Below, one piece after another: positions 1-64,000 of a stretch of DNA of 64,000 bases. The first letter of the stretch is position 1. Every line of letters begins with the position of its first letter. Below the pieces are notes generated by a model. That model ran no database searches. It was not told where the DNA came from and saw only the letters and a list, made by a program, of their open reading frames with translations. The stretch comes from a virus. The translations under genes and the position numbers were made by a program. The DNA is taken from positions 22,763 through 86,762 of the IMG/VR virus record IMGVR_UViG_3300017917_003637; one strand, written 5' to 3'.

Positions 1-1
1 C

Positions 2-193
2 ATTAGCAAATTAATCAAGATTGAACCCACAGAATCTCAAGCATGGAATGGGATGAACACACATTTCCAATGTCCTGAGTGTTTTATTGCTTGGGACGCA
101 ATAACTGGCGATAGAACAGAGAAATATAAAGTTATGACGGTTGATACTGACGTGATGAAAAAGTTTATGGAGCGCTTGAAAAACGACCAATAA
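2..193 (+). CDS. Hypothetical protein, 3' part only (CxxC)
   Basis: Frame 2 is open from the window edge: ISKLIKIEPTESQAWNGMNTHFQCPECF...ERLKNDQ, TAA at 191-193, convergent with the next gene. Confidence 0.55.
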   Translation: MSKLIKIEPTESQAWNGMNTHFQCPECFIAWDAITGDRTEKYKVMTVDTDVMKKFMERLKNDQ

Positions 194-838
194 TCACTTC
201 TTTGGCGGACGTTTAGATTTTGATTTCTTTGCACCCTTTAGCACATTATTTATCTTGGCTTTTGGGTGCAATTTTTTCTTTTTGGATTTATCGTCAGTGG
301 TTTTCGTTTTCTTTTTCTTCTTCTTTTTGGGTATAGTGTTTTCAAAGATTCTTTCTTTGAACCCTGACAAGTCTATGTTGTAGGGTTCTTGTGATAGCAT
401 GGATATATCTAATTTCCATTGGTGTTTAGAAAGTACTTTGTGTTTATCAAATGATTCCACAATGTGATTTTGTATTTGTGTTTGGTTCCACTTGTTGACT
501 TTGGCAAGCTGTCTGTAACATACATTTTCTTGACCTATCGCGATTGACCTACCAATGTGTTTAACCATATGGCACTTTGGACATAACGAAATAAGACCAA
601 CTAGTTTTTGTGTAAGAGTTTCTTCATCGTAATGCCAAATTTCGTGACATTCAACGTTGTGGTTAAAGCCTTGGTTTTTACCAGTATCACCACAAATTTC
701 ACATTTATGGTTAGCTTGTTCGTAAGATAGTTTTCTGATTTTATCCCAATCAGCTGTTGATACGCATGTCCTTACGTTTGAGAAATGACATGTCTTAGGT
801 ACAAGTTCTATGGTTAATTTTGGGTTATTTGATTTCAT
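194..838 (-). CDS. HNH-family endonuclease-like Zn-binding protein with Lys-rich tail
   Basis: CEICG...VECHEIW...LCPKCHMVKH pattern. Confidence 0.7.
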   Translation of the reverse strand: MKSNNPKLTIELVPKTCHFSNVRTCVSTADWDKIRKLSYEQANHKCEICGDTGKNQGFNHNVECHEIWHYDEETLTQKLVGLISLCPKCHMVKHIGRSIAIGQENVCYRQLAKVNKWNQTQIQNHIVESFDKHKVLSKHQWKLDISMLSQEPYNIDLSGFKERIFENTIPKKKKKKKTKTTDDKSKKKKLHPKAKINNVLKGAKKSKSKRPPKK

Positions 839-841
839 ATT

Positions 842-1360
842 TTAATATGGCCAATCAAAATCAACATCAATAACTTTAAAATGATTTTTGTATTTATTTC
901 TAGGGATTACGTAGCCTTTGGTTTCACTACCTTCATCACCCACATTGTCATCTTTAAATTTGAATTGATTTTCAGATATTAGTTTTTTTAATTTCTTGGT
1001 TTCTATAATCCAAGCTTTTTTTAAATATACATAATAGTAAACATAATAATCGGATGTGCTAATGTTTATTCCAGACAATTTTCCTCTACATTCCGTTTCA
1101 ATAAAAATGTTACCAGAATCACGACCTTTTATATTCATAATACCAAAAGGCATTTGTAATTGTCTGTTAGGAAAACAATACTTATCTGATTTTACTTCAA
1201 TCGTTTTTTCTTGCTCTTTAATCAAACATTTAAAATCGTGTTTATTATTATGGTTAAACGATATTGTTTTGTATTGGTATTTATCTTCAAATAAATCCGC
1301 AATCACTTTTTCAGCCAATTGGCCTTTAGGTAAGTCCTTTTTAAAATTTGAATCTGTCAT
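842..1360 (-). CDS. PD-(D/E)XK nuclease-like protein
   Basis: G..AE...HDF...IEVKSD motif plus NIFIE...GKLSGI; ATG at 1360 follows a host-type promoter. Confidence 0.6.
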   Translation of the reverse strand: MTDSNFKKDLPKGQLAEKVIADLFEDKYQYKTISFNHNNKHDFKCLIKEQEKTIEVKSDKYCFPNRQLQMPFGIMNIKGRDSGNIFIETECRGKLSGINISTSDYYVYYYVYLKKAWIIETKKLKKLISENQFKFKDDNVGDEGSETKGYVIPRNKYKNHFKVIDVDFDWPY

Positions 1361-1372
1361 AATATTTTTAAC

Positions 1373-1403
1373 CAATGATAGTAAAAAACAACCAATAAGT
1401 CAA
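1373..1403 (-). promoter_or_regulatory. Bacteroidota-type sigma promoter (near consensus)
   Basis: Minus strand TTG-N20-TATCATTG, 12 nt upstream of ATG 1360. Confidence 0.45.
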
Positions 1404-1649
1404 TTAATATTTTAAATACTTGGTGACAAAATTTTTAGTTTCCTCAGTTTCAAAACCAAATACAGTCTCAATGGCTGTTATCATTTCTTTTTTAAGATAT
1501 GGTTTATCATTTGGGTTTGAGACTAGATAAGTTCTACCATTATCGAAAAGGATGGCACGTTTGAATTTGCCATTGAATTTGAGTCTTTGGATTGGGTAGT
1601 TTCGGTTTAAGTATTTTTGGATTAACTCGAAGTCTTTTTCTGTTACCAT
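1404..1649 (-). CDS. Hypothetical protein
   Basis: 81-aa ORF preceded by ATATTTAT (1668-1661). Confidence 0.65.
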   Translation of the reverse strand: MVTEKDFELIQKYLNRNYPIQRLKFNGKFKRAILFDNGRTYLVSNPNDKPYLKKEMITAIETVFGFETEETKNFVTKYLKY

Positions 1650-1667
1650 ATTTTTTTATTATAAATA

Positions 1668-1698
1668 TTGTTTGAATGGATAATAAGTAGTATATTTG
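1668..1698 (+). promoter_or_regulatory. Bacteroidota-type primary sigma promoter
   Basis: TTG 1668-1670, 20-nt spacer, TATATTTG 1691-1698, ATG at 1712. Confidence 0.65.
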
Positions 1699-1711
1699 CA
1701 AAAAATAAATT

Positions 1712-2032
1712 ATGTCTAAGATTGATAATTACATTCTTTTATCCATTGCAGAAAAGGCTTATCAAGTTTTTAAACAGACCAATTACATGACGTTTTCTGG
1801 GTTTTGTAAAAAACTAAGCTTATCAATAAGCAATAAAGACACAACACCAAAAGAGAAATATATGTTGTGTGAAATAATGGATGAATTGAATTTATTATAC
1901 GGTTTAAATGATAGTCAAGCTTGGAAATACATCAACGCTTTTTTTAGTTTTGATGTTGAAACGTTTGGTGAATATTTTAGATATATTAAGGCTATGGAAT
2001 CAACATATCCGTTGTTGTTTATTTATAAATAG
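1712..2032 (+). CDS. Hypothetical protein
   Basis: 106-aa ORF with upstream promoter and A-rich start. Confidence 0.65.
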   Translation: MSKIDNYILLSIAEKAYQVFKQTNYMTFSGFCKKLSLSISNKDTTPKEKYMLCEIMDELNLLYGLNDSQAWKYINAFFSFDVETFGEYFRYIKAMESTYPLLFIYK

Positions 2033-2273
2033 GGGTAACATTAATATTACCCTTTGTATATTCTGATTTCTTGTATTCTAAGAAATTGGTGATAACTTTG
2101 ACAATAAATTCAGCGGTGTATGGTGGGCAGAATAAATGAAATACAATTTTACTAGCAACATCTATTGCGGTTTTTTGACTTCTTTTTTGTCCCACACAAT
2201 ACAAGTAAACAGCTGGATGTTCATCTGTTAGTTCATAGTTTAAAAATTTGTATAAAATTCTTTCGTCTGACAT
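2019..2273 (-). CDS. Hypothetical protein
   Basis: 84-aa ORF filling the gap between neighbours. Confidence 0.55.
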   Translation of the reverse strand: MSDERILYKFLNYELTDEHPAVYLYCVGQKRSQKTAIDVASKIVFHLFCPPYTAEFIVKVITNFLEYKKSEYTKGNINVTPIYK

Positions 2274-2332
2274 TTATTTTTGCGTATTTAAAATTATATT
2301 TATAACTATAACAATTTTTTAAAAATAAGTAA

Positions 2333-2650
2333 ATGGCTTTAGAATTAAACCAAAGTAACGTTGATGAAGCGTTAAAAGAAAAAAAAGTAACGGTGCTAGA
2401 TTTTTGGGCGCCATGGTGCGGCCCTTGTAGAATGCTTGGCCCGATAATTGACGAATTGAGTACAGATAATGCTGGTAAGGATGTTACTATCGCAAAAATC
2501 AACGTCGAAGAAAACCAAGAATTAGCTATCAAGTATGGGGTAAGAGGTATCCCTACAGTTGTAATCTTCAAAGATGGAGAAGAACAAACAAGAAAAGTTG
2601 GTGTTGGTTCCAAATCAGAATTCCAAACAATCATTGACGGATTGTTGTAA
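2333..2650 (+). CDS. trxA: Thioredoxin
   Basis: DFWAPWCGPCR active site, GIPT cis-Pro motif, 105 aa. Confidence 0.95.
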   Translation: MALELNQSNVDEALKEKKVTVLDFWAPWCGPCRMLGPIIDELSTDNAGKDVTIAKINVEENQELAIKYGVRGIPTVVIFKDGEEQTRKVGVGSKSEFQTIIDGLL

Positions 2651-2672
2651 TTTTTTTTAGTTATGTTATTGT

Positions 2673-2702
2673 AAAAAGGGTTCGGTTTTCCGAACCTTTT
2701 TT
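2673..2702 (+). terminator. Intrinsic terminator
   Basis: GGTTCGG-TTTT-CCGAACC followed by T6. Confidence 0.8.
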
Positions 2703-2712
2703 GTTTTACAAA

Positions 2713-2720
2713 ATATTTAT
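2713..2720 (+). promoter_or_regulatory. Putative phage late promoter ATATTTAT (one of 17 copies)
   Basis: Directly after a terminator and 4 nt before ATG 2725. Confidence 0.6.
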
Positions 2721-2724
2721 AGAT

Positions 2725-3066
2725 ATGAAAAAGAAATTAATAATTACAGAATCTCAATTTAAAAACGTTAAGGCTATTTTAGCTGAGAATACCATGCATG
2801 CCAGAATGGTAAAAGAGATGAAAGATTTTTTAGATGCAAACTATACACCCACCGAAAACTACGTTCGCGAGGGTGGAGAGTATTTTGGGAAAACTATGTT
2901 TAAGGTTAACGCTGATGAAGAATTGATTTCAGCTAAACAGTTGTATGAATACATGCAATACAAATTTGGTCTTGGTGAGGCGTTTACGCAGCAAGTCATC
3001 AAGGATTGGGTATCTGGAAAGATTGGTGAAGATTATATGTTATCTAAACATGTACCAATGAGATAA
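2725..3066 (+). CDS. Hypothetical protein, probable virion internal protein
   Basis: N-terminal KKLIITESQF...ILAE leader; ATG at 2725. Confidence 0.7.
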   Translation: MKKKLIITESQFKNVKAILAENTMHARMVKEMKDFLDANYTPTENYVREGGEYFGKTMFKVNADEELISAKQLYEYMQYKFGLGEAFTQQVIKDWVSGKIGEDYMLSKHVPMR

Positions 3067-3071
3067 ATGTT

Positions 3072-3395
3072 ATGGACCTCAAGCCTAAAATACGACAAAT
3101 CTTAAGAGAACACTACGGTGAATTCGAGACCTATTTAGAACATAAATACGAAGAAGTTTTAACCGAAAACCTAATTACTGGTTCTACCAAAGTAAAAGAA
3201 GCTTGGGCTACTTACAATCAAGTTGTTTTAGAATTAAAAAATAGTATAAAAAACACACTTAAACTAAAAGAGTTACAATACAAATTAACAGAAAATTCAA
3301 ACCCAAAAGACATGTGTATTGAAGTCATATCTGACATAAAAGACGTGTCTCCTGAACTAAAAAGGCTATACGAAAAAATAAAAACTTTGTATTAA
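3072..3395 (+). CDS. Hypothetical protein (paralog of 3541-3879)
   Basis: IRQILRE leader; KELQYKLTENSNP motif shared with the next gene. Confidence 0.7.
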   Translation: MDLKPKIRQILREHYGEFETYLEHKYEEVLTENLITGSTKVKEAWATYNQVVLELKNSIKNTLKLKELQYKLTENSNPKDMCIEVISDIKDVSPELKRLYEKIKTLY

Positions 3396-3540
3396 TTTGG
3401 TATTCAAATATTTACATAACTACTTGATTTTCAATACGTTTATAGTAAAAAAAATTACCATAAAATCTTTCTATAGTTAGGTCTAATTGGTTACTTTAAG
3501 ATATTTATAGTTAAATAACATTTTTTAAAATTGTGGATTG

Positions 3541-3879
3541 ATGGGAGTAAATAATTTTTTAGTCACTACTTGTCAAACTAATAAAACTAGGTTAGACAAA
3601 TTATATTATGAACACGTTAGTTGTTTGTTGAAAGACTTAAATGAAGAGGAAGAAATAAAGTGGGAAACATATGGGTTAATAATTGATAGTTTACTCAAGC
3701 AAGGTCACAAAAATATTTTAAAAGAGGTTAAATATCGAATGACAGATGGCGAAAACCCAAATGAAATTATGTTAGACATCATACATAGACATTCGGATAC
3801 TGTTGATGGGATGATTTGGTTTTTAAAGAGAAGGATTGAAGAATATTTAGAAGACGATTTTTACAAAAAATTTTTCTAA
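3541..3879 (+). CDS. Hypothetical protein (paralog of 3072-3395)
   Basis: KEVKYRMTDGENP motif; ATATTTAT at 3501-3508. Confidence 0.7.
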   Translation: MGVNNFLVTTCQTNKTRLDKLYYEHVSCLLKDLNEEEEIKWETYGLIIDSLLKQGHKNILKEVKYRMTDGENPNEIMLDIIHRHSDTVDGMIWFLKRRIEEYLEDDFYKKFF

Positions 3880-3885
3880 AAAATG

Positions 3886-3916
3886 TTGCCTTATTCATTT
3901 TAAATTCGTATGTTTG
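3886..3916 (+). promoter_or_regulatory. Bacteroidota-type primary sigma promoter
   Basis: TTG 3886-3888, N20, TATGTTTG 3909-3916, ATG at 3934. Confidence 0.65.
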
Positions 3917-3933
3917 CACATTAATAGATTAAT

Positions 3934-5328
3934 ATGAAAACAGGCTTAACAGACAGGTTAGTATTTTTGGCTGAAACCTTTGACGTATTTGACTGTTCTT
4001 CTGAGGAAATTGTTAAAAAGATTTCTGATTTGGAGAAAGACAATTACGAGGTACAAACCATTCACTACGAGGAAAATATAATTGCATTGGTATCTTCAAA
4101 GGTTAACGACAAGGACCGTGTGATAAAAAAAGTTAGCGTTTGTATGGATGTCTTTGCTGAAATGATTGCAGCTGACCCTACAAACAATAAGATGTATGTT
4201 CAGTGGATGCTTAACATGTTTTCTAGATTTATGAAAGATGTTAAATCTCAACCATATGGAATACGTTTGGTTGGTGAAGATTTGCCTCAAGCTGAAATGT
4301 ATTTAACGTTATTTGAAGATAACAAGAGAAAGAAAAAATTTAAAGACTTATGTCTTGGTAGTTATTCTTTGAAGGGTATTACAGACCCAACGGATATTAA
4401 CCAATACAAGTCTTTGTCACAGTTGTTTGACGCTGTTGACCCGTTCATTGAAAAAGACCCTAGTGCGATTGAAAGGATTATTATGAGGTATGTTGAGATG
4501 GGTAAGGCTATTATTCCTGTAAAGGATAGAAAGTTTACCGTTTACATTCCGTTAACGACAGAAGCTTCTGTTGTATTTAGCAAGTATGCCAACTGGTGTA
4601 CAGCTAGAGAAGGTAACGGTATGTTTAAGAACTATACTGAGAATTATAAAACACCAGATGGCAAACATTCTAAGTTGTATGTTATTATCAACAACAAATT
4701 TTTTGCTGGAGAATCTGATGAAATCTTTCAAGTACACTTTGAAACTAACCAGTTAAAGGATAGAAAGAACGGACAGAACGTTAGCATTTTTGAGAATGTT
4801 ATTTCTGAAAGTGAAGGGGTTGCAAACTTTTTCAAGGAAGAGTTAACATTGTTGGCAAAAAAGAAAAAAACAGTAAAAGGGAATCCTTATTTGGACTATT
4901 TGTTAAGATTTGGATTTGCTGATACATTATTTGAGTTGTTGGAAGAAGACACTCCGATTATTAAATTTATGGATAGAGAAATACCGATGATACCAAACAT
5001 TTCCAAATTTAAAAATTTGGACCAGATTATTATAACGGACGCAAAACTAAAAGAATTGCATCCGTCGATTGGTGATTTGGATAAACTTTGTTTATTGGTA
5101 TTGGCCAACAATAAATTAACATCTTTGCCAAGTGAGATTGGCAAACTAAAAAATTTGGAATTTATGAACATCAAGGGTAATTGTATTCAACATATACCTT
5201 CGGAGATTTCAAAATTAGATAGACAAAATGGCGGGTCGTTATATCGCATAGTGGTTGACCGCGATTCCATAGGGGTAGAAAATTACAATAGACTAAAAGA
5301 GTTGTTACCAACAACTAATTTTAGCTAA
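3934..5328 (+). CDS. Leucine-rich-repeat protein with uncharacterised N-terminal domain
   Basis: C-terminal LxxLxLxxNxLxxLPxxIGxLxxL repeats; central WCTA motif. Confidence 0.8.
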   Translation: MKTGLTDRLVFLAETFDVFDCSSEEIVKKISDLEKDNYEVQTIHYEENIIALVSSKVNDKDRVIKKVSVCMDVFAEMIAADPTNNKMYVQWMLNMFSRFMKDVKSQPYGIRLVGEDLPQAEMYLTLFEDNKRKKKFKDLCLGSYSLKGITDPTDINQYKSLSQLFDAVDPFIEKDPSAIERIIMRYVEMGKAIIPVKDRKFTVYIPLTTEASVVFSKYANWCTAREGNGMFKNYTENYKTPDGKHSKLYVIINNKFFAGESDEIFQVHFETNQLKDRKNGQNVSIFENVISESEGVANFFKEELTLLAKKKKTVKGNPYLDYLLRFGFADTLFELLEEDTPIIKFMDREIPMIPNISKFKNLDQIIITDAKLKELHPSIGDLDKLCLLVLANNKLTSLPSEIGKLKNLEFMNIKGNCIQHIPSEISKLDRQNGGSLYRIVVDRDSIGVENYNRLKELLPTTNFS

Positions 5329-5334
5329 AGTTAT

Positions 5335-5362
5335 AAGGGGCCCAATTACGGGCCCCTTTTTT
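5335..5362 (+). terminator. Intrinsic terminator
   Basis: GGGGCCC-AATTAC-GGGCCCC then T6. Confidence 0.8.
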
Positions 5363-5388
5363 ATTATAAACACATAAAAACAAATGTT

Positions 5389-5922
5389 ATGAAATGGATT
5401 AGAAACAACAAGCCAATCGAAGAAGATTTAGTAGATTACTTGGAAAAATTGTTCGACGAACAAATGGAAAAAAACAGAACACTTAAAGTATCAATCGGTA
5501 CTGACTCACAAAAAATCAAAGGCACACTTTACAAGTTTGCTACAGTAATCCTTATTACTGCAACTGAAGATTTGGGTGGTGGTGTTATCTGGGGGCGTGG
5601 TGGTATGATTATATCATCAACTTACAACCATGATTTCATGAAAAAAGACAGCGGTGATGGTAGAAAAAGAGACAAGGAACTTGTAAATGAAAGAATGGTG
5701 TTCGAGGTTGGTAAATCAATCGAGGTGGCTACTGAAATTGCTGAATTGCTTGATGTATATGAAATTCCATTGGAGATTCACGCTGATATCAACCCAAACC
5801 CAAAATGGGAATCAAACAAAGCGTTGCAATCAGCTGTTGGTTACATTTTAGGTATGGGTTACGAATTCAAAATTAAACCTGAGGCTTGGGCTGCTTCAAC
5901 TGCTGCTGACAAAAAATGTTAA
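5389..5922 (+). CDS. YkuK/DUF458-like RNase H-fold protein
   Basis: IGTDSQ, EVGKSIEVA, LEIHADIN, IKPEAWAASTAADK motifs. Confidence 0.8.
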   Translation: MKWIRNNKPIEEDLVDYLEKLFDEQMEKNRTLKVSIGTDSQKIKGTLYKFATVILITATEDLGGGVIWGRGGMIISSTYNHDFMKKDSGDGRKRDKELVNERMVFEVGKSIEVATEIAELLDVYEIPLEIHADINPNPKWESNKALQSAVGYILGMGYEFKIKPEAWAASTAADKKC

Positions 5923-5981
5923 AATTTTACTATCACTTGTTTTTTTGGTGTAATGTTAGTATATTTACAAAAAAATACACT

Positions 5982-6137
5982 ATGAAACGTTACGCTTTAA
6001 AAACAAAAACAGGTGAAGTGATTAACACAATCAATGCTGTCGATAAAGACCAAGCTGTTGATTTGTTTGCTGAGATTAAAAAATTATCCAAGGAAGATTT
6101 ACTAGATATCTATTTAGTTGATATTTTTATACGATAA
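5982..6137 (+). CDS. Small hypothetical protein
   Basis: ATG 5982 after TTG(5937)-N20-TATATTTA(5960-5967). Confidence 0.6.
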   Translation: MKRYALKTKTGEVINTINAVDKDQAVDLFAEIKKLSKEDLLDIYLVDIFIR

Positions 6138-6204
6138 TTTAGGTTTTTTTATTTTTTTGATATATTTATTAGAAAATAAGATTTTATTTTAAAACTTAAT
6201 AGAC

Positions 6205-6408
6205 ATGTCAAACGTTAAAAAAACCGTTAAAATCAAAGAATCTCACCTTGTTGATTTAATCGACAATATTGTTAATGAAGCTGTTGCTGTAAAAAAACAA
6301 GAGTGGATTAACGAGCAAGCTAAAAAACAAAGTGAGTCAAGCAAATTGATGGAGGCTAAAATCGCTAAATTAGAAAAAGCCGTAAGAAGACTTACCGAAG
6401 GTAAATAA
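6205..6408 (+). CDS. Small coiled-coil protein, probable virion internal protein
   Basis: VKIKESHLVDLIDNIVNE leader; ATATTTAT at 6162-6169. Confidence 0.7.
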   Translation: MSNVKKTVKIKESHLVDLIDNIVNEAVAVKKQEWINEQAKKQSESSKLMEAKIAKLEKAVRRLTEGK

Positions 6409-6431
6409 TTTAAGCCAAACAAACTAATACT

Positions 6432-6473
6432 AAGACTGGGATAGATTTTTTCTGTCCTAGTCTTTTATTTTTT
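6432..6473 (+). terminator. Probable intrinsic terminator
   Basis: AAGACTGGGATAGA / TCTGTCCTAGTCTT hairpin (G-U pairs) then T-rich tract. Confidence 0.6.
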
Positions 6474-6506
6474 ATACCTTTTGTTATATTTACTATAAAA
6501 AGTTTT

Positions 6507-7196
6507 ATGCAAAGGGTTATAGAGAAACTACACATTAGTGAAATCCCACTAATATCAACTGTTACTAGAGATGAATTTATTACTGCTAGTGAAATAGCAT
6601 TTGATTGCAAATTCGATGGACATTCATTATTTTATCCATGGGTGTTACCAAAATCAATACCTAGTAAATTTAAGATTGGTGTGATTGTTGGTTCCAGCGG
6701 TTCTGGTAAATCAACACTTTTAAAAGAATTTGGTGTTGAAGAAACACCAATATGGGATTCAAATAAATCAATCATTTCACATTTTGAAACACCTGAAGAT
6801 GGTATTAACAAGTTAAGTTCAGTTGGGCTTAATTCAGTACCTTCATGGTATAAACCATATCACGTTTTATCCAACGGTGAAAAGTTCAGAGCTGATTTGG
6901 CCAGAAAGATAAGGTCCAATGCTGTTATAGATGAATACACCAGTGTTGTGGATAGAAACGTAGCCAAAGCGGCCAGTGTGTCGTTATCAAGGTATGTAAA
7001 GAATAATGATATTCATAACATTGTATTATCAACATGTCATAGAGATATATTGGATTGGCTTGAACCTGATTGGGTAATAGATACAGATAGTGGTGAGCTA
7101 ATCGACGGTTTTTTTTTGTCCGACCAGAAATCAAACTTGACGTATATCGCACAAGCCATGATTGTTGGAGAATGTTTAGCCAGCATCACTATTTAG
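6507..7196 (+). CDS. ABC-type ATPase domain (N-terminal part of a frameshifted ATPase-GNAT)
   Basis: Walker A GSSGSGKST, signature LSNGEKFR, Walker B AVIDE, H-loop STCH; no membrane domain. Confidence 0.85.
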   Translation: MQRVIEKLHISEIPLISTVTRDEFITASEIAFDCKFDGHSLFYPWVLPKSIPSKFKIGVIVGSSGSGKSTLLKEFGVEETPIWDSNKSIISHFETPEDGINKLSSVGLNSVPSWYKPYHVLSNGEKFRADLARKIRSNAVIDEYTSVVDRNVAKAASVSLSRYVKNNDIHNIVLSTCHRDILDWLEPDWVIDTDSGELIDGFFLSDQKSNLTYIAQAMIVGECLASITI

Positions 7197-7597
7197 ATGC
7201 TAAAGTGAATAAAGCTGCAAGATTTTATGTTGGGATATGGGATGGGAACGTTGTTGCGTTTGGTGCTGCTATAACAATGCCAAATGGAGCTGTTAAAAAC
7301 GCATGGAGGGGTCATAGGACCGTTGTGTTGCCAGATTTTCAAGGAATGGGTATAGGTGTTAGGTTTTCAGATATAATCGCGCAAATCCACTTAAATGAAG
7401 GTCACAGATATTTTTCAAGAACCGCACACCCGCGCATGGGGGAATATAGGGAGAAATCACAGTTGTGGAAACCAACCAGCAAAAATAAAAAATTAAGAAC
7501 TGATGTTAAACATGAGAATGTTTATAACAATCATTTTGCGGATAATAAAAGGGTGTGTTATAGTCATGAATACATAGGCATAAAAAAAGAGGGATAA
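7109..7597 (+). CDS. GNAT acetyltransferase domain in the -1 frame relative to the ATPase
   Basis: RTVVLPDFQGMGIG acetyl-CoA motif; the frame is open from 7097 and reads FFFVRPEIKLDVYR...WRMFSQHHYL from the T9 run (in-frame ATG at 7172). Confidence 0.8.
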   Translation, partial: FFFVRPEIKLDVYRTSHDCWRMFSQHHYLDAKVNKAARFYVGIWDGNVVAFGAAITMPNGAVKNAWRGHRTVVLPDFQGMGIGVRFSDIIAQIHLNEGHRYFSRTAHPRMGEYREKSQLWKPTSKNKKLRTDVKHENVYNNHFADNKRVCYSHEYIGIKKEG

Positions 7598-7609
7598 ACC
7601 CTCTTTTTT
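7582..7609. terminator. Bidirectional terminator between convergent genes
   Basis: A7-GAGGG-ATAAA-CCCTC-T6. Confidence 0.75.
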
Positions 7610-8249
7610 ATTTTATTCTTTTAGCGATTATTTGTACAGTACAAATTACGTTATTTTTACCCTTGTCGAATTTAACATCAACCACATCAAATTCAAACTC
7701 TATTGAATCTAAATTAAGAGCTGAAGCTATTTGTACTTTGGCTTTATTTATAGCTAAGTCTTTTGCCATTTCTTTGGTTGGACCATCTGTTTTAGCAATT
7801 GATGTAAATGACCCGTCAGCGTTTTTGGTTACACCAATTTTATGTAATTTTTCAATCTTATATGGGTTTTTATTCATAGCATGCATATTTGGGGATGCCA
7901 ATGTTGAAGCAGCCATGCCCAATGTACCGAGTGTTCTAGCAAGACTACCCTCTTCAATTTCCTCTCTAAGAAGTCTTTGGATTAATTGTCTTTGAGATTC
8001 TTTTACGGTTTCAAATTCTTTTTCAGCATCTTTTTCCATTTTAATGAGTCTGTCGTAGTAATCTGGAAATTCTGTAATATGGTCCATAGCGATTTCAGTG
8101 GCTCTTTCTTTGTCATCAGTATGTTCCAATTCAATCTTAACCCCTTTTTTTATTTGAGCTTCTATTTTATCAACAGACACTTTGAATTTATCTGCTATGT
8201 CTTTTACCGTCATTTTGTCGGCTTTTCCGCCTTTGATTGTGTTTTTCAT
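7608..8249 (-). CDS. DUF5661-like domain protein with C-terminal extension
   Basis: KGVKIELEHT...AMDHITEFPDYYDRL motif; internal LIQRLLREEIEE followed by a hydrophobic segment; ATG at 8249. Confidence 0.65.
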   Translation of the reverse strand: MKNTIKGGKADKMTVKDIADKFKVSVDKIEAQIKKGVKIELEHTDDKERATEIAMDHITEFPDYYDRLIKMEKDAEKEFETVKESQRQLIQRLLREEIEEGSLARTLGTLGMAASTLASPNMHAMNKNPYKIEKLHKIGVTKNADGSFTSIAKTDGPTKEMAKDLAINKAKVQIASALNLDSIEFEFDVVDVKFDKGKNNVICTVQIIAKRIK

Positions 8250-8251
8250 AA

Positions 8252-8659
8252 TTATATGTAATCTTCTGGGTGTAGTCTTCCCCATTTTCTCATTATTACC
8301 CCAGCCAATGCATTGGCTTCGTTTTCTATTGGACTACCGTCAGCACCATCTTTTTCTGGGTCTGTTAGTTTTCCAATTATATTTTGTTTGTGATGTACAA
8401 GCTCATGAGCAATTGAACGCATAACGTCAATCTTCGCTCTATCCTTTACATATACTTTAACTCTATGGTCACTGTTGTGATAATACGCTGTTGTTCTTAA
8501 GTCTGGTGTTTTTTCAAACGCCAATTCAACTTTTACATCATCATCTATAGCTAACAATTTCTTAGCAAAGTTTACAAAATCAGACACATCCAAGACATCT
8601 TCTTTGTCTTTGGTCATGATTGCTTCTCTAAGTAATTGTTTTATAAATCCTTTTGACAT
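8252..8659 (-). CDS. Zincin-like metallopeptidase domain protein
   Basis: SIAHELVHHKQ (HExxH) and downstream ENEANALAG; start MSKGFIKQLLRE after ATATTTAT (8682-8675). Confidence 0.75.
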   Translation of the reverse strand: MSKGFIKQLLREAIMTKDKEDVLDVSDFVNFAKKLLAIDDDVKVELAFEKTPDLRTTAYYHNSDHRVKVYVKDRAKIDVMRSIAHELVHHKQNIIGKLTDPEKDGADGSPIENEANALAGVIMRKWGRLHPEDYI

Positions 8660-8692
8660 TATTATAGTTTTACTATAAATATTGTTTAAAAT

Positions 8693-8719
8693 AAAAAAAC
8701 CCACTTTCGTGGGCTTTTT
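8693..8719 (-). terminator. Intrinsic terminator of clpC
   Basis: Minus strand GCCCAC-GAAA-GTGGGT then T tract. Confidence 0.75.
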
Positions 8720-8722
8720 ATG

Positions 8723-11227
8723 TTATGCTTTTTTCTTTGAAGTAGTTTTTTCTATTACTAGAGTTTCCTCATCCTTAGAATATACAATTTTAATCGTATC
8801 CCCTTCTTCAAAGGCTTCTGTTAGAATTTCGTCAGCCACTAAGTCTTCAACGTAATGTTGGATGGCTCTGTTGAGTGGTCTGGCACCGTATTCTTCATCG
8901 TAACCTTGTGTTGCAATAAAATCCAAGGCTTCCTCTGTAATATCCAAATTAAATTTCAACTCAGCAAGTCTGCTTTCCAAGTGTTTGATTTCGATATCGA
9001 TAATCTCTCTGATGTTTTCTTTTGAAAGAGAATTGAACACGATGGCTTCATCAATACGGTTAAGGAATTCTGGTTTGAATTTTTTCTTAAGAGCTTTGTC
9101 AATAATCGCTCTTGTTTTGGCTTGTTCGTTGAATGCGCTAACACCAGTTTCAAATCCCATGTTTTTACCAAATGAGTTTGCTTCTTTAACACCAATGTTA
9201 GAGGTCATAATGATAAGAGCGTTTTTAAAGTTAACCTTACGGCCAAGACCATCGGTTAAATGACCCTCATCAAGCAATTGCAATAGCATATTGAATACAT
9301 CATCATGAGCTTTTTCAATCTCATCAAACAAGATTACACAGTGTGGTTTACGTCTAACTTTTTCAGTTAACTGACCACCTTGGTCGTAACCAACGTAACC
9401 TGGTGGTGGACCAACCAATCGAGATACAGAATGTTTTTCCATGTATTCAGACATGTCAACTCTAACAAGAGCTTCAGCGTCACCATATACATGTTCAGCT
9501 AGCAATTTAGCCAAGAGTGTTTTACCAACACCTGTTGGTCCTAAGAAGATAAATGAACCAACTGGTTTATTTTTATCCTTGATACCGATTCTGTTACGTT
9601 TAATTGCTTTAACAACCTTAACAACAGCATCTTCTTGTCCAATAACTTTTCCGCTCAACTCTTTGTCCATGTTCATAAGACGTTTGCTTTCTTGAGTTGA
9701 AATTTTGTTAAGAGGAATACCAGTCATCATTGAAACAACTTCAGAGATTAACTCAACACCAACTTCAGTTACTTTATCATCTAAGTTTGTCTGCCAATCG
9801 TGGATGGCTTTTTCTAAGTTGTCAGTGATTTCTCTTTCTTTATCACGAAGTTTAGCAGCTTCTTCGTATTGTTGTTTTTTTACAACTTCAGTCTTTTTAT
9901 CAAGGATTTCTTTGATTTGTTCTTCAAGTTCTTTTATATTCTCTGGTTTTTCAACAGATACGTTTGTTGTGGCACCAGCTTCATCCAACACATCGATAGC
10001 CTTGTCTGGCATCGCTCGGTCCATAATGTATCTTGCGGATAGCTTAACACATTCTTCAATGGCTTCTTCGGTGTATTTTACTCTGTGGTGTTTTTCGTAT
10101 TTTTCTTTGATGTTCATCAAAATAACTTTGGTTTGCTCTAAAGTAGGTTCTTCAACAAGCACTTGTTGAAAACGTCTTGTAAGAGCACCGTCTTTTTCGA
10201 TGTTTTCACGGTATTCGTCGAGTGTTGTTGCACCAATGATTTGAATCTCACCTCTAGCCAAGGCTGGTTTAAAGATATTTGAAGCGTCCAGTGAACCGCT
10301 TGAATTACCAGCACCAACAATGGTGTGTAACTCGTCTATGAACAATACGATATCTGGGTTGGATTTACACTCTTCAAGAATGGCTTTCATTCTTTCTTCA
10401 AATTGACCACGGTATTTAGTACCTGCAACAATTGACGCTAAGTCTAGCATGTAGATTTTTTTACCAGTAAGTGTTCTTGGTGCGTTGCCTTCAAAGATAA
10501 GTTGAGCAAGCCCTTCAACGATTGCTGTTTTACCAACACCAGGTTCACCAATCAAAACTGGGTTGTTTTTCTTTCTTCTTGATAGAATTTGAGAAACTCT
10601 TTTGATTTCAACTTCTCTACCTACAACTGGGTCTATTTGACCTTTTTCAACAGCCTTGGAAATGTCTCGACAAAAATTGTCCAACACTGGTGTTTTTGTT
10701 TTGCTGTCTTTGTTCTTGGGTTTTCTGAATGAATCGTTTTCATCGTGGTCTTCATTGCTAAAAGCACTGTTTTTGTGTTCTAATTTGTCCATATTTGTAA
10801 CGGTTTTAAAAAATTTGTTGTAGGTTATACCCATTTCAGCTAGTAAACTAACCAAGGGTGTTTTTGAATCTAGGATACTAAGCATGACGTGAGTAGTATC
10901 AATAATATTGTCTTTTAATTTTTCACAGTGTTTGTCTAAATTTTTGATAATCACTTTCATTTCATCTGAAAAAGGCAAATTATTTCTTCCGTGGTATCCA
11001 GTTCTTGGGGTTAAGTCACTTTTTCTTGTAAAGTCTGAAACCTTATCATATAAGTCAAATGTGTCTATACCCATTATACTTAAGGCTCTAGCACACTCAT
11101 TTTCATTATCAATCATCATAGACAGCACAACGTGTTCAGGCTTAATTCTATTGTCATCATGGCCCTTGGCTTCTTTTGTTGCAATAGTCATAATGATTTT
11201 AACTTTTGGGTCTATTTTTCTGTCCAT
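8723..11227 (-). CDS. clpC: ATP-dependent Clp protease ATP-binding subunit ClpC
   Basis: Clp-N repeats, two AAA modules (GEPGVGKT, GPTGVGKT), UVR-type QYEEAAKLRD, MGF loop, GARPL. Confidence 0.92.
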   Translation of the reverse strand: MDRKIDPKVKIIMTIATKEAKGHDDNRIKPEHVVLSMMIDNENECARALSIMGIDTFDLYDKVSDFTRKSDLTPRTGYHGRNNLPFSDEMKVIIKNLDKHCEKLKDNIIDTTHVMLSILDSKTPLVSLLAEMGITYNKFFKTVTNMDKLEHKNSAFSNEDHDENDSFRKPKNKDSKTKTPVLDNFCRDISKAVEKGQIDPVVGREVEIKRVSQILSRRKKNNPVLIGEPGVGKTAIVEGLAQLIFEGNAPRTLTGKKIYMLDLASIVAGTKYRGQFEERMKAILEECKSNPDIVLFIDELHTIVGAGNSSGSLDASNIFKPALARGEIQIIGATTLDEYRENIEKDGALTRRFQQVLVEEPTLEQTKVILMNIKEKYEKHHRVKYTEEAIEECVKLSARYIMDRAMPDKAIDVLDEAGATTNVSVEKPENIKELEEQIKEILDKKTEVVKKQQYEEAAKLRDKEREITDNLEKAIHDWQTNLDDKVTEVGVELISEVVSMMTGIPLNKISTQESKRLMNMDKELSGKVIGQEDAVVKVVKAIKRNRIGIKDKNKPVGSFIFLGPTGVGKTLLAKLLAEHVYGDAEALVRVDMSEYMEKHSVSRLVGPPPGYVGYDQGGQLTEKVRRKPHCVILFDEIEKAHDDVFNMLLQLLDEGHLTDGLGRKVNFKNALIIMTSNIGVKEANSFGKNMGFETGVSAFNEQAKTRAIIDKALKKKFKPEFLNRIDEAIVFNSLSKENIREIIDIEIKHLESRLAELKFNLDITEEALDFIATQGYDEEYGARPLNRAIQHYVEDLVADEILTEAFEEGDTIKIVYSKDEETLVIEKTTSKKKA

Positions 11228-11244
11228 ACTTGGTTTATTTTTTG

Positions 11245-11307
11245 CAAATATACTAAATTATTTTTAAAAAGCAATATTGATTTTTACAATAATTATTCGT
11301 ATATTTG
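11245..11307. promoter_or_regulatory. Divergent pair of Bacteroidota-type promoters
   Basis: TATATTTG on minus (11252-11245) and plus (11300-11307); palindrome CAATATTG (11272-11279) supplies both TTG elements at 19 and 20 nt. Confidence 0.7.
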
Positions 11308-11319
11308 TATAAAAACAAT

Positions 11320-11538
11320 ATGATACCTACTGTACCTAAATTTGGAAAAGTTGAATTATTGGTAAACACTGGCACTGCTAGAACCAATTTAAGCTTTGAT
11401 GACTGTGGTCTTATGATTACTGGTGATTATATTATCGTAATCTTAGACGAAAAGGATGAAATGAACCATACACTTACTAGTACTGGTAAGATTTTTCATT
11501 TAAGAGATGTTGACTCTTATAAAACACACGCAAAATAA
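11320..11538 (+). CDS. Hypothetical protein
   Basis: ATG 11320 after the promoter. Confidence 0.65.
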   Translation: MIPTVPKFGKVELLVNTGTARTNLSFDDCGLMITGDYIIVILDEKDEMNHTLTSTGKIFHLRDVDSYKTHAK

Positions 11539-11560
11539 CAATTACCTAATAAAAACATTT

Positions 11561-12028
11561 ATGCTTTTAAAAAAACAAGAAAACAACAATGTAACTAAGG
11601 CTATCTACGCCTCTTCTAATGTCTGCGCATCAACGTATGATAGAACAACTAGAGACTTAACCATTATCTTTAACAATGGTGGTCAATACAAGTACCCTAA
11701 CGTTTCTGAAACTGACTACACTCGTTTTGAGCTTGCCGATAGTCAAGGTGTGGTTTTAAACTCACATATCAAAAAATATGCGTTTGAAAAATTAGATAAA
11801 GTTGACCCTAGCGCTATTTTGGCTGAGGTTACTGAATTAAAAGACGCTGAGAAAAAAGCAAGAATTCAACAAGTAACTAAATCTATGGTTGCTGCTATTA
11901 ACGCTGTTAGTGTTTATTATGAATCAACTGAAACTGTTGACCCAGCGTTGTATACTAAAATGAAGTCAGCGATGGAAGAATATGAAAAAATAACATCTTC
12001 AGCTGCCGCTACAGTAGTTAACGACTAA
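11561..12028 (+). CDS. KTSC domain protein with helical C-terminus
   Basis: SSNV...YD...LTIIFNNGGQYKYPNV...F..ADSQG...NSHIK. Confidence 0.8.
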   Translation: MLLKKQENNNVTKAIYASSNVCASTYDRTTRDLTIIFNNGGQYKYPNVSETDYTRFELADSQGVVLNSHIKKYAFEKLDKVDPSAILAEVTELKDAEKKARIQQVTKSMVAAINAVSVYYESTETVDPALYTKMKSAMEEYEKITSSAAATVVND

Positions 12029-12030
12029 TT

Positions 12031-12465
12031 ATGGTTGAGGAATATGAAAATAAATGCACGGATTGGGTGTTCTTAAAAGAGCACCCATTAGTGCGTTTTA
12101 CGGATTATCCATTATCAATGGTTCATATTACTGATGGCATAAATGTTAGAAGTAGAACTGTTGATGTTAAAAGTTGTCAAATAGATTTGGTTGGTAGACT
12201 TAAAAAAGAAGAAAAAATTCGTAATAGAATGTTTGTTGTATATCCGTTTAATAAAGATAAAGAACAAATTTATAGTATAACATATAACCCTATGAATTTT
12301 TCAGAAGTTAAAACAATAAGATTTGCTGAGATTGAAATAACCAAGGAAGAGTGGAATTTTATGATGAAACAAAAACTTAGAGAGCGAGAAGAAAATTACA
12401 AAAAATCACTAGAAAAAGAAAGAAGAGCAAACACAAATTACAAATACCTTTTAATTAGAAGATAA
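12031..12465 (+). CDS. Hypothetical protein
   Basis: 144-aa ORF in tight operon. Confidence 0.6.
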   Translation: MVEEYENKCTDWVFLKEHPLVRFTDYPLSMVHITDGINVRSRTVDVKSCQIDLVGRLKKEEKIRNRMFVVYPFNKDKEQIYSITYNPMNFSEVKTIRFAEIEITKEEWNFMMKQKLREREENYKKSLEKERRANTNYKYLLIRR

Positions 12466-12743
12466 TGAAAAATAAAGATTACAAAAAACTTAGTTTATTA
12501 AACTATGAAGGTGATGTACTTAAAGCATATCATATCCCACTAGCCAAAACTTTTCTTGTTGTTGATGACCATGGTCATATTGTTGAGTCATGTTCTAAAA
12601 AAGAGTTGATTGATTTCCTAGAGGGTAGGAAAGAAATAACTACCAGCTATGGTAAAACATATAACTTTACCAAAGAACATGAAGGTGCAAAAAGAAGCCC
12701 AGAAGAAATTAACGAATTTTTAAAATTGCAAAAAGATGAGTAA
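12465..12743 (+). CDS. Hypothetical protein
   Basis: TAATG-coupled 92-aa ORF. Confidence 0.65.
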   Translation: MKNKDYKKLSLLNYEGDVLKAYHIPLAKTFLVVDDHGHIVESCSKKELIDFLEGRKEITTSYGKTYNFTKEHEGAKRSPEEINEFLKLQKDE

Positions 12744-12921
12744 TGTAACTATAAGTAAAGAAAAATTACAAAAATTGTTAGACAATTTTTATGAAGTTTG
12801 CAACTTATGTGATGAAATGGATATCTATGAGTTTGAAGAAGGTGATGAATCTATGCAAGAGATGAAAAAATGGGCTAAAGATACTTTTGGTAGAAAAATT
12901 GATAAGGACAATTATGAATAA
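12736..12921 (+). CDS. Hypothetical protein
   Basis: 61-aa ORF with overlapping start/stop. Confidence 0.6.
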   Translation: MSNVTISKEKLQKLLDNFYEVCNLCDEMDIYEFEEGDESMQEMKKWAKDTFGRKIDKDNYE

Positions 12922-13072
12922 TTTAGATGGTTCAGAATTTATAGATGATGATTTATGGGACCATTATAGTGGTTTACCTAGCCCAGCGTGGTATCAACAC
13001 ATAAAAGAACAAAATGAAAAAGATAATCATGATAATAGCATTCCTAGCGGAAATGCTGATAAACAAATTTAA
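12914..13072 (+). CDS. Small hypothetical protein
   Basis: MNNLDG...DDLWDHYSGLPSPAWY, coupled to the previous gene. Confidence 0.5.
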   Translation: MNNLDGSEFIDDDLWDHYSGLPSPAWYQHIKEQNEKDNHDNSIPSGNADKQI

Positions 13073-13090
13073 ACGTAAAAGAAAAAGTAT

Positions 13091-14356
13091 ATGGGATTTG
13101 TAAACAACCTAGATAAACAATACACAGACCTACTCAGAGATATCCTAGAAAACGGTACACGTAAGGGTGACCGTACTGGGACTGGAACAATTTCACTATT
13201 TGGAAGACAAATCAGACACAAAATGTCAGAAGGATTTCCACTTCTAACTACAAAGAAAATGCCATTCAAAACAATCGTAACAGAACTTCTTTGGTTCTTA
13301 CGAGGTGATACAAACATCAAATACCTTGTTGATAATAATTGTCATATTTGGGATGGAGATGCTTATAAGAATTTTATCAACCACCCTGATTATAAAGCCG
13401 AGTCTGTCGCTGATTTAATGAGGTCACAAGCTGGTCAATTGGCAAAATGCTCAACACAAGAAGAATTCATAAACAGAATCAAAACTGATGATAAATTTGC
13501 TAAGAAGTGGGGTGAATTAGGTCCAATTTATGGTAAGCAATGGAGAAAATGGAGTGTTTTACCTGATAAGTATGGTGCTTACAATCGTAACCCCATTGAC
13601 CAAATCCAAAATCTAATCAACGACCTTAAAACAAATCCTGACTCAAGACGATTAATGGTCAACGCTTGGAATGTTGGTGAATTAGACCAAATGGTTCTTC
13701 CACCTTGTCATTATGGATTTCAAGTTTATACAAGAGAGTTGAGTTTGGATGAAAGAAATGATTTGCTTTACAAAAAAATAGGTGGTGAACATAAAAGAGA
13801 AAATTGTTTTAGTGATGAAGAGTTTGAAAGAGAGACATTACAAGATTGTAAAGCTTTTAACATTCCAACCAGAGCAATCTCTTTAATGTGGAATCAACGT
13901 TCAGTAGATACTTTCTTAGGTTTACCATTCAACATTGCTTCTTATGGATTGTTATTGGAGATAATTGCAAAAGAAGTTAATATGGTACCCGATGAATTGA
14001 TAGGTAACTTGGCTGATGTACATTTGTATTCAAACCATGTGGACCAAGCCATGGAACAAATTGGTAGAGATTTAACCGATGAGGAAAGATACAACATTTG
14101 GTTCAACAACAATTATGAAACTGGTATGGAGAGATATTTTGACCCTAACAATTTACCAGATTTTGACAATGAGTATTATGAACCAACACCTAAACGAACA
14201 AGAGAACCTTTTCCATTACCTAAATTAACATTTAACCCTATATTCTTAGCCAACCTAGAACATAAAGGGTTTGATGAAGCTATAAATGGTGAAGTTAATT
14301 TTCAATTAGAAAACTATCAATCACATTCAATAATTAAAGCACCACTTTCAAACTAG
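13091..14356 (+). CDS. thyA: Thymidylate synthase ThyA with internal insertions
   Basis: DRTGTGT, ELLWFL, GPIYGKQWR, LPPCH, QRSVDTFLGLPFN, HLYSNH. Confidence 0.95.
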   Translation: MGFVNNLDKQYTDLLRDILENGTRKGDRTGTGTISLFGRQIRHKMSEGFPLLTTKKMPFKTIVTELLWFLRGDTNIKYLVDNNCHIWDGDAYKNFINHPDYKAESVADLMRSQAGQLAKCSTQEEFINRIKTDDKFAKKWGELGPIYGKQWRKWSVLPDKYGAYNRNPIDQIQNLINDLKTNPDSRRLMVNAWNVGELDQMVLPPCHYGFQVYTRELSLDERNDLLYKKIGGEHKRENCFSDEEFERETLQDCKAFNIPTRAISLMWNQRSVDTFLGLPFNIASYGLLLEIIAKEVNMVPDELIGNLADVHLYSNHVDQAMEQIGRDLTDEERYNIWFNNNYETGMERYFDPNNLPDFDNEYYEPTPKRTREPFPLPKLTFNPIFLANLEHKGFDEAINGEVNFQLENYQSHSIIKAPLSN

Positions 14357-14383
14357 TATGATATTTATTTATAAAATATCATT

Positions 14384-14884
14384 ATGTTTGAAGCAATTAA
14401 AAATCTTAAACCAGCACATAGATTTCAAGCCTTTTTGGTTGTTGTAATCTTATCAACATTATCATCAGTTACAACAGCTTACTTGTCAACAGATGATTGT
14501 AGTGGATTAGCTAACCAATACAATGTATTGATTAAAAACTACACTGAGACATTGTCATTAAACAATCAGTTGGTTTCTGACAACAATCAGAAACAAAAAG
14601 ATTTTATGTTGATAAAGAAAATGTTGGATAGTTTAAACATGGTTGAACCTGAAATTGTTAAAAAAACAACAATAAAAAATAAAACAGATAGGCCTATTGT
14701 TCATCACACTGTTAGAGATAATCATTTAGTTGATAGTGTTATGGTGGCAACATCGCCATTAGAAGTTGAAACTAGAAGTAGTAAAACTATAACGACTGAA
14801 ACAACAGTAAGCAAAATAGGTGATAAACACAAATCAATTTTAGGTAATGTTTATGACGTATTAAAAAAACACGAAAAACAATAA
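14384..14884 (+). CDS. Membrane-anchored coiled-coil protein (possibly lysis/spanin-like)
   Basis: N-terminal hydrophobic helix then heptad-like region; ATATTTAT at 14361-14368. Confidence 0.5.
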   Translation: MFEAIKNLKPAHRFQAFLVVVILSTLSSVTTAYLSTDDCSGLANQYNVLIKNYTETLSLNNQLVSDNNQKQKDFMLIKKMLDSLNMVEPEIVKKTTIKNKTDRPIVHHTVRDNHLVDSVMVATSPLEVETRSSKTITTETTVSKIGDKHKSILGNVYDVLKKHEKQ

Positions 14885-14909
14885 AAAACACCCAAAAGGG
14901 TGTTTTTTT
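14883..14909 (+). terminator. Intrinsic terminator
   Basis: AAAAAACACCC-AAAA-GGGTGTTTTTT. Confidence 0.8.
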
Positions 14910-14942
14910 ATTTTAAAGAATATTTATAGTTAAAAACTTAAT

Positions 14943-17363
14943 ATGCCAACTACAAATAATCTTAACCAATTTTTGGTACCAGCTCAAGACGCTTTTTTAT
15001 ATCAATTAGTCTATAACAAAGTATATGGTGGTAGAACAGGTTGTACTGTCAACATTAACGGCACGACAGTTCAAATGGGTGCAAATTCTTCAATCGATAT
15101 ATTAGTGGAAACTATAAGTGGTGGTACTGGATGTTTGGTATCTGGTGACAAACCAAATGTGTATGGTGATAGTCCTCAATACAAATATGTTCCACAAACT
15201 TTTGTTTCCGTATGGGATACCAGAAGAACAAGTACTGGTAGTAGCACCGCAACACAAGTTAGATTGCCTTTAATTTCAACAGGTACGTATAATTTTATTG
15301 TTGATTGGGGTGATGGGAGTACAGATAGAATAACTGTATGGAATCAAGCTCAAACTACTCACACATATACTAGAGCTGGTGTTTATCAATTAACAATAAC
15401 TGGAACATTGTATGGTTTTACATTTTACAATGGGAGCACTGGTGTTGGAGATAGACTTAAATTGTTAACAATTTTTAAATGGGGGACTGGTTTTAGATTA
15501 GGAAACAATGCTGGTTATTTTTGGGGATGTGAAAATCTTCAATTAAGTGAAGTTGAAGATGTGTTAGATTTAACCAACACAACGCATTTTGGTAGTATTT
15601 TTAGAGATTGTTTTAATCTTACAACCGTAAACAGGATAAATGAGTGGAACACGTCAAACATTACCCTTATGGGTGGTGTTTTCTTAAACTGTGTTAGATT
15701 TAACCAAGATATTAGTAATTGGGATACATCTAATGTAACTGACATGGTCCTTATGTTTTCTTGTGCTGGAAGCCTTAGAGGTGTGTTTAATCAAAATATT
15801 GGAAATTGGAATACAAGTAAGGTTACAAATATGCAGCAAATGTTTTCTAACCAACCTAACTTTAATCAAGATATATCAACAAAAGTTGTTACTAGAGCAA
15901 ATGGTTCATCGTATGTTGCTTGGGATACATCTAATGTGACTACCATGAATTTTATGTTTGGGTGTGGTGCTGGTATTAGAGGTATGTTTAATCAAAATAT
16001 TGGAAACTGGAATACTAGTAAAGTTACAAATATGGCTTCTATGTTCCAAAACCAAGTTGAGTTTAATCAAGATTTATCAACAAAAGTTGTTACCGTTGGT
16101 AATTCAACATATATCGCATGGAGTACGACCAATGTAACAAACATGACGTTTATATTTGGTGGTGGTGAAAGAAATGGTAAATTTAATGGAAATGTAACTA
16201 ATTGGGATATTAGTAAAATTACTAGTATGCAAGCTTTATTTGCGAATAAAATTGATTTCAATCAAGATATATCAACAAAAGTTGTTACCGTTAGTGGTTC
16301 ATCTTATATTGCTTGGAACACAACGAACGTAACTATTTTAACCTCATTATTTTCGTGTTCAGTTAATTCTGGTAATTTTAACCAAAATATTGGAAATTGG
16401 GATACTAGTAGAGTTACATCTATGTCCTTTATGTTTAATGGTCAACCTAAATTTAATCAAGATATATCAACAAAAGTTGTTACCGTTAGTGGTTCATCGT
16501 ATATTGCTTGGAACACAGCTAGTGTGACTACTATGGATTCAATGTTTAATTCTGTAGTTGTTGACGGTGAGTTTAATCAAAATATTGGAAATTGGAATAC
16601 TGGTAGGGTAACAAGTATGAATCAATTGTTTACTGGACAGCCTAATTTTAATCAAGATATATCAACAAAAGTTGTTACCGTTAGTGGTTCATCATATGTA
16701 GCTTGGAACACGTTGAGTGCTACTAGTATGAGTTTCATGTTTTTTACTTATGGACCAACATTTAATAGATTGTCTGGTACTTTTAATCAAAATATTGGAA
16801 ACTGGAACACTAGTAGAGTAACAACCATGGCCTCTATGTTTGTTAATCAAGCTAATTTTAATCAAAACATAGGAACAAAACAAGTTACAGTTAGTGCGTC
16901 GACTTATTCTGCTTGGACTGTTTCTGCTGTTACTAGTATGTTTGATATGTTTTATATTCACAATCCTACCACAACTGGTGGGCTTGCTGGCTCATTCAAT
17001 AACAGTGGTTCTACATCAATAAACAATTGGGACGTTAGAAGATTAAGTGCTGCTACAGATATGTTTAACTATCAAATAGGTTTTAATCAACCCATAGGGA
17101 ATTGGAATATAAGTGGTGTTACTAATTTTAGTTCTACTGGTAGCACTATAGGAACTGAAGGTTTCATGTTTGGTAAAACTAGCAACGATTATTCTAGTGC
17201 AAATTATGACGCATTGTTGATTGGATGGGCAACAAGAAATGTAAGACCAAACCAATTATTAAACATGGGTACAATAAAATATTCTAGTGCAGCCGTTTCA
17301 GCTAGAAGTGTATTAACATCGGCACCTAACAATTGGACAATAATAGATGGAGGGTTAGTATAA
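14943..17363 (+). CDS. PKD + DUF285/BspA-like surface repeat protein with phage-specific N-terminal module
   Basis: VDWGDG...HTY..AGVY (PKD); many [16 protein letters not shown] repeats; NYDALLIGW cap; ATATTTAT at 14920-14927. Confidence 0.85.
15864..16850 (+). repeat. Intragenic tandem repeat, ~195-bp period, 5 copies
   Basis: Units start at 15864, 16065, 16260, 16455 and 16650; a 44-bp block AATCAAGATATATCAACAAAAGTTGTTACCGTTAGTGGTTCATC is identical in the last three. Confidence 0.85.
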
Positions 17364-17590
17364 TGACATATTTTTTAGCACATAATTCAATAGACGTGTT
17401 TCACCATGGTGAACTTAATGAAGACCAAGTTATATCTACTGGTCAGCCAAACTTGGAATATTTTGATAATTTAAAAGCGTTAGAGGAAAGGCTGGCCGAA
17501 TTTGGTATTATTTGTAATGAAAACGAAACACCAATATTACCTCAGATTAATAATTGTGAGGATGAAATGGAAGTACCAGACCCAAGTTAA
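17363..17590 (+). CDS. Small acidic hypothetical protein (possible chaperone of the upstream repeat protein)
   Basis: TAATG-coupled to the DUF285 gene. Confidence 0.6.
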   Translation: MTYFLAHNSIDVFHHGELNEDQVISTGQPNLEYFDNLKALEERLAEFGIICNENETPILPQINNCEDEMEVPDPS

Positions 17591-17658
17591 TATGCATTTT
17601 TTTAATGTATTTATAAAACAAATGAAAAAATAACTATATTTATAAGAAAAGAAAAATT

Positions 17659-17901
17659 ATGCCAAAAAATAATGATGTATATAGCGTAATTGTACCAGCT
17701 CAAACTCCAAATTTGACAGCACACACTTACTCTACCATTTATGGTGGTTCTTCTGGTTGCACCGCTGTAATTAATGGTGTAACTGTTAGTGTTGGCGCGG
17801 CTTCTTCTTTTGATTTGACAATCAGAAGTATAAGTGGTGCTACAGGATGTTATTTACTAGGTGACAATAAAAACGTATATTTAGGTTCACCTAATTTATA
17901 G
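17659..17901 (+). CDS. 80-aa protein paralogous to the N-terminus of 14943-17363
   Basis: Colinear similarity VPAQ...YGG..GCT..ING.TV..GA.SS.D....ISG.TGC...GD..NVY..SP; ATATTTAT at 17636-17643. Confidence 0.8.
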   Translation: MPKNNDVYSVIVPAQTPNLTAHTYSTIYGGSSGCTAVINGVTVSVGAASSFDLTIRSISGATGCYLLGDNKNVYLGSPNL

Positions 17902-17934
17902 TAATCAATAAGATATTAAACAAAAAATAAAACT

Positions 17935-19152
17935 ATGGAAAGAAATTTTAGAATCAACCCAGTTGGTCTTAAAGGAAATGAAATCAACGAGCGTATGAAA
18001 CAACTTATGGGTGTAACACCTATAAACGAAGGTTTATCTCGTTCAACAGTTGAATTAACCAAAATTGGTCCAGATGGTAAAGCATATGGTATTGTAAGAG
18101 AAAATCATGAATATTACATAAAAGTATCTGACAAGACCGAAAACCTTACTGTTGAGGACTTTAAATACATTGGTGGTCTTCAAAATAAAAAATCAGAAGC
18201 GTATCCATCATATGCTAAAGCTACTAAACACTTAAACTTAAAATTTAACTCTATTTGCGAATCATTTGATATTGTGAATACATTCAACGTATTTGTTGAT
18301 GATAACTTGTTATCTGAAGGTGCTGCTAAAGAAGCTACTAAACACATTACAGATGCTAAGGGTAAAGAGTTAGGTGGTAAAGTAAAAGAAGAAGGTGGTG
18401 ATAACTTGGCTGAGAAAAAAGTCATGGATGAATTAGAAGAAGTTACTCTTACTGAAGATGAGTTAGCTATTGACGCTATGCTTAACGAAAGTGATGAAGA
18501 AGACTTGGATGAGTCAGCTCAAGGTGAAGTTGGTGCATATGCTCATGAAAAATCTAAGAAAAAAGACAAAGAAAAAGATGAAGATGAAAAAGACTTAGAC
18601 GAAGCTGAATCTAAAAACAACCCATGGGCTATCTGTACCGCTAGTGTTGGTCGTGAAGACAAAGAAAAATACGAAGCGTGTGTTAGAGACGTTAAAAAAC
18701 AAAAAGGTGTTAAAGAAGAATTAAAAGGTGGTCAACACAAAATCGATGCTAATAAAAATGGTAAGATTGATGGTGAGGATTTTAAACTTCTTAAAAAAGG
18801 TAAAACCAATGAAAACATTGATGACCAGATGTCTACTGACGAATTAATGGATAAACTAGATAATATGTCAGCTAAAGAATTGTTACAATTGTTAGGTGAT
18901 GCTGGTAGAGACTTGAAAAATGTAATTGCTAGAAAATTATCTACAGGTATGGATAAAGCTAGAGATTTTTTTGATAAGCAATATCCAGATGTTAACGAAG
19001 AAATGACTGACAAACAAAAGAAATTTGCTGCTTTGGCCGAACCTAAAGATAAAATCACATATGCTGATAAAATTGCTGGTGCTACCAAAGATGAAGCTAT
19101 GACACTTGAAGAAATTCAAGAGGCGATTGCTGATTTAAAAAAAAAACTTTAA
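17935..19152 (+). CDS. Modular putative head-internal protein, part 1 (ends at a slippery site)
   Basis: 405-aa ORF of short modules separated by xxE sites; ends GAT TTA AAA AAA AAA CTT TAA. Confidence 0.75.
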   Translation: MERNFRINPVGLKGNEINERMKQLMGVTPINEGLSRSTVELTKIGPDGKAYGIVRENHEYYIKVSDKTENLTVEDFKYIGGLQNKKSEAYPSYAKATKHLNLKFNSICESFDIVNTFNVFVDDNLLSEGAAKEATKHITDAKGKELGGKVKEEGGDNLAEKKVMDELEEVTLTEDELAIDAMLNESDEEDLDESAQGEVGAYAHEKSKKKDKEKDEDEKDLDEAESKNNPWAICTASVGREDKEKYEACVRDVKKQKGVKEELKGGQHKIDANKNGKIDGEDFKLLKKGKTNENIDDQMSTDELMDKLDNMSAKELLQLLGDAGRDLKNVIARKLSTGMDKARDFFDKQYPDVNEEMTDKQKKFAALAEPKDKITYADKIAGATKDEAMTLEEIQEAIADLKKKL

Positions 19153-20630
19153 GCGAAGCTAAAAAATATAAATTGAAGTTGGATAAACCAGCGTCAGAGG
19201 CTCCTATTGCCCCTGCCCCTGCTCCAGCTGAACCTACAACCGAACCAGCTGATGAAGCTGGTTTTGGTGATTTTGGGGGTGAGGAAATGCCAGCAGAACA
19301 ACCAACTGGGGATGAAGCACCAGCAAACGATATGCCTGATTTTGAAAAAGAACCATTTGACGCTGGAGTTGATGCTGATGAGGAAACTGACCCTAAAAAA
19401 TTTATTGAGCAATTAAGTGGTAAATTAGGTCAGTCATTAAGACAGTATACCAAAGACCAAGGTCAACCAGATTTTGAATTGGAAAAATTCGCAATTAATT
19501 CAGTTATTTCAGCAACAAACACTGCTGATATGGATGAAGAAGATAGAAATGATATTATCAAAAAAATAGAAAAATCTGGTGAAGATGAAACACAAGACTT
19601 TGGAGATGATAATCAAGCTGGCGCCGACGCTGGAGATGATTCTTTCGGTGGACCCGATAACGGGGCTGGTAATGCTGATGAGTTTGATTTTTCATCTGAT
19701 GAAGAACCAGTTCAAGAAGGTAAATTTATGCTTGACAAAACAAAAAAACTAAGCATCTTTGCACCTGAGGGCAGTGAAGAAGCAAAATTTAAACACATAA
19801 ATGAAATGAAAGAAGGTTCAAACAATTACATGTTCTGGCAAAATTTAAAAACTATTGTACATGCCGCATCTGAATTATTAAAAATGGATTGTGACCAAGT
19901 TGATACATTGTTATCAGATGGTCATGGTTGGGCTCTTGACCACATGGCTACATCCGCTGATGACGTTGAAGAAGTGTATCACTTTGTTGAAGGTCGTTTA
20001 AACGATACCCATGAGGATTCTGGTGAAGAAATGGATTATTCAAAATGGGCTCAACCAATGAAATTAAACCAACCAGTTACTGTGTCTAAAGACTTAGCTT
20101 ATCACTTAACTAACGAAATCGCGTTGGGCGAATCTATTTTCAGATATGGTTCTGAAAAATTCCAAAACCTTGTTAAAGAAGTAAGACAATTAAAAGCTAA
20201 GGGTCTTATTGATTTGAATGAAAATGACCAATTTATCGTTGAAGATTATGACAACGGTTTTGTTGTGATTGGTGAAAACAAAGTTAAATTAAATACAATC
20301 TTTGAAGAATTTGATGCTGAGACAATCAACGAAGCTGAGTATCAAGGTAAAAAAGTACAGTTAGGTAAGCCTAAACGTGGTGGTTCTAAAAAATTCTACG
20401 TTTATGTGAGAAATCCTAAGACTGGTAAAGTTAAAAAAGTATCATTTGGAGCTCAAGGTGGTGGTGGTAACTTAGCGGTTAAATTAAAAGACCCTAAGGC
20501 TAGAAAAGCATTTGCTGACAGACACAACTGTAAGGCTAAAAACGATAAAACAAAAGCTGGGTATTGGGCATGTAGATTGCCTAGATATGCTAAATTATTA
20601 GGTTTATCAGGTGGTGGTACTTGGTGGTAA
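19134..20630 (+). CDS. Modular putative head-internal protein, part 2 (-1 frame continuation)
   Basis: Frame opens at 19134 after TGA 19131-19133; only a TTG start at 19173; basic C-terminal module AEYQGKKVQLGKP...RHNC...AGYWACR. Confidence 0.75.
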   Translation, partial: FKKKTLSEAKKYKLKLDKPASEAPIAPAPAPAEPTTEPADEAGFGDFGGEEMPAEQPTGDEAPANDMPDFEKEPFDAGVDADEETDPKKFIEQLSGKLGQSLRQYTKDQGQPDFELEKFAINSVISATNTADMDEEDRNDIIKKIEKSGEDETQDFGDDNQAGADAGDDSFGGPDNGAGNADEFDFSSDEEPVQEGKFMLDKTKKLSIFAPEGSEEAKFKHINEMKEGSNNYMFWQNLKTIVHAASELLKMDCDQVDTLLSDGHGWALDHMATSADDVEEVYHFVEGRLNDTHEDSGEEMDYSKWAQPMKLNQPVTVSKDLAYHLTNEIALGESIFRYGSEKFQNLVKEVRQLKAKGLIDLNENDQFIVEDYDNGFVVIGENKVKLNTIFEEFDAETINEAEYQGKKVQLGKPKRGGSKKFYVYVRNPKTGKVKKVSFGAQGGGGNLAVKLKDPKARKAFADRHNCKAKNDKTKAGYWACRLPRYAKLLGLSGGGTWW

Positions 20631-20642
20631 AATTTATAAACC

Positions 20643-21095
20643 ATGGGAAGAATAGAAAAAAATAAAAAGTTATTAATTGAGCGTAAAAACCGTCAAGTTC
20701 TAGGCAAACCAGAAATGGATTGTCCAGAACCAACTCAAAATTTAGAATTAAATACTGAAAACAGAGACGCCGCTATCAAAGAAGACCATATTCAATATGG
20801 TCCTTTGAATGTTGACGAACCAGCTGATTTCTGGGAAAAGATTGCTGACCATTGGAATACCAGTGTTGAAGCGGCTCAGAAGTCTAAATGTGGTAATTGC
20901 GTGGCATTTGATATTTCACCTAGAATGGACGATTGTATGCCAGGTCCTATTTCTGACGATGATGGTAGATTAGGATATTGTTGGATGCACCATTTTAAAT
21001 GTCACTCAGCAAGAACATGTAGAACATGGGCTAAGGGTGGTCCGATAGAAGAAGACTCAGTGTCATATAAATGGCAAGAAAAAAACAAAAAGTAA
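20643..21095 (+). CDS. Cys-rich metal-binding protein
   Basis: CGNCVAF...GYCWMHHFKCHSARTCRTW. Confidence 0.7.
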   Translation: MGRIEKNKKLLIERKNRQVLGKPEMDCPEPTQNLELNTENRDAAIKEDHIQYGPLNVDEPADFWEKIADHWNTSVEAAQKSKCGNCVAFDISPRMDDCMPGPISDDDGRLGYCWMHHFKCHSARTCRTWAKGGPIEEDSVSYKWQEKNKK

Positions 21096-21096
21096 T

Positions 21097-22179
21097 ATGA
21101 AACCATATAGCGAAATAGAAAAAGGGAACATAGTAAGACGCACATTTTCAGACAACGTACCTGAGAGTGAGTTGGTGTGGCATAGAGACCATGAGGATAG
21201 GGTTGTTTTACCATTAAACGAGAATGATTGGATGGTTCAATTTGATAATGAATTACCACGAAAACTTGTTGTTGGTGAAGAATACTTTATACCTAAAAAT
21301 ACTTTTCATAGAGTTATAAAGGGGTCTGGTGAATTGCAAGTTGAAATCATAAAAACTGATTTTAACGAAGTTATTGAAGAAGGTGATAAGAAAGCTAAAA
21401 GAGACGCTTGTTATCACAAGGTAAGAGCTAGATATGATGTATGGCCATCTGCTTATGCTTCTGGTGCTCTTGTTAAGTGTCGTAAGGTTGGTGCTTCTAA
21501 CTGGGGTAACAAATCAAACGAGACTGAAGACATAGGTAAAAGCGGTAAAAAACAGTTTAAAAAAGACTTACAAAAAGACCCAGATTACTTAAAATATAAA
21601 GACAGCGATAATGAGTTTGGTGTACCAAATGTAACAACAGATGACCCATTTATCAAAAAAGGAAGATACACTAGAGTTGGTAAAGAAGACTTAGATGAAT
21701 TAACAGTTTATGAAGCTAAAAAAACTGATTTCTCAAAAGAAAAATCGCAAGGTCTTCATGGATGGTTTTCTAGAAAAGGTGGTGAAGGTTCTAGCGGTTG
21801 GGTTGATTGCAACACATGTAGAAAAGACCCAGATACTGGTAGAAAGAAATGTAAACCATGTGGAAGACAAGAGGGTGAGAAAAGAAAATACCCAGCATGT
21901 CGTCCAACACCGTCTGCATGCGGTACAAGAGGCAAGGGTAAAAAATGGGGTAAAAAAAGTACCTCAGAGGGCTTGAATATCTCAGAAAATTTTAGTATAT
22001 TTGATAAAGACTATTTAAAAATGAGATTACAAGAAACATTTAACCACGAAGAACCGTTGGTATTACCAGCTGAACCTAAAACTAAACCTAAGGAATCTCC
22101 AATGGTTCAACCATCAAGACGCAATAAGCCTTTCTTACCTGAAAGAGAAACGCAACCAGACCCAAAAGCTGAAAACTAA
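21097..22179 (+). CDS. Multi-module protein: N-terminal cupin-like domain plus basic Cys-containing modules
   Basis: WHRD.EDR...FIPKNTFHRVIKG; DACYHKV..RYDVWPSAYASGALVKCR; GWVDCNTC...KPCGR...YPACRP. Confidence 0.7.
   Translation: MKPYSEIEKGNIVRRTFSDNVPESELVWHRDHEDRVVLPLNENDWMVQFDNELPRKLVVGEEYFIPKNTFHRVIKGSGELQVEIIKTDFNEVIEEGDKKAKRDACYHKVRARYDVWPSAYASGALVKCRKVGASNWGNKSNETEDIGKSGKKQFKKDLQKDPDYLKYKDSDNEFGVPNVTTDDPFIKKGRYTRVGKEDLDELTVYEAKKTDFSKEKSQGLHGWFSRKGGEGSSGWVDCNTCRKDPDTGRKKCKPCGRQEGEKRKYPACRPTPSACGTRGKGKKWGKKSTSEGLNISENFSIFDKDYLKMRLQETFNHEEPLVLPAEPKTKPKESPMVQPSRRNKPFLPERETQPDPKAEN
21973..22003 (+). promoter_or_regulatory. Host-type promoter embedded in coding sequence
   Basis: TTG 21973-21975, N20, TATATTTG 21996-22003; in-frame ATG at 22021. 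Confidence 0.5.
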
Positions 22180-22592
22180 TGGATAAATTGTATTTGATAT
22201 ATGTGAATTATGTTGGAAAGGATTATAAGGGTGATTACCTTTATGAGTTTATTTTTTCTGATACAACAGAAGATATAGACGGCGATGAATGGGATACGTA
22301 TCCAGCGTCTGGTAGACCTCAACCACCACATGAATCATTTATAAAAAAAGTTGGTAGACTTGAGTCTGAGTTAATGTTAGATGTGATTCAAAATAGTGAT
22401 ACATTTGCTGTTTGGGATGCAATAGACGGGGTAATCGCTTTGGCTTGGGAAAACATTGACGATTATGAAACATACCCTGAAAAAAGAATTTGTTTTAAAT
22501 TTGGTGAACCTATTTCTAGTGTTGAAGATAAGTTATACGAAAAAGACCTAATATTGAATTATAATATAAGCAAACATGAGCACAAAAAATAA
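22179..22592 (+). CDS. Hypothetical protein
   Basis: 137-aa TAATG-coupled ORF. Confidence 0.7.
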   Translation: MDKLYLIYVNYVGKDYKGDYLYEFIFSDTTEDIDGDEWDTYPASGRPQPPHESFIKKVGRLESELMLDVIQNSDTFAVWDAIDGVIALAWENIDDYETYPEKRICFKFGEPISSVEDKLYEKDLILNYNISKHEHKK

Positions 22593-23547
22593 AATTAACG
22601 AAGAAGAAAAATTTAAAATCCATGTTGATAAAAAAACGTTGGGTGATGCTAACAAAACAAAAGAGTTAGCTATGCTTAAAAAGAAAAATCCAAACATAGA
22701 ATTTGATTTAGAACCACCTACTTCACAAAGTAGTGTTATTAGTTCTAGTTCTATGATGGAACAACCAGAAGCTATCATTCAACCACAAGACAAAGCCACT
22801 ATTAAATATCTTTCAAATGTTAAACACCCTGAGACTGGTGAAATAGCACAACCATTTAACATTTCAGATAAAAAATATCAGATGGTAAGAGGAATGACAC
22901 CTGATAAAAATGTTGTGTTGGGTGTTTATTGTTTTGATGAATTAAACGAAGATGGTAGCAATAAAATCTACCATGTTGATGAATTTGAAAATAAAGTAGC
23001 AAAACCAATGCTTGAAAGAGAAAAGTTAACAACTGAAAGTGAAAACAAATCTTCACAACCTGAGAGTCTTAATCTTGGTGAATACAAACACTTCATTGTA
23101 AATGAAAAAAGTGGTAAGTTTAAGAAATTTAAAACTATCCCAGAATTAGCCGCTACTACTATGCTTGAAGATGAGAGATATATGGGGTTACAAGAATTTA
23201 AAAAATTCTTTGAAACTAGAGTATTTGGTGCGCCTAAGAAAAAAGAATTGACTGAAGTTGGTATGACTGGTCAAGAAGGTGAAGAAGAAATGACAATTAA
23301 AGCTCAGAAACTTATGGGCCTTATTCAAAAAAGAATCCCATCAAATATTATCGATACCATTAAAACAAACAAAATTGCTCAAAGAGAAGTAATTGCTGCA
23401 TTTGCCGAGTTAATCGGTGTACCTAGAAATGGTCTTACTGGTCTTGTTCAAGGTATTAAAGATTTAGCTAAGACTGGTACTCAACCTCAACAACAAGTTG
23501 CTGAAAGTAGAGTGGTAAAAACAATAAAGAAAAAAGACATAAAATAA
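22576..23547 (+). CDS. Hypothetical protein, probable virion protein
   Basis: 323-aa ORF with INE/LTE/VAE sites, in the head operon. Confidence 0.7.
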   Translation: MSTKNKINEEEKFKIHVDKKTLGDANKTKELAMLKKKNPNIEFDLEPPTSQSSVISSSSMMEQPEAIIQPQDKATIKYLSNVKHPETGEIAQPFNISDKKYQMVRGMTPDKNVVLGVYCFDELNEDGSNKIYHVDEFENKVAKPMLEREKLTTESENKSSQPESLNLGEYKHFIVNEKSGKFKKFKTIPELAATTMLEDERYMGLQEFKKFFETRVFGAPKKKELTEVGMTGQEGEEEMTIKAQKLMGLIQKRIPSNIIDTIKTNKIAQREVIAAFAELIGVPRNGLTGLVQGIKDLAKTGTQPQQQVAESRVVKTIKKKDIK

Positions 23548-23550
23548 TTT

Positions 23551-24819
23551 ATGAGTAATTATAGAAAAATAGCTGAACAAGCATTATTAAAATCACTTAA
23601 CAGAAACAAACCCACATTAAATGAGGGTGTTGTTTATGGTGATAATATATCTGAAAGAATGCATCCTCAGTTAGAAAAAGAATTAGCTGAAAGAAAACAC
23701 TCGTTGGGGAAACACCCAGCAATACCTGAGGGTGATGAAAATAACTTTGAACAAAAGATAATGGGTAAACGCTTTAGTGAAGTTGTTAACCGTTATAAAC
23801 GCGCATTTGATGTTGACGAAATTAATAATGAGCAATTATTGAGTCAAATGATGCCTATGGTACATGAAACCATGGCCTTAGAAACAAAACACAAAAAAGC
23901 CTTGGAAGAATTGGCTGAAAGAATGATTAGAGAAGAATATGACATGGCTGAAGATGTTGTTGAAATTAAAGCAAAATTATCACCAACCGTTGTATTAGAG
24001 GGCACCAAAAAACACCCAACACCTAAAGCCAACGATTATCAATTTGAAAGCCATGAAGATATGGTAAACGCTAAAGAAGAGGTTTACAAAAGACGTTTTT
24101 TAAACGCAATGATTCAAGGTGCTGCAAAGAAAACAAACCACATGTTCCACATGGTAGACGAAGAGTTAACCAATATGGACCCTCGTTTGTTGAATAGGTA
24201 TTCTAAAGTTATGTCAGCGGCTGATTATATGTACTACGTAATCCCTAAAATGGATAATGGTACCAGTGGCGGTGTGGTTAAAGTTACATTCCCAACACCT
24301 GAAAACCCTAAGGCTGTTATTGAAGCTGAAGCCATGGTATTTCCAGTTCTTATTCATGAATTGGTAAAAGGGGTAATGGAATTATTGTCAGCTCACGGTT
24401 TGCCTAAAGATAAAAAATTAGGTGATTATGTTGTTGATAAAGCGGATTTCTTAGCCGCAGAACCATGGGATATGAGAATAGGTCCAGCTTTGTGGGATAG
24501 GTTTACTGATTGTATTGATGGTGATGATTTCCATTTAAAACATCATTTGTATATGGAGTTAGCTTCAATGCCAGTAAAAGAATTCAACGATAACATGAGA
24601 GAAATTTTAGCTGGTACCAACAAGGGTAAAAAAATTGTAAAAGAAATACTAGATAACGTTAAAAATGAACTACAAGAAGAAGAATTTGAAAGTGCCATTA
24701 ATGAGTTAAACACAACTGAAGAAAAAAATTATTTTACGTTAGATGAAATAATGTTTGGTAATGATTTTGAGATTGATGAAGATGACGATGACACTTATGA
24801 TATTGACGATTTACTATAA
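23551..24819 (+). CDS. Hypothetical protein upstream of terminase
   Basis: 422-aa ORF, LIHELVKGVME (HExxK), acidic tail. Confidence 0.75.
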   Translation: MSNYRKIAEQALLKSLNRNKPTLNEGVVYGDNISERMHPQLEKELAERKHSLGKHPAIPEGDENNFEQKIMGKRFSEVVNRYKRAFDVDEINNEQLLSQMMPMVHETMALETKHKKALEELAERMIREEYDMAEDVVEIKAKLSPTVVLEGTKKHPTPKANDYQFESHEDMVNAKEEVYKRRFLNAMIQGAAKKTNHMFHMVDEELTNMDPRLLNRYSKVMSAADYMYYVIPKMDNGTSGGVVKVTFPTPENPKAVIEAEAMVFPVLIHELVKGVMELLSAHGLPKDKKLGDYVVDKADFLAAEPWDMRIGPALWDRFTDCIDGDDFHLKHHLYMELASMPVKEFNDNMREILAGTNKGKKIVKEILDNVKNELQEEEFESAINELNTTEEKNYFTLDEIMFGNDFEIDEDDDDTYDIDDLL

Positions 24820-24820
24820 G

Positions 24821-24851
24821 ATAAGGGGCTAACAAGCCCCTTATTTATTTT
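24821..24851 (+). terminator. Intrinsic terminator
   Basis: AAGGGGCT-AACA-AGCCCCTT then T-rich tract. Confidence 0.7.
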
Positions 24852-24904
24852 AAAACCTTTATTTTACTGGATTTCAGCATATTTATTATAAAAAAGAAAT
24901 AGAT

Positions 24905-26671
24905 ATGCTAACAGCACAAGAAATATTTAAAGAATATTCTAAGTGTCTCATGAATCCAATTTATGCGATTGAGACATACTTGGAAACGTTCGATAAGACG
25001 CAAGAAGGGTTTGTTCCCTTTAAACTATTTCCTAGACAAAAGGAGATTATAAACGCATACGAAAAGAACAGATTTAACTTGGTGACAAAACCAAGACAAG
25101 CTGGGGTTTCTACCACAACAGCAGCATATATGGCGATAAAAGTTGGATGGGCCGACGAGGATAACCCAGAAGCGGTTCTTATCATCGCCAACAAACAAGA
25201 ATTGGCCTTCGAGTTCTTGGCCAAGATTAAAGACTTTTTATCTCAGTTACCTAGATGGGTTTGGGGTCATGAATATTATGGTAACCCTAAAAACGAGGGT
25301 AAATCAATTTTCCTTACCGATTCTAAAAAAGAAATTAAGTTACCTAACGGTAGTCGTGTTAAAGCAGTTGCAACATCTAAGGATGCTTTGCGTGGTTTTA
25401 CACCAACCTTCCTTATCATGGATGAGGCTGCGTATATTGACAACGGAGCTGAGGTATTTGGTGCCGCTCTTACCGCATTAGGTACTGGGGGTAGAGCTAC
25501 ACTTATTTCTACACCTAACGGTATGGACCCATTATACTACAAAACATATGACCAAGCAAGAACCAAAAAGAACAATTTCAACATTATTGAAATGAAATGG
25601 TATGAAGACTTGCGTTACAACAAAGACTTGAGATGGGTTAAGGGTGATGATATTGAAAAAGAAATATATTTTACTTTTGAATCCTATCAAAGAAGAATTG
25701 CAGATGGTTGGAAACCCACATCAAGCTGGTACGAAGAGATGTGTATGGGTATGAACAACGATGCCCGTATGATTGCCCAAGAGCTTGATGTATCGTTTAT
25801 TGGTTCTGGGGGTAATGTGATTAGTGAAGAATTTATCGAATACCACGAGAAAAACAATGTGTTGGAACCTAAGATAACCATGGGTCTTGAAAATGAGATA
25901 TGGATATGGGAAGAACCACAGGAAGGACACCAATACATTATGGGTGTTGACGTTTCTAGAGGTGATGGTGAGGATAGTTCTACGATTGTAATAATTGATT
26001 TTACGACCATGGAACAAGTAATGGAGTATCAAGGTAAGATTCAACCAGACTTATTGGCTCAAATCGTTGAGGAATACGGTGAATTGTATGAGGCCTATAC
26101 TGTTGTCGATGTTACTGGTGGTATGGGTGTGTCAACAGTTCTTAAATTACTTGAATTTAATTATAAGAGATTGCACTACGATGACGCAACTGGTAAAATT
26201 TTATCGGCTAGACAAAGAGAATTAAATAGCCATTTGAAGAAGGATAAAATCCCAGGATTTCACGCAACAAATGTTCGTGTACCGATGATTTCAAATTTGG
26301 AATATAAAATTAGAACCAATGCTATCAAGATACGTTCTAGTCGCTTGACTTCAGAAATGAAAACATTTATTTATAAGAATGGTAGACCTGACCACATGGA
26401 AGGTTATCATGATGACTTACTTATGTCATTGGCAATGTGTCTTTGGGTTATGGAACACTCATTTAAAAAACTTGAAAGACTAGAGAAACAAAATAAAGCG
26501 ATATTAAATAGTTGGCTTAGTGGTGCGAATGTTTCGTCAACACCAACGATTAGAGATAAAGACCCAAATACTGGGAATATTACACAGAAAATAAACCCCA
26601 CACATACTGCATATAAAAATGTTCAAGACCCTAGAGGTCAGTATTCGTGGTTATTTGCTAAACCAAGATAA
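24905..26671 (+). CDS. terL: Terminase large subunit (T4 gp17-like)
   Basis: KPRQAGVST, Walker B LIMDEAA, ISTPNG, QELDVSF, nuclease GVDVSRGDGEDSS and HDDLLMS; ATATTTAT at 24879-24886. Confidence 0.93.
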   Translation: MLTAQEIFKEYSKCLMNPIYAIETYLETFDKTQEGFVPFKLFPRQKEIINAYEKNRFNLVTKPRQAGVSTTTAAYMAIKVGWADEDNPEAVLIIANKQELAFEFLAKIKDFLSQLPRWVWGHEYYGNPKNEGKSIFLTDSKKEIKLPNGSRVKAVATSKDALRGFTPTFLIMDEAAYIDNGAEVFGAALTALGTGGRATLISTPNGMDPLYYKTYDQARTKKNNFNIIEMKWYEDLRYNKDLRWVKGDDIEKEIYFTFESYQRRIADGWKPTSSWYEEMCMGMNNDARMIAQELDVSFIGSGGNVISEEFIEYHEKNNVLEPKITMGLENEIWIWEEPQEGHQYIMGVDVSRGDGEDSSTIVIIDFTTMEQVMEYQGKIQPDLLAQIVEEYGELYEAYTVVDVTGGMGVSTVLKLLEFNYKRLHYDDATGKILSARQRELNSHLKKDKIPGFHATNVRVPMISNLEYKIRTNAIKIRSSRLTSEMKTFIYKNGRPDHMEGYHDDLLMSLAMCLWVMEHSFKKLERLEKQNKAILNSWLSGANVSSTPTIRDKDPNTGNITQKINPTHTAYKNVQDPRGQYSWLFAKPR

Positions 26672-26672
26672 A

Positions 26673-26939
26673 ATGGCAATAGATAGAAGAACTGTAGGTA
26701 ACACAGCACCTAAAAAAAATGTGTTTGTTAGAAAAACAGGTGGTTTTGATGTATATAAATGGTCACCACAACCAAATAATTTTCAAAGGAAAGTACAAGT
26801 ACCAAAACCAGTATATTTTTGCACAGCAAAAGCTGGTACACAAGGTGAAGATAGCGTAACAACTTACGTTTATAATGTAATTATAGTTGACGGGGCTATT
26901 AATAAGATAGCTTATGTTGCTTGTAATTATGTTGTCTAA
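26673..26939 (+). CDS. Hypothetical protein between terminase and portal
   Basis: ATG 26673 just after the terL stop. Confidence 0.6.
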   Translation: MAIDRRTVGNTAPKKNVFVRKTGGFDVYKWSPQPNNFQRKVQVPKPVYFCTAKAGTQGEDSVTTYVYNVIIVDGAINKIAYVACNYVV

Positions 26940-26984
26940 GTATTTAATTTCCAAGAAAAAACACTATATTAAAGATAAAAAATT

Positions 26985-29045
26985 ATGGCAAAAGAAAATT
27001 TAACAATATTTCAAAGGTTAAACAGAGTTGTTAACCCTAATTACAATCCACCACAAAAACAAACCACACAACGTTTTAATTTGGGTGGTGGTGAGTTGCT
27101 TAAGACTACAAGCAAAGCTGAATATGAATCGGCTAAATTACAAGCACAACAAAATAAATACTTACAAAGCACATGGAAACGAGTTGAAAACGGTTTGTTT
27201 CAACAATCAATAAATTATGAAACAACTCGTGTTGGTTCTTATTCTGATTTTGAAGCCATGGAGTTTTACCCGACAATTGCTGCTGCGTTGGATGTGATGA
27301 TGGAGGAATCTACCACGGTAAACGATAGAGGTAGAGTGCTTAATATTTATTCAGATAGCAAGCGTGTTAAGGGTATTCTTGAGGATTTATTTTTTAACAG
27401 ACTAGATTTACACACTACGTTACCAATGTGGGTTAGAAACACATGTAAATATGGTGATAATTTTGTCTACTTAAATATCAATGATAGACAAGGTATTGTA
27501 TCCGCAAAACAAATGCCTAACTATGAAATGGAGCGTAGAGAAGCTGGGTTATATGATTTGGTTAGTGGTAGAGAATATTCTGATAACCAAGATGAAAATA
27601 AAGACAGAGTAAAATTCTATTGGAGAGGTCGTGATATTGAATTTAACTCATGGCAAATCGCCCATTTCCGTTTGTTAGGCGATGATAGACGTTTACCATA
27701 CGGTACCTCGGTGTTAGAAAAAGCAAGACGTATTTGGAAACAACTTATCTTATCTGAAGACTCTATGCTTGTATATCGTGTAACTAGAGCACCAGAAAGA
27801 CGTGTATATAAAATATATGTTGGTAACATTGATGATGCTGACGTTGAACAATACGTGAACGCGATTGCTGATAGATTTAAGCGTATGCCAATTATTGACC
27901 CTCAAACTGGACAAATTGACTTGAGATATAACCAATTATCAAACGACCAAGATTTCTTTATCCCAGTTAGAGATGAGAGCGCTCCGAATCCAATTGATAC
28001 GTTACCAGGTGCTGCCAATTTGGACCAAATTGCAGATATTCAATACTTACAAGGTAACTTATTTACTGCTTTGCGTGTTCCTAAACCATTCTTAGGTTTT
28101 GAAGAAGCAACTGGTGAAGGGAAAAATCTTGCTTTGCAAGATATACGTTTTTCTAGAACCATAAACCGTATTCAACAATCTATGCTTCAAGAGTTAAACA
28201 AGATAGCAATTATTCATTTGTTTATTCTTGGATTTGAAGAAGATTTAGATAATTTTACGCTTACACTTAATAATCCATCAACACAAGCGGAAATGCTTAA
28301 AGTTGAACACATGCAAACCAAAGTTACTCTTGTTAAAGATTCTGTTACTGATATCGGAAATGGTTTTGGTGTTATGTCTTGGACCAGAGCTCACAGAGAA
28401 ATATTGGGTTGGTCTGACGATGAAATCAAACAAGACTTACTTGAACAACGTATGGAGAAAGCCGCTGCTGCTGAATTACAAAATACAGCCGCAGTTATTA
28501 AACATACTGGTATGTTTGATGCCGTTGATAAAATATACGGTGATTACCAAGCCGCTCTTAAAGGCGCTGAAGGTGGTGAAGCCGCTGGCGGAGAAGCTGG
28601 TGGCGGAGGCGGAGGCTTCGGCGGTGGTGGTCTAGGTGGTGAAGATTTAGACTTTGGAGCTGAGGGTGGTGCTGAAGGTGGTGAAGAAGCTGCTGGTGGT
28701 GAAGAAGCTGCTGGTTTTGGAGGTGAAGCTGGTGCCGCTCCTGAGGCTGGTGCCGCTCCTGAGGCTGGTGCAACACCTGAAGCTGGTGGTGAAACACCAG
28801 AAGGTTTAGCTGAATCACTTAAAAAAACTGAAAAAGTCTTAACAGAAAGAAAAGAATACTTGGCTAAAAAGTTAAATGAAAGGAACCAAAAATATCAAAA
28901 AAGATTTGTTGATGTATTGGTGGAATCTGTTAAGGAAAAAAACGGAAATGAAGATGTTAGTGTTAAAATATATGACAAGAACGTTAAAATTAACGAAGAC
29001 GTTAACAATATGATAAATGACATAAATAAAATGTTGGATGAATAA
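26985..29045 (+). CDS. Portal protein (T4 gp20-like) with Gly/Ala/Glu-rich C-terminal extension
   Basis: EDSMLVYRVTRAPERRVYKIYVGN, DFFIPVR, IDTLPGA.NL..IADIQY, ALRVP. Confidence 0.93.
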   Translation: MAKENLTIFQRLNRVVNPNYNPPQKQTTQRFNLGGGELLKTTSKAEYESAKLQAQQNKYLQSTWKRVENGLFQQSINYETTRVGSYSDFEAMEFYPTIAAALDVMMEESTTVNDRGRVLNIYSDSKRVKGILEDLFFNRLDLHTTLPMWVRNTCKYGDNFVYLNINDRQGIVSAKQMPNYEMERREAGLYDLVSGREYSDNQDENKDRVKFYWRGRDIEFNSWQIAHFRLLGDDRRLPYGTSVLEKARRIWKQLILSEDSMLVYRVTRAPERRVYKIYVGNIDDADVEQYVNAIADRFKRMPIIDPQTGQIDLRYNQLSNDQDFFIPVRDESAPNPIDTLPGAANLDQIADIQYLQGNLFTALRVPKPFLGFEEATGEGKNLALQDIRFSRTINRIQQSMLQELNKIAIIHLFILGFEEDLDNFTLTLNNPSTQAEMLKVEHMQTKVTLVKDSVTDIGNGFGVMSWTRAHREILGWSDDEIKQDLLEQRMEKAAAAELQNTAAVIKHTGMFDAVDKIYGDYQAALKGAEGGEAAGGEAGGGGGGFGGGGLGGEDLDFGAEGGAEGGEEAAGGEEAAGFGGEAGAAPEAGAAPEAGATPEAGGETPEGLAESLKKTEKVLTERKEYLAKKLNERNQKYQKRFVDVLVESVKEKNGNEDVSVKIYDKNVKINEDVNNMINDINKMLDE
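28728..28799 (+). repeat. 18-bp intragenic tandem repeat (AGAAPE)
   Basis: GCTGGTGCCGCTCCTGAG x2 plus two degenerate copies. Confidence 0.8.
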
Positions 29046-29088
29046 GTATTTTGCTTTAAAACTTCATATTTATTAATAAAAATTAGTT

Positions 29089-29874
29089 ATGCAAAATTTT
29101 GGAAAAATAAAAAACGCTTTTAGTGAAATTTTGGCCGAGGGAATAGCTTCAAACGATGTAGCAAAAAAGAACTTGTTCAAAAAATATGTTAAGACACTTA
29201 AAGAAAGCGAAATATTAAAAACACAATTTTTGGTTTACGAAAATATTGAAAACGTGGTAGAAAATGACCAGTTTTCAGCTAACTTGATTGTTAATGAAAA
29301 TTTATCATTATTAAACAAGTTCAAGAAAAAAGACATCTTAAAAGAAAACCAAAAATTAATTGAACTGTCTGATGAAGTTAAAGCTAAATTAGATGAGTCA
29401 TATGAAGAAAGAATATCAAATTTACATGAGTCATTAAGTAGTTTATTGTTTTTAGATAAATCAGCTAAGACTGTAAATGAAATCGCTAAGAATACAAAGA
29501 ATGTTTTGGATTACATCACAACTAATAAAGTTAAAACAGTTGATGAGTCTTACGACGTCCCTAATAGTATGCTTAGCTCAATTCTTGTTGAGAAATACAA
29601 CGAAAGATATTCTGATTTAACAGAATCAGAAAAAGAAGTAATCAAAATTTTAATTGAATCAACGGATGAACAAAAAATTGAGTTGTATTCAAAAATTTCA
29701 AACGAATGTATCGATTTAATTGATTCTAAACTAAATGAATCTGATTTGGAGACAAAAGACAGATTATTAAGAGTTAAGGATAAATTGTTGAGAACAAGAG
29801 TTAAAATTGATGAGGATTTTTCTAAAAACATATCAAAATTAGTTGATTTAAAAAAAACCTTAGATAACGAATAA
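29089..29874 (+). CDS. Helical hypothetical protein, probable prohead core component
   Basis: Lies between portal and protease; ATATTTAT at 29066-29073; many xxE sites. Confidence 0.7.
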   Translation: MQNFGKIKNAFSEILAEGIASNDVAKKNLFKKYVKTLKESEILKTQFLVYENIENVVENDQFSANLIVNENLSLLNKFKKKDILKENQKLIELSDEVKAKLDESYEERISNLHESLSSLLFLDKSAKTVNEIAKNTKNVLDYITTNKVKTVDESYDVPNSMLSSILVEKYNERYSDLTESEKEVIKILIESTDEQKIELYSKISNECIDLIDSKLNESDLETKDRLLRVKDKLLRTRVKIDEDFSKNISKLVDLKKTLDNE

Positions 29875-29889
29875 AAAAACCAATAGTTT

Positions 29890-30111
29890 ATGGACAAGTT
29901 TCAAAATATAGCGCCTAGCGAAAATATCTTAAAATTAAGAAAACTAACAGAGCAAATTTGTTCTGTTGAACCAAAGGATGAGTGTCTGATGAATGAATTA
30001 AAATTGATTATTGATAAAGGGACTGAAGCTATATTATCGTCTAAAACTGAAAGAACAAAATTGAAATATTACGAAAATATGTTTTTAGAAATAAAAAAAC
30101 TTATAGATTAA
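29890..30111 (+). CDS. Hypothetical protein
   Basis: 73-aa ORF in operon. Confidence 0.6.
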   Translation: MDKFQNIAPSENILKLRKLTEQICSVEPKDECLMNELKLIIDKGTEAILSSKTERTKLKYYENMFLEIKKLID

Positions 30112-30123
30112 AATTTATAAACA

Positions 30124-30459
30124 ATGGCAGAAAATAAAGACACTTGGGCTGATTACAGTAAATTAGTATTGAAAGAGTTGGAACGTTTAAACGAGAATCA
30201 TGAAAAAATGCGTTCAGATTTTGATTCTAGACTTAATGAAATGAATCTTAAATTAAATGATGTTAAGGGTATAGAAAAAAGTGTAAATCAAAATAGTGAG
30301 TGGATTCAAAAGGTAAATGATATTTGGTCACCAGTACAAATGAAAGAAGCTAAAGACGAACTTTATAGACAAAAAAATCGTTGGGTAGCGGTTATCGCTA
30401 TCATGAGTTTCATTCAAGTAATAATGGGTGTTATATTATCACTTTGGGGTAAAATTTAA
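30124..30459 (+). CDS. Coiled-coil protein with C-terminal transmembrane helix (holin/XhlA-like architecture)
   Basis: Heptad-like region then WVAVIAIMSFIQVIMGVILSLW. Confidence 0.6.
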   Translation: MAENKDTWADYSKLVLKELERLNENHEKMRSDFDSRLNEMNLKLNDVKGIEKSVNQNSEWIQKVNDIWSPVQMKEAKDELYRQKNRWVAVIAIMSFIQVIMGVILSLWGKI

Positions 30460-30491
30460 TTTGACTTTTACCAGGTAATTTCTTATATTTG
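30460..30491 (+). promoter_or_regulatory. Bacteroidota-type primary sigma promoter
   Basis: TTTG 30460-30463, N20, TATATTTG 30484-30491, ATG at 30508. Confidence 0.7.
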
Positions 30492-30507
30492 TATAAAATA
30501 CAAACAT

Positions 30508-30951
30508 ATGAAATCAGGAAAACAAATTAAGATGGAAAATTACAAAAATTACAATATAACCTACGGTTGTGTTGACAACAAGAACCCTAAATCTGTCTTT
30601 ATAAACATCACAGCATGGGTAGAACCATTATCAGAAGAAGAAGAGGATTATAATAAAATTATAAAATCTCTTAACAAAAAAATTAGACAATCAGTTTATA
30701 ACTTTTTGTCAACCAATAACACAACTTCTTTTGTTAAAGATAAAACAATAGTTGATTTGGACCTTAGGGAATCTGGAATCAAATTTGGAAAAAGAAGTTT
30801 TATGAGTTGTGAGGTTACTCTATTTCAAAATGAGGATAATAGTATCAACTCAGACATTGTTAAAAAAGGATTAAATTTAATATCAAATCTTGTAATAGAT
30901 GAGATATTTGAAAACGATGAAGATTTTAAATATCATAAAAGAAAACAGTAA
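30508..30951 (+). CDS. Hypothetical protein
   Basis: 147-aa ORF with its own host-type promoter and terminator. Confidence 0.75.
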   Translation: MKSGKQIKMENYKNYNITYGCVDNKNPKSVFINITAWVEPLSEEEEDYNKIIKSLNKKIRQSVYNFLSTNNTTSFVKDKTIVDLDLRESGIKFGKRSFMSCEVTLFQNEDNSINSDIVKKGLNLISNLVIDEIFENDEDFKYHKRKQ

Positions 30952-30956
30952 AAATT

Positions 30957-30986
30957 AAACCCAGCCCTTAAAAGCTGGGTTTTTTT
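30957..30986 (+). terminator. Intrinsic terminator
   Basis: AAACCCAGC-loop-GCTGGGTTT then Ts. Confidence 0.8.
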
Positions 30987-31025
30987 ATTTGATGAACATA
31001 TTTATATCTATAAGAGTTTAATATT

Positions 31026-31751
31026 ATGGATATAAATTATAAAGACTTTAGAATACTTAAGAGAGGTGAATCTGGTTGGGGTGGCCTTATTGAGCACGAT
31101 GCTGGGTATATTAGCCCAGATGAACCTAGAAACCAACCATTCATCAACGAAATCAAAAAACTAGACGGTGGCAGCAAATTAGCCATAGTCGAGCCGTTAA
31201 TCGTATATGTAGTACTTCAAAAATACGGAATCCTTAATCGTAACGGTAGGGTATATCCAGAATCAGTATTAAAAAAACAAGTTAATCTTTATCAAGAAGC
31301 AATTCGTGAGCGTAGAGCGGTTGGTGAATTAGACCACCCAGAATCTTCAATTATTGCTGGTGATAGAATTTCACATAATATTATTGAAACTTGGTGGGAA
31401 GGACAAACCCTTATGGGTAAGATGGAAATCCTTATGACTCCAGGTTTTATAAACTATGGTATTGTATCAACTAAGGGTGATGAGGTTGCAAACTTATTGA
31501 GAAACAGAATCAAGATTGGAGTTTCTTCTAGAGGTGTTGGTTCGCTTAAAGAAGGTAAAAACGGAGAACAAATAGTACAAGATGATTTTGAAATTATTTG
31601 TTGGGATGTGGTTACAGCACCTTCAACTCCAGATGCTTGGATTGGCCGTAGCGCTGAAGAAATGAAGCCATATGTTGAAAACACTGAAGTTAAAAAACCA
31701 ATTATCAAAGAAACACTTAAGGATAACTTAGATAAATTTTTAGCTGATTAA
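31026..31751 (+). CDS. Prohead core protease (T4 gp21-like)
   Basis: NRNGRVYP, AVGELDHP, IGVSSRGVGS, DVVTAPSTPDA; ATATTTAT at 30998-31005. Confidence 0.93.
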   Translation: MDINYKDFRILKRGESGWGGLIEHDAGYISPDEPRNQPFINEIKKLDGGSKLAIVEPLIVYVVLQKYGILNRNGRVYPESVLKKQVNLYQEAIRERRAVGELDHPESSIIAGDRISHNIIETWWEGQTLMGKMEILMTPGFINYGIVSTKGDEVANLLRNRIKIGVSSRGVGSLKEGKNGEQIVQDDFEIICWDVVTAPSTPDAWIGRSAEEMKPYVENTEVKKPIIKETLKDNLDKFLAD

Positions 31752-31871
31752 CACAAAATAATTAATTTTTTTAGCTAAAAAGTGATTTTTGCTAAAAACA
31801 CACATATTTATTAACAAATGAGTTAACACTCACTATTTATCTAATAAAAAAATTATCTTAATTAAAAAGAA

Positions 31872-33128
31872 ATGGCAGATAAAAAATCAATACTTGAAGA
31901 AGCCCTTTTGGATATCAATCATATTCAAAATGCTCTTAATGCTAATACCAAAGAAATACTTCGTTCGGTAGCGAAAGAAGAAATTAACGGTGTTGTGAAA
32001 GAGTCTCTAGAAGAAGAGATTTACGAAGAAGAAGAAGTAGAGGAAACTATGGATGAAGCTACTGAAGAAGTAGAAGAAACTATGGATGAATCTATGGAAG
32101 AAATTGAAGAAGGTTATATGGAAGAAGAAGGTGACCTTGAAGAAGGCGACCTTGAAGAAGAAAGCATGGATGAAGACATGGATGAACTTGATATGACTGA
32201 CGCATCAGATGATGAAGTTATTGCTATCTACAAAAAAATGAGTGGTGATGATGAAATCGAAATTGTAGGCGATGAATTACGCTTAAACATTTCAGAACCA
32301 GGTGAATACGTTGTTAAACTTAACGGCGCTGACGAAATGGGTGACGAAGACATGGAAGATGAATTAGAATTGGAACCAGCTGACGATATTATGGGTGGTG
32401 ACGATGAAGAAGACATGGACATGGATATTGAAGATACCGATGAAGAAGGTGACGAAGAAGATTTTGACTACGAAATCGAAATGGATGACGAGGAAGACAT
32501 GGGCGACGAAGAAGACGACATGGAAGATGAAGAATCTATGGATGACGAAGAAATGGGTGACGAAGAAGAGGAAGAAGAAATTGAAGAATCTTTGGGATAC
32601 ACAAGAGGTTATGCTGGTAGACAAGGCGCTAGAAAAAATGGTGCTGCTCACTTACCAAAACCTAAATCTGAAAGTGTAAATGAAACAATCGCTGCAAAAA
32701 AATTAGTTTCTGAAACAGCTAAAAAATATAATGCTTTATTAACTGAAGCAACTAAACTTAAAGCTGAGAATAATGAATTCAGAGCAGCTCTTAAAGAGTT
32801 TAGAACAAAATTGGTAGAAACTGTAGTTTTCAATAGCAATTTAACTTACGTAACTAAATTGTTTATGGAACACTCAACAACCAAAGGTGAAAAAGATTCA
32901 ATCCTTAAAAGATTTGATGATGTAACTAGCCTTAAAGAATCAAAAAAACTTTATAAAACTATTGCTAACGAATTGGAGTCTAGAAAACCAATTTCAGAAT
33001 CAGTAGAAAATAAAATCATTAAAGAAGCTACTAGTGGTGTATCAAAACAAATTGTAGAAAGCACCGCTTATGTAGACCCTTCAACAAAGAGAATCATGGA
33101 TTTGATTAACAGAGTTGAAAGAAGATAA
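31872..33128 (+). CDS. Prohead scaffold/core protein (T4 gp22-like position)
   Basis: Very acidic centre and coiled-coil C-terminus, between protease and capsid genes; ATATTTAT at 31804-31811. Confidence 0.8.
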   Translation: MADKKSILEEALLDINHIQNALNANTKEILRSVAKEEINGVVKESLEEEIYEEEEVEETMDEATEEVEETMDESMEEIEEGYMEEEGDLEEGDLEEESMDEDMDELDMTDASDDEVIAIYKKMSGDDEIEIVGDELRLNISEPGEYVVKLNGADEMGDEDMEDELELEPADDIMGGDDEEDMDMDIEDTDEEGDEEDFDYEIEMDDEEDMGDEEDDMEDEESMDDEEMGDEEEEEEIEESLGYTRGYAGRQGARKNGAAHLPKPKSESVNETIAAKKLVSETAKKYNALLTEATKLKAENNEFRAALKEFRTKLVETVVFNSNLTYVTKLFMEHSTTKGEKDSILKRFDDVTSLKESKKLYKTIANELESRKPISESVENKIIKEATSGVSKQIVESTAYVDPSTKRIMDLINRVERR

Positions 33129-33163
33129 TAATAACAACCCAAAAAATAAAAACTTAAAAAACT

Positions 33164-35023
33164 ATGTCACATTTATTGACTTCAGGACAAGTTGGTAACA
33201 TCGGATTAAACCACATGAAGGCTATCCGTTTGGAAACCCAACAAAAATGGGACTCTTTAGGATTCTTAGATGGTCTTAAAGGTCACGTTAAAGAAAATAT
33301 TGCTCAGTTATATGAAAACCAAGCTTCAAACTTGTTAACTGAGGCAACTAACGCTACATCATCTGGTTCTTTCGAGACTGTAGTATTCCCAATCGTAAGA
33401 AGAGTTTTCTCAAAATTATTAGCTAACGACGTAGTATCTGTACAAGCTATGAACATGCCAATTGGTAAATTGTTCTACTTTGTGCCTCTTACTTCAGAGC
33501 GTGTAAACGCTGCTGGTCAAGGTGGTGACCCATATGCTACAACTGCATCTAGTGATGTTTGGTCTACTAACCCAGTATACTCTGCTCACACTTCAATGGG
33601 TAACGAAGGTATTCCATCATGTGTTAAAGCTGCTGGTAGTACTTGTACTGTAACTCCATTTGCTGCTAAAAACTTGTACGATATATTCTACAACGATGGT
33701 TTATTCGATAACTCAAAAGGTACTCTTACAATTAAGACTGCTAGCCCACTAGGTGTTTACACTTTAGGTACTGACGGTGCTTTCAGTATTGTAACTGGTA
33801 CTGGTACTACTTTACCTACAGCTGCTGACGGTTCTGTTAGAAGCGTAATTGTTGCTCTTTCTGGTTTCTCAGGTGGTGCAGGTTCTAACGGTAGAGAAGT
33901 GTTGACAGGTCCTGATGGAAACAACATGGATACTGAATCATTCTTAGCGTCTCTTCACGTAATCGCTGGTTCTACATTGTTAGACGCAGATGGTAACGCT
34001 GTTGTTGCTATCAACAAAGAAGTTCCATTCCGTCTTGTTACTCAAAGATACGGTGTTGGTATCGTTTCTGGTCCTAACGTTGTAACTGATGGTAACGGTG
34101 TATGTTGGTTAGAGTTAGATTTGACTCACCCAGTTGGTACTTCTGCTACTGCTGGTGCATCTTACCCAGGTACTGCAACTTATGATGGTTATGTAGGTGT
34201 TTCTGCAACAACATTCCCTTCATTCTCAGGTTTCAGTGCTGCATGGGCTGAATACGCAACATTAGAGTTCGAAACAGAAATGGGTGAAGTATCATTCAGA
34301 CTTGATGAAGTTGTTGTTTCTGTAGAAGAAAGAAAATTAAGAGCTACTTGGTCTCCAGAGTTAGCACAAGACGTTAGTGCATTCCACAACATCGATGCTG
34401 AAGCTGAGTTGACAGCTATGTTGTCAGAACAAGTTGCTGCTGAGATTGACCGTGAAATCCTTAGAGATTTACGTAAAGCTGCTGCATGGCAATTGCGTTG
34501 GGACTACAACGGATGGAGAAAAACTTCAACTGCTGCTCAACCATATACTCAAAAAGAGTGGAACCAAACTTTAATTACTAAAGTTAACCAAATTTCTGCT
34601 CAAATCCATAAATCTACACTTAGAGGTGGTGCTAACTTCATCGTTGTATCTTCAGAGATTTCTGCAATCTTCGACGACTTAGAATACTTCCACGTGTCAG
34701 ACGCTAACCCTGAGCAAGACCAATACAACATGGGTATTGAGAGAATCGGTTCATTAGGTGGTAGATATCAAGTATATCGTGACCCATATGCACCAGCATA
34801 CTCAATCATCATCGGTCACAAAGGTAAATCATTATTGGACACTGGTTACATCTACGCTCCGTATGTACCATTACAGTTGACTCCAACAATGTATAACCCA
34901 TTCAACTTTGCTCCAGTGAAAGGTATCATGACTCGTTACGCTAAAAAAGTGGTTAACAACAGATTCTATGGTCACTTGAGAGTTGATGGTGTACAAACCT
35001 TCAACATCAATGAATTAAGATAA
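33164..35023 (+). CDS. Major capsid protein (T4 gp23-like)
   Basis: PIVRRVF..L.A...VSVQAM..P.G, RKLRATWSPELAQD, EIDREI, YAPYVPL, GIMTRY. Confidence 0.96.
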   Translation: MSHLLTSGQVGNIGLNHMKAIRLETQQKWDSLGFLDGLKGHVKENIAQLYENQASNLLTEATNATSSGSFETVVFPIVRRVFSKLLANDVVSVQAMNMPIGKLFYFVPLTSERVNAAGQGGDPYATTASSDVWSTNPVYSAHTSMGNEGIPSCVKAAGSTCTVTPFAAKNLYDIFYNDGLFDNSKGTLTIKTASPLGVYTLGTDGAFSIVTGTGTTLPTAADGSVRSVIVALSGFSGGAGSNGREVLTGPDGNNMDTESFLASLHVIAGSTLLDADGNAVVAINKEVPFRLVTQRYGVGIVSGPNVVTDGNGVCWLELDLTHPVGTSATAGASYPGTATYDGYVGVSATTFPSFSGFSAAWAEYATLEFETEMGEVSFRLDEVVVSVEERKLRATWSPELAQDVSAFHNIDAEAELTAMLSEQVAAEIDREILRDLRKAAAWQLRWDYNGWRKTSTAAQPYTQKEWNQTLITKVNQISAQIHKSTLRGGANFIVVSSEISAIFDDLEYFHVSDANPEQDQYNMGIERIGSLGGRYQVYRDPYAPAYSIIIGHKGKSLLDTGYIYAPYVPLQLTPTMYNPFNFAPVKGIMTRYAKKVVNNRFYGHLRVDGVQTFNINELR

Positions 35024-35042
35024 TCTAATCTTATATAAACTT

Positions 35043-35072
35043 AAAAAAGGCTACCAAACGGTGGCCTTTTTT
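35043..35072 (+). terminator. Intrinsic terminator after the capsid gene
   Basis: AAAAAAGGCTACC-AAAC-GGTGGCCTTTTTT. Confidence 0.85.
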
Positions 35073-35094
35073 ATTTTATGAAATATTTATAGAT

Positions 35095-35874
35095 ATGAAA
35101 GAATTTATAAAAAAACTACTTAGAGAAGGGTTAGAAGAATTAACACCTGAGGAATTGGAACAAATAAATGTGATAGTTAATAGGGAAATGATTCAAGCCA
35201 AAGAACGAATAGAAGAATTAAAACACGAGTTAGATACAACTCATAAGGTGTTGGATTCAATATTAACAGCCATGGCTAGTGGTAAACTTGAAGGTGTTCC
35301 TACTGATTATGTTTTAAATATGAAAAAAGAAAAAGAGAATAGAATTCATCAATTAGAAACATACATAAACAATTGGGAAAAAACCGATAGACAAGAAATC
35401 TTTAATAGAGTTTCCACTCAGTACTTAGCTAACAAAAAATACGAACAAGAAAGACGTAAGGCTAGAGAGTCTAGAACATTTGGTAAAGAAGACATCATAA
35501 ATTTATTTGTAGACGCTTTAGAGGGTGGTTCTAACTATTGGTATGAAATACGTCATTTACCTAAAGAAGTTCGATATAAAGCAAACGAAATGGGTGAATC
35601 GGTATCTGAAGCCATAGGTGAATATATTCTTCAAGGTGGTTATGTTCAATTTTATGATGCTGAGGAAGAATATGACGACGATGATTATCAAGAAAAATAT
35701 TCTGATAAAGGATTATTGGGTACAGTTGATATGAACTCAATACTGGAAGCAATAACAATAATAAAAAAAGATTACCCAGAAGTTTGGGAAAATATACTTG
35801 ATGAGCAATATGATGCTAACGATGCTGATATATTTTTACAGTTGTGTGTAATGGGTGAAGTGGTATTTGGATAA
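35095..35874 (+). CDS. Hypothetical protein with MKEFIKKLLRE leader
   Basis: 259-aa ORF; ATATTTAT at 35083-35090. Confidence 0.75.
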   Translation: MKEFIKKLLREGLEELTPEELEQINVIVNREMIQAKERIEELKHELDTTHKVLDSILTAMASGKLEGVPTDYVLNMKKEKENRIHQLETYINNWEKTDRQEIFNRVSTQYLANKKYEQERRKARESRTFGKEDIINLFVDALEGGSNYWYEIRHLPKEVRYKANEMGESVSEAIGEYILQGGYVQFYDAEEEYDDDDYQEKYSDKGLLGTVDMNSILEAITIIKKDYPEVWENILDEQYDANDADIFLQLCVMGEVVFG

Positions 35875-35878
35875 ATAA

Positions 35879-35904
35879 TAAAAGGGCCTAAGTTAGGCCC
35901 TTTT
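35879..35904. terminator. Bidirectional terminator
   Basis: AAAAAGGGCCTA-AGT-TAGGCCCTTTT between convergent genes. Confidence 0.8.
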
Positions 35905-35933
35905 AATTTATATACGTTAACATGTTTAATTAT

Positions 35934-36893
35934 TTATGCTTTTGTGCCGCAGTGACCGCAAAATTTGTGGTCTTTATGTAGTTTGGCACCACAGTTAGTA
36001 CAATATACTTTAACTTTGATATCTTCGGCTGTGTTTATTTTTTGAGATACTGGAAGCAATTTAGCTTCTACAGTATGAAACGCAAACCATTCAAAGTCTT
36101 TGTTTACTGTTTTGAATTTTTGGTCAGAATGTGAACCTTCTTCAACTCTACCAGTTTCTATGGATTTAGACCTCTTAGCTTTTAGGTTTTTAGTTGGTTC
36201 TGGGATTGAAAGACTATCAAAAGTAACTTCACCAGATACGTTGCTAATAGTTGCCGATGCATTATAAAACGCGCTGGTAGAAATATCATTAGAAAAACTA
36301 CTTCCTAATAAACCAGTTGTTGAATAAGTATCACCAATTGATGCTGTGCTAGTTGTAAATGTATCACACAATGGTGTGTTAGGTGCTGTACTTGAATTGT
36401 TAACATAACCACCAGAAATTGGGCTATCGTAACGGATAATACCTTGGTCACGATTTGGACCACCCCAAACATCTCTACCTCTAGTTAAACTACCAAATGT
36501 TAAAATTGGGTTTCTTGGTCTTGGTTTTGATTCTCGATAGAATTGAACCTTGAAGTCACCGTTGTTAGCTATTGCTTCGCGAACTTCTTGAGTATTAGAA
36601 ACTTCATAGGTGTCAAACATAAATTTTTTGGCAACATCTAAGTATCTGTCTAGAAACACACGTTGACCTGGGTTCAATACAAGACCGCCTTGTGAAATTT
36701 CGTTTCCGTTTAGTGTGATTTTAGCGAGAATAGTGTCCGTAGTTGGATTGAAAAGCTCAATCTGGAACTCTTGCCCTTTTTGTAAGTAATAAGTCGGCAT
36801 ATCGCCTTTTTTGTTGTAAACTTTAAGTCTACTCTTGTTCACAGCAATGTTTGCTGTTGGCGCCTTTGGCGCCACATAGTTTAATTGTTTCAT
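35934..36893 (-). CDS. Protein with N-terminal beta-rich domain, Ser/Thr-rich linker and C-terminal zinc ribbon
   Basis: C-terminal YCTNCG...KFCGHCG; 319 aa. Confidence 0.8.
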   Translation of the reverse strand: MKQLNYVAPKAPTANIAVNKSRLKVYNKKGDMPTYYLQKGQEFQIELFNPTTDTILAKITLNGNEISQGGLVLNPGQRVFLDRYLDVAKKFMFDTYEVSNTQEVREAIANNGDFKVQFYRESKPRPRNPILTFGSLTRGRDVWGGPNRDQGIIRYDSPISGGYVNNSSTAPNTPLCDTFTTSTASIGDTYSTTGLLGSSFSNDISTSAFYNASATISNVSGEVTFDSLSIPEPTKNLKAKRSKSIETGRVEEGSHSDQKFKTVNKDFEWFAFHTVEAKLLPVSQKINTAEDIKVKVYCTNCGAKLHKDHKFCGHCGTKA

Positions 36894-36924
36894 TTTAATT
36901 AACTTTTTAATTCTTGTTATTAAT

Positions 36925-36983
36925 GTACCAATTTCTTTGTTGCCTAGACAACTCTAAAGCCTTATAAGACTCGAAACCAATAC
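36925..36983 (-). ncRNA. Putative structured 5' leader (three-way junction)
   Basis: Three stems found by eye; every non-Watson-Crick position is G-U on the minus strand only. Confidence 0.4.
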
Positions 36984-37039
36984 GGAGTTAACGTATATAA
37001 TATAAATATAGTAAAACTAATTTTATTTGTCAAGTGTTT

Positions 37040-37378
37040 TTATTGAAAATCTGAACCCAATTCACACAACGTTGATTGAATCTGATGCCAATAGGTGTCA
37101 GCTTGGTCTGGCATTGAATCTCCAGACATTTTTGATTTTTTAATTTGACCACTTATTTGATTCTGTTGGTGTCTTAAATTTTCTAACGGGGTGTGGATAA
37201 CTTTCATTACTTTGTGTACTGTTTGTTCATCCATTCCTTTTAAAGCACCATTGACATACATCATAGCTTCTTCATAACTATCAATAGTCATTTTATTACA
37301 CAATGTTTCCATTGTTTGATTCATTTCTTGACCATCAATAAGTTGTTCTCTAAGCAATTTTTTTATAAAACTTTTCAT
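37040..37378 (-). CDS. Hypothetical protein with MKSFIKKLLRE leader
   Basis: 112-aa ORF coupled to the upstream gene. Confidence 0.7.
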   Translation of the reverse strand: MKSFIKKLLREQLIDGQEMNQTMETLCNKMTIDSYEEAMMYVNGALKGMDEQTVHKVMKVIHTPLENLRHQQNQISGQIKKSKMSGDSMPDQADTYWHQIQSTLCELGSDFQ

Positions 37379-38781
37379 TATTGTCCTTGTCTTAATTCTA
37401 CTTGGTTTACGATATTAAATTGACAAACATTTTTAAGTGTTGTTACCTCTAAATTAGATGTTGCCAATACATCCAAGTAATAAGTGTTAGGTATAAGGCT
37501 AGCGGTATCCAATAAAAAGTAATAATAGTTGTTGGCCATTTCAATTGGTTGGAAATCTATTACAGTTAATTCAGCGTTACCTTCTTTTACGTATAATCTA
37601 TACTGTAAATCATCAATGTATTGTGTTTGTTCAACGGTGTAAGGTATTCTAGCTGAAACTATTACTCTTCTAGTGTCTCCACGTTTAATATTTTCTTGAT
37701 TTCTAATACCAGATATATTTACAGCTACTTTTTTAGGTAACATATCATTGGTACCGATATTGTAATATTCCATAGAATCCTTTACAACAAAATCCAATGA
37801 TATGTCTGGTCTAGTAACACCGTTAATAAGAATGTCTGTCCATACATCGTTGTACATTGTTTCTATATTGTTATCTGTAGGAACAATAATATCGATACTG
37901 TAAACACCCTTGGTTACATGAGTGACATCTGAAGAGGTATAAGCGCTAAAGAAATCACCATTGTAATCATATACATTTACTGATGGTATTTGGTCCAAAT
38001 TAGCTGGATTTCCAGCAAGATTTACGTAAAGGTATAGTTTGTTATTCTTATCTAAGAAAAAGTTGTTCCTATCGTCTTTAATGTGGTTTTCGTACACGGT
38101 TTCAACATATGGTTCGTAGAATGTTTGAGTATTGTTTGTAAAGAACCCAACATATTGTAATGCAGTTGTGTTAATCAACTCGTAACCTCTGGCAAAAGCG
38201 ATACCAAGACCATAGTTTGTATCTCCAGTAAGGACACCGTTAACATAATCGGTAATATCCATTTCAATGTTTTCGTTACCTTTGTCAAAATGTTGTGTTG
38301 TTACAGTAATACTTGATGGTGAACCAGAATAAACACCAGTCCCACCTGACCAATTAAAACCAGTTCTTGGATTAACCCAGTTTGATGGTTGAGTTGAATA
38401 CAGATAATCACCGCTGGCAAGTATTGGAACTTCATAATCATAACCAACACCATTATCCCAATCTTGATTTACTTTGAAAAGAATTAAATCAAACGATGAA
38501 GCTCTGTCTTTGGCTTCCATTGTGCCATTTAAAAGCCCAGTATCAAACGATGCTGTATTGGTTAGTCTAAGGGTATGTTTTAATTTTGAAAGGTCTGTAA
38601 ATGTACCGCCAGTGTACATTTCTTTTAATTTAGTTTCATCAAAATGGAAAATAAATCTACTGTATTTTTCAATACCGTCAAAACCACCATAAAATAACTC
38701 AGCAACTGGATTTAATCCAGTGTTAACGATTGAGTTACTAACTATAGTGTTATTTTTATCGAAATATGTACGTATTACCAT
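37378..38781 (-). CDS. Probable virion structural beta-sandwich protein (DNRLRE-like N-terminus)
   Basis: KNNTI...NTG...SRFIFHFD...WDNGVG...MDITDYV...YEPYVE; ATATTTAT at 38804-38797. Confidence 0.6.
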   Translation of the reverse strand: MVIRTYFDKNNTIVSNSIVNTGLNPVAELFYGGFDGIEKYSRFIFHFDETKLKEMYTGGTFTDLSKLKHTLRLTNTASFDTGLLNGTMEAKDRASSFDLILFKVNQDWDNGVGYDYEVPILASGDYLYSTQPSNWVNPRTGFNWSGGTGVYSGSPSSITVTTQHFDKGNENIEMDITDYVNGVLTGDTNYGLGIAFARGYELINTTALQYVGFFTNNTQTFYEPYVETVYENHIKDDRNNFFLDKNNKLYLYVNLAGNPANLDQIPSVNVYDYNGDFFSAYTSSDVTHVTKGVYSIDIIVPTDNNIETMYNDVWTDILINGVTRPDISLDFVVKDSMEYYNIGTNDMLPKKVAVNISGIRNQENIKRGDTRRVIVSARIPYTVEQTQYIDDLQYRLYVKEGNAELTVIDFQPIEMANNYYYFLLDTASLIPNTYYLDVLATSNLEVTTLKNVCQFNIVNQVELRQGQ

Positions 38782-38821
38782 GGTTTTGTTTTATTTATAA
38801 ATATCACAAAACTTAATAAAA

Positions 38822-39814
38822 TTAGTTAATACGAACGTTTTTAGATAACATAGTTTGTTCTAATTGAGCAGCTTGTTTAGCGAAGGTCGAAACTGAAGTC
38901 TTAGGTGACAAGTCTGTTGCCACATTTCCATTACCGTTATGCACATGTGATAAGAACGCTTCTTTAAGTAAAATAAGATAACGCAACAAAATATCACCAA
39001 ACGGTACTTGATGAGCGTTTTTTAAAATATTTTCAATTTCATCATCAGAAATAGTTACATCAGCTTTTGGTACATTGAATACTGGCGACCCACCATATGT
39101 GATAAGGTTAATCTTGTTTGAAACAATGTTTGTAACACTACCATACTTTGGTTTAGTTTGTGTTGTAGATTCTATTGGCAGTCTTACGTTGTTTCTAATT
39201 TGAATTATACCTTGAGTTTGGTTATTGAATTTTATGGCATATGGGTTTTCATTAATGTCGTTGTTGGCTTTTTCGATAAATTTTCCAGCTCTTAGTATAA
39301 TTTCATTTTTTTTCTGAGTGATATCAGTATTAAAACGACCTTGAATCGATACGTCTTCTTTATTTGGGAACACACCTTTTAAATCTGGTATGTTAGCTAC
39401 GTTAACTGGTGCTTGAAACGGTCCATAAGTAAACCCAGCCAAGGCTGTAGTCTTAGCATCATCATAGTCTAATTTTATAGGTGAAGAAATAAGAGGTCCA
39501 ATGTAAAGTCTGTCAGCATTTTCTTTTTCTCTACTGAATACAAACACAAAAACACCTTCACCAACTTTAGGTGTTATTTGAAGATGTTTTGGTAAGATAG
39601 GAATACACCATGGCAAAGCATCAACCCCTTTAGTAGTTAGCGTTTCATCATCACCACCAGTAGTGTTTGACCCTTTAACCCAAACTTTTATTCTACCGAG
39701 ACCTAACGGGTCTTCAATAGATTTAACTTCACCGTACTTTAAATAATTAAACTCGGCTTTATCATCATACATTGTGGTTATACCACGGTTTAATTTATTT
39801 GACCCTGTTATCAT
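38822..39814 (-). CDS. Baseplate hub/spike protein with gp5-type N-terminal OB fold
   Basis: GEVKSIEDPLGLGRIKV...LPWC.P...PKVGEGVFV; C-terminal HVH metal-tip motif. Confidence 0.75.
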   Translation of the reverse strand: MITGSNKLNRGITTMYDDKAEFNYLKYGEVKSIEDPLGLGRIKVWVKGSNTTGGDDETLTTKGVDALPWCIPILPKHLQITPKVGEGVFVFVFSREKENADRLYIGPLISSPIKLDYDDAKTTALAGFTYGPFQAPVNVANIPDLKGVFPNKEDVSIQGRFNTDITQKKNEIILRAGKFIEKANNDINENPYAIKFNNQTQGIIQIRNNVRLPIESTTQTKPKYGSVTNIVSNKINLITYGGSPVFNVPKADVTISDDEIENILKNAHQVPFGDILLRYLILLKEAFLSHVHNGNGNVATDLSPKTSVSTFAKQAAQLEQTMLSKNVRIN

Positions 39815-39993
39815 TTTTCCCCTTTAAGTCTTTTTAATATAATACTGTTGGCTACAGCAAATCTTTTTTCTATTTCAACCATTTTATCATAATCTTGAAG
39901 CATTTTAAGTTTAATTGCTTCATAGTCGGCTTCCATTTGTTTTATTTCAAATAGAATTTCGTTGTTTGATTTTTCTTCTAATTCTTCGTTCAT
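39811..39993 (-). CDS. Small coiled-coil protein
   Basis: 60-aa ORF with ATGA overlap. Confidence 0.65.
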   Translation of the reverse strand: MNEELEEKSNNEILFEIKQMEADYEAIKLKMLQDYDKMVEIEKRFAVANSIILKRLKGEK

Positions 39994-39996
39994 ATT

Positions 39997-40452
39997 TTAT
40001 CTAATTATACCGTCACCGATGGCAAATGATGTTGTCACACCCATTGATACTACTGGAAACCCTAAGTTACCTGTTCCTACAGTAAGTACTGGTACACCTG
40101 GTGGAATTGAAACATTTACCACTGACTCTGTTAGTATTGCATTTACGATTTCTTCAATCTGGATTAACAACATGGCTTCAGATGTATTTGGACCATCACC
40201 AAATAAATTACCAACTGGAAGACCAGCTTCAGATTGTCTAGACATAATTCTAGCCGCAATTTCCTTGGCCGAAACACCAGGTCTTAATTTAGCACCAACA
40301 GTTATAAGTGGTGGTGGTAATGGTTCGACTGGTGGGTTTGGAGTTTTAAAAGCAGATAAAATTACGTTTAACACACCGCTAATAGATGAAAGATTAAAAT
40401 TAGAGTCTTTGCTAGTATTGCTATCTGTAAATGTTTGTTTAATATCACTCAT
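39997..40452 (-). CDS. Hypothetical protein, probable baseplate/tail component
   Basis: 151 aa, Pro/Gly/Val-rich, in structural operon. Confidence 0.65.
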   Translation of the reverse strand: MSDIKQTFTDSNTSKDSNFNLSSISGVLNVILSAFKTPNPPVEPLPPPLITVGAKLRPGVSAKEIAARIMSRQSEAGLPVGNLFGDGPNTSEAMLLIQIEEIVNAILTESVVNVSIPPGVPVLTVGTGNLGFPVVSMGVTTSFAIGDGIIR

Positions 40453-41888
40453 TATAAAAACCCTTTAATCATTCTTAAGACATCTTGAGGAATACCTATA
40501 AGGCTCAACAATTGTTGTTTTTTATTTTCAAGTCTGTCAGTTATTTTAACTAGCGCGGCTTCGCCAGCTAGTTTTGTTATTTCTTTCATAGCCATTGACA
40601 TCAAAAATGTAACGACTAACGTAGTTACTTCTTTAAATAGACCAACAAATAACGCTTTATTTTGTTTTATAAAATCAACTGGTCCATTGTAATTAGCGTT
40701 TAAACCATATAGTATCTTATAATTCAATAAAAATATAACAACCACTTTAGGTGATAATATTGCATTAGAAACAGCCTTGATTAGCGATTTGACTAACTCT
40801 GTTAAAAAACCAGCTTTTATTGTTTGCTTGTCTTGAACGTTTGGGGTTTGGTCCGCTAGGTTATCCCCCATATTGTTTAAGCTTTCTTCTAAGGCATTTG
40901 CTTGGTCTGTAATGGTTTGTGACGTGTTTAGAGTCGCTGTTAAGTTTTCTAAATATTGAATTGGCATATTGGCATCAACAGTCGTTGATGTTCTAATTTT
41001 TATAATACCTTTTTTCCTATCATCAACTTGTGTTTGTATTTTTGCAATTTCTTCATTTGAAAATTCAAAATAGAAATTATCTAATTCGTTGTTAACAGCA
41101 GCATTTGTTAATTTATCTATAATCGCATTAACTTCAGCTTCTTTTTGTAATTGTTTTCTAGTTTTATTAAGTGAAAACGATATCGAACCAAAAATAGTAT
41201 CGATAATTCTGTTAACAATATCTTTAGCGTTTAATATCTCAATTGAATCTACAAAATCATTGTTAAAATCTAACAAAGACTTGTCGTCATAATTTGAATT
41301 TACGTTGAATATAAAGGAATTGTTAGCGTTACCAACACTGCTAGTTTCAAACCTAACATCTAACATGTTTTGACCATTCTTGTTTTTCCATGAATGTGTT
41401 GTTGGCCCGTTTTGAATAACACCGTATAAAAATGTGTTAAAATCTCTACTGGTTGTTAAATCTGGAGTTGTAATATCGTTGTACAACAAAGGTCCAGTTA
41501 CAGAATATGGGTCAACTTTAAGTAAATCAAAGAAGTCTATATTATCGACTTTAACAGCAACACCAGTACCTGTTGATTTTAAGAAACTAGGTATTGATGG
41601 GTTGGTACCACATGATAAGATACCCTTTAGTATGTTTTTGATAATTTTTTTTAACTCAACTTCTATCTTGGTTAAGTATTTAGTTAAAAATTCAACAACT
41701 TTTTTTATTAGCTCTTGTTGGCCAATCAAAGACTTTAACAAATCGGTTAAAAATAATATAGAATCACCACCATTATTTATAGATGGGTACGAAGAGTCTA
41801 AGCGGAATGTTGGCATTCCACTAGTTAGGGTTTTAGCCGCCCCTATTTCTCCAAAAACTTTTTGTTTTTTTGTCTTGATTCCAGCCAT
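40452..41888 (-). CDS. Hypothetical structural protein
   Basis: 478-aa coupled ORF in late operon. Confidence 0.7.
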   Translation of the reverse strand: MAGIKTKKQKVFGEIGAAKTLTSGMPTFRLDSSYPSINNGGDSILFLTDLLKSLIGQQELIKKVVEFLTKYLTKIEVELKKIIKNILKGILSCGTNPSIPSFLKSTGTGVAVKVDNIDFFDLLKVDPYSVTGPLLYNDITTPDLTTSRDFNTFLYGVIQNGPTTHSWKNKNGQNMLDVRFETSSVGNANNSFIFNVNSNYDDKSLLDFNNDFVDSIEILNAKDIVNRIIDTIFGSISFSLNKTRKQLQKEAEVNAIIDKLTNAAVNNELDNFYFEFSNEEIAKIQTQVDDRKKGIIKIRTSTTVDANMPIQYLENLTATLNTSQTITDQANALEESLNNMGDNLADQTPNVQDKQTIKAGFLTELVKSLIKAVSNAILSPKVVVIFLLNYKILYGLNANYNGPVDFIKQNKALFVGLFKEVTTLVVTFLMSMAMKEITKLAGEAALVKITDRLENKKQQLLSLIGIPQDVLRMIKGFL

Positions 41889-42277
41889 TATTCTTCTATT
41901 TCGTTGTCAATGTCTTGACCTTTTTTGAACATTTCTCTAATAGATTTAAAATCACTAAGAGACACCTTACCGTCACTTCTTTCAGCGATAGCGGCATTAG
42001 CGTCTCCTCGATTTTTAATTATATCACTTTGTAATTTAGCTATTTCAAGTTTTACTCTAATTGCAGAGTCTTTTACTTTAAGTAGATTACCTTTTTCTTT
42101 TGCTATTTTAGTCAAATCATCAACCCCGTCTGGGTTTGAACCAGTAGTAAGTTCGTTGATGGTTCTTTGAACATCGTTTATTTGTAAACAAGCATCATTA
42201 TACGTTTCTTGCATAAGACCTTCTAACGATTCATTGTCGTTTACTTTAACATCGTGTTTTCTTTTTCTTGCTGGCAT
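41888..42277 (-). CDS. Hypothetical helical protein
   Basis: 129 aa; ATATTTAT at 42301-42294. Confidence 0.7.
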   Translation of the reverse strand: MPARKRKHDVKVNDNESLEGLMQETYNDACLQINDVQRTINELTTGSNPDGVDDLTKIAKEKGNLLKVKDSAIRVKLEIAKLQSDIIKNRGDANAAIAERSDGKVSLSDFKSIREMFKKGQDIDNEIEE

Positions 42278-42301
42278 AGTTATTACTTTTATTATAAATA
42301 T

Positions 42302-43030
42302 CTATAACCCTCTTTTTGTTAGTATTTCATACAAATCTTTAAATCTTTTCATAGCAATCCTTATGTCTTTGGTTGAAAGATTTGTATAATTTCTCATTGT
42401 TTCTAAAACAGAGTTTTTATTATATTTAGAACCACCGTCGAAACCTTCAAATGCGGTTTCCCAATTTTCGAGTATGTAAATCAAAGCATGGCCTACTTTT
42501 TTTTCATTCTCATTTAGTTTTTTTTTGGGTGGTAAGTTTTCATCATCCATTTCATCTTTAATATTACTAATTAAATTTAAAATGAAATCGTCCATAACAA
42601 AACTATCGTTATCAATCACGTATGTTAAATCTTGCCTTTCTTCAAAATCTGTCATCATATCCTCATATGATGCAGTTTGTTTTAAGTATTTTTCGTCTTT
42701 GATTAATAACCCTAAAATGTAGTTTTTACTTATGGTTCCAAAGTATGAATAAGCTTTTTTTCCTCTTCCAGCTTCAAATTTATGTACTTTTGTCATCAAG
42801 AAAGAAACGGTGTCACTATGAAGTTCTTCATAAGTTTCACCCTTTCTATATAACTTGTATCTCCTGATGATTGCTTCTATCATTTTATCCAATGGCGCTT
42901 TTAAGAACTCATTGAATATATTGTTCCTTTCGTTGGTGTCGTTGGATTCTAAAAATCTAATAACTGCTTCTTCTTCTTCGGGACCAAAATACATTTCGTT
43001 TTTTCTTTTGCGTCCTCGTCTAGTAGTCAT
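42302..43030 (-). CDS. Phage sigma factor, T4 gp55-like late sigma
   Basis: Sigma region-2-like YEELHSDTVSFLMTKVHKFEAGRGKKAYSYFGTISKNY. Confidence 0.65.
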   Translation of the reverse strand: MTTRRGRKRKNEMYFGPEEEEAVIRFLESNDTNERNNIFNEFLKAPLDKMIEAIIRRYKLYRKGETYEELHSDTVSFLMTKVHKFEAGRGKKAYSYFGTISKNYILGLLIKDEKYLKQTASYEDMMTDFEERQDLTYVIDNDSFVMDDFILNLISNIKDEMDDENLPPKKKLNENEKKVGHALIYILENWETAFEGFDGGSKYNKNSVLETMRNYTNLSTKDIRIAMKRFKDLYEILTKRGL

Positions 43031-43039
43031 TTATTAGAG

Positions 43040-43828
43040 TTATACTTCATACGTTATTTTTCTGTCATTAGCAAAATAATATTCCTTTTTAGCTGTTTGT
43101 AACCACCATTTAGCTTCAACTGGATTCATATTTTCTTTGTAATTCGCGAATAACGAATTAGGTCTCTGATTTACGTGTTTGTAACCAAATTTAGGTACTG
43201 TCATAACTTTAACATCTTTGAATGTAAGTCTAAGTAAGAACTCATAAATAAATGTTAACTTAATACTTGGTTTAAGTTTACCCATTTCTTCAAAAGTTGA
43301 TTTTTTAATAACCATACCATCAATGTTAAAGTTTTGGTAAGTTAACAAAGCATTGTTATCTAACACCCCTAGTTCGTCTGAGAAACTGTTAGCCCATACC
43401 GCTTCATTGGTAAACCCAATAAATTGACCTTGGGTATCAACATCAATTACAATAGGCATAAACAAGTCTACGTTAGGGTGAGCGGCTCTATATTCAATTA
43501 CGTTCTTAAACCAAATCTTTGCATATTCATCATCATACTCAAGCATTGAAATCCATTCAGATTTAGCAACAGACACACCATAATTAACTTGTGAACAAAA
43601 ATCTGTTTCACCATCATTTTCAGCCACAGTTACAATGTCTTTTATTTCACCAAAGTCTAATTTTTTAACATGCTTTGCAGCATCAGAACCCTTAGGTACT
43701 ACAATGATTAATTCATCTGGTCTTACAATTTGAAATTCAACACTTTTAATAGCATTGTCTAGAGATTTTTTTGTCACGTCATCTAATTCGTGTACAGGTA
43801 AGATTACTGATATATTACTTTTTTCCAT
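43040..43828 (-). CDS. Glycosyltransferase family 2
   Basis: ISVILPV, NYGVSVAKSEWISMLEYDD (GT-A acidic motif). Confidence 0.8.
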   Translation of the reverse strand: MEKSNISVILPVHELDDVTKKSLDNAIKSVEFQIVRPDELIIVVPKGSDAAKHVKKLDFGEIKDIVTVAENDGETDFCSQVNYGVSVAKSEWISMLEYDDEYAKIWFKNVIEYRAAHPNVDLFMPIVIDVDTQGQFIGFTNEAVWANSFSDELGVLDNNALLTYQNFNIDGMVIKKSTFEEMGKLKPSIKLTFIYEFLLRLTFKDVKVMTVPKFGYKHVNQRPNSLFANYKENMNPVEAKWWLQTAKKEYYFANDRKITYEV

Positions 43829-43833
43829 ATTTA

Positions 43834-44982
43834 TTATACGTTTGTTGTTTCTTTTAGAGAATCTTCAAATTTCTCTAAAGTTATTTTTAATTCTGAAGTT
43901 CTATTTTCTATGATTGCATTATAAACATTAGTTGCAATTTGTTTTTGATTTTCCGCAGAATATTGACCTCTTGTTTCAGCCATACCTTCTAACAAATCAG
44001 ACGGTACCGCATCTTCCAACCAAATTTTTAAATAAGTTGCAATCAATTCAGGCATGTTTAATGTGGTATTGGTCCAAACACCGTTGTTTTTAACACTAAC
44101 TTCTCCGTTTGTTTCAACAGTTTCCATCCATTCTGGTAACATGTTAGGCATTTTACCAATTACTGGGGTGTTACATTCAATAGCTTCTAATGGGAATGTA
44201 CCGAAACCAGCTTGGTCATCAATCCATACTGCTAAACAACATTTTTCTAGTTCAGTAGCAAATTTTTCTCTAGGTAAGCCTCTTAATTCTTTAAAAGTAA
44301 CCCATTTGTAGATAGGGAATTGTAAATAGAATGATTTTGCCAATTTAGCCGCATCACCAGCGTTTCTAGTCAACACAGCAACAACTGGGATTTTAGGTTT
44401 ATTTGATGATTTAAAGTAAGAAGGGATAGATACTGGGACCACGTGAGTCATAACAGAAGGAAATAATGATTTAACATAGTTTGCTTGTTTTGTTGATGTT
44501 GTGATTACATCATTAAAGCCAAAATCAAAATCCCATCTCTTACCAATTGGTAACAGTTCTAACAAGTAATCATAACTTTGTGAAAAAACAATTTTTTTAC
44601 ATGGAAAACCTTTAACTTGGTCCATAATGTTTGAAAAGATTTCTGGGATAATAATGAAATCAGCTGGGGTAATCAATAGTTCTTGACCCTCAATAGATGC
44701 GTGTGGTAAATTAGCGTATTCTTCACCTAACCAATCAGCAATACCTTGTCCGTTTTCATCGCCTCTCAATTTGTAATCATTTTTTTCATGTAGGATACAT
44801 GCATTGTAGCCTAATTCATTTAAAATTTTCACATGTTCGTAGATATTTGCAATACCCGCTGTTGGGTTACCCTTGGTATCCAATGTGAAAAAGTACATTC
44901 TAAAGTTTTTGTTTTCTAAGTTCCCAATAACTTCTTTTAATTGGGAAATTTGTGTTTCAATTTGTTTTTTATTTTCTTCCAT
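43834..44982 (-). CDS. GT-B fold (GT4-like) glycosyltransferase
   Basis: GIANIYEHV..L...GY, IIIPEI, GFGTFPLEAIECNTPVIG. Confidence 0.7.
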   Translation of the reverse strand: MEENKKQIETQISQLKEVIGNLENKNFRMYFFTLDTKGNPTAGIANIYEHVKILNELGYNACILHEKNDYKLRGDENGQGIADWLGEEYANLPHASIEGQELLITPADFIIIPEIFSNIMDQVKGFPCKKIVFSQSYDYLLELLPIGKRWDFDFGFNDVITTSTKQANYVKSLFPSVMTHVVPVSIPSYFKSSNKPKIPVVAVLTRNAGDAAKLAKSFYLQFPIYKWVTFKELRGLPREKFATELEKCCLAVWIDDQAGFGTFPLEAIECNTPVIGKMPNMLPEWMETVETNGEVSVKNNGVWTNTTLNMPELIATYLKIWLEDAVPSDLLEGMAETRGQYSAENQKQIATNVYNAIIENRTSELKITLEKFEDSLKETTNV

Positions 44983-44995
44983 TTTAATTTTTATT

Positions 44996-45367
44996 TTATG
45001 ATGCTTCCACTAGTATTCCGTAGTGTATTAATGTGTTAAAAGCTATTTTATATGAGATACTCATCTTATCCAGTGCTCTATCTGAACCCAATTCTTCATC
45101 CATTTCATCGGTTTCGTTTAAAACAATATCAATCATTTCTCTAAACAATTCATATACCGTTTGTTGAATGTACATATCGCGCTCTCTTCTTGTTGTAACC
45201 ACCTCTGAAGTTATGGTTTTGTCTTTTTCGTCTTTAATTTCTTTAGTAACGGATTCAATAATTTCATTACCATTAGGATGGTCCATTCTAATAAGTTCAG
45301 TAAACTTATCAACGTCTAAATAATAGACAGAACCACCAAAATCTAACATACTATCATAATTCTTCAT
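44996..45367 (-). CDS. Hypothetical protein
   Basis: 123-aa ORF in operon. Confidence 0.7.
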   Translation of the reverse strand: MKNYDSMLDFGGSVYYLDVDKFTELIRMDHPNGNEIIESVTKEIKDEKDKTITSEVVTTRRERDMYIQQTVYELFREMIDIVLNETDEMDEELGSDRALDKMSISYKIAFNTLIHYGILVEAS

Positions 45368-45983
45368 AGGTTGTTGTTTTTGTGTTTAAAATACTATTTC
45401 TATAGTCTTCGTTATTTATAAAGTCTAATAATGAGTCAATTTCATAATCACCCTTAATATGAGTATTGTAAGGAGTTTTGACTCTTACGGATGTTTTACC
45501 GTTAGGTTTATTTGTTAACGCAACAGGGTTTGCTGTTATTAAAAAATCAGCGTCACCCCATTCATCTTCCATGTTTTTGACGAATCTAATTTTATCGACC
45601 AAGCAGCCAGTTTTAGATAAAAAGAAAAAGGTTGATGGGATACTCTTATCAATTTCGCGACTTACTAATTCAATTTCATGTTCTTCATCATCTTTAATAT
45701 CCATTAAAAAACGATTAAAATGAATCATAAGCCCATCTGACATCAAATCTGCATGACCAAAAATTTCTAGAGGTGCTTCTTTGTAAAGAAACGTGTTGAG
45801 TTTGTTGATGTCTTCAAACTCAAAATGGTCCATTAGATTAAGATTGGTCACATCGTGAATTTCCACTTCTTTATACTTCTTACCGTCTTTTTCTAATTCT
45901 GGTACAATGTATTTTTCATAAGTGTAAACGAATTGACCAATAAAATCTCGTAAAACCTCATTTATGCTAATAGCTATCTTCAT
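45354..45983 (-). CDS. HAD-fold 5'(3')-nucleotidase-like protein with degenerate catalytic motif
   Basis: MKIAISINEVLRD resembles HAD motif I; C-terminal TPYN. Confidence 0.55.
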   Translation of the reverse strand: MKIAISINEVLRDFIGQFVYTYEKYIVPELEKDGKKYKEVEIHDVTNLNLMDHFEFEDINKLNTFLYKEAPLEIFGHADLMSDGLMIHFNRFLMDIKDDEEHEIELVSREIDKSIPSTFFFLSKTGCLVDKIRFVKNMEDEWGDADFLITANPVALTNKPNGKTSVRVKTPYNTHIKGDYEIDSLLDFINNEDYRNSILNTKTTTYEEL

Positions 45984-46028
45984 GTGCCCAATTTACGGAC
46001 TAAATATCTATAAGTAAAGTGAAAATGT

Positions 46029-46901
46029 TTATTTGCTAAAAAATTTTATAATTTTTTGAAAAAAAGATAATTTACCCTCGTTGATAATTTGAGATTTAGG
46101 TGGTGTTGGTTTGACCGTTTCAGTTTTTTTCTTGTAGTTTGGATGTTCAAACAATTTAACAAAGTATTTTGTAAGTCTGTGTCTAACAATATCTTCTTCC
46201 GCAAATTCTACTATTGATACACCTTCCTCTTGTGGCAATGATTTAATCATTTTAACAATTTCACCTAACGAACTATCTTCTTTTCGTTTTAAGTCAATTT
46301 GGTTAGTATCACCTAAGATTACAACTTTGGTGTTTTCTGAAAAACGTGTAAGAAGTGTTTTAGCGTTTCCATCGTTTACGTTTTGAAACTCATCAAAAAG
46401 TAAAATACAGTTTGGAATTGACCTACCTCTAACAGAACCGAAGACTTCCATCTTAATGTAACCAACTTCAATTAATTTTGTTGTTAATTCTTCACCAATA
46501 AGCGTATAAAAAGCGTCTAAGAAAGACATCATGATAAATTTAAGTTTATCACGCTCATCTCCTGGCAATGTACCTAAGTCTTCATCTTTTAATTGAACTA
46601 TTGATTTGACTAATTTGATGTCGTGGTATTTGTCTGGGTTTGTTTTAAGCAATAAAAGAGCCTCAGCAACACTAAGAAGAGTTTTACCAGTACCAGCTGG
46701 TCCAATACAAACAGTTACATCACCATTTTTAATTGATTGGGTAAGCCTTTTTTGAGTTTCATTCTTATGTTTCAAATCAATTTTGATTTGTGAGAGCAAG
46801 TCTTGTTTTTCGTTGATTTTAGATTCAACTTTTGAGTTAACTTTTTTAGTTTTTGTGGTTCTAGTAGAACCAGATTTTGTTGCTGCTACTCTTTTGGTCA
46901 T
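46029..46901 (-). CDS. phoH: PhoH-like ATPase
   Basis: GPAGTGKT, LGTLPG, RGRSI, DEFQN, LLTR, GDTNQID, DIVRH; ATATTTAT at 46923-46916. Confidence 0.9.
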   Translation of the reverse strand: MTKRVAATKSGSTRTTKTKKVNSKVESKINEKQDLLSQIKIDLKHKNETQKRLTQSIKNGDVTVCIGPAGTGKTLLSVAEALLLLKTNPDKYHDIKLVKSIVQLKDEDLGTLPGDERDKLKFIMMSFLDAFYTLIGEELTTKLIEVGYIKMEVFGSVRGRSIPNCILLFDEFQNVNDGNAKTLLTRFSENTKVVILGDTNQIDLKRKEDSSLGEIVKMIKSLPQEEGVSIVEFAEEDIVRHRLTKYFVKLFEHPNYKKKTETVKPTPPKSQIINEGKLSFFQKIIKFFSK

Positions 46902-46924
46902 ATATTTGTTTTTTAATAAATATC

Positions 46925-47860
46925 TTAATGTTTTATATTAGGATATGATTTTTCAAACCATTCAATTGTTTCTTTAATACCCACTTCAAAAGGCGTAAAT
47001 TTAAATTCTGGTAAATAACTTTTTATTTTTGAATTATCACTAGGTTTTCTATATTGACCATCTGGTTTACTGTTGTCAAACAAAACATTACCCTTAAAAT
47101 TCATTTCTTTTACAATTATGTCCACAACATTTTTTATTGATATTTCTTCCGAGGTTGATAAAATGATTGGTTCTGATTCGTTATAATTATCTAAAACCCA
47201 CAAAGCTAATTCTGCAACATCTTTTGAAAATATAAATTCTCTAAGTGGTTTACCTGAACCCCAAATAACCAAATCTGTTTTATTTTCTCTAGCCAAATAA
47301 CACTTATGTATTAATGATGGTATAACATGACCATTTTGTATGTTAAAATTGTCATTTGGGCCATAAATGTTTGTTGGGATTACCGAAGTATAGTTTAACC
47401 CGTATTGTTCTTTATACGCTCTTATTTGTACTTCAGCCATGCGCTTAGCATACGCGTATGCGTCATTAGAGGTGTGAGGCGCGCCTTGGTGTATTTTATT
47501 TTCTGTTAAAGGGTATTCTACGTTGTCTGGAAACACACATGTTGATAAAAACGCTACTAGTTTTTTAACACCGTGAGTTCTTGCTGATTCAATAACATTT
47601 GTATTCATCATGATATTATCATAAAAGAATTCACCCTTGTAATTCATGTTTCCACCAACACCACCAACTTTCGCAGCGCAATGAATAATTCGGTCGACAG
47701 CATGTTCTTTTTGTCTATCTTTATCGGTATAGAAACCAATAATCGAATCAACGGTTTTTTTATCTCTTAGGTCACCAACTTTTGATGTTATAGCGATGAT
47801 ATCACCTTTAAATTGTGAACCAACTAAACCGTTGGCGCCTGTAACTAATAATCTACCCAT
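46925..47860 (-). CDS. fcl: GDP-L-fucose synthase
   Basis: TGANGLVG, AAKVGG, STCVFP, YAYAKR, PTNIYGPNDNF, WGSGKPLREF. Confidence 0.92.
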   Translation of the reverse strand: MGRLLVTGANGLVGSQFKGDIIAITSKVGDLRDKKTVDSIIGFYTDKDRQKEHAVDRIIHCAAKVGGVGGNMNYKGEFFYDNIMMNTNVIESARTHGVKKLVAFLSTCVFPDNVEYPLTENKIHQGAPHTSNDAYAYAKRMAEVQIRAYKEQYGLNYTSVIPTNIYGPNDNFNIQNGHVIPSLIHKCYLARENKTDLVIWGSGKPLREFIFSKDVAELALWVLDNYNESEPIILSTSEEISIKNVVDIIVKEMNFKGNVLFDNSKPDGQYRKPSDNSKIKSYLPEFKFTPFEVGIKETIEWFEKSYPNIKH

Positions 47861-47862
47861 AA

Positions 47863-48840
47863 TTAACTTAATTTATTTAACCAATATTCTATCATTTCAT
47901 CTAACATAGTTTCGAAAGTATATTTTGGTTTCCAACCTAATACCGTTTTAGCTTTTGTAGCGTCACCTCGTAAAAAATGTAATTCTTCAGCTCTTTCGAA
48001 TTTTTTATCTGTTTTTACATAATCTGTAGGATTTAATTCTAGTTTATTAAAAACATACGATACTAAATCACTAACTTTTTTTGATTCACCAGTAGCTAAT
48101 ACGTAATCACTTGGTTTGTCTTGTTGTAACATAAGCCACATACCTTCAACATAATCTTTAGCGTGACCCCAATCTCTCATAGCGTTTAAATTACCCAATA
48201 CTAGCTCATTAGAGACCCCTAGTTTAATTTTTACAGCTTCAAGGACTACTTTGTTGGTCACGAAATTAATACCTCTCCTAGGGCTTTCATGGTTAAATAA
48301 AATCCCAGAACATATAAACATATCGTAAGCATTTCTGTAGTTATGACAAAGACTGTGAGCATAAAGTTTGCTACAACCGTATGGTGATACTGGTATCATC
48401 TTTGTTGTTTCCCTTTGAAAATAATCCTCATCACATTGATTACCATACATTTCTGAAGTCGCGGCGTGATATACCTTTGATTTAGGTGAAAATTTTCTAA
48501 CAGCTTCTAGTACAGCTAAAGTTCCACCAGCATTAACATCTAAAGTGTATTTTGGTAAGTCAAAACTGATTTGTACGTGACTTTGAGCGGCCAAATGATA
48601 TATTTCATCTGGTTTAATCTCATTTATAATCGATTCAACACTTATGGGGTCTGTAAGGTCCATATAGTGTAATGTTATTTTGTTTGATTCTCTTAGTTCT
48701 TCTATTCTAGTTGTTTGCGATTCTGGAACCGAATTTCTTCTAATAGTTCCATGGACAATATATCCCTTTTCAATTAAAAATTCCGCGATATAAGAAGCGT
48801 CTTGTCCGTTTGCTCCAAGTATTAAGGCTGTTTTATTCAT
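47863..48840 (-). CDS. gmd: GDP-mannose 4,6-dehydratase
   Basis: GANGQDASY, LAAQSHV, SPYGCSK, FNHESPRRG, RDWGHAKDY. Confidence 0.95.
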   Translation of the reverse strand: MNKTALILGANGQDASYIAEFLIEKGYIVHGTIRRNSVPESQTTRIEELRESNKITLHYMDLTDPISVESIINEIKPDEIYHLAAQSHVQISFDLPKYTLDVNAGGTLAVLEAVRKFSPKSKVYHAATSEMYGNQCDEDYFQRETTKMIPVSPYGCSKLYAHSLCHNYRNAYDMFICSGILFNHESPRRGINFVTNKVVLEAVKIKLGVSNELVLGNLNAMRDWGHAKDYVEGMWLMLQQDKPSDYVLATGESKKVSDLVSYVFNKLELNPTDYVKTDKKFERAEELHFLRGDATKAKTVLGWKPKYTFETMLDEMIEYWLNKLS

Positions 48841-49588
48841 ATTTAATAATTTTGTTACAATTTAATTTATAATTGGGTCCGACACATATTGGGTCCCAAT
48901 CGTATTTAAGTGATTTCCATTCTGGTAGAACAAACATATCTCCATGCCAAAACCTAGGTCGGTCATTATAGTAGATATTTTTTGCTTTACTTAAAAACCC
49001 AATCCACCAGCTAAAACTACCTTCACTTAATACCAAATTATTAAAATTTTTGGCAAAATCAATAGTTTCTAAAGGTGAGTTATTGTATATAGTTAAATTA
49101 AATTTGTTTGCTAGTTCTAAAACGTTTGGATGATTGGGTGTATCTGAAGTTATAAAACCACCTTTTGGGGATATTTTGTTTAACGCATCCGTATAATATT
49201 CAATAGGTAACATTTGTCTCTCACCATTTATATCCCCTATTCTATATGCAACAAATACTGAATCGCTTGGTTGATTAATATAGTTTAATGTAAATAAAGA
49301 TTTTATATCATGGCGATATTTCAAAATAAAATCTTTTAACTGATAATACCCAACAAATTTATAGTGAGCTGTCTCTATTTTGTCTGACTCTAAATATGTA
49401 ACCAAATTATTATCGTCTATTTCGATAATTTTATCGTTATGTTCGTAACCATTTATGACTGGTAGGTTAAAACAGTTTTCAACAATATTTGAGCTAATGT
49501 TCAACCCAAATTTTTTTGCAAAAATATATGCAGACACGTATTGAAATAGGTTATTACCTAATCTACCACTATAGTTTATTGAAACCAT
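48833..49588 (-). CDS. Alpha-1,2-fucosyltransferase-like (GT11)
   Basis: GRLGNNLFQY, GYYQ, YRIGD, SFSWWIGFL. Confidence 0.8.
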   Translation of the reverse strand: MVSINYSGRLGNNLFQYVSAYIFAKKFGLNISSNIVENCFNLPVINGYEHNDKIIEIDDNNLVTYLESDKIETAHYKFVGYYQLKDFILKYRHDIKSLFTLNYINQPSDSVFVAYRIGDINGERQMLPIEYYTDALNKISPKGGFITSDTPNHPNVLELANKFNLTIYNNSPLETIDFAKNFNNLVLSEGSFSWWIGFLSKAKNIYYNDRPRFWHGDMFVLPEWKSLKYDWDPICVGPNYKLNCNKIIKYE

Positions 49589-50415
49589 TATCTTTTTGAA
49601 ATTACAATATTATCTGGACCTTTAATGTTTTTGTTTTTTGCAACAATCAAACCATCATATGAATAACTTTCGTCTAAATTTGCAGAACATAATATATCAA
49701 AACCGTTTTTAATTAAAAATTCGATACAATTAGCATGTAGAGAATTCTCGTGTGTTGATATGAAAAAATAATCAATTCTATCGATAACCTTTGAACAACC
49801 CAACAACATTTCAAATTCATAGCCTTGAATGTCGGAATGACAAATCGCAACTCTATCTAAATTTTCTAATTCAAAAATTTTATTAACCGTTATAGTCGAT
49901 TCATTGTCATATGAGCTTACAAATTTATTGTAAAACGTTCCAGTCATATTATTTAAGTTAAAATTATGTTCACCAAATAACATATTGTTATAATCTGGTT
50001 CTACCAATATGTTTTTACCTTTAACTTCTTTATTAAACCACATAGAATAAAAACCCCAATAAGAACCCAATTCAATCATAACACTACCTTTTTTTATGAA
50101 CGGTAAAATGTCATTAAAAGCTTTTTCTTCTTGCGGTTCATGAACACCTTCATTCTCCATCAATAAACGCAACATACTATAACCATAGTAACTATTTTTA
50201 TGTATTTTAATTCCGTTATGTAAATAAAGAAAATCGTCTATTATTTTACCAGCAAACTCATGTTTTGGTATCAAAAGGTTATCACTACTAGCTTTAACTA
50301 ATTCTATTCTATTTAACCAATCTGTGCTACCAGAAGTACCATCAACATATTCTGGACTTCCTTTAATAGCTTTTAATTCAATGTTACTTTTTAATATAAC
50401 TTCTTCTAAGGTCAT
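49588..50415 (-). CDS. FkbM-like SAM methyltransferase
   Basis: MIELGSYWGFYS, HSDIQGYE. Confidence 0.75.
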   Translation of the reverse strand: MTLEEVILKSNIELKAIKGSPEYVDGTSGSTDWLNRIELVKASSDNLLIPKHEFAGKIIDDFLYLHNGIKIHKNSYYGYSMLRLLMENEGVHEPQEEKAFNDILPFIKKGSVMIELGSYWGFYSMWFNKEVKGKNILVEPDYNNMLFGEHNFNLNNMTGTFYNKFVSSYDNESTITVNKIFELENLDRVAICHSDIQGYEFEMLLGCSKVIDRIDYFFISTHENSLHANCIEFLIKNGFDILCSANLDESYSYDGLIVAKNKNIKGPDNIVISKR

Positions 50416-51041
50416 TTTGTTATTATTATGTTTGTGTTATTATCATGTAAAACGTTTGTTAAACCAAATTGTTTACAATAGTTTAGTATTTTGTTTTTTA
50501 TTTCAGAGTCATTATTATATTCTATGATTAATATCTCACAACCAAACTCATTTAAGTCAATTTGACTTAAAATTTGGAAATCGTACCCTTCGATGTCTAT
50601 TGAAATTATTTCATATTTTTTATATAGTAATTTTTCTTTTATCTTATCAAAAACGTAACAATCAATTTCAAAACTATCAAAACCATTACCAGAGTTTGAA
50701 GAACCTAAATAGCTTTCCTTAGAGATAGTTGACAATAAATCTGAATCATTTTTATTCAAATGCGTTATATTATGATAAAATGTAAATTTTTCATTGACAT
50801 CGGATAGACAAACATTTAAACATTGAACCTTATCATTGTTTTTATGTAACTCTATTGATTTTTGAAATGGTATTGGTGCAGCCTCGATTAGTGTCGCGCC
50901 ACATCCGTTTTCAATAAAATGTAATGAATTACTTAATATTTTTCCATCGTTAGCACCAATGTCTAACACATTTCCAGTATATTTGTGTTTTATGTATTCT
51001 GAGACAACTTTGTCTTCGCCGTATTGTGAGTAATAATTCAT
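50412..51041 (-). CDS. FkbM-family methyltransferase
   Basis: YSQYGED, LDIGANDG, SIDIEGYD. Confidence 0.85.
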   Translation of the reverse strand: MNYYSQYGEDKVVSEYIKHKYTGNVLDIGANDGKILSNSLHFIENGCGATLIEAAPIPFQKSIELHKNNDKVQCLNVCLSDVNEKFTFYHNITHLNKNDSDLLSTISKESYLGSSNSGNGFDSFEIDCYVFDKIKEKLLYKKYEIISIDIEGYDFQILSQIDLNEFGCEILIIEYNNDSEIKNKILNYCKQFGLTNVLHDNNTNIIITK

Positions 51042-51664
51042 CGTAAATTAGATTTATAATTAGTTTCAGAACCTTGTATTATTATTGGTGGTTCACAACA
51101 ACCAAAATTTAGATTTAAAGGTTCTTTTATTATGTTTAAATGGTTGTCAATATTTGTTGAAATTGGTTTTGAATATTCTAAAACATTTTTAAGTTTTTTA
51201 TTGTTAACTAAATAACCACTAACACATTTGCTAAAGTTAAATGGTTGTATGTGTTTTTTGTTTTGTTTTTCAACTACAATACCACAACATGTTGATAAGA
51301 AAATGAAATCAAAAGACTCTAAATCTTCTTGTAAAATTTCATTTATAATTAAATTAAAATTTTCATTTATAATCGCATCATCTTCTAAAATTAAACATAG
51401 ATTATAATCATTTAATACTATATCTTTATAAATTTCTAAATGTGATAATGAAACGCTTAATTCATTTATTGGTAAAGGTCTAGATAAAACGTTTGTATTA
51501 TAAAGATAAACCTCGTCTATCATGTCTTTAATTTTATTATCAGTCTCTTCATTTGAGATTATGTACTCAAAATTTTCACTAATTTTAGGTAAAACATTAT
51601 CCAAATAATTTTTACGTTCAATTAAAGGTTCGTAATGTACTATATATGTTTTATCTATTTTCAT
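51038..51664 (-). CDS. Glycosyltransferase family 25-like
   Basis: ERK...SLSH..IY...LILEDDA...GYLV. Confidence 0.7.
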   Translation of the reverse strand: MKIDKTYIVHYEPLIERKNYLDNVLPKISENFEYIISNEETDNKIKDMIDEVYLYNTNVLSRPLPINELSVSLSHLEIYKDIVLNDYNLCLILEDDAIINENFNLIINEILQEDLESFDFIFLSTCCGIVVEKQNKKHIQPFNFSKCVSGYLVNNKKLKNVLEYSKPISTNIDNHLNIIKEPLNLNFGCCEPPIIIQGSETNYKSNLR

Positions 51665-52409
51665 AACGATTAAAATTTAAAACGTCTTTATCAAAATTAC
51701 CCCATATTTTTTTATAAACATCTACAGAAAAATATGAAACGTCTAATTCTGACCAATCATTTAATACAACTAAAGGTAAATTTTTGTAAAAGTCAATATT
51801 AATTGATTTGGTGACTATAGGTATGGCACCAAGATATAAGGCTTCCCATGTTTTATGACAATCAACACCATTTCCGTTAGGTGAAACAACAAAATAACTT
51901 TTAGCTACCTCTTCTAAGTATTGCTTAAAAGGTAATTTATCAGCCATAAAAAGACCTTTTTTATTTAATTCAGAAATACAATAATTTCTCTCTTTTCTGT
52001 TTGTATTTACATCAAAATTAACATAAATTAACTTTTCTTTTACTATGGGTTTATTTAAAACCTCATTAAAAACATTTTCATCACCGTGAGGCCAAATTTC
52101 ATTAGCGATACCAATAGGTATTGATGTTAATTTATGATGAGTTGTCATAATGTTTTGTCCAAACCATTTAATTAGATTTGGGTCATCCATATAACGTAAA
52201 TAACTATCATCTACTGGGATATCACCATTATGTGTTACCAAAATATATGGTCTACTTTGTTTTTGACTAAAAAAATTATGGACATAATCAATTTTAACAA
52301 AAATTCTTAGTATTTCATCATTACTTGGTTCGCTATGTCTAACAAAACCATATTCATCTAAGGAATAATGACATTGTTTTTTAAATTTATTACCAGTTAT
52401 CAATATCAT
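51651..52409 (-). CDS. Exostosin/GT47-like glycosyltransferase domain protein
   Basis: SYFVVSPNGNGVDCHKTWEALYLGAIPIV. Confidence 0.7.
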   Translation of the reverse strand: MILITGNKFKKQCHYSLDEYGFVRHSEPSNDEILRIFVKIDYVHNFFSQKQSRPYILVTHNGDIPVDDSYLRYMDDPNLIKWFGQNIMTTHHKLTSIPIGIANEIWPHGDENVFNEVLNKPIVKEKLIYVNFDVNTNRKERNYCISELNKKGLFMADKLPFKQYLEEVAKSYFVVSPNGNGVDCHKTWEALYLGAIPIVTKSINIDFYKNLPLVVLNDWSELDVSYFSVDVYKKIWGNFDKDVLNFNRYENR

Positions 52410-53131
52410 TCGTACAATAAATTAATTAAACTATCAATTTCTGATTTATATTGTTTATAAGGCCTTAATAAATGTGAATCAATATAATGACCATTTTTAA
52501 CTGAATTAGCATCATAACGCCATATAGCTCTATCTACTCGATTATTAGCAAATACAATAAAACCTCTATTCATTAACATAATCTTATCTTTATTTGGATA
52601 AGCATTTACCATATCATACAAATATCGTTGGTCTGATGTCCAACCGAAACCTAATTTTTGTATTTTATTTACAAAGTCGTCCCATTTTTCATCAATTTTT
52701 AAAACATCTTTAAATGTTTCTGGTTTTGCGATATTATAACACATTTGATATTCTAAATTTCTAAGACATTCTGGATTATCGGAAGTCATAACATAAAAAT
52801 TATTGTCATTAAATGGTTTGATATTATCAATAAAATATTGTTTAGACAATGGCACCATGTCAATATCAGATGTGATACAAATATCGTCTAATAAAGTTGG
52901 TAAATAAAACCTGACAATTTGTGATTGAAGACCTTCGTCTATACCCTCTATAGTTTTAAATTTTTTAACTAACCCATATTCGTCCGCAATAAAATCTGAA
53001 TCTTCATCGCAAATTAACCCTAAAACAGGTGTTATATCAAAAATTTCTTTCCAAGTTTTTGATATTATAGTCCAAAAGTCATAGTAAAGTGGGTTTCTAG
53101 TTGAACCCATGATTGCATATTTAATTTTCAT
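52406..53131 (-). CDS. Putative GT-A fold glycosyltransferase
   Basis: SQIVRF...ITSDIDMVP (DxD), W.SDQ; position in the cluster. Confidence 0.5.
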   Translation of the reverse strand: MKIKYAIMGSTRNPLYYDFWTIISKTWKEIFDITPVLGLICDEDSDFIADEYGLVKKFKTIEGIDEGLQSQIVRFYLPTLLDDICITSDIDMVPLSKQYFIDNIKPFNDNNFYVMTSDNPECLRNLEYQMCYNIAKPETFKDVLKIDEKWDDFVNKIQKLGFGWTSDQRYLYDMVNAYPNKDKIMLMNRGFIVFANNRVDRAIWRYDANSVKNGHYIDSHLLRPYKQYKSEIDSLINLLYE

Positions 53132-53132
53132 A

Positions 53133-53843
53133 TTAATTTCTATTTCTGTGGTGGTTTAAAATTTGTGATGTTATCATACGTCCTATACCATATTGTGATA
53201 TGTCTGGAATGTTTTTAATGTTATATTTTCTACCTAGTAAACTTAATATACTTTGGTCATGTCTGTGGTCTACAAATTCAACGTAATTATCTAACCCACA
53301 TTCATTAGGTGAATCGGTGATTATACGATAATCTTTAGCATAGGTTAACCATTCGTTTATGAAATTAAGAACAAAATCATTTTTTCTCATCAATATATAA
53401 CTGGCTAATAATTGATTTTGATTTAAATACTCTTCCTTGTCTAAACCCATAAGTACAAAACAATCTCGTTTTGTCCAGCGTTTATTCGGGTGAATATCTT
53501 CTAATTCAAACAATAATAATTTTTCTTCTGTTGTATCCATAATGTCGACAATCTCATCAATATTTTTAATAAATGAAATACCAGAATCAGAATACATTAA
53601 AATATCATTATCATCTATCATTTCTAGAGCTTTTTTAATTACAAATGGTTTCCACATCCAATACCCAGCTCCCCTAGTTTGTGACATAATGTTTTTATTT
53701 TCTAATAGAAATTCTTCACCTAAATCTTGTAAATTAAAAGAAAAAACGTTATCAAACTCACCAACACTTAAAGCGGAATTTGAATTTTCTTTTTGTGCAT
53801 TATGGTGTGATTTATCAGAATAATTAACTAAATGTTTTTTCAT
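53133..53843 (-). CDS. Putative GT-A fold glycosyltransferase
   Basis: RGAGYWMWKP, LMYSDSG, HRHDQSILSL; ATG at 53843. Confidence 0.6.
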   Translation of the reverse strand: MKKHLVNYSDKSHHNAQKENSNSALSVGEFDNVFSFNLQDLGEEFLLENKNIMSQTRGAGYWMWKPFVIKKALEMIDDNDILMYSDSGISFIKNIDEIVDIMDTTEEKLLLFELEDIHPNKRWTKRDCFVLMGLDKEEYLNQNQLLASYILMRKNDFVLNFINEWLTYAKDYRIITDSPNECGLDNYVEFVDHRHDQSILSLLGRKYNIKNIPDISQYGIGRMITSQILNHHRNRN

Positions 53844-53898
53844 ATTTTTAATTCTATTTTTATGTATTTTATCTTTTTGACGCTGAACCAATATAATG

Positions 53899-54705
53899 TT
53901 ATGGTAAAATTTGTTTTAGTTTATTATAAATAAAGTCGTCAGCTATTAAATATTTTTTAGCTAATTCAAAATTGGTTTTAATCGAATCCATTTTAGAGTT
54001 GTAATAATTTTCGTCTAGTTGGTTAATAACTGAATTTAAATCATTTATATCATTTATTATAACCATACCATTTAAATCAAAAAATTCACCAATAGATGGA
54101 CACCCCCAATAAATAGGTATCGTTCCTGTTATAAAGGAATCTATCAGTTTTTCACTAAAATAATAATCTTTTTTACAATTTTCAATGACAATTGAAAAAC
54201 GATAATCTTTTAAAGCGCTTATTTTTTTTTCAATAGGATTATTAAAACCATATTTATCTATGTTTGTTATACTATTAAATATTAAGTGTCTAAACAAATG
54301 GCCAGAAGTGCTTTTTTTAGCTGATAAAATCATAGATATGTTTTTAGATTTATCGTGTATTTGTCTGTCTTCAACATCAATCCAACAACCACCATACGGT
54401 ACCAACACAAATTTTTCAGATATTGATAACAATGATTTATCGAAAGTAAAAATTAAATCAAACTTGTGATAATTATCCTTAATAAAATTATACGCAAATG
54501 AAGTTATTTCTGGTGACTCTAACAACCATGCAAACTTTTTTTTATTAGTAAAATTATCCACAAATTTTAATGAAAAATCTGTAAATATTAAATACTCTTC
54601 ATCGTATTTTCTAACCCAATCAAAATATTCTGGTTCATTATACCAGCTGCTAGATTTTGCATGTGAAAACATTGAATCGTGTATGTATAATTTATCTCTT
54701 GACAT
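53899..54705 (-). CDS. Alpha-1,3/4-fucosyltransferase-like (GT10)
   Basis: YRFSIVIENCKKDYYFSEKLIDSFITGTIPIYWG; ATG at 54705. Confidence 0.85.
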   Translation of the reverse strand: MSRDKLYIHDSMFSHAKSSSWYNEPEYFDWVRKYDEEYLIFTDFSLKFVDNFTNKKKFAWLLESPEITSFAYNFIKDNYHKFDLIFTFDKSLLSISEKFVLVPYGGCWIDVEDRQIHDKSKNISMILSAKKSTSGHLFRHLIFNSITNIDKYGFNNPIEKKISALKDYRFSIVIENCKKDYYFSEKLIDSFITGTIPIYWGCPSIGEFFDLNGMVIINDINDLNSVINQLDENYYNSKMDSIKTNFELAKKYLIADDFIYNKLKQILP

Positions 54706-55303
54706 AAAACGCATCACCCCAAGTTCCACCATCCCAAGTGGTTTCAACTCTTTCAAACCCATAGTTATTTAAAAAAGAATCAAGTTCTTCAATTCTAGCA
54801 CAACCTTTGTATAGTTCAGCTCTGTTAACTTCAGTCATAATGTAATCAATATGTTTAAGGTATTCGGAACCACCTTTAAACACTTCCAATTCATATCCTT
54901 GAACATCGATGTTTATAAAGTTAAATTTTTCTTTATCACTAATGAAATTATCTAATTTTGTGATTTTAACAGTTTCTTTACCGTTAAAGTGAATGTTAGG
55001 GTGTTGAACTAAGTGATACTCTGGCTGTAGAATCGAACTTGATTGACCATTATTTATTGTTTCGGTGAACATCTCAATTTCACCTTCAGTGTTACCTAAA
55101 GCCAAATTAAGTAATACAGCTTTATCTCCAACATTTTCTTTTAATTTGTTAAATGTTGATTGTACGGGTTCAAAAAACATAATGTTTTGAACACCTAATT
55201 TTTCGTAAGTATTATATTCTTGACCAACGTGTGCACCTATGTGTAGAACACCTTTGATTTTTAAATCATACTTTTTGGTTAAATTTTCTAAGTTTAATAA
55301 CAT
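54692..55303 (-). CDS. FkbM-family methyltransferase
   Basis: LHIGAHVGQE, FEP, NIDVQGYELEVFKG, WGDAFY. Confidence 0.88.
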   Translation of the reverse strand: MLLNLENLTKKYDLKIKGVLHIGAHVGQEYNTYEKLGVQNIMFFEPVQSTFNKLKENVGDKAVLLNLALGNTEGEIEMFTETINNGQSSSILQPEYHLVQHPNIHFNGKETVKITKLDNFISDKEKFNFINIDVQGYELEVFKGGSEYLKHIDYIMTEVNRAELYKGCARIEELDSFLNNYGFERVETTWDGGTWGDAFYVKR

Positions 55304-55305
55304 AA

Positions 55306-56133
55306 TTAATTAGTTTTAAAAATATATTTTATTTCTTTATGTGGGCCATTTACACCAGAAAAATCCAACATTTTTAAATCTATTGTTTCTCCTGATATAA
55401 ATTTATCATTTAATTCTTTTTCATGCACACCAAACTCTAATGCATGTCTGTTGTTAAAAGTGTTGTTTACCAAATTAACTGGTATACTTACCAATTTAGA
55501 TTCTATAAAACACTTAGTCATTTTAGGTATTAAATTTGAACCCATAAATTTTTGTAGGTTCGCTTCTAAAGTATTTGGGTTGTGAAAATTTATTTCTACA
55601 AGTAACTCTTTTATTAGTTTTGTGTTAAAAATATGACCATCAGTTGATAAAGGGTATCTAAAATCACCAATCTGTTGTTTTGTGTAATCAAAAATTATAT
55701 ACTCACCTTCTACTTCATGTTCACCTAAAACGTAGTTTATATTGGCTGGATGAGAATACACACAATTTAATCCAAGTCTCAAAGAAAATATGAAGTTATT
55801 TTCAATAACTGGTTTTATAATATCAACTTTTCTAGCCATTATTTTTCTAAAAATAACAGCATCATCAACCATAAATGTTGTTGCTTCTATATTATCATCA
55901 ATTAATTTAATCGTTTGGTTTTTAAAATTGTTTTCATTAACAAACAAAATGCTAGAGTATTTCTCAAACAATTTTTGATAACCAGATAAATATTCTTCGT
56001 TATCACATTTATATAAAACAGATATTTTATCAAACAACATTGGCGCATTTTCTTTGATGGAATCTAACAATAAATTTAATTGGCAAGCTCTGTTTTTTGA
56101 AAATATAATAACTTGATTTTTATAATTTTCCAT
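55306..56133 (-). CDS. GT2-like glycosyltransferase
   Basis: IIFSKNRACQL..LL.S, FMVDDAVI, YPLSTDGHIF. Confidence 0.6.
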   Translation of the reverse strand: MENYKNQVIIFSKNRACQLNLLLDSIKENAPMLFDKISVLYKCDNEEYLSGYQKLFEKYSSILFVNENNFKNQTIKLIDDNIEATTFMVDDAVIFRKIMARKVDIIKPVIENNFIFSLRLGLNCVYSHPANINYVLGEHEVEGEYIIFDYTKQQIGDFRYPLSTDGHIFNTKLIKELLVEINFHNPNTLEANLQKFMGSNLIPKMTKCFIESKLVSIPVNLVNNTFNNRHALEFGVHEKELNDKFISGETIDLKMLDFSGVNGPHKEIKYIFKTN

Positions 56134-56756
56134 TAATCTCTAAAATAGTTTGAATAGTCTACGTTACGATTTTGTATATCGCTAAAACCAGCAATTTGTT
56201 TTGCCATATTTGGGTAAAAACCATACGCATTAAATGTGTTATGTAATTCAGCGTAATACGCGTCAACTTGTTTTTTCATTTTAGGTAAAACCACTTCAAT
56301 AACATCAAACATTGAACTGTTGATAGCTACACAATGTAGAGCGACAGTATAGTTTAGTTTTAGTATTTTATCATTTAAAAGTTGTGGTGGCTGGCCATAT
56401 ACATGGTTACCACCAAAATAAATAAAATCCCAATCTGATGGAACTAAATTCATATATTCGTCTAATTTAGCAATTTCTGGTGTAAAATAAACATCATCTT
56501 CTAATATTAAAACGTTTTTCACGCCATCTTTTTTACATTCTTTTATAATTTCTAAATGACTCATAAGAACACCCGTTTCGCCAGCTAAAAGTGACGGGTT
56601 ATCAACTGAAATTGTTGTACCATCAATAGCAGAAAATCTCTGAATATTATTTATAAAATATTTAGAGATTTCATTGTTAAAATTTTCGTACCTATCTGGT
56701 CTTTTGTCCAAATTAATCACATAGACTCTATCAAAAAATTTTTTTAAGTCTATCAT
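56133..56756 (-). CDS. Glycosyltransferase family 25
   Basis: YVINLDKRPDR, RFSAIDG, G...SH, LILEDD, WDFIYFG. Confidence 0.85.
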   Translation of the reverse strand: MIDLKKFFDRVYVINLDKRPDRYENFNNEISKYFINNIQRFSAIDGTTISVDNPSLLAGETGVLMSHLEIIKECKKDGVKNVLILEDDVYFTPEIAKLDEYMNLVPSDWDFIYFGGNHVYGQPPQLLNDKILKLNYTVALHCVAINSSMFDVIEVVLPKMKKQVDAYYAELHNTFNAYGFYPNMAKQIAGFSDIQNRNVDYSNYFRD

Positions 56757-57700
56757 TTTTTAGCCGCTTTTTGTTTGTATTTGTTATCTAATTCTTCGAC
56801 TTTATGTTCGTCTAAAATATCCTTACCGTTGATTACCATTTTGGCTTTGAATTTTATAACGTAAAAACCATTAAACTCAATGATTTTATCAAACTCAATG
56901 TTTTCATAACGATACAATAAAAAATCTTCAGAACCTATAGTTTTGTATGTTAAAAACTCTACAGCATCAAAATCCGTAAAAGTTTCTTTTTTACCGTTCA
57001 TCACTTTTTTGATTGAAGATAAAAACAGTTTGCTATTTTTATTGTATTCATCTGGATATATACTCACATAAAACTCTAAAAGTCTTTCATCTTTTTTAAT
57101 TTTTCTAACATTTAACTTTTTAGTAAAATTCTCTATTAGGAAATTTGAAAAATCAGGTCTTTCAATTTTTATAGGTCTATCTCCTTTTTCAGTTATGCTT
57201 AATTCGTTAGCGCCTATTGTAGCATGACCAACACTGATTAAATTACCATTGTCATCATAGTTTTCCAATACACTATCTAGAATTGATAAGTGTTCATTGC
57301 CAAGCATATCTGTTGTGTTTAAAGCAATTTCTGAGTTGTCTAAAACCATTTCTAATTTATAGTCATCATGTTCATCTACTTTAATTTTTTTAAGACCAGC
57401 CTTAACATTTTTCTTAGTTGTTTTAACAATTGGCATATTGTCTTCATCATATCCAATTATAGTTGATTTTACTCCACCAGTCGCTTTAAGAATTTTGTAA
57501 GTTCTCCATTTTAAATTTAAAACTTCTTGGGTTATTTCACCGTTTACTAAAGAATCAGCTAGCTGACCTTGCGTATGTCTTTGTACTTTTGAAACATCAC
57601 TTTCTAGCGTTTCACCGCTTTGACCAAAAGCATTTTTTTCAACATTAGCTGTTGAAATCATAAATCTGGCGATTTGCCTTTTTATCCAATTCGTAACCAT
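56753..57700 (-). CDS. Hypothetical protein
   Basis: 315-aa ORF in operon. Confidence 0.7.
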   Translation of the reverse strand: MVTNWIKRQIARFMISTANVEKNAFGQSGETLESDVSKVQRHTQGQLADSLVNGEITQEVLNLKWRTYKILKATGGVKSTIIGYDEDNMPIVKTTKKNVKAGLKKIKVDEHDDYKLEMVLDNSEIALNTTDMLGNEHLSILDSVLENYDDNGNLISVGHATIGANELSITEKGDRPIKIERPDFSNFLIENFTKKLNVRKIKKDERLLEFYVSIYPDEYNKNSKLFLSSIKKVMNGKKETFTDFDAVEFLTYKTIGSEDFLLYRYENIEFDKIIEFNGFYVIKFKAKMVINGKDILDEHKVEELDNKYKQKAAKK

Positions 57701-57701
57701 A

Positions 57702-59348
57702 TTACAAAATTTTTATATATTCATCAATTATTTGTGTCGCTACATTAGAACTTTTAAATTTGTCCAAATCAGCAGGGATATCATGTAGTTTTTTACCTAA
57801 AATATTACCTGTTTCATCAACATCGTAAATCCAACCTTTTTTGCCACACATCCAACCTTCTATAGTTGTTCTACCTAACAATATTCCAGCTGTTTCATCA
57901 CATTGATGAATGTATTTCTCAACATTTGCGGTTGGTTCGAAATATTTCACATGTTCTTGGTTGTTTATTAACGCGTCTAAATAAGTATCGTTTTTCTTAC
58001 CAACAACCCATAACTCTTCATTATTTTCTTTTGTTTTGTTGATTAAATCTTCAATAGTTTTTTGTCTAAGATAATCAATAGTCCCAACAAATAATATTCT
58101 TTTCTTAGACCTAGATTCATTTGTTTTAACTGGTTTAAATTTAGTATCATCTATTGGATTGTAAATAACACTAACATTGTTTTCATCAATACCAAATTTA
58201 TCAACAATATGTTTTTTTATTTCTGGTCTTATAGCGATATAATTCTTAATCTGTGGTGATAAAACTGGTTCTTCTAAGGATATTACTTCGGAGTGTATTG
58301 AACATATCACTGGTGTTTCTGGATAAAATCTTAGTAAATGTTCAGTTACTGGTTTGTGGTTTAAATGTATTATGTCAAAATTTATATCTTGAATTTTATA
58401 CAAAGTGTTTGGGGATGATGGTGTATTACCATTAGGTGTGTTTAACATCCATTTACCATCGCCTAATTTATAACCTGGTGGTTCTTGTATGTTGTACATT
58501 TTGATACCCAATTTATGTGACAAACTTAAAAGTGGTTCACCAATATGTGAACAAATCGAAACATCATGGCCTAGTTTTTTTAATTGCTTAGCCAATTCAA
58601 AAACATATAGTTCTGAACCAGTGAAATTAGTATAACTTAAACAACCTATTAGTATTTTAAGTTTTTGGTTTTTTCTAAGCGTTCTTTTAACGTTTGCTGG
58701 TAAATTATCTTTAAAGGTTTCAGAAAAATTGATTCTATTGGTTTCCCATGCTTCATTAGTCATCCCTATTGATTGGTGGTTGACTCTAACGACAGTGGTA
58801 ACACCAACTTTAACTCCTTTTAAAAAGTTTTCAAAAGAAAACGTTACATCATAAAAGTGAAACCCTTCAACAGTTTCGTTAAATGTGTTTTTAATTCTGT
58901 TTTTATGAGCAGCAAACCAAACACCGTCCACAACCACAACTTCTTCTAAATCTTGTCCTAGGTCATCACTGTAGGTTGATAACCACGTCTTACCCTCGTG
59001 CGTGTGCGCGACTCTACCATACATCTTAGACCTGTTTTCCCACCATTGCCCTGATACTGGCATGTTTTTACTTCCAGCCACGCCAATAATACCATATTCT
59101 GGGTTCTTGTCAAATAATTTAACTAATTTGTTACCCCATTGTTTGGTTTCTATGGTTAAGTCATCATGACAGAATACAACTATATCGTATTTCGCTTGTT
59201 TTAAGCCACGATTATACGCGTGGGTTAATGATTCACCATTGTTTATGATTTCGATTACCTCAACGTGTTTATGCAAGCCAGATGACTTAATTAAGTGTTC
59301 TTTGTGTTGTGGATTTGTTTGTCTTGTACAATATACTATACTTACCAT
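57702..59348 (-). CDS. Bifunctional glycosyltransferase (GT2-like N-terminus + GT4-like C-terminus)
   Basis: AYNRGL...VFCHDD...GFHFYD; TGSELYVFELA..L...GHDV; VIYNPID; GRTTIEGW. Confidence 0.8.
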   Translation of the reverse strand: MVSIVYCTRQTNPQHKEHLIKSSGLHKHVEVIEIINNGESLTHAYNRGLKQAKYDIVVFCHDDLTIETKQWGNKLVKLFDKNPEYGIIGVAGSKNMPVSGQWWENRSKMYGRVAHTHEGKTWLSTYSDDLGQDLEEVVVVDGVWFAAHKNRIKNTFNETVEGFHFYDVTFSFENFLKGVKVGVTTVVRVNHQSIGMTNEAWETNRINFSETFKDNLPANVKRTLRKNQKLKILIGCLSYTNFTGSELYVFELAKQLKKLGHDVSICSHIGEPLLSLSHKLGIKMYNIQEPPGYKLGDGKWMLNTPNGNTPSSPNTLYKIQDINFDIIHLNHKPVTEHLLRFYPETPVICSIHSEVISLEEPVLSPQIKNYIAIRPEIKKHIVDKFGIDENNVSVIYNPIDDTKFKPVKTNESRSKKRILFVGTIDYLRQKTIEDLINKTKENNEELWVVGKKNDTYLDALINNQEHVKYFEPTANVEKYIHQCDETAGILLGRTTIEGWMCGKKGWIYDVDETGNILGKKLHDIPADLDKFKSSNVATQIIDEYIKIL

Positions 59349-59351
59349 GTA

Positions 59352-60347
59352 TTATTTTTTAAAACGATTATAAGCGTTGTCGCTTATTTTAATTATATCA
59401 GCTTTACCAATAAATTGACCAAGTGATTTAGCGTTGGAGTAGCTCATAGCTGAACGTAAATAATCTTCAAAGTTGCTAACCCATTGTTTTAAGGTGTATT
59501 CAGCTTTTCTAAATCTAACAACACCTTCAGAAGTTGTTAATTTAGTTTTACCCCATTTTTTTTGAACTTCTTTAGTGCTCATCCCTCTGAATTTTTTATA
59601 TACAGGTATTTTACGAGCGTATAACCAATCAGCAATTTCTTGCGGTATCCATATTTTTTTAAACAAATAGTTTTCACCACAAGAATCAATAGCCTTGTTA
59701 AATAAACTACCAACCATTACAAAATCAGCACCCAGAGCCAATGCTTTGATAACATCAGAATAATTCTGCATACCACCATCAGCAACAATATATGCTGCAT
59801 TGTCATATGTTTTTGAGATATCGTAACATTCTTTAATCAAAGAAGCCATTGGATAACCAACACCAGTGTGCACAGTAGTGCTACATCCACCTCCGTTGCC
59901 TATACCAACTCTAACAAAGTCGGCACCCGCCAAAGATAATTCTTCGTATGTTTTTGGGTTAGCTACGTTACCAACCATAAGGATTAAGTTAGGGTGTTTT
60001 TCTTTAACTTTTTTTACTGTATCGATTAACATTGTCATATGACCGTTAGCTATATCAATTAGATAAAAACCATTGTCTTTAAGATGACCAGTTAAAAACA
60101 TATCATTAAATTCAGTCAACGAATAAGAAGAAAAACCAGTTGTGTTTTCAACACCTCTTGGTGAGCAAGTAATAACTTTTAATTCATCAAACTTAGCCTC
60201 ATTTGTTTCATCTATTACAGTATCCATTGGTGCTGTAATAAGAGGTAAATACCCATTAACAAATGGGTTGATTTCTTTTCTACTATTAATTTTGGATTTA
60301 ATAGCAGGTCTGATTAGAATGTCGTTAAAATCAAATTTTGTTGCCAT
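59352..60347 (-). CDS. GMP reductase / IMP dehydrogenase family protein without CBS domains
   Basis: APMDTV, IDIANGH, VGIGNGGGCST, ADGG, KALALGADFVM, FRGMS, SEG; ATG at 60347. Confidence 0.88.
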   Translation of the reverse strand: MATKFDFNDILIRPAIKSKINSRKEINPFVNGYLPLITAPMDTVIDETNEAKFDELKVITCSPRGVENTTGFSSYSLTEFNDMFLTGHLKDNGFYLIDIANGHMTMLIDTVKKVKEKHPNLILMVGNVANPKTYEELSLAGADFVRVGIGNGGGCSTTVHTGVGYPMASLIKECYDISKTYDNAAYIVADGGMQNYSDVIKALALGADFVMVGSLFNKAIDSCGENYLFKKIWIPQEIADWLYARKIPVYKKFRGMSTKEVQKKWGKTKLTTSEGVVRFRKAEYTLKQWVSNFEDYLRSAMSYSNAKSLGQFIGKADIIKISDNAYNRFKK

Positions 60348-60348
60348 A

Positions 60349-60933
60349 TTAATTTTTACCAGTTGAACCAAAACCACCAGAACCTCTTTCTGTGTCCTCG
60401 TTTATTTCACTAACTTTATTAAGATTAATAACTCTTTTACCAATTACAGATGCAATAACAGCTTGCGCTATTCTGTCGCCATGATTGATTTCGAATAATT
60501 CATCACCTAAATTAATTAGGATAACTTTTAATTCACCACGATAGTCGGCATCGATTGTTCCTGGTGTGTTCAAAACCGTCACACCATTCTTAGCTGCCAA
60601 CCCACTTCTAGGTCTTACTTGAATTTCTAGACCCTCTGGTAATTCAAAATACAACCCAGTTGGAACGATAACTCTTTTACCGACTGGTACAACTAGCATT
60701 TGAGATAAATTAGCTCTCAAATCAAAACCTGATGACCCAGATGTTGCATATTCTGGGTCAGGGTTATTGGATTCGTTTTTAAAGTTGATTTTCATTTTAT
60801 AAAAATCATCGTTTGGTGCTATGTTAGCAATGTTTGCACCAGAGAACTCTTTGTTGAAGTCATCTTCAGTGTAAGGGTCGTTTGGGTCAACCATCTTGAG
60901 AACCTTTTCTCTCATTTTTTCAATATCGTACAT
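60349..60933 (-). CDS. dut: Trimeric dUTPase with N-terminal extension
   Basis: [38 protein letters not shown]. Confidence 0.95.
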
Positions 60934-60934
60934 A

Positions 60935-61495
60935 CTATTCAGCTTTTTCGTGTTTAATCGCAAAGATGTTAGACATTTTTAACAACTCACCAAGAGTTGA
61001 ATTGTGATATTGAGCCATTTGGTCATCAGTTTTATCAAACATCATGATAGCTGAATACTCTTCTTCAGTAAATTTAATTCCGTGTGACATGGCGTAATAA
61101 AGACTTCTCTCGCTTACACGCATAGAAACCAAATCGTTGTTAAATTCATACATTTTACCTTGATTTTTTCTATGCCATTCAGATTCACATGGAACATATA
61201 AGTTTGCTTTACCAATTTGGTGTAATAAACAAACTTTAAGCAAAGATGCTTGACCTACTTGTTTATCTTCAGGTAATGCATTATTAAAACGGACAGCGTA
61301 GAACGCAACTCTAAGTAAATGGTCAATTAAACCACCCTCAAAAGCGTTATGTAAGCTGTCCATTGTAGATGCGGGAGCCTTGATAAAAGACTCACCTAAA
61401 AAAGACATGAGTTCATTGTTCATAAACTCATATTTGTTAGCTGTTTCAAAATATTTTTTAGTATTTGAAACAATTTTTTCTTGTGTTAAAGACAT
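60935..61495 (-). CDS. HD-domain (YhaM-like) protein with HD->HQ substitution
   Basis: APAS...[10 protein letters not shown]...LLHQIGK. Confidence 0.65.
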
Positions 61496-61529
61496 TGATT
61501 TTTATATTAAATAATTGTTATTCTTTTTA

Positions 61530-61560
61530 CAAATATACACATAAAAAACCAAAAAATCAA
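61530..61560 (-). promoter_or_regulatory. Bacteroidota-type primary sigma promoter
   Basis: Minus strand TTG 61560-61558, N20, TATATTTG 61537-61530. Confidence 0.65.
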
Positions 61561-61565
61561 TGTTT

Positions 61566-61955
61566 TTATAAATTAATTTTACTTACAAATTCACTGTATA
61601 TGGTACCACCTGTAATTGGTGGTGTAGGTAAATTTAACTCAGGGTCTTCTTCTAACCTATCCTTTTCAATTTTTTTATTAAAAGAGGCTTTTAAATCTTC
61701 AATTTCTTTTTTGTAATTATCTTCTTGAATTTTTAACGCTTTTTTGATGATAGCCTCATCATGGTTTTTAGTTTCAAGTTTATCCATAATAGATTTTGCT
61801 TTGGTAGCATCAAAAATTTCAAATTTTTGAGTTTTAGGTTGATTTTCCTCGGCAATTAAAACCTTTGGTTTGTTTTCATCAACTTTTACGTTGTCTTCTT
61901 TTAACATTTCAATCATGAAATCAAAAAGCATTTTTACGTCGTCTTTTCTAGCCAT
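61566..61955 (-). CDS. Hypothetical protein
   Basis: 129-aa ORF. Confidence 0.6.
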   Translation of the reverse strand: MARKDDVKMLFDFMIEMLKEDNVKVDENKPKVLIAEENQPKTQKFEIFDATKAKSIMDKLETKNHDEAIIKKALKIQEDNYKKEIEDLKASFNKKIEKDRLEEDPELNLPTPPITGGTIYSEFVSKINL

Positions 61956-63193
61956 AATTCTGGTTTTTTAGTTTTTGTTAGTTGTAAATATAAGTCTTTT
62001 CTTTGTCCAGTAACACTTTCCATTGAATACAAGTCTTTTACCGTGTTGTGTAAGTTTTCTTGCAACACTTTAATTATTTCTGGATTTTGAATTAATTTCT
62101 TAAGAGCAGTATACCAATCCTTATGGTTCTTTCTACTTTCAATTAAAATGCCGTTAGCGGTTTCATCAAAACCACCACCAAATTTAATCGCATTTTTTAG
62201 GTCTATTTTGTAAGGTCCAAAATCTTGGGCGATAATTGCTTTGTGGTGAAAACCAGCTTCAATTACTTTTAATTGACTCTTAACTTTGTTGAAAATATTT
62301 TCCTCTAACGGCGCTAATGAAATGTCAAATAAATTGTAGTTTGAAGCATAAGTTGAAATTGGTTTAGTCCAAACTCTTCTGTAAGGTTCGTTAGCCACAT
62401 TTGGATATTCATCTGTTGTAAATTTCATTAGGAAATTTTTATATTCAGGGCTAATGATAGTATAGTTGTCAGTAAAAATCTTTTCATATCGATACCAAAC
62501 ACTTTCCATTGGAGTGATATTCCTAACTCTTTGTTCACCTGTTCTAGAGTCAATATCAGTGTGGGTACCTCTAGTATCAAAACCACATAAAACAAATTGT
62601 ATTTTGTCTATAAGACCATCACCTTTTAATTTTGAAACAACACCATTTAAAATTTCCAAGTCTTTTAAGTGAGAAGAACCACCAAGCCAACCGATTCTAA
62701 TTCTATCTGATTTTTCTGGATTAGGCGTGAATTGTTTTTCTTTTGGGTCAACAGCATTTGGAAGTACAAATACGTTTTTATTGTATTTTCTAATTTCCTC
62801 TGCAAACAAAGGAGTTGTGGTTGTAACATTTCTAGCTATTCTAATGTTATCTAAGATTTTTTTGTCTAAACCAGAAGCCTTGATAATGTGGTAAGCTGGA
62901 TGGTGTGGACCTGGAGCCCAATAATCATCTAAATCCATAATACTAACAATACCTAAATTATCTAGTCTGTTTAATAATTCTGGCATACCCTCAAAAGAAC
63001 CTAACGTTCTATGATAATGAATAATGTCATATTGTTTTAACCACTCATCATTATCTAGTTGTGGTTCATAATCGATATCCACGTTAAATTCTTCAGAATA
63101 CATGTTCTCTAATGCGATGTGTGGATTGGTTGAGCGGAAGTACCCTACACCCGTTCTATCTGAGGGTACTACTAAAACTTTTATTTTTTTCAT
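61934..63193 (-). CDS. GT-B fold glycosyltransferase
   Basis: GVGYFRS..P, DLDDYW, VLPNAVD, RIGWLGGSSHLKD, DISLAPL..N.FN.VKSQLKVIEAG. Confidence 0.8.
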   Translation of the reverse strand: MKKIKVLVVPSDRTGVGYFRSTNPHIALENMYSEEFNVDIDYEPQLDNDEWLKQYDIIHYHRTLGSFEGMPELLNRLDNLGIVSIMDLDDYWAPGPHHPAYHIIKASGLDKKILDNIRIARNVTTTTPLFAEEIRKYNKNVFVLPNAVDPKEKQFTPNPEKSDRIRIGWLGGSSHLKDLEILNGVVSKLKGDGLIDKIQFVLCGFDTRGTHTDIDSRTGEQRVRNITPMESVWYRYEKIFTDNYTIISPEYKNFLMKFTTDEYPNVANEPYRRVWTKPISTYASNYNLFDISLAPLEENIFNKVKSQLKVIEAGFHHKAIIAQDFGPYKIDLKNAIKFGGGFDETANGILIESRKNHKDWYTALKKLIQNPEIIKVLQENLHNTVKDLYSMESVTGQRKDLYLQLTKTKKPELWLEKTT

Positions 63194-63259
63194 GAAAAAT
63201 GTTTTAAAACTTTTTATTGATTTTTAAATATATTGAAAATAAATTTAATAGTAAATAAC

Positions 63260-63285
63260 AAAGGGGCTTTTTAGCCCCTTTTTTT
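63260..63285. terminator. Terminator-like hairpin
   Basis: AAAGGGGCT-TTTT-AGCCCCTTT. Confidence 0.65.
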
Positions 63286-63889
63286 AATTTTTTCTTTTTG
63301 TTTGTATTTTACCTTCTTTTATCAGAGTATTAATAGTCTTCTTGATTGTTTCTTCAGTTACTGTTTTATCGTAAACTTGTTTAAAGAACCTATTGATTGA
63401 TTCGTCAATCATATTTTGTAAATCTTTTCTGCTTATTGTAATCATATCAGACCCAGAACTTTCAGAAAGCATTTGTTTTTGTCTACCTTCGTTAGGTTTT
63501 CTTATTGTAGCACCAGTTAATTTAGCAATTGCTTCAGCGCTAACCTTTGATGGTGGTCCACTAAGTCTAGGGATTGGTTTGTTTAACATGGCTTCTTTTA
63601 CAGCTGGAGGTAAATTTGAAGACATTACTTGTTCTGGCGTATAATTATGATTTGGGATAACACCATTGGTAGCTGGTTGATAATTCTCATACATGGGTTC
63701 TCTTTCATCAGCTTCGCTATAAACTGGTGAATTGTCAAACATAGATTGATTATATGATTCTCTAGGGTCAAAGTCTTTACTTCTACTAGCTTTTTTTTCT
63801 GGTTCTCTAGATTCAACCACATTCATTACTTGTCTAGCCTTACCTAATATGCCGCTTAGCGCGCTTACATCTACTGGTCTTGGGTCCAT
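63284..63889 (-). CDS. Hypothetical protein
   Basis: 201-aa ORF. Confidence 0.7.
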   Translation of the reverse strand: MDPRPVDVSALSGILGKARQVMNVVESREPEKKASRSKDFDPRESYNQSMFDNSPVYSEADEREPMYENYQPATNGVIPNHNYTPEQVMSSNLPPAVKEAMLNKPIPRLSGPPSKVSAEAIAKLTGATIRKPNEGRQKQMLSESSGSDMITISRKDLQNMIDESINRFFKQVYDKTVTEETIKKTINTLIKEGKIQTKRKN

Positions 63890-63893
63890 ATTA

Positions 63894-63998
63894 TTATTTG
63901 TTTAATTCTAAATTATTTTCTTCATCTTCTTCTGGTTCAACTTCTGGTTCAACTGGTTTTGGTTGAATACGTCTCATCGGTCTAACTGGTTGTCTAGC
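63894..63998 (-). CDS. Hypothetical protein, 3' end only
   Basis: Open from the window edge: ARQPVRPMRRIQPKPVEPEVEPEEDEENNLELNK then TAA TAA. Confidence 0.5.
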   Translation of the reverse strand, partial: ARQPVRPMRRIQPKPVEPEVEPEEDEENNLELNK

Positions 63999-64000
63999 TG

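Follow-up and report, generated by a model that had tools for sequence, protein, structure and literature searches.

A predicted programmed −1 frameshift between an ABC-type ATPase and a GNAT domain in a giant T4-like phage

When an open reading frame for an ABC-type ATPase runs into one for a GNAT domain in the −1 frame, are these two genes, one gene interrupted by error or decay, or one gene from which two proteins are made? The question is raised by a locus in the viral record IMGVR_UViG_3300017917_003637, of which we analysed a stretch of 64,000 nucleotides (the window; positions 22,763 to 86,762 of the record). All coordinates given here are positions in the window, and the locus, with its flanking terminators, lies on its + strand. 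The comparisons below make it very probable that positions 6507–7597 are one gene of an uncultured giant (~360 kb) T4-like phage, which would encode a 229-aa ATPase and, by programmed −1 frameshifting, a 363-aa ATPase-GNAT. To our knowledge, programmed frameshifts have rarely been documented in phages outside tail chaperones, dnaX and transposases. We found no paper describing a frameshift in the ABC ATPase-GNAT family, and those portions of the relevant papers that are available as text make no mention of one; a search for literature on COG2401, or on an ABC-type ATPase fused to an acetyltransferase, likewise found none, and the PRFect paper does not mention the family.

The slip site and its predicted products

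A run of nine thymines (T9) occupies 7109–7117, with GG directly 5′ and G directly 3′ of it. The zero frame, opened by the ATG at 6507, crosses the run as GGT TTT TTT TTG, which places the heptamer T_TTT_TTT in register at 7109–7115 and a second, T_TTT_TTG, overlapping it at 7112–7118. Both conform to the X_XXY_YYZ register, and both lie at the point at which homology changes frame. T_TTT_TTT is a slippery heptamer. The −1 frame is closed by a TGA at 7094–7096 and is then open from 7097 to a TAA at 7595–7597, while the zero frame continues for 26 codons past the run to a TAG at 7194–7196.

Standard decoding would yield a soluble ABC-type ATPase of 229 aa with a short out-of-frame tail, the product of those 26 codons (6507–7196). 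A one-base backward shift at T9 would instead yield an ATPase-GNAT acyltransferase; computed for a slip after the codon at 7113–7115, it would join 203 residues from 6507–7115 to 160 residues from 7115–7597, the latter comprising a linker and a complete GNAT domain, for a total of 363 aa. The original prediction had described the run, the −1 frame opening at 7097 into the GNAT, and the 26 further zero-frame codons, all of which are confirmed by the window sequence. Its proposed 363-aa fusion agrees both with the slip arithmetic and with a natural in-frame relative (P0018), which is itself 363 aa long, is 95% identical in the ATPase, and has exactly the predicted junction, G-F-F-F-V-R-P. The long form would be the protein that distant relatives encode without any change of frame.

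Downstream of the run is a stem-loop (7119–7169) whose conserved register pairs 7124–7133 with 7159–7168 (9 of 10 pairs) around a 25-nt loop. The window stem-loop, at −12.5 kcal/mol (z −1.35), is by itself not significant. In the same register, perfect stems of 10–13 bp are present in L018, L063 and L064, which are without the full T9, and in L057, from a T9 lineage; these hairpins reach −16 to −25.5 kcal/mol (z −3.9 to −5.9) and begin 6 nt past the heptamer. The paired share of cells was 66% in this register, as against 18–44% in slid registers. The stem was detected by pairwise duplex folding only; RNAalifold returned no consensus hairpin at the slip site from 51 sequences, and covariation in the stem relative to shuffles (42/500) was unconvincing. 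On the other side, 12 nt 5′ of the slip site, is a Shine-Dalgarno-like GGTGAG (7091–7096), of which GGNGA is conserved. This is a possible 5′ stimulator, and its spacing from the slip site is one that we take to resemble that of the dnaX 5′ element; the same bases code for a conserved Gly-Glu.

The transcription unit is bounded at its 5′ end by the intrinsic terminator of the upstream gene (6432–6464, a 14-pair stem followed by a T-tail) and is closed by a predicted intrinsic terminator at 7583–7609. Neither a promoter nor a terminator was found between the ATPase and GNAT ORFs. A TATAAAAA box at 6494–6501 was considered as a T4-late-type promoter and dropped, as it ends only 5 nt 5′ of the ATG.

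One protein family in two reading frames

The family profile phrog_11143 (357 positions) covers both ORFs contiguously, with matches at 39–194 for the ATPase ORF (E 2e-61) and 200–353 for the −1 ORF (E 1.8e-43), and the predicted protein is a member of this ABC ATPase-GNAT family, which carries the JGI label 'ABC-type ATPase with predicted acetyltransferase domain'. Its ABC motifs (K68, S122, G124, D142, E143 and H178) and the GNAT Q-x-x-G-x-G are all intact and invariant. The Walker A motif, G-S-S-G-S-G-K-S, spans residues 62–69 (6690–6713; G62, S64, G65, G67 and K68 invariant), and the ABC signature L-S-N-G-E, residues 121–125 (6867–6881; L121, S122 and G124 invariant), aligns to the LSGGQ of solved ABC ATPases. 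Walker B and the catalytic glutamate are found in A-V-I-D-E (6921–6935; D142 and E143 invariant), and the H-loop histidine is the invariant His178 (7038–7040). Whole-protein Foldseek matches were mostly transporter nucleotide-binding domains, and the fold matches that of ABC nucleotide-binding domains; the NCBIfam and PADLOC profiles gave P-loop noise only. In the C-terminal domain, the acyl-CoA pyrophosphate-binding motif Q-G-M-G-I-G lies at 7340–7357, with its Q and three glycines of the consensus invariant (Acetyltransf_1, E 2e-5), and this invariance argues for an acyl-CoA donor. Pfam and PHROG matches of the C-domain were to generic GNAT families only, and its best structural matches (Z 12–14) were protein and small-molecule acetyltransferases.

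Both the slip signal and the frame split are conserved across deep divergence. Approximately 62 of 80 related viral loci have GG-T9 and the GNAT in the −1 frame. Among the others, one (L018) carries T_TTT_TTC and three (L063–65) carry A_AAT_TTT, all in the register of T9; three have a T10 and are in frame; and ~11 distant loci are fused in frame with no run. Aeromonas phage PX29 p085 is a natural in-frame member. Full-length T9 was seen in 47 of 48 run-bearing unique sequences. The synonymous TTC was used at the three run codons by 0/48, 0/50 and 1/48 sequences, compared with ~16% at conserved Phe codons elsewhere. Each of the 50 virtual −1 products was open, at 359–364 aa, and in the frameshifted loci the GNAT has a median dN/dS of 0.17 with a pS of 0.64, indicating purifying selection with synonymous sites near saturation. 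The predicted short product also recurs as a unit: over 100 protein clusters, at 76–99% identity, have a length of exactly 229 aa.

Searched against cultured phages, the locus gave no match at the nucleotide level; homologues surfaced by protein-level search only. In Firmicutes phage homologues, too, the reading frame of the GNAT is −1 and the break falls in the same linker, in two of them at canonical heptamers: Enterococcus phage 9184 has A_AAA_AAG followed by a 7-nt spacer and a hairpin, an Oenococcus phage has A_AAG_GGC, a Streptococcus phage has GGTTTTT, and a Thomasclavelia phage has a run of five G. Tenacibaculum phage pT24 (named in PMC7824862) is a 40%-identical match; its in-frame TGA was considered as a case of readthrough recoding and rejected, since it lies inside a GNAT strand and not in the linker.

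Alternatives and the nature of the shift

Could the two ORFs simply be two genes, with ATG 7172 as the GNAT's own start, reached by coupling or reinitiation, and without any fusion? Gene callers and GenBank annotators do record two ORFs, the ATG is kept in most T9 relatives, and a GGAG stands just upstream of it. However, the GGAG ends only 1–2 nt from the ATG, and the ATG itself (7172–7174), though the first of the GNAT ORF, lies past strand 1, at the end of helix 1. In three relatives the codon at this position is CTG (L040), ATC (L050) or GTG (L038), and the methionine is unconserved in the family. Residues R3, P4 and W18 of the −1 ORF, which are invariant in in-frame relatives, are encoded 5′ of Met7172, as are strand 1 and helix 1 (residues 9–13 and 15–20 in an AF2 model of the GNAT alone, pLDDT 87). 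The GNAT is therefore very unlikely to start at Met7172; the RPEI..W segment that the original prediction had singled out upstream of this methionine proves to hold the invariant R, P and W, which favours a frameshift. Moreover, the same junction is found, fused in frame, in distant relatives and in T10 alleles, and the GNAT frame in relatives is always −1, never +1 and never separated. We consider two separate genes highly improbable. Nor does it seem at all likely that T9 is the 'off' allele of a T10 gene, toggled by replication slippage, or reflects an assembly error or a pseudogene. T10 in-frame alleles (L053, L055/56 and the 95%-identical P0018) do fall within the T9 clade of a quick tree with an arbitrary root, and homopolymers are error-prone in sequencing. 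Yet over 60 assemblies, independent and drawn from different samples, carry T9; they span saturated synonymous divergence, and the ORF downstream of it has no stops and the low dN/dS given above. An assembly error can be rejected because GG-T9 and the −1 GNAT are kept in so many of the 80 loci despite near-saturated synonymous sites and because the GNAT is under purifying selection, and the in-register heptamers that are not homopolymers cannot phase-vary.

A more serious rival, absent from the original prediction, retains the same two products and changes only their origin: RNA polymerase would stutter on T9 to give U10 mRNAs, with the ribosome playing a minor part here. Runs of A or T of nine or more promote RNA-polymerase slippage in bacteria, T9 is a homopolymeric tract of at least that approximate length, and a U10 transcript would encode the identical 363-aa protein. 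The near-universal retention of the full run, though TTC would be synonymous at the last codon, is consistent with this account. So is the purging of long A/T runs elsewhere in the genome; in the window, five runs of at least nine were seen against 24.8 expected, and all 100 shuffles had at least five. Taken with the conservation of T9 in ~62 of the 80 loci, this depletion also indicates that the run is not a chance one. A conserved A10 slip site is retained elsewhere in this phage (19137–19146). Hairpin strength follows the run: it is low in nearly every T9 form and high in every form that lacks the complete tract. On the other hand, the related lineages with A_AAT_TTT or T_TTT_TTC and a strong hairpin, like Enterococcus phage 9184 with its A_AAA_AAG and hairpin, do not use polymerase slip sites, and the two overlapping ribosomal heptamers within T9 would explain its full-length conservation equally well. 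A canonical heptamer joined to a strong hairpin in lineages without the full T9 points to ribosomal −1 frameshifting. On balance, we think it possible but rather unlikely that polymerase slippage is the main route. The shift would most likely occur by tandem slippage of tRNA-Phe on T_TTT_TTT or T_TTT_TTG, aided by the stem-loop at 7124–7168, and RNA-polymerase slippage to U10 may contribute.

Predicted function and comparison with known systems

What might the two products do? The window's neighbouring genes are uninformative on function. For the ABC ATPase-GNAT family, acylation of DNA nucleobases has been predicted (Iyer et al. 2013, as cited in the accessible part of PMC7824862), and ParB-like proteins are activators of other DNA base modifiers (PMC13229309; summary of Dpd in PMC12839542). 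A ParB-like gene lies directly upstream in phages of Gordonia, Pasteurella, Streptococcus and Oenococcus and in at least 41 of 80 bacterial loci; five cultured phages have such a neighbour. None was found within 2.5 kb in 80 giant-phage loci; PF02195 is absent from two of three complete giant-phage relatives and lies ~70 kb from the gene in the third. The window's 26%-complete record and four giant-phage relatives, of which three are 100% complete, were searched for a formyltransferase (PF00551) with no hit; PF02195 occurs in only one of them. From the published prediction and the ParB-like neighbours elsewhere, it is reasonable to suppose that the ATPase-GNAT functions in DNA modification, probably as an ATP-dependent acyl-CoA acyltransferase acting on DNA that might protect the phage against restriction.

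The slip would set a fixed ratio of free ATPase to ATPase-GNAT, perhaps with the free ATPase in excess, as the original prediction proposed. The two may associate as the ATP-sandwich dimer that ABC domains typically form, which would leave one GNAT per dimer. It is tempting, if still doubtful, to speculate further that the frameshift is the stoichiometry device of a new DNA hypermodification enzyme. Perhaps an asymmetric ABC dimer, made of one free ATPase and one ATPase-GNAT, closes around DNA when ATP binds and uses acyl-CoA to acylate a nucleobase, and perhaps having both products matters so much that a −1 slip arose several times at this linker in unrelated lineages (giant T4-like phages and phages of Enterococcus, Oenococcus, Streptococcus and Thomasclavelia).

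The family is very abundant, with thousands of metagenomic members and representatives in phages of Aeromonas, Gordonia, Streptococcus, Enterococcus, Burkholderia and others, and it is routinely mis-annotated as two genes ('ABC transporter' and 'hypothetical'), an annotation that recoding would correct. Recoding as predicted would imply that the cell needs the free ATPase as well as the fusion. Variants fixed at T10, or unable to slip, would provide a handle on the published prediction of a new DNA base acylation. In addition, the natural series of T9, T_TTT_TTC and A_AAT_TTT with graded hairpins is a ready system in which to study the trade-off in strength between slippery site and structure.

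The original prediction had proposed a Mom-like DNA modification enzyme. The Mom protein of phage Mu is a GNAT that moves glycine from Gly-tRNA to the N6 of adenine in dsDNA, and a helix-turn-helix-like insertion in its GNAT core is essential for activity (PMC13219725; PDB 8BV8). The likeness extends to a phage-encoded GNAT fold, a proposed anti-restriction role in DNA base acylation, and genomic position: like mom in Mu, the ATPase-GNAT cassette follows the tail genes in Mu-like phiE255 and in phages of Pseudomonas and Porphyromonas. However, no similarity beyond the superfamily fold was found between the two, and the 50 best structural matches listed do not include Mom (8BV8), which could still rank below them. 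The AF2 model shows only canonical GNAT helices and no counterpart of Mom's insertion; its one insertion (residues ~121–146) is basic and predicted to be non-helical, at pLDDT 60–73. The window GNAT also keeps the canonical acyl-CoA motif, whereas Mom uses a charged tRNA, and it is joined to an ABC ATPase, whereas Mom needs none. What survives of the proposal is a GNAT fold in a family with a published prediction of DNA-base acylation; no Mom-specific feature was found, and the predicted protein appears to carry a generic acyl-CoA-type GNAT and not to be a member of the Mom family.

TmcA and NAT10 are ATPase-coupled GNATs that make ac4C in tRNA and rRNA (PMC13219725). They share with the window protein the joining of a P-loop ATPase to a GNAT, and TmcA acetylates the exocyclic amine of a nucleobase with acetyl-CoA and ATP; TmcA differs in its helicase-type ATPase, its RNA-binding domains, its length of ~670 aa and its lack of a frameshift, and it is set beside the window protein by the shared GNAT fold only. 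Within phrog_11143 itself, the two ORFs together match the whole profile and keep all ABC and GNAT motifs, and the gene is a phage gene as elsewhere in the family. The window gene differs in its conserved −1 slip site, which breaks the fusion, and in having neither the ParB-like nor the formyltransferase partner known from elsewhere.

As a recoding event, the locus invites comparison with the tail-assembly-chaperone frameshift of phage lambda (G/GT) and with OrfA-OrfAB of IS3/IS911. In these systems, as would happen here, a −1 slip adds a further domain to a short product that is abundant, so that the fusion is the rarer form, and its position is conserved across very divergent phages while the slippery sequence changes; those genes encode a structural chaperone or a transposase, whereas the gene described here encodes an enzyme, an ABC ATPase with a GNAT. 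The E. coli dnaX gene makes tau and gamma by a −1 frameshift at A_AAA_AAG with a 5′ Shine-Dalgarno-like element and a 3′ hairpin, and Thermus dnaX uses transcriptional slippage at A9. In dnaX, and as predicted for the window, a single ATPase gene yields full-length and truncated products in a fixed ratio by means of a heptamer or homopolymer that sits at a domain boundary ahead of a hairpin, a weak one in the window. For both genes, the outcome seems to be reached through ribosomal slippage in some lineages and through polymerase slippage in others. The protein family and biology of dnaX differ from those of the ATPase-GNAT, and the direction of the switch is reversed: in E. coli the slip makes the short form, as the shifted frame ends at once, whereas in the window it would make the long form and add an enzymatic domain.

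A probable single gene in two reading frames

The T9 run lies at 7109-7117, where the plus-strand ATPase ORF (ORF A; ATG 6507 to TAG 7194-7196, 229 aa) reads GGT TTT TTT TTG and stops 26 codons further on. The -1 frame of the same strand, shut by TGA 7094-7096, is open in the sequence from 7097 to TAA 7595-7597, and slippage after codon 7113-7115 would, as computed from the window, give a product of 203 + 160 = 363 aa; the run, frames and fusion length are thus as the original prediction described them. In a PHROG search, phrog_11143 (357 positions, annotated function unknown) spans both ORF A (39-194) and the -1 ORF (200-353), and Pfam places an ABC-type P-loop in the former and Acetyltransf_1 in the latter. 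Protein searches returned more than 100 clusters exactly 229 aa long, 76-99% identical to ORF A, and one 363-aa match, P0018, with the junction G-F-F-F-V-R-P of the predicted trans-frame product; with P0018 as query, the in-frame fusions retrieved numbered in the thousands, about 350-365 aa long and at least 52% identical. Predicted plus-strand intrinsic terminators (6432-6464 and 7583-7609) bracket the pair, and a scan of it found no promoter or terminator between the ORFs. Judged by these comparisons, the ATPase and GNAT ORFs are predicted to be one gene.

In the -1 product, R3, P4 and W18, all encoded 5' of the first ATG of the GNAT ORF (Met7172, residue 20), do not vary when 45 in-frame relatives are aligned to it; the Met itself is not conserved across these relatives, and in three frameshifted relatives its codon is CTG, ATC or GTG. 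An AlphaFold model (pLDDT 87) places GNAT strand 1 (residues 9-13) and helix 1 (15-20) before Met20, and in structure comparison solved GNATs align from residue 4-8 on (Z 12-14). The invariant upstream residues, the non-conserved Met and the modelled upstream elements exclude a start at Met7172, and with the upstream segment conserved the frameshift reading survives.

Among 80 related viral loci, in which both halves were located by tblastn, about 62 pair GG-T9 with a -1-frame GNAT. Locus L018 has T8C instead (T_TTT_TTC), and L063-65 read GGA AAT TTT, that is A_AAT_TTT, keeping the register without a homopolymer. Fused states, which the original prediction had set against split ones, occur with T10 (L053 and L055/56) or, in about 11 distant loci at 50-58% identity, without any run. 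In a quick, arbitrarily rooted tree, the T10 forms and L018 nest inside the T9 clade. TTC occupies the three T9 codons in 0/48, 0/50 and 1/48 sequences, and about 16% at other conserved Phe codons. Among frameshifted loci the GNAT ORF has a median dN/dS of 0.17, with synonymous sites near saturation (median pS 0.64; dN 0.06 and dS 0.62 between the window and the viral locus L001), and all 50 virtual -1 products are open, at 359-364 aa. Faulty assembly, a pseudogene or an 'off' allele could not account for these values together with slip-site conservation.

Long A/T runs are not characteristic of this genome, which is 32% G+C: window positions 1-64000 hold 5 matches to runs of nine or more, versus 24.8 +/- 7.9 expected from dinucleotide shuffles, each of which gave at least 5 matches to a nine-base run. 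Because such runs are so strongly depleted, those that survive are likely under selection. The sole other such run at an ORF junction is an A10 on the plus strand (T10 on the minus strand) at 19137-19146, so that this phage seems to recode at homopolymers in at least two places. Two further T9 runs, at 42518-42526 and 54222-54230, read as A9 on the coding strand of the long minus-strand ORFs that contain them (42302-43030 and 53899-54762), with no frame break evident.

Hairpins and the probable route of slippage

RNAalifold found no consensus structure downstream of the slip site; duplex folding gave a stem pairing alignment columns 14-25 with 51-62, which in the window corresponds to plus-strand positions 7124-7133 with 7159-7168 (9/10 pairs, 25-nt loop). 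In the window itself the fold does not stand out (-12.5 kcal/mol, z -1.35). Perfect stems in the same register, 6 nt past the heptamer, occur in L018 (T_TTT_TTC; 12 bp, -19.7 kcal/mol, z -4.6), L063 (A_AAT_TTT; 13 bp, -25.5 kcal/mol, z -5.9), L064 (A_AAT_TTT; 10 bp, -19.9 kcal/mol by duplex folding, no z) and L057 (T9 then A; 11 bp, -15.9 kcal/mol, z -3.9). In this register 66% of cells are paired versus 18-44% in slid versions, a value that does not clearly beat shuffles (42/500). A perfect stem is found in 3/3 unique sequences without the full T9 versus 1/48 with it; where the stem is weaker, greater length of the slippery run appears to make up for it.

We read the slip region as a canonical heptamer-spacer-hairpin cassette, to which GGTGAG, 12 nt 5' of the slip site, could add an SD-like stimulator; because GGTGAG also encodes a conserved Gly-Glu, we only infer that role. 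RNA-polymerase slippage on T9 may contribute in the window, and both routes would yield the identical 363-aa protein. Across the family, the pattern of heptamer and hairpin favours ribosomal frameshifting.

Predicted recoding and gene neighbours in other genomes

A protein-level search of cultured phages found in-frame homologues in Aeromonas PX29, Nonlabens, Gordonia, Burkholderia phiE255, Porphyromonas, Pseudomonas and Pasteurella phages, and split homologues in four Firmicutes phages, with the GNAT in the -1 frame in 4/4. These four switch frame within the interdomain linker: at A_AAA_AAG in Enterococcus phage 9184 (7-nt spacer, 11-bp hairpin), at A_AAG_GGC in Oenococcus phage unk162, and, as candidate sites, at GGTTTTT and a G5 run, neither a canonical heptamer, in a Streptococcus and a Thomasclavelia phage. 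The switch codon differs between phages. By this comparison, recoding at the joint would have originated, or changed position, on more than one occasion. Tenacibaculum phage pT24, named for the ABC ATPase-GNAT family in a passage of PMC7824862 that predicts acylation of a DNA base by this family, is also among the homologues matched here. In its homologue (L093, LC168164) a TGA at 3071-3073 interrupts a GNAT strand in frame; this TGA might be recoded, or might reflect a nonsense mutation or an error of sequencing, and the homologue is annotated as two 'ABC transporter' CDSs sharing one frame.

A ParB-like gene lies directly upstream in Gordonia phages Axumite and Jace, Pasteurella phage Pmp13, and the Streptococcus and Oenococcus phages (in the last two labelled 'DNA modification methylase', with ParB-like homology at E 1e-7 to 1e-38). 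It does so too in at least 41 of 80 bacterial loci, mostly Planctomycetota and Nonomuraea, in whose chromosomes the arrangement with an in-frame ATPase-GNAT is common (L095-L174; some copies possibly prophage), so the module is not restricted to phages. A formyltransferase lies 3' in phiE255, Pseudomonas phage Komp_PAO1_1, a Porphyromonas phage and Axumite, and in the Thomasclavelia and Enterococcus phages the gene is flanked by DNA polymerase, primase and exonuclease genes. ParB-like proteins are known to activate other enzymes that modify DNA bases (PMC13229309; Dpd summary in PMC12839542), and the ParB-like, formyltransferase and replication-gene neighbours support a DNA-directed role for the family. 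In the giant-phage clade that includes the window, the survey found neither a ParB-like nor a formyltransferase partner beside the gene; that the window's enzyme acts on DNA we infer tentatively, at slightly less than even confidence.

Labels at L083:2207-2725, L084:2129-2740 and L087:1805-2452 ('DNA modification methylase', 'tRNA-methyltransferase') are apparent GenBank annotation errors. The 'methylase' of the Streptococcus and Oenococcus phages has homology to ParB-like nuclease-domain proteins, and the 'tRNA-methyltransferase', gene 3 of Axumite, has homology to the formyltransferase of phiE255 (E 4e-48). In Jace, gp87 (L091:3379-3804), following the ParB-like and ATPase-GNAT pair, is a beta-alanine-forming aspartate decarboxylase, which may hint at the acyl group or amino acid that this lineage employs. 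The window's own neighbours are unusual phage cargo: an 834-aa, full-length double AAA+ chaperone of the ClpB/ClpC type (8723-11227, minus strand), an RNase H-like PF04308 protein (5389-5922, plus strand) and a 464-aa protein that ends in leucine-rich repeats at its C-terminus (3934-5328, plus strand).

The predicted fusion protein and known systems

The ABC motifs of the N-domain are invariant: Walker A (K68), the signature L-S-N-G-E, Walker B with its Glu (D142, E143) and the H-loop (H178). The domain's modelled fold (pLDDT 89) is an ABC nucleotide-binding domain, best matching MalK, Wzt, MetN and MJ0796; no membrane partner gene was found near the locus. The C-domain forms a complete GNAT whose acyl-CoA motif, Q-x-x-G-x-G (7340-7357), is invariant; in fold the domain most resembles, among the matches listed, generic acetyltransferases such as RimI, Naa50 and SpeG. 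The original prediction's likening of the enzyme to Mom loses ground here: Mom uses Gly-tRNA as donor and requires a helix-turn-helix-like insertion (PMC13219725), whereas the GNAT model lacks such an insertion, and fold comparison of that model among the matches listed found nothing Mom-specific. Our literature search, which did not cover the text of the 2013 family-defining paper, found no description of frameshifting in the ABC ATPase-GNAT family. Mechanistically, the device would by analogy be of the dnaX or lambda G/GT type: E. coli dnaX and lambda G/GT likewise make two products from one gene at a set ratio.

Follow-up and report, generated by a model that had tools for sequence, protein, structure and literature searches.

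The locus lies in the genome of an uncultured giant T4-like phage and consists of two overlapping open reading frames on the same strand, ORF1 (product P0001) and ORF2 (product P0002), with the slip site at the end of a late gene (Table 1). ORF1 ends with GCT GAT TTA AAA AAA AAA CTT TAA, and the A10 it contains is the sole homopolymer of at least 10 nt in the window, by which we mean the whole 64-kb stretch of DNA that was analysed. From 19134 the -1 frame stays open as far as 20630; its translation begins with FKKKTLSEAKKYKLKLDKP, and the TTG at 19173 is the sole ATG, GTG or TTG near its upstream end. Either an added A or a shift to the -1 frame gives a product of 404 + 494 = 898 residues with the junction ...DLKKK/TLSE. 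An earlier reading, made from the sequence only, had described the end of ORF1, the position of A10, the TGA at 19131-19133 and the open -1 frame, and all these details agree with the sequence; the junction DLKKKTLSE and the fusion length of about 898 residues that it gave are reproduced as well.

Table 1. Features of the locus and of the downstream head module (positions are those of the window).
Feature	Position	Strand	Basis or remark
ORF1, zero frame	17935..19152	+	405-aa short form (P0001), C-terminus KKKL then stop
Conserved N-terminal domain of ORF1, residues ~33-128	18031..18318	+	Alignment; invariant ENHEYYIK block
TGA closing the -1 frame directly before the slip site	19131..19133	+	Sequence
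T_TTA_AAA heptamer, in phase	19134-19140	+	Sequence
ORF2 (P0002), -1 frame	19134..20630	+	Residues from T5 on are the 494-residue C-terminal part of the long form
A10 run, recoding site	19137..19146	+	Sequence; A9-A11 in 99/99 distinct junctions
In-phase A_AAA_AAA heptamers inside A10	19137-19143 and 19140-19146	+	Sequence
Zero-frame stop TAA, 3 nt past the A10 run	19150..19152	+	Sequence
Conserved helical module of ORF2, P0002 residues ~68-150	19335..19583	+	Alignment, AF2; many invariant positions
Middle modules of ORF2, P0002 residues ~215-390	19776..20303	+	AF2; helical, pLDDT up to 97
C-terminal basic module of ORF2, P0002 residues 401-498	20334..20627	+	PHROGs; phrog_7595
TerL	24905-26671		
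Portal	26985-29045		
T4 gp21-type prohead protease (Peptidase_S77)	31026..31751	+	PF03420, E 3.6e-26
Capsid protein	33164-35023		

Protein modules and family

ORF1 and ORF2 have a modular architecture, with modules shuffled between relatives. The N-terminal domain of ORF1 is flanked by the conserved sites PINE/G (E32) and LLSE/G (E128); its AF2 model has pLDDT values of 75-89 over residues 40-110, and the domain has no match in Pfam, PHROG or PDB. In the AF2 model of P0002, helices are predicted at residues 87-148, within the conserved helical module, while the middle modules, which occur as separate downstream ORFs in some relatives, gave language-model leads only to DUF5661/DUF6321/DUF5824 clusters. 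The C-terminal basic module, preceded by a conserved INE/AEYQGK, is also found in phages of marine and freshwater origin, either on its own or as part of other fusions, and shows only a weak SH3-like/Sac7d resemblance (E about 1).

Pfam gave no match for ORF1 or ORF2, whole or in pieces, the sole match in PHROGs was phrog_7595, which has no function assigned, and Foldseek searches of the PDB with the ORF1 and ORF2 models returned nothing at E<=0.001. The best hit of a structural search with ORF2 had a Z of 6.4, for a helical segment and within the stated noise range of the tool. Matches in BFVD were to uncharacterised phage proteins only, in a few cases with XkdF-like or ChaB-named fusion partners. 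Polyvalent phage proteins carry recognised effector or LPD domains strung in one polypeptide (PMC5512222); no Pfam LPD or effector domain was detected in ORF1 or ORF2.

The ORF1 family comprises 927 clusters at E<=1e-3 in a search of 1.84 billion representatives, with no cultured relative of ORF1 (no match in phage records), and literature searches found no published description of the protein family or of the site. The mechanism is of a known kind, and the family itself is without a description that we could find. Among the best 150 of the 927 clusters, 106 end in KKK followed by at most 12 residues and 27 carry both halves in one frame. The ORF1 and ORF2 halves stand in a single frame in more distant relatives, and of the 27 clusters the distant ones lack the KKK.

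Conservation of the A run and of the split

We compared 147 related viral and metagenomic loci, representing 99 distinct junctions on contigs from dozens of IMG dataset prefixes. At all 147 loci the -1 frame encodes the ORF2 homologue, and the two ORFs overlap by 13-64 nt, this overlap always holding an uninterrupted run of A (A10 at 87 junctions, A9 at nine and A11 at three, never fewer than nine). A split at a slippery run, which the sequence-only reading proposed to look for in related phages, is seen in all 99 distinct junctions; neither continuous ORFs nor a conserved start of ORF2 was seen in close relatives. The same reading had pointed to the T_TTA_AAA heptamer as well as to A10; the heptamer is indeed present and in phase, but the conserved element is the A9-A11 run, T_TTA_AAA being found only in part of the family.

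The 45-nt flanks of the run share only 40-44% identity with the window. Moreover, 21% of Lys codons in the rest of these genes are AAG, yet this codon interrupts the run at none of the 99 junctions; since every junction retains A9-A11 despite this codon usage, the keeping of the run is, on sequence comparison, far in excess of chance.

These observations bear on the possibility that the split is an artefact or a sign of decay, the genome being truly A11 and miscalled at the homopolymer, or the gene being a frameshifted pseudogene. Homopolymers are error-prone, and a few single-member database proteins (P0003, P0004) carry both halves in frame, with residues past KKK that A11 could encode. Judged by the protein sequence only, A11 would account for KKKI and KKKS, and KKKG (P0005, P0006) would call for an additional G; when viral and metagenome contigs were scanned with P0003 and P0109, their own contigs were not found, only further split loci. 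Against error or decay stand the identical split in 99 distinct junctions from many independent assemblies, the clear conservation of both halves at the protein level, and a run length that is conserved among relatives while its phase and flanks vary, and we regard this explanation as scarcely credible.

The frames around the run are also constrained. In relatives, the -1 frame opens 0-30 nt upstream of the run, the closing TAA overlapping the run in the A9 forms, and it stays open for 261-930 codons with invariant blocks. A zero-frame stop lies 2-24 nt past the run in 99 of 99 junctions; of the control positions, 37% have one within 25 nt. Ahead of any start codon, the conserved peptide (S/T)-L-x-E...KYKLKL begins at the run itself, and the tblastn matches of P0002 start at its residues 1-11 in most loci.

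ORF1 and ORF2 could nonetheless be two genes, as gene callers give them, with ORF2 translated alone, whether by initiation at the TTG at 19173 or some non-canonical start or by re-initiation past the ORF1 stop, and the run being the Lys-rich end of ORF1. This TTG, however, encodes the first Leu of the conserved KYKLKL motif and is not a start; a start codon is lacking at that place in many relatives. For 19 of 65 loci, the first ATG, GTG or TTG is 104 nt or more downstream, and in 12 of 65 the first possible start is at least 287 nt downstream, inside or beyond an invariant domain; the helical module of ORF2 lies upstream of the first ATG, GTG or TTG of the -1 frame in 12 of 65 loci. Together with the constant -1 offset, the existence of single-frame relatives and the nucleotide-level conservation of the run, which two genes would leave unexplained, this makes separate translation of ORF2 very unlikely.

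The programmed change to the -1 frame advanced in the sequence-only reading, joining the two ORFs into a long form of about 898 residues beside a short one, is supported by the -1 offset at 147 of 147 loci and by the lack of a conserved ORF2 start. We are highly confident that the A run is a real, selected recoding signal, and one gene most likely yields both the 405-residue protein and the 898-residue fusion.

Polymerase slippage and ribosomal frameshifting

In the mechanism that we propose, standard decoding of 17935-19152 would give the 405-residue protein, which ends three codons past the first codon of the Lys-Lys-Lys that A10 encodes. When RNA polymerase is on the ten template T's, the nascent RNA would realign and one A would be added, so that a subset of mRNAs would be A11 and would be normally translated into the long form. 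Some of the expression events would in this way switch to the -1 frame inside the run, with translation going on to 20630.

On balance, RNA polymerase slippage adding one A would be the main route, because the run is never shorter than nine though a heptamer would suffice for the ribosome, because A_AAA_AAG, which is more shift-prone on the ribosome, occurs at none of the 99 junctions, and because no stimulators were found. Indeed, the 60 nt past the run have no conserved RNA structure (MFE -7.6 versus -7.5 for controls, mean z -0.36), the 40 nt before it no conserved hairpin (mean z -0.33), and a Shine-Dalgarno-like tetramer is present in only 15 of 65 loci, with no conserved element. Runs of 9 A/T make bacterial RNA polymerase slip (PMC5009743), slippage requiring at least 7 T's and more A's (PMC6260861), and an A11 run in tssM1 leads to two required length variants (PMC4256274). 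In the published cases consulted, the Thermus dnaX and tssM1 runs of at least 9 A/T act by transcription (PMC5009743, PMC4256274), which also speaks against the ribosome as the main agent. One possible signature of slippage is absent, as stops in the +1 frame follow the run no more often than they follow control positions.

Programmed -1 ribosomal frameshifting is a possible but less likely main route. Ribosomes with AAA AAA in the P and A sites would slip by one base on A_AAA_AAA, or slide along the poly-A, with no RNA structure needed, as for certain frameshifts of tailed phages. Every run contains an in-phase A_AAA_AAA, whatever the phase of the run, so a ribosomal shift fits every locus equally; the window also has T_TTA_AAA, and some phage shifts occur without a stimulator (PMC5009743). 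Furthermore, the window holds a second conserved site, a T9 at 7109 that would join an ATPase to a GNAT, at which two relatives carry the canonical heptamer A_AAT_TTT instead of the run, in the same phase. Because of this replacement, these phage-host systems probably make use of ribosomal -1 shifting, and a ribosomal slip on the in-phase A_AAA_AAA may contribute at the A10 site alongside polymerase slippage. The sequence-only reading had named both machines; a run of at least nine and the lack of a stimulator favour slippage at least as much as the ribosome. Which machine slips, and the ratio of the two forms, we infer.

Genome context and comparison with known systems

The gene belongs to a conserved late block which lies just upstream of the T4-type head module and ends at TerL. 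The capsid protein of this module carries LTE/A near residue 60; of cultured capsid proteins, the nearest share only 38-40% identity. Conserved L/I-x-E sites, which we take to be those that the gp21-type protease would cut, are found in ORF1 at E32 (63 of 65) and E128 (53 of 62) and in ORF2 at E8 (38 of 45), E195 and E400 (41 of 43), these proteins being Glu-rich and the counts standing without a chance control. The position of the block upstream of the TerL, portal, protease and capsid genes and the conserved L/I-x-E at module borders make a head-internal polyprotein plausible. The 'head protein' and the fixed ratio setting module copy number put forward in the sequence-only reading are tentative and go by the same block position and motifs.

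In such a polyprotein, variable modules would enter the prohead on the ORF1 N-terminal domain and the gp21-type protease would there cut the L/I-x-E sites, among them TLSE/A directly past the junction and another before the basic C-terminal module. We put forward, as a speculative and doubtful proposal, that A10 could be a dosing device for head cargo: the slippage rate would set the fraction of molecules with ORF2 modules, and the protease would release these modules, among them a small basic one of DNA-binding-like character, to be delivered together with the DNA. Taken with the T9 site, homopolymer slippage could then be a routine expression tool across this lineage of uncultured giant T4-like phages.

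Should the head-cargo reading be true, it would show how giant phages set the amount of injected proteins. In every assembly gene callers break the gene in two, and databases therefore lack the long product of a family with about 900 clusters. To our knowledge, only a few bacterial genes and mobile elements are documented to use recoding on long homopolymer runs. With its roughly 100 diverged junctions, and with the second site in the same genomes, the family offers a broad natural data set for studying the effect of run length, phase and context on the product ratio.

T4 packages several substrates of its prohead protease in the head (IPI-III, Alt, gp67/gp68). The protein described here is like them in its gene beside head genes, a gp21-type protease nearby, candidate L/I-x-E sites at module borders, small basic modules and acidic linkers. 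The Pfam, PHROG and PDB searches showed no sequence or fold similarity to them, its packaging and cleavage are putative, and T4 is not known to make its head-internal proteins by a frame change.

As is probable for the present gene, the tail assembly chaperones gpG/gpGT of lambda-like phages and the T7 capsid proteins 10A/10B depend on a conserved late-gene -1 shift that gives a minor long and a major short form with a common N-terminus. The present gene differs from these in its place upstream of the terminase rather than between tube and tape-measure genes, and in product size (405/898 aa), protein family and signal type. The G/GT arrangement, two small ORFs between the tail tube and tape-measure genes, does not fit a gene whose block ends at TerL and whose products have 405 and 898 aa.

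E. coli dnaX and IS elements share with the phage site a Lys-codon slippery heptamer, a -1 shift and two products per gene, but they use A_AAA_AAG with a Shine-Dalgarno-like element and a stem-loop (PMC5009743, PMC4066793), whereas the phage has a pure A run of at least nine and no stimulators. Closer in signal is Thermus thermophilus dnaX (tau/gamma), in which, according to a published summary, a coding run of 9 A/T gives two products with a common N-terminus, stops lie near the run in the other frames and no RNA structure is needed (PMC5009743). In that same account the long form is standard and slippage leads to the short one (PMC5009743), whereas in the phage the short form is standard and the long one would need the shift; the proteins are unrelated, and slippage in the phage gene is a proposal. 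Finally, Citrobacter rodentium tssM1 and Yersinia pseudotuberculosis tssM carry a poly-A (A11) with a premature stop immediately behind it; extra A's bring back the frame, and the short and full-length forms are both made and both needed, their ratio being important (PMC4256274). These are bacterial secretion-system genes of narrow distribution (PMC4256274), whereas the phage site extends across about 100 diverged junctions and hundreds of clusters.

A split gene and its A run

The sequence-only reading had proposed a probable programmed -1 frameshift joining two ORFs into a ~898-aa modular head protein. Its description of the site, namely the ORF ends, the A10 run and the TGA, is borne out by the sequence, and its T_TTA_AAA heptamer was found in phase. 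ORF1 ends GCT GAT TTA AAA AAA AAA CTT TAA; the run, which is the only homopolymer of at least 10 nt in the 64-kb window, contains two A_AAA_AAA heptamers, both in phase. As computed, one extra A or a -1 shift would yield a long form of 898 residues (404 + 494) joined at DLKKK/TLSE.

ORF1 as query against viral contigs returned 80 loci, and further viral and metagenome loci came from scans with a fused relative as query; junction counts are based on those loci in which both halves are present, 147 in all, with 99 distinct junction neighbourhoods. When these were aligned, the split at a slippery run proved conserved. Relative to its ORF1 counterpart, the ORF2 homologue sits in the -1 frame in all 147 loci; the two overlap by just 13-64 nt, and beyond the run the -1 frame is open over 261-930 codons. 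An unbroken A run lies within the overlap at each of the 99 distinct junctions (87 A10, 9 A9 and 3 A11), and a zero-frame stop follows 2-24 nt 3' of it at all junctions; a stop within 25 nt is found at just 37% of control positions. The 45-nt flanks share just 40-44% identity with the window, and ORF1 protein identity goes down to about 40% among relatives (tblastn). Moreover, AAG is never found inside the run despite making up 21% of the lysine codons elsewhere in these genes, so the run is under selection as a nucleotide sequence. The observation holds: this is a real, conserved recoding site, of an already known type, in an undescribed phage protein family. A common assembly error as cause of the split is ruled out, since contigs carrying it come from dozens of different IMG dataset prefixes.

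No conserved independent start of ORF2 was found in 65 loci; conservation begins at the run, with the -1-frame peptide KKK-(S/T)-L-x-E...K-Y-K-L-K-L. Within the K-Y-K-L-K-L motif, the window's TTG encodes the first Leu. The first ATG/GTG/TTG lies at least 104 nt 3' of the run in 19/65 loci, and at least 287 nt away, that is within or past an invariant ORF2 domain, in 12/65. ORF2 thus lacks its own start.

A profile search with the ORF1 alignment against 1.84 billion cluster representatives gave 927 clusters. Among the best 150 of these, 106 have the split form, in which KKK is followed by no more than 12 residues, 27 continue in frame into an ORF2-type region, and 17 are truncated or otherwise differ; a word-index search added four long fusions. 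KKK is kept at the junction in several of the 27 in-frame clusters and absent in more distant ones, such as P0162. As relatives carry the fusion as a normal gene, a classical sign, the trans-frame product is presumably functional. In the in-frame fusion relatives P0005 (on 4 contigs) and P0006 the junction reads KKKG, which is not obtainable by an extra A; a G added 3' of the run would be required.

Features of the recoded gene, its upstream neighbours and the head module (window positions)
Feature	Position	Strand	Remark
DUF285 (BspA-like repeat) protein, 806 aa	14943-17363		upstream of recoded gene
80-aa gene	17659-17901		upstream of recoded gene
ORF1 (P0001), 405 aa	17935-19152	+	sequence
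TGA closing -1 frame directly 5' of run	19131-19133	+	sequence
ORF2 (P0002), open -1 frame, begins FKKKTLSEAKKYKLKLDKP...	19134-20630	+	sequence
A10 run	19137-19146	+	sequence
Zero-frame stop TAA	19150-19152	+	sequence
Terminase large subunit (TerL)	24905-26671		T4-type head module
gp20-type portal	26985-29045		T4-type head module
Peptidase_S77 (gp21-type) prohead protease	31026-31751		T4-type head module
Acidic scaffold-like protein	31872-33128		T4-type head module
gp23-type capsid protein, 619 aa	33164-35023		T4-type head module

Genome setting and predicted product

The IMG/VR viral record to which the window belongs is 86.8 kb long and 26% complete by CheckV estimate, and related contigs reach 306-362 kb. 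Among cultured phages the closest capsid proteins, those of Microcystis phage Mel-JY01 and Flavobacterium phage immuto, show just 38-40% identity, which places the window in an uncultured giant T4-like phage lineage. In the capsid protein, the strongest part of the Pfam Gp23 match begins only at residue 344, so a large insertion of about 200-250 residues seems to follow the N-terminal part. Synteny is kept around the recoded gene, with the 80-aa gene and the DUF285 protein upstream, and four genes and then TerL downstream, all on one strand; upstream, the DUF285 protein is kept in 45/64 related loci and the 80-aa gene in 60/64. The phage also encodes a full-length ClpB/ClpA-type double AAA+ chaperone (8723-11227, - strand, 834 aa; Clp_N, two AAA domains and D2-small). 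At 43000-63200 (- strand) a long row of ~20 same-strand ORFs, one of them for a double glycosyltransferase of 548 aa (57702-59348), resembles a cluster for sugar or surface modification.

Pfam gave no family for the ORF1 or ORF2 half, and the PHROG match is limited to the last ~100 residues and to a PHROG without known function. The basic C-terminal module stands alone in Flavobacterium phage immuto, forms the end of one 650-aa ORF in Methylophilales phage Melnitz, and is found in pelagiphages too. In the AF2 models (mean pLDDT 65 and 64), long disordered linkers of acidic or Pro/Ala type separate the folded modules; neither half's model had a significant match among solved structures, and BFVD matches are uncharacterised phage proteins. 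Some relatives (L029, L034, L041, L062, L065 and other loci) encode later ORF2 modules (P0002 residues about 220-296 and 395-482) in ORFs of their own, which lie 1-3 kb downstream and in a different frame; modules are thus shuffled between the recoded gene and nearby genes.

L/I/V-x-E motifs were counted at predicted module borders, in Glu-rich proteins and without a chance baseline: PINE/G (conserved 63/65) and LLSE/G (53/62) in ORF1, and TLSE/A immediately 3' of the junction (38/45) and INE/AEYQGK 5' of the basic module (41/43) in ORF2. In the capsid protein, LTE/A occurs near residue 60, close to the position at which T4 gp23 is cut. This pattern fits processing by the gp21-type protease within the prohead, and the ORF1-ORF2 product could, as a tentative hypothesis, be a head-internal polyprotein. 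A head-cargo role, and with it the proposed "head protein", is plausible from the motifs and from the gene's place in a conserved block upstream of the head genes; the Pfam and solved-structure searches added no match to it.

A second site and other runs

At 7109-7117 a T9 run (context GGT TTT TTT TTG, within region 7097-7597) links an ABC-ATPase-like ORF, 6507-7196, with a GNAT ORF that is read in the -1 frame. T9 with the -1 split is kept in 43 distinct related loci, with T8 in one; two related loci have T10, in frame, and six distant loci have an in-frame fusion without a run. L338 and L339 keep the -1 split with GGA AAT TTT, a canonical A_AAT_TTT, at the same position and phase as T9. T9 is a second conserved recoding site of the lineage. 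Two more runs, at 42518-42526 and 54222-54230, read T9 on the + strand and hence A9 in the sense of the - strand genes that contain them, and gave no sign of recoding; they lie inside ordinary open frames (KKK), with the other frames closed nearby.

Polymerase or ribosome at the run

The 60 nt 3' of the run are no better folded than controls (MFE -7.6 vs -7.5, mean z -0.36), the 40 nt 5' of it contain no consistent hairpin (mean z -0.33), and an upstream Shine-Dalgarno-like tetramer is not conserved (15/65 loci). With no conserved helper element found, the run by itself is the signal. A -1 ribosomal shift could use the A_AAA_AAA that lies in phase within every run, and at T9 two relatives have a classical ribosomal heptamer. 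However, the run is never shorter than 9 at the 99 distinct junctions, though seven in-phase A's are enough for the ribosome, and the more shift-prone A_AAA_AAG is absent from all of them. With no helper element either, ribosomal shifting is the less favoured main route.

The same observations, together with their fit to the literature, favour slippage by RNA polymerase, which is probably the mechanism and which we consider, with some reserve, the main route. Stops in the +1 frame after the run are no commoner than at control positions, which counts against certainty on slippage. Bacterial RNA polymerase slips at runs of 9 A/T (PMC5009743), slippage requires at least 7 T's and a larger number for A's (PMC6260861), and in tssM1 an A11 run gives two length variants, both of which are required (PMC4256274).

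Follow-up and report, generated by a model that had tools for sequence, protein, structure and literature searches.

Modular proteins upstream of terL as candidate polyprotein substrates of a T4-type prohead protease

The prohead protease gp21 of phage T4 cleaves after L/I-X-E (PMC9026906). The T4 internal proteins (IPI, IPII, IPIII, and Alt) and the core proteins gp22, gp67, and gp68 are processed by a protease of the same family (S77) as the one encoded by the DNA described here, and gp22, gp67, and gp68 are each cut into several pieces, which resembles the chain cutting predicted below. In the giant phages phiKZ, 201phi2-1, and SPN3US, a gp21-related protease cleaves numerous head proteins on the C-terminal side of Glu, as is also proposed here; sites are redundant in their propeptides, and the mature proteins serve in ejection or associate with DNA (PMC9026906, PMC5694885, PMC7411985). 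Polyvalent proteins are multi-module products of late genes; Iyer et al. (2017; PMC5512222) proposed that the capsid packages them and that processing then yields separate functional units, again as suggested for the proteins considered here. A more distant parallel is found in the polyproteins of RNA viruses and retroviruses, wherein a viral protease cuts one product at short consensus sites and a frameshift extends the chain (Gag-Pol).

The head module and the genes upstream of terL

The window, i.e., the whole stretch of DNA analysed (64,000 nucleotides, positions 22,763 to 86,762 of IMG/VR virus record IMGVR_UViG_3300017917_003637), comes from a marine T4-like phage and carries a T4-type head module. 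Profile searches identify its prohead protease as S77 (gp21-type) and its capsid protein as gp23-type:

31026..31751, + strand: prohead protease of the T4 gp21 type, the proposed processing enzyme (Peptidase_S77, 3.6e-26, 92 bits against a cut-off of 27; PHROG 207, head maturation protease, 2.5e-42)
33164..35023, + strand: major capsid protein, gp23 type (Pfam Gp23, 2.3e-71)
33341-33343, + strand: codon of the candidate capsid maturation site LLTE60/A61 (kept in 6/6 orthologues)
29089..29874, + strand: 261-aa head-module protein with the N-terminal leader MQNFGKIKNAFSEILAE/G (LAE/G kept in 21/21 orthologues)
31872-33128: scaffold-like acidic protein, a separate gene (ORF list)

The capsid site at residue 60 had been read correctly in an initial annotation of this DNA, with Glu60 and Ala61 both in place. 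By its sequence, the 261-aa protein is probably another substrate of the protease.

Genes A, B, and D are located upstream of terL, and ORFs A-G were all recovered at the positions given in the initial annotation. The structural genes are preceded by the promoter-like ATATTTAT, which is absent from 17636-24879; A-G thus share one unit of that type. Profile searches of A-G detect no enzymatic domain, and with Pfam no peptidase family at E <= 0.1. Searches with Pfam, PHROG, and NCBIfam likewise return no similarity of A-G to T4 IPI, IPII, or IPIII. A, B, and D are mosaics of small modules that occur in thousands of marine phage proteins.

17935..19152, + strand: protein A, 405 aa, proposed modular head-cargo precursor (ORF)
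19137..19146, + strand: A10 run at the end of A, putative slip site (sequence and 18 relatives)
19173..20630, + strand: protein B, 485 aa from TTG (ORF)
20334..20627, + strand: module B5, 98 aa, pI 10.5, net charge +21, two Cys (PHROG 7595, 4.3e-12)
20643..21095, + strand: protein C, 150 aa, 7 Cys, CGNCVAFDISP module (ORF)
21097-22179, + strand: protein D (ORF)
21097..21381, + strand: module D1, D residues 1-95, beta-rich, ELVWHRD motif, ends VIEE (homology; AF2 beta strands with pLDDT 50-69)
21382..21540, + strand: module D2, KRDACYHKV..WPSAYASGALVKCRK..NWGN, two Cys, basic leader, preceded by IEE (homology)
21715..21960, + strand: module D4, AKKTDFSKEKSQGLHGWF..CNTC..C..C.., six Cys, basic, preceded by VYE (homology)

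Protein A comprises a leader (residues 1-32, ending INE/G), a conserved domain (33-128, ending LSE/G), an acidic linker (129-223), a two-Cys NPWAIC module (224-261), an EF-hand-like loop module, and a C-terminal part. INE/G and LSE/G are each kept in 16/16 orthologues. The junction LDE/AESKNNPWAIC (A 221-223), one of those proposed initially, is kept in 9/11 orthologues at a flanking identity of just 0.29, and the LDE/A motif is present in 6/7 independent contexts, tightly spaced from NPWAIC (median 5). The loop DANKNGKIDGED matches canonical EF-hand spacing by eye, and its EF-hand_5 score (E = 0.0078, 16.1 bits) lies below the Pfam cut-off of 25.9. At VKE/ELKGG, another of the junctions proposed initially, the motif is conserved but may be part of the module itself.

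In 18/18 relatives, A ends in an A-rich run of KKK codons followed by a stop, and the frame of B is open through this run, lacks an ATG, and contains [L]-x-E just downstream. Here, the -1 frame of the A10 run reads KKK-T-L-S-E/A-K-KYKLK, and the conserved slip site would probably fuse A to B in that frame. B itself consists of an acidic low-complexity region (residues 1-182, net charge -38, ending VQE/G), a short segment, an NYMFW/alpha domain (212-387), and B5. The proposed junction INE/MKEGSNNYMFW is moderately supported by its contexts and by orthologue conservation; VNE/EMTDKQ, where just 4/12 orthologues keep the motif, did not hold up. Weak junctions account for two of the seven named in the initial annotation. 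Because the AF2 model of D is poor (pLDDT 42), the domain boundaries of this protein were set by homology alone.

The initial annotation described the proteins upstream of terL as modular in general, which fits the mosaics A, B, and D but does not extend to the last three proteins of the series:

22179-22592, + strand: protein E, 137 aa (ORF)
22576-23547, + strand: protein F, 323 aa, leader ends INE/E at residue 9, kept in 20/20 orthologues (ORF)
23551-24819, + strand: protein G, 422 aa, leader ends LNE/G at residue 25, kept in 30/30 orthologues (ORF)

E, F, and G match no Pfam, NCBIfam, or PHROG family and are lineage-specific; homologues of G were found in two huge uncultured phages only, and of F in none. 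By sequence, they are not obviously polyproteins and would have at most a short N-terminal leader. Leaders of about 10 residues ending in hydrophobic-x-Glu occur in many relatives (MKKFKQYIDE, MKKFSEIIE, MKLxxLLxE), and T4-CTS-like N-terminal leaders are present in 77 of 140 B5 polyproteins (43 expected). Within the window, leaders of this kind begin F, G (MSNYRKIAE), and the 261-aa protein. The leader of A is of another type and 32 residues long, and D starts without one, leaving both A and D without a clear T4-type capsid-targeting leader.

Position of the motif at module junctions

[LIVMF]xE motifs abound in these Glu-rich proteins (18 occurrences in A, 15 in B, and 25 in G), so that counts within the window prove nothing and single sites outside the module junctions are uncertain. 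The informative test is whether the motif is kept at module starts while the upstream sequence differs.

B5, for which 3507 representative sequence clusters were found, is directly preceded by INE at 20325-20333 (B 385-387). In 81 of 88 independent upstream contexts, the module is immediately preceded by [LIVMF]-x-Glu (background 0.029; binomial 4e-116; junction P-values are optimistic because homologous contexts are partly dependent), which strongly supports the junction INE/AEYQGK named in the initial annotation. P1 is Glu in 84/88 contexts and Asp in 0/88, though Asp is equally common upstream; P3 is L, I, V, M, or F in 81/88, P2 is free, and P1' is Ala in 81/88. The same pattern is repeated in 26 IMG/VR contexts, and the junction is degenerate in both protein and DNA (INE, LTE, IKE, LEE, VAE, MNE). 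Inside B5, where Glu makes up just 2.4% of residues, 13 motifs occur versus 44.6 expected (z = -5.2), and the 100 residues upstream contain 458 versus 300 expected (z = +11). An AF2 model of the region (pLDDT 78) shows a linker that is disordered up to the junction, at which the fold begins; structure searches found no PDB fold match for B5.

D2, with >8000 homologues/sequence clusters and about 80% DNA identity to cyanomyophage genes, shows the same junction pattern across contexts as B5, and the proposed site IEE/GDKKAKRDACY (D 93-95) is seen in 37/38 orthologues and in nearly all of 120 homologues. At VYE/AKKTDF (D 204-206), which precedes D4 and was also correctly singled out, P1 is Glu in 39 of 41 contexts and P3 is hydrophobic in 32 (P = 1e-15, likewise optimistic). 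Enrichment at module boundaries, which the initial annotation had suggested examining, is thus above background at the B5, D2, and D4 junctions, and its view of concatenated modules is borne out in that independent units are joined at sites fitting the specificity of the genome's own S77 protease.

The initial annotation also proposed to look for the modules alone or shuffled in other phages, and both arrangements are seen, with B5, D1, D2, and D4 as standalone genes and the modules shuffled in chains. D1 is a standalone gene in phages Melnitz and immuto, and CRP-901 carries D2 as a 54-aa gene and D4 as a 91-aa ORF. The CGNCVAFDISP module, a separate gene here, lies between other modules inside the 890-aa P0212. 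Standalone B5 is carried by the tailed phages HTVC111P, Kolga, and CRP-901 and by an archaeal Nitrosopumilaceae spindle virus, all four of which lack S77. In phages without S77, B5 is a separate gene whose M-A-x-Y-x-G start falls exactly at the junction and lacks the motif, whereas T4-like phages with S77 (Melnitz, immuto, HTVC008M, C48C1) have fused forms with the junctions MME/S, LDE/G, LEE/A, and LTE/A, a contrast drawn from a small S77-negative set (about seven records) that is phylogenetically confounded (T4-like versus other morphotypes). Of 14 long contigs that carry fused forms, 13 encode S77. As these modules are small genes of their own in other types of phage, the fused proteins are probably processed to yield many small proteins of the head.

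Proposed processing and its alternatives

From these sequence data, we put at roughly 65% the probability that A (probably as an A-B fusion) and D are head precursor polyproteins that are cut by the S77 protease at their junctions and whose modules are kept in the head. A, probably extended into B through slippage on the A10 run, and D would be made as head precursors; sharing transcription with the structural genes, they would go into the prohead, where the T4 gp21-type protease would cut them after [L/I/V/M]-x-Glu at the module junctions, freeing small, mostly basic, Cys-containing, Glu-poor proteins (B5, D2, D4, and the NPWAIC module). The freed modules would remain in the head with the DNA, with the acidic linkers and leaders removed. 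Prohead entry, the cut itself, and retention of the modules in the virion are the steps that we infer.

Packaging of the modules in the head is indirectly supported by their homologues. The gp029 homologue of cyanophage S-SCSM1 is annotated in the database as "virion protein," and the paper of that record reports virion mass spectrometry; another homologue, from S-B68, bears the annotation of a structural protein. Roseophage CRP-6 (7e-18) and a BFVD entry each join B5 to an XkdF-type prohead protease, and the T4-CTS-like leaders of relatives point in the same direction. Melnitz gp18 carries CTP_transf_like and DUF5824. The polyproteins of Melnitz and HTVC008M include a fused cytidylyltransferase domain that is similar to, though not necessarily an orthologue of, the putative cytidylyltransferase (T4-GC190) detected in cyanophage virions.

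Alternatively, A, B, and D may act as intact multidomain proteins, in which hydrophobic-x-Glu would be a structural feature (such as the terminus of an acidic helix or an element of the module's own fold) instead of a cleavage site. The prevalence of the motif throughout these proteins is in keeping with this, as are the many junctions at which an apparent acidic amphipathic helix gives way to a basic leader, and the first B5 strand of the AF2 model, which starts at the Glu-Ala pair. However, standalone B5, D2, and D4 genes start at the junction without the motif, P2 is unconstrained and Asp is absent from P1 although equally frequent in the background, the motif fits the genome's own protease, and the modules avoid it internally. 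We therefore regard uncut chains as unlikely.

Cleavage by the prohead protease might also yield scaffold-like core parts that, like T4 gp22, are broken down and lost from the head. Long acidic low-complexity stretches such as B 1-182 (net -38) do resemble scaffold or propeptide material, and the motif excess upstream of B5 parallels the redundant sites of phiKZ propeptides (PMC9026906). Yet these are folded, basic modules with high conservation and little Glu, one homologue is annotated as present in purified virions, and the scaffold-like acidic protein at 31872-33128 already fills a separate gene, so that loss of the products from the head appears quite improbable. Least probable of all is that the junction motif is a scar of recombination or is read by some other host or phage protease outside the head. 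Modules are indeed shuffled, duplicated, and moved between genes exactly at the junctions, but the degeneracy of the junction in protein and DNA offers no homology for recombination, a Pfam search of A-G finds no other peptidase domain, and fused forms co-occur with S77.

If A/B and D are head precursors cut by S77, any module placed behind a site would be delivered, which would explain the mosaic genes. B5 and D2 are found in an archaeal virus and in phages of unrelated hosts, a spread that suggests a general function in the virion. The initial annotation further read the modules as basic or metal-binding effectors that might be ejected into the host; an effector or metal-binding role and ejection find no support in the present data. 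Since the modules are strongly basic and extremely conserved across phages of unrelated hosts, a role on packaged DNA or in the head/ejection machinery is favoured over host-specific counter-defence. More tentatively, and with slightly less than even confidence, marine T4-like phages may run a true prohead-protease polyprotein system in which a slippage-extended precursor brings shuffled small proteins into the capsid, while podoviruses, siphoviruses, and an archaeal spindle virus would use other routes (separate genes or an XkdF-type fusion). The modules would then form a widespread, unnamed class of universal virion-internal proteins acting on packaged DNA or in ejection.

Comparison with known systems

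If the cuts are real, the heads of the ocean's most abundant myophages, which infect cyanobacteria, SAR11, Methylophilales, and Flavobacteria, hold uncharacterised, very conserved small proteins. These would be hidden inside "hypothetical" multidomain genes and misread both by gene-level annotation and by standard tryptic virion proteomics. The junction rule predicts the mature products; for B5, the predicted mature N-terminus is AEYQGKKV. The initial annotation called this a candidate for an undescribed system, and no description was found in the literature searched, although the T4 internal proteins, phiKZ head processing, and polyvalent proteins come near to it in concept.

The likeness to RNA virus and retrovirus polyproteins is one of logic only, as the genome is that of a DNA phage and the predicted products are accessory head contents, not replication or capsid machinery. 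Polyvalent proteins carry large enzymatic counter-defence domains and an embedded zincin-like peptidase (MPTase) proposed to cut them (PMC5512222), whereas the chains here have no peptidase domain, tiny modules, and junctions fitting the prohead protease. The phiKZ motif is S/A-x-Glu (PMC9026906), compared with Leu, Ile, Val, or Met at P3 here, and in phiKZ-type giants it is mainly propeptides that are removed from single proteins, with no chains of shuffled small modules described.

T4 offers a further parallel. Its gp21 substrates are cut after L/I-x-Glu and frequently have Ala, Gly, or Ser as the next residue, a rule that the junctions here fit; T4 retains small basic proteins with its DNA, to which the predicted products are likened; and the short N-terminal targeting leaders of T4 also occur in many relatives of these chains. 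Unlike T4 substrates, A and D of the window lack a clear leader of that type, and the chains bear no sequence resemblance to the T4 proteins. The T4 internal proteins are fast-evolving, whereas the modules here are extremely conserved across phages of many hosts, and, in a further departure from T4, one chain holds several unrelated conserved modules that are separate genes elsewhere.

Gene content and predicted expression of the region upstream of terL

The window comes from a viral contig of 86.8 kb (G+C ~32%) and carries a head module of the T4 type, with all genes on the + strand. The closest isolated relatives of its capsid protein are ~38-40% identical and come from Flavobacterium phage immuto, Microcystis phage Mel-JY01 and an uncultured jumbo phage. 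The head module and the genes preceding it are as follows.

17935-24819, + strand, seven co-oriented genes: A (405 aa), B (485), C (150), D (360), E (137), F (323) and G (422)
24905-26671, + strand, terL
26985-29045, + strand, portal
29089-29874, + strand, 261-aa head protein
31026-31751, + strand, Peptidase_S77 (S77), a T4 gp21-type prohead protease (Pfam, 3.6e-26)
31872-33128, + strand, acidic scaffold-like protein
33164-35023, + strand, gp23-type major capsid protein (Pfam, 2.3e-71)

None of the products of A-G belongs to a named family in Pfam, NCBIfam or PHROGs, and PHROGs of unknown function match two stretches, B 385-468 and D 54-152. The element ATATTTAT is found 20-25 nt 5′ of terL, the 261-aa gene, the protease gene, the scaffold-like gene and the gene block holding A-G. 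Near structural gene starts it stands at 14920, 17636, 24879, 29066, 30998, 31804 and 35083 on the + strand, and the window holds 22 copies where 12.3 are expected. It is a candidate late promoter element, differing in orientation from T4 TATAAATA. Since no copy occurs between 17636 and 24879, A-G are probably transcribed together, from a unit like those of the structural genes.

Gene A ends in a run of ten A's (19137-19146), with a stop two codons later. The frame of gene B, which lacks an ATG, is offset by -1 from A and stays open across the run, giving KKK-T-L-S-E-A-K-KYKLK. At the corresponding position (window 19129-19190), all 18 relatives compared, distant ones included (loci L006-L038), have an A-rich KKK run close to a stop, a B that lacks an ATG and is open in the -1 frame, and the KYKLK motif, and most have a hydrophobic-x-Glu motif just past the run. 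The run is about ten A's long in the closer relatives whose DNA was read. The conserved run, the open -1 frame, the missing ATG and KYKLK support programmed slippage, ribosomal or transcriptional, which probably yields both A and an A-B fusion of ~890 aa.

Modules and their junctions

The products of this block include mosaics of short modules, among them B5 (the last 98 residues of B), D1, D2 and D4 in D, and the NPWAIC module in A. B5 matches 3507 representative clusters and is nearly always the C-terminal module, in proteins of 92 to 1409 aa whose upstream parts are very different. Over 8000 homologues of D2 (KRDACYHKV...WPSAYASGALVKCRK...NWGN) occur, in proteins 198-630 aa long; in isolated phages D2 is almost exclusive to Kyanoviridae, with a few roseophages. 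The initial annotation raised the question of whether the modules occur alone or shuffled in other phages, and they do both. Roseobacter phage CRP-901 lacks S77; there, D2 and D4 are two distinct ORFs in tandem, 54 and 91 aa long and missing from the annotation, and B5 is an annotated gene of 85 aa. A 47-aa gene directly 5′ of terL encodes D2 in CRP-7, and D1 is a standalone gene in phages Melnitz and immuto. Module C sits within an 890-aa polyprotein elsewhere (P0212), and cyanophage P-SSM2 gp114, an S-T4 500-aa protein and S-SCSM1 gp029 are mosaics of the same and additional modules. Judged by this distribution, the modules are independent units.

Several homologues have further features of their own. 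The D2 DNA is ~80% identical to T4-like cyanomyophage genes, and the nucleotide match is confined to D2 (window 21392-21530 against Prochlorococcus/Synechococcus myophages, over 120-140 bases); in this low-G+C phage the match implies recent exchange or very strong constraint. Four D homologues of ~590-630 aa (P0036, P0039, P0043 and P0108) have D2 interrupted after WPSAYA by an insert beginning CVPE, which, in the most conserved part of the module, looks like an intein. In the B5-terminated protein P0222 (1409 aa), leucine-rich-repeat-like ITTLPDNL units form two long blocks and segments of ~400 aa are duplicated; very large, repetitive cargo can therefore precede the same B5 junction.

Modules are joined at a hydrophobic-x-Glu motif ([LIVMF]xE; a slash marks the proposed cut, P1 the Glu before it and P1′ the residue after it). 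This motif is so frequent throughout these Glu-rich proteins that counting it within the window is uninformative, as all head-module proteins, portal and protease included, are rich in it. Its presence within 30 residues upstream is also a weak test (0.86-1.00 observed against 0.48-0.70 shuffled), and was replaced by position-specific tests, which ask whether the motif keeps its place at the start of a module when what precedes it is unrelated. Among 1.84 billion proteins, reduced to 50%-identity representatives, B5 is internal in 119 instances, which fall into 88 independent upstream contexts. Exact [LIVMF]-x-E occupies P3-P1 in 81/88, against a background of 0.029 per position (binomial 4e-116), which bears out the enrichment at module boundaries proposed initially. 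P1 is Glu in 84/88 contexts and Asp in none, even though Asp is as common upstream as Glu (0.09 vs 0.10); P1′ is Ala in 81 and P2 is free. A separate set of IMG/VR loci has the motif at 23 of 26 B5 junctions. At the D4 junction, 39 of 41 contexts have Glu at P1 and 32 a hydrophobic residue at P3 (P = 1e-15). At the D2 junction a variable Lys-rich leader follows the motif. These P-values are optimistic, as homologues are not fully independent, but the effect is still very large. A second IMG/VR scan with the B5 alignment returned close, fused forms only, mostly on short contigs and by eye nearly all with the motif; it was kept out of the statistics because the automatic anchor mis-assigned many. 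By these alignments, the junction motif is real and position-specific, and at B5, D4 and D2 it equals the published specificity of T4 gp21, which cleaves C-terminal to Glu after L/I-X-E (PMC9026906).

Of the junctions proposed initially, INE/AEYQGK (B5), IEE/GDKKAKRDACY (D2), VYE/AKKTDF (D4), LDE/AESKNNPWAIC and the capsid site LLTE60/A61 are strongly supported, and INE/MKEGSNNYMFW moderately so. VKE/ELKGG is ambiguous, since its conserved motif could lie within the module; VNE/EMTDKQ, kept in only 4 of 12 orthologues, is not supported. Sites added to that list are A INE32/G, A LSE128/G, B VQE182/G, F INE9/E, G LNE25/G and LAE17/G of the 261-aa protein. The picture of beads on a string across 17935-24819 stands as far as the mosaics are concerned, but by no evidence here are E, F and G polyproteins. 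Separately, at the portal C-terminus (28800-29045) a Gly/Ala/Glu-rich low-complexity tail is followed by LTE/R. With flanks only 38% identical, 24 of 25 orthologues retain this motif, which may be one more site for the protease.

The mature modules are low in Glu (B5 2.4%, D2 0.2%, D4 3.6%). Within B5 there are 13 motifs against 44.6 expected from composition (z = -5.2), and in the 100 residues upstream 458 against 300 predicted (z = +11). Products that resist the protease, set behind linkers that it can cut, would be expected to show this pattern, and the upstream excess parallels the redundant propeptide sites described for phiKZ. Cut at the supported site, B5 would have a pI of 10.5 and a net charge of +21, and the predicted D2 and D4 pieces a pI of 9.1-9.6; the predicted linkers are strongly acidic (B 1-182 net -38, A 129-223 net -18). 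When B5 was modelled in AF2 together with the 15 residues preceding it (pLDDT 78, pTM 0.70), the linker had a pLDDT <50 up to the junction and the first strand started at Glu-Ala. A PDB sequence search with B5 gave no match, a wide VIA-align search with the model gave a best Z of 2.5, and BFVD returned uncharacterised phage proteins only. The best Foldseek hit in the PDB, Cren7 (E 1.1, probability 0.18), is not significant and was rejected as a sign of DNA binding by B5. The modelled fold has no PDB counterpart, and none of these searches supports a functional assignment. AF2 of whole D, with 29 close orthologues, has a mean pLDDT of 42 and is useless for domain boundaries beyond D1.

Fused and standalone forms and links to the head

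Start of B5 in fused and standalone forms
Fused, phages with S77
Melnitz: PMME/SEYQGK
immuto: ELDE/GEYRGK
HTVC008M: LPLEE/AEFQGK
C48C1: ELTE/AEYQGK
Window phage: TINE/AEYQGK
Standalone, viruses without S77
HTVC111P: M-AKYKGR
Kolga: M-AKYQGR
CRP-901: M-ATYKGK
Nitrosopumilaceae spindle-shaped virus: M-AIYRGR

Standalone B5 genes begin exactly where fused B5 has its junction, and thus hydrophobic-x-Glu is not part of the module fold. S77 was found in 13 of 14 long IMG/VR contigs with fused forms, the fourteenth being incomplete, and was not found in CRP-901, CRP-7, CRP-6, HTVC111P or Kolga. In the sequences compared, the motif is present only where the module is fused and so far only where a gp21-type protease is encoded, although few S77-negative genomes were compared and these also differ in morphotype. 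The spindle-shaped virus, which is archaeal, carries its B5 homologue as the 83-aa ORF8 (L092:1198-1449); B5 is thus shared between tailed phages and a virus of unrelated morphotype.

Several observations connect these proteins to the head. S-SCSM1 gp029, a 517-aa mosaic with the junctions VSE/G, MTE/G, FNE/D, IKE/D, IEE/S and VSE/G, is encoded two genes upstream of terL and annotated as a 'virion protein' in a record whose associated paper describes mass spectrometry on particles purified in CsCl. A homologue in S-B68 is annotated as a T4-GC structural protein. The pelagic T4-like polyproteins Melnitz gp18 (L084:4333-6285), HTVC008M (L086:4070-5860), P0212 and P0269 place a cytidylyltransferase-like domain first, behind a leader resembling T4 capsid-targeting sequences, and continue with DUF5824 and Cys modules. 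A putative cytidylyltransferase (T4-GC190), a possible orthologue of that domain, has been detected in cyanophage virions (PMC3037559). In roseophage CRP-6, gp55 (L091:1135-1824) has B5 fused N-terminally to a Peptidase_S78_2 (XkdF-type) prohead protease domain (7.2e-18). Through this domain fusion B5 is linked to head maturation in a further lineage, and the B5 fold recurs in a BFVD entry named XkdF.

Leaders resembling T4 capsid-targeting sequences (MKKFKQYIDE, MKKFSEIIE, MKLxxLLxE) also begin many B5 polyproteins: 77 of 140 have the motif within residues 2-12, where 43 would be expected and none of 300 controls exceeded 58. In the window, short leaders conserved in 20-30 orthologues are found on G, F and the 261-aa head protein, and A has a conserved 32-residue leader ending in INE/G (16/16). 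D has no leader. B, likewise without one, would ride in on A as the A-B fusion.

Proposed processing and relation to known systems

We propose that A (or A-B) and D are head precursor polyproteins, and put at roughly two in three the probability that the S77 protease cuts them at their junctions inside the head; injection of the products as effectors, suggested initially, is conjecture. The mechanism would be the one by which gp21 processes the internal and core proteins of T4, and by which the head proteins of phiKZ-like phages undergo extensive processing. Polyvalent proteins, too, have been proposed to be packaged as multi-module chains and cut into units, for which an embedded zincin-like peptidase has been invoked (PMC5512222). 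The literature on cyanophage internal proteins, capsid-targeting sequences and DUF6321/DUF5661/DUF5872 yielded no description of the modules or of such polyproteins, and the predicted polyprotein chains with prohead-protease junctions are described in no paper we found. The present system differs from the known cases in consisting of chains of very small uncharacterised modules that are unrelated to one another and highly conserved, in having junctions that follow the code of the prohead protease, and in that the same modules are separate genes or protease fusions in other virus types.
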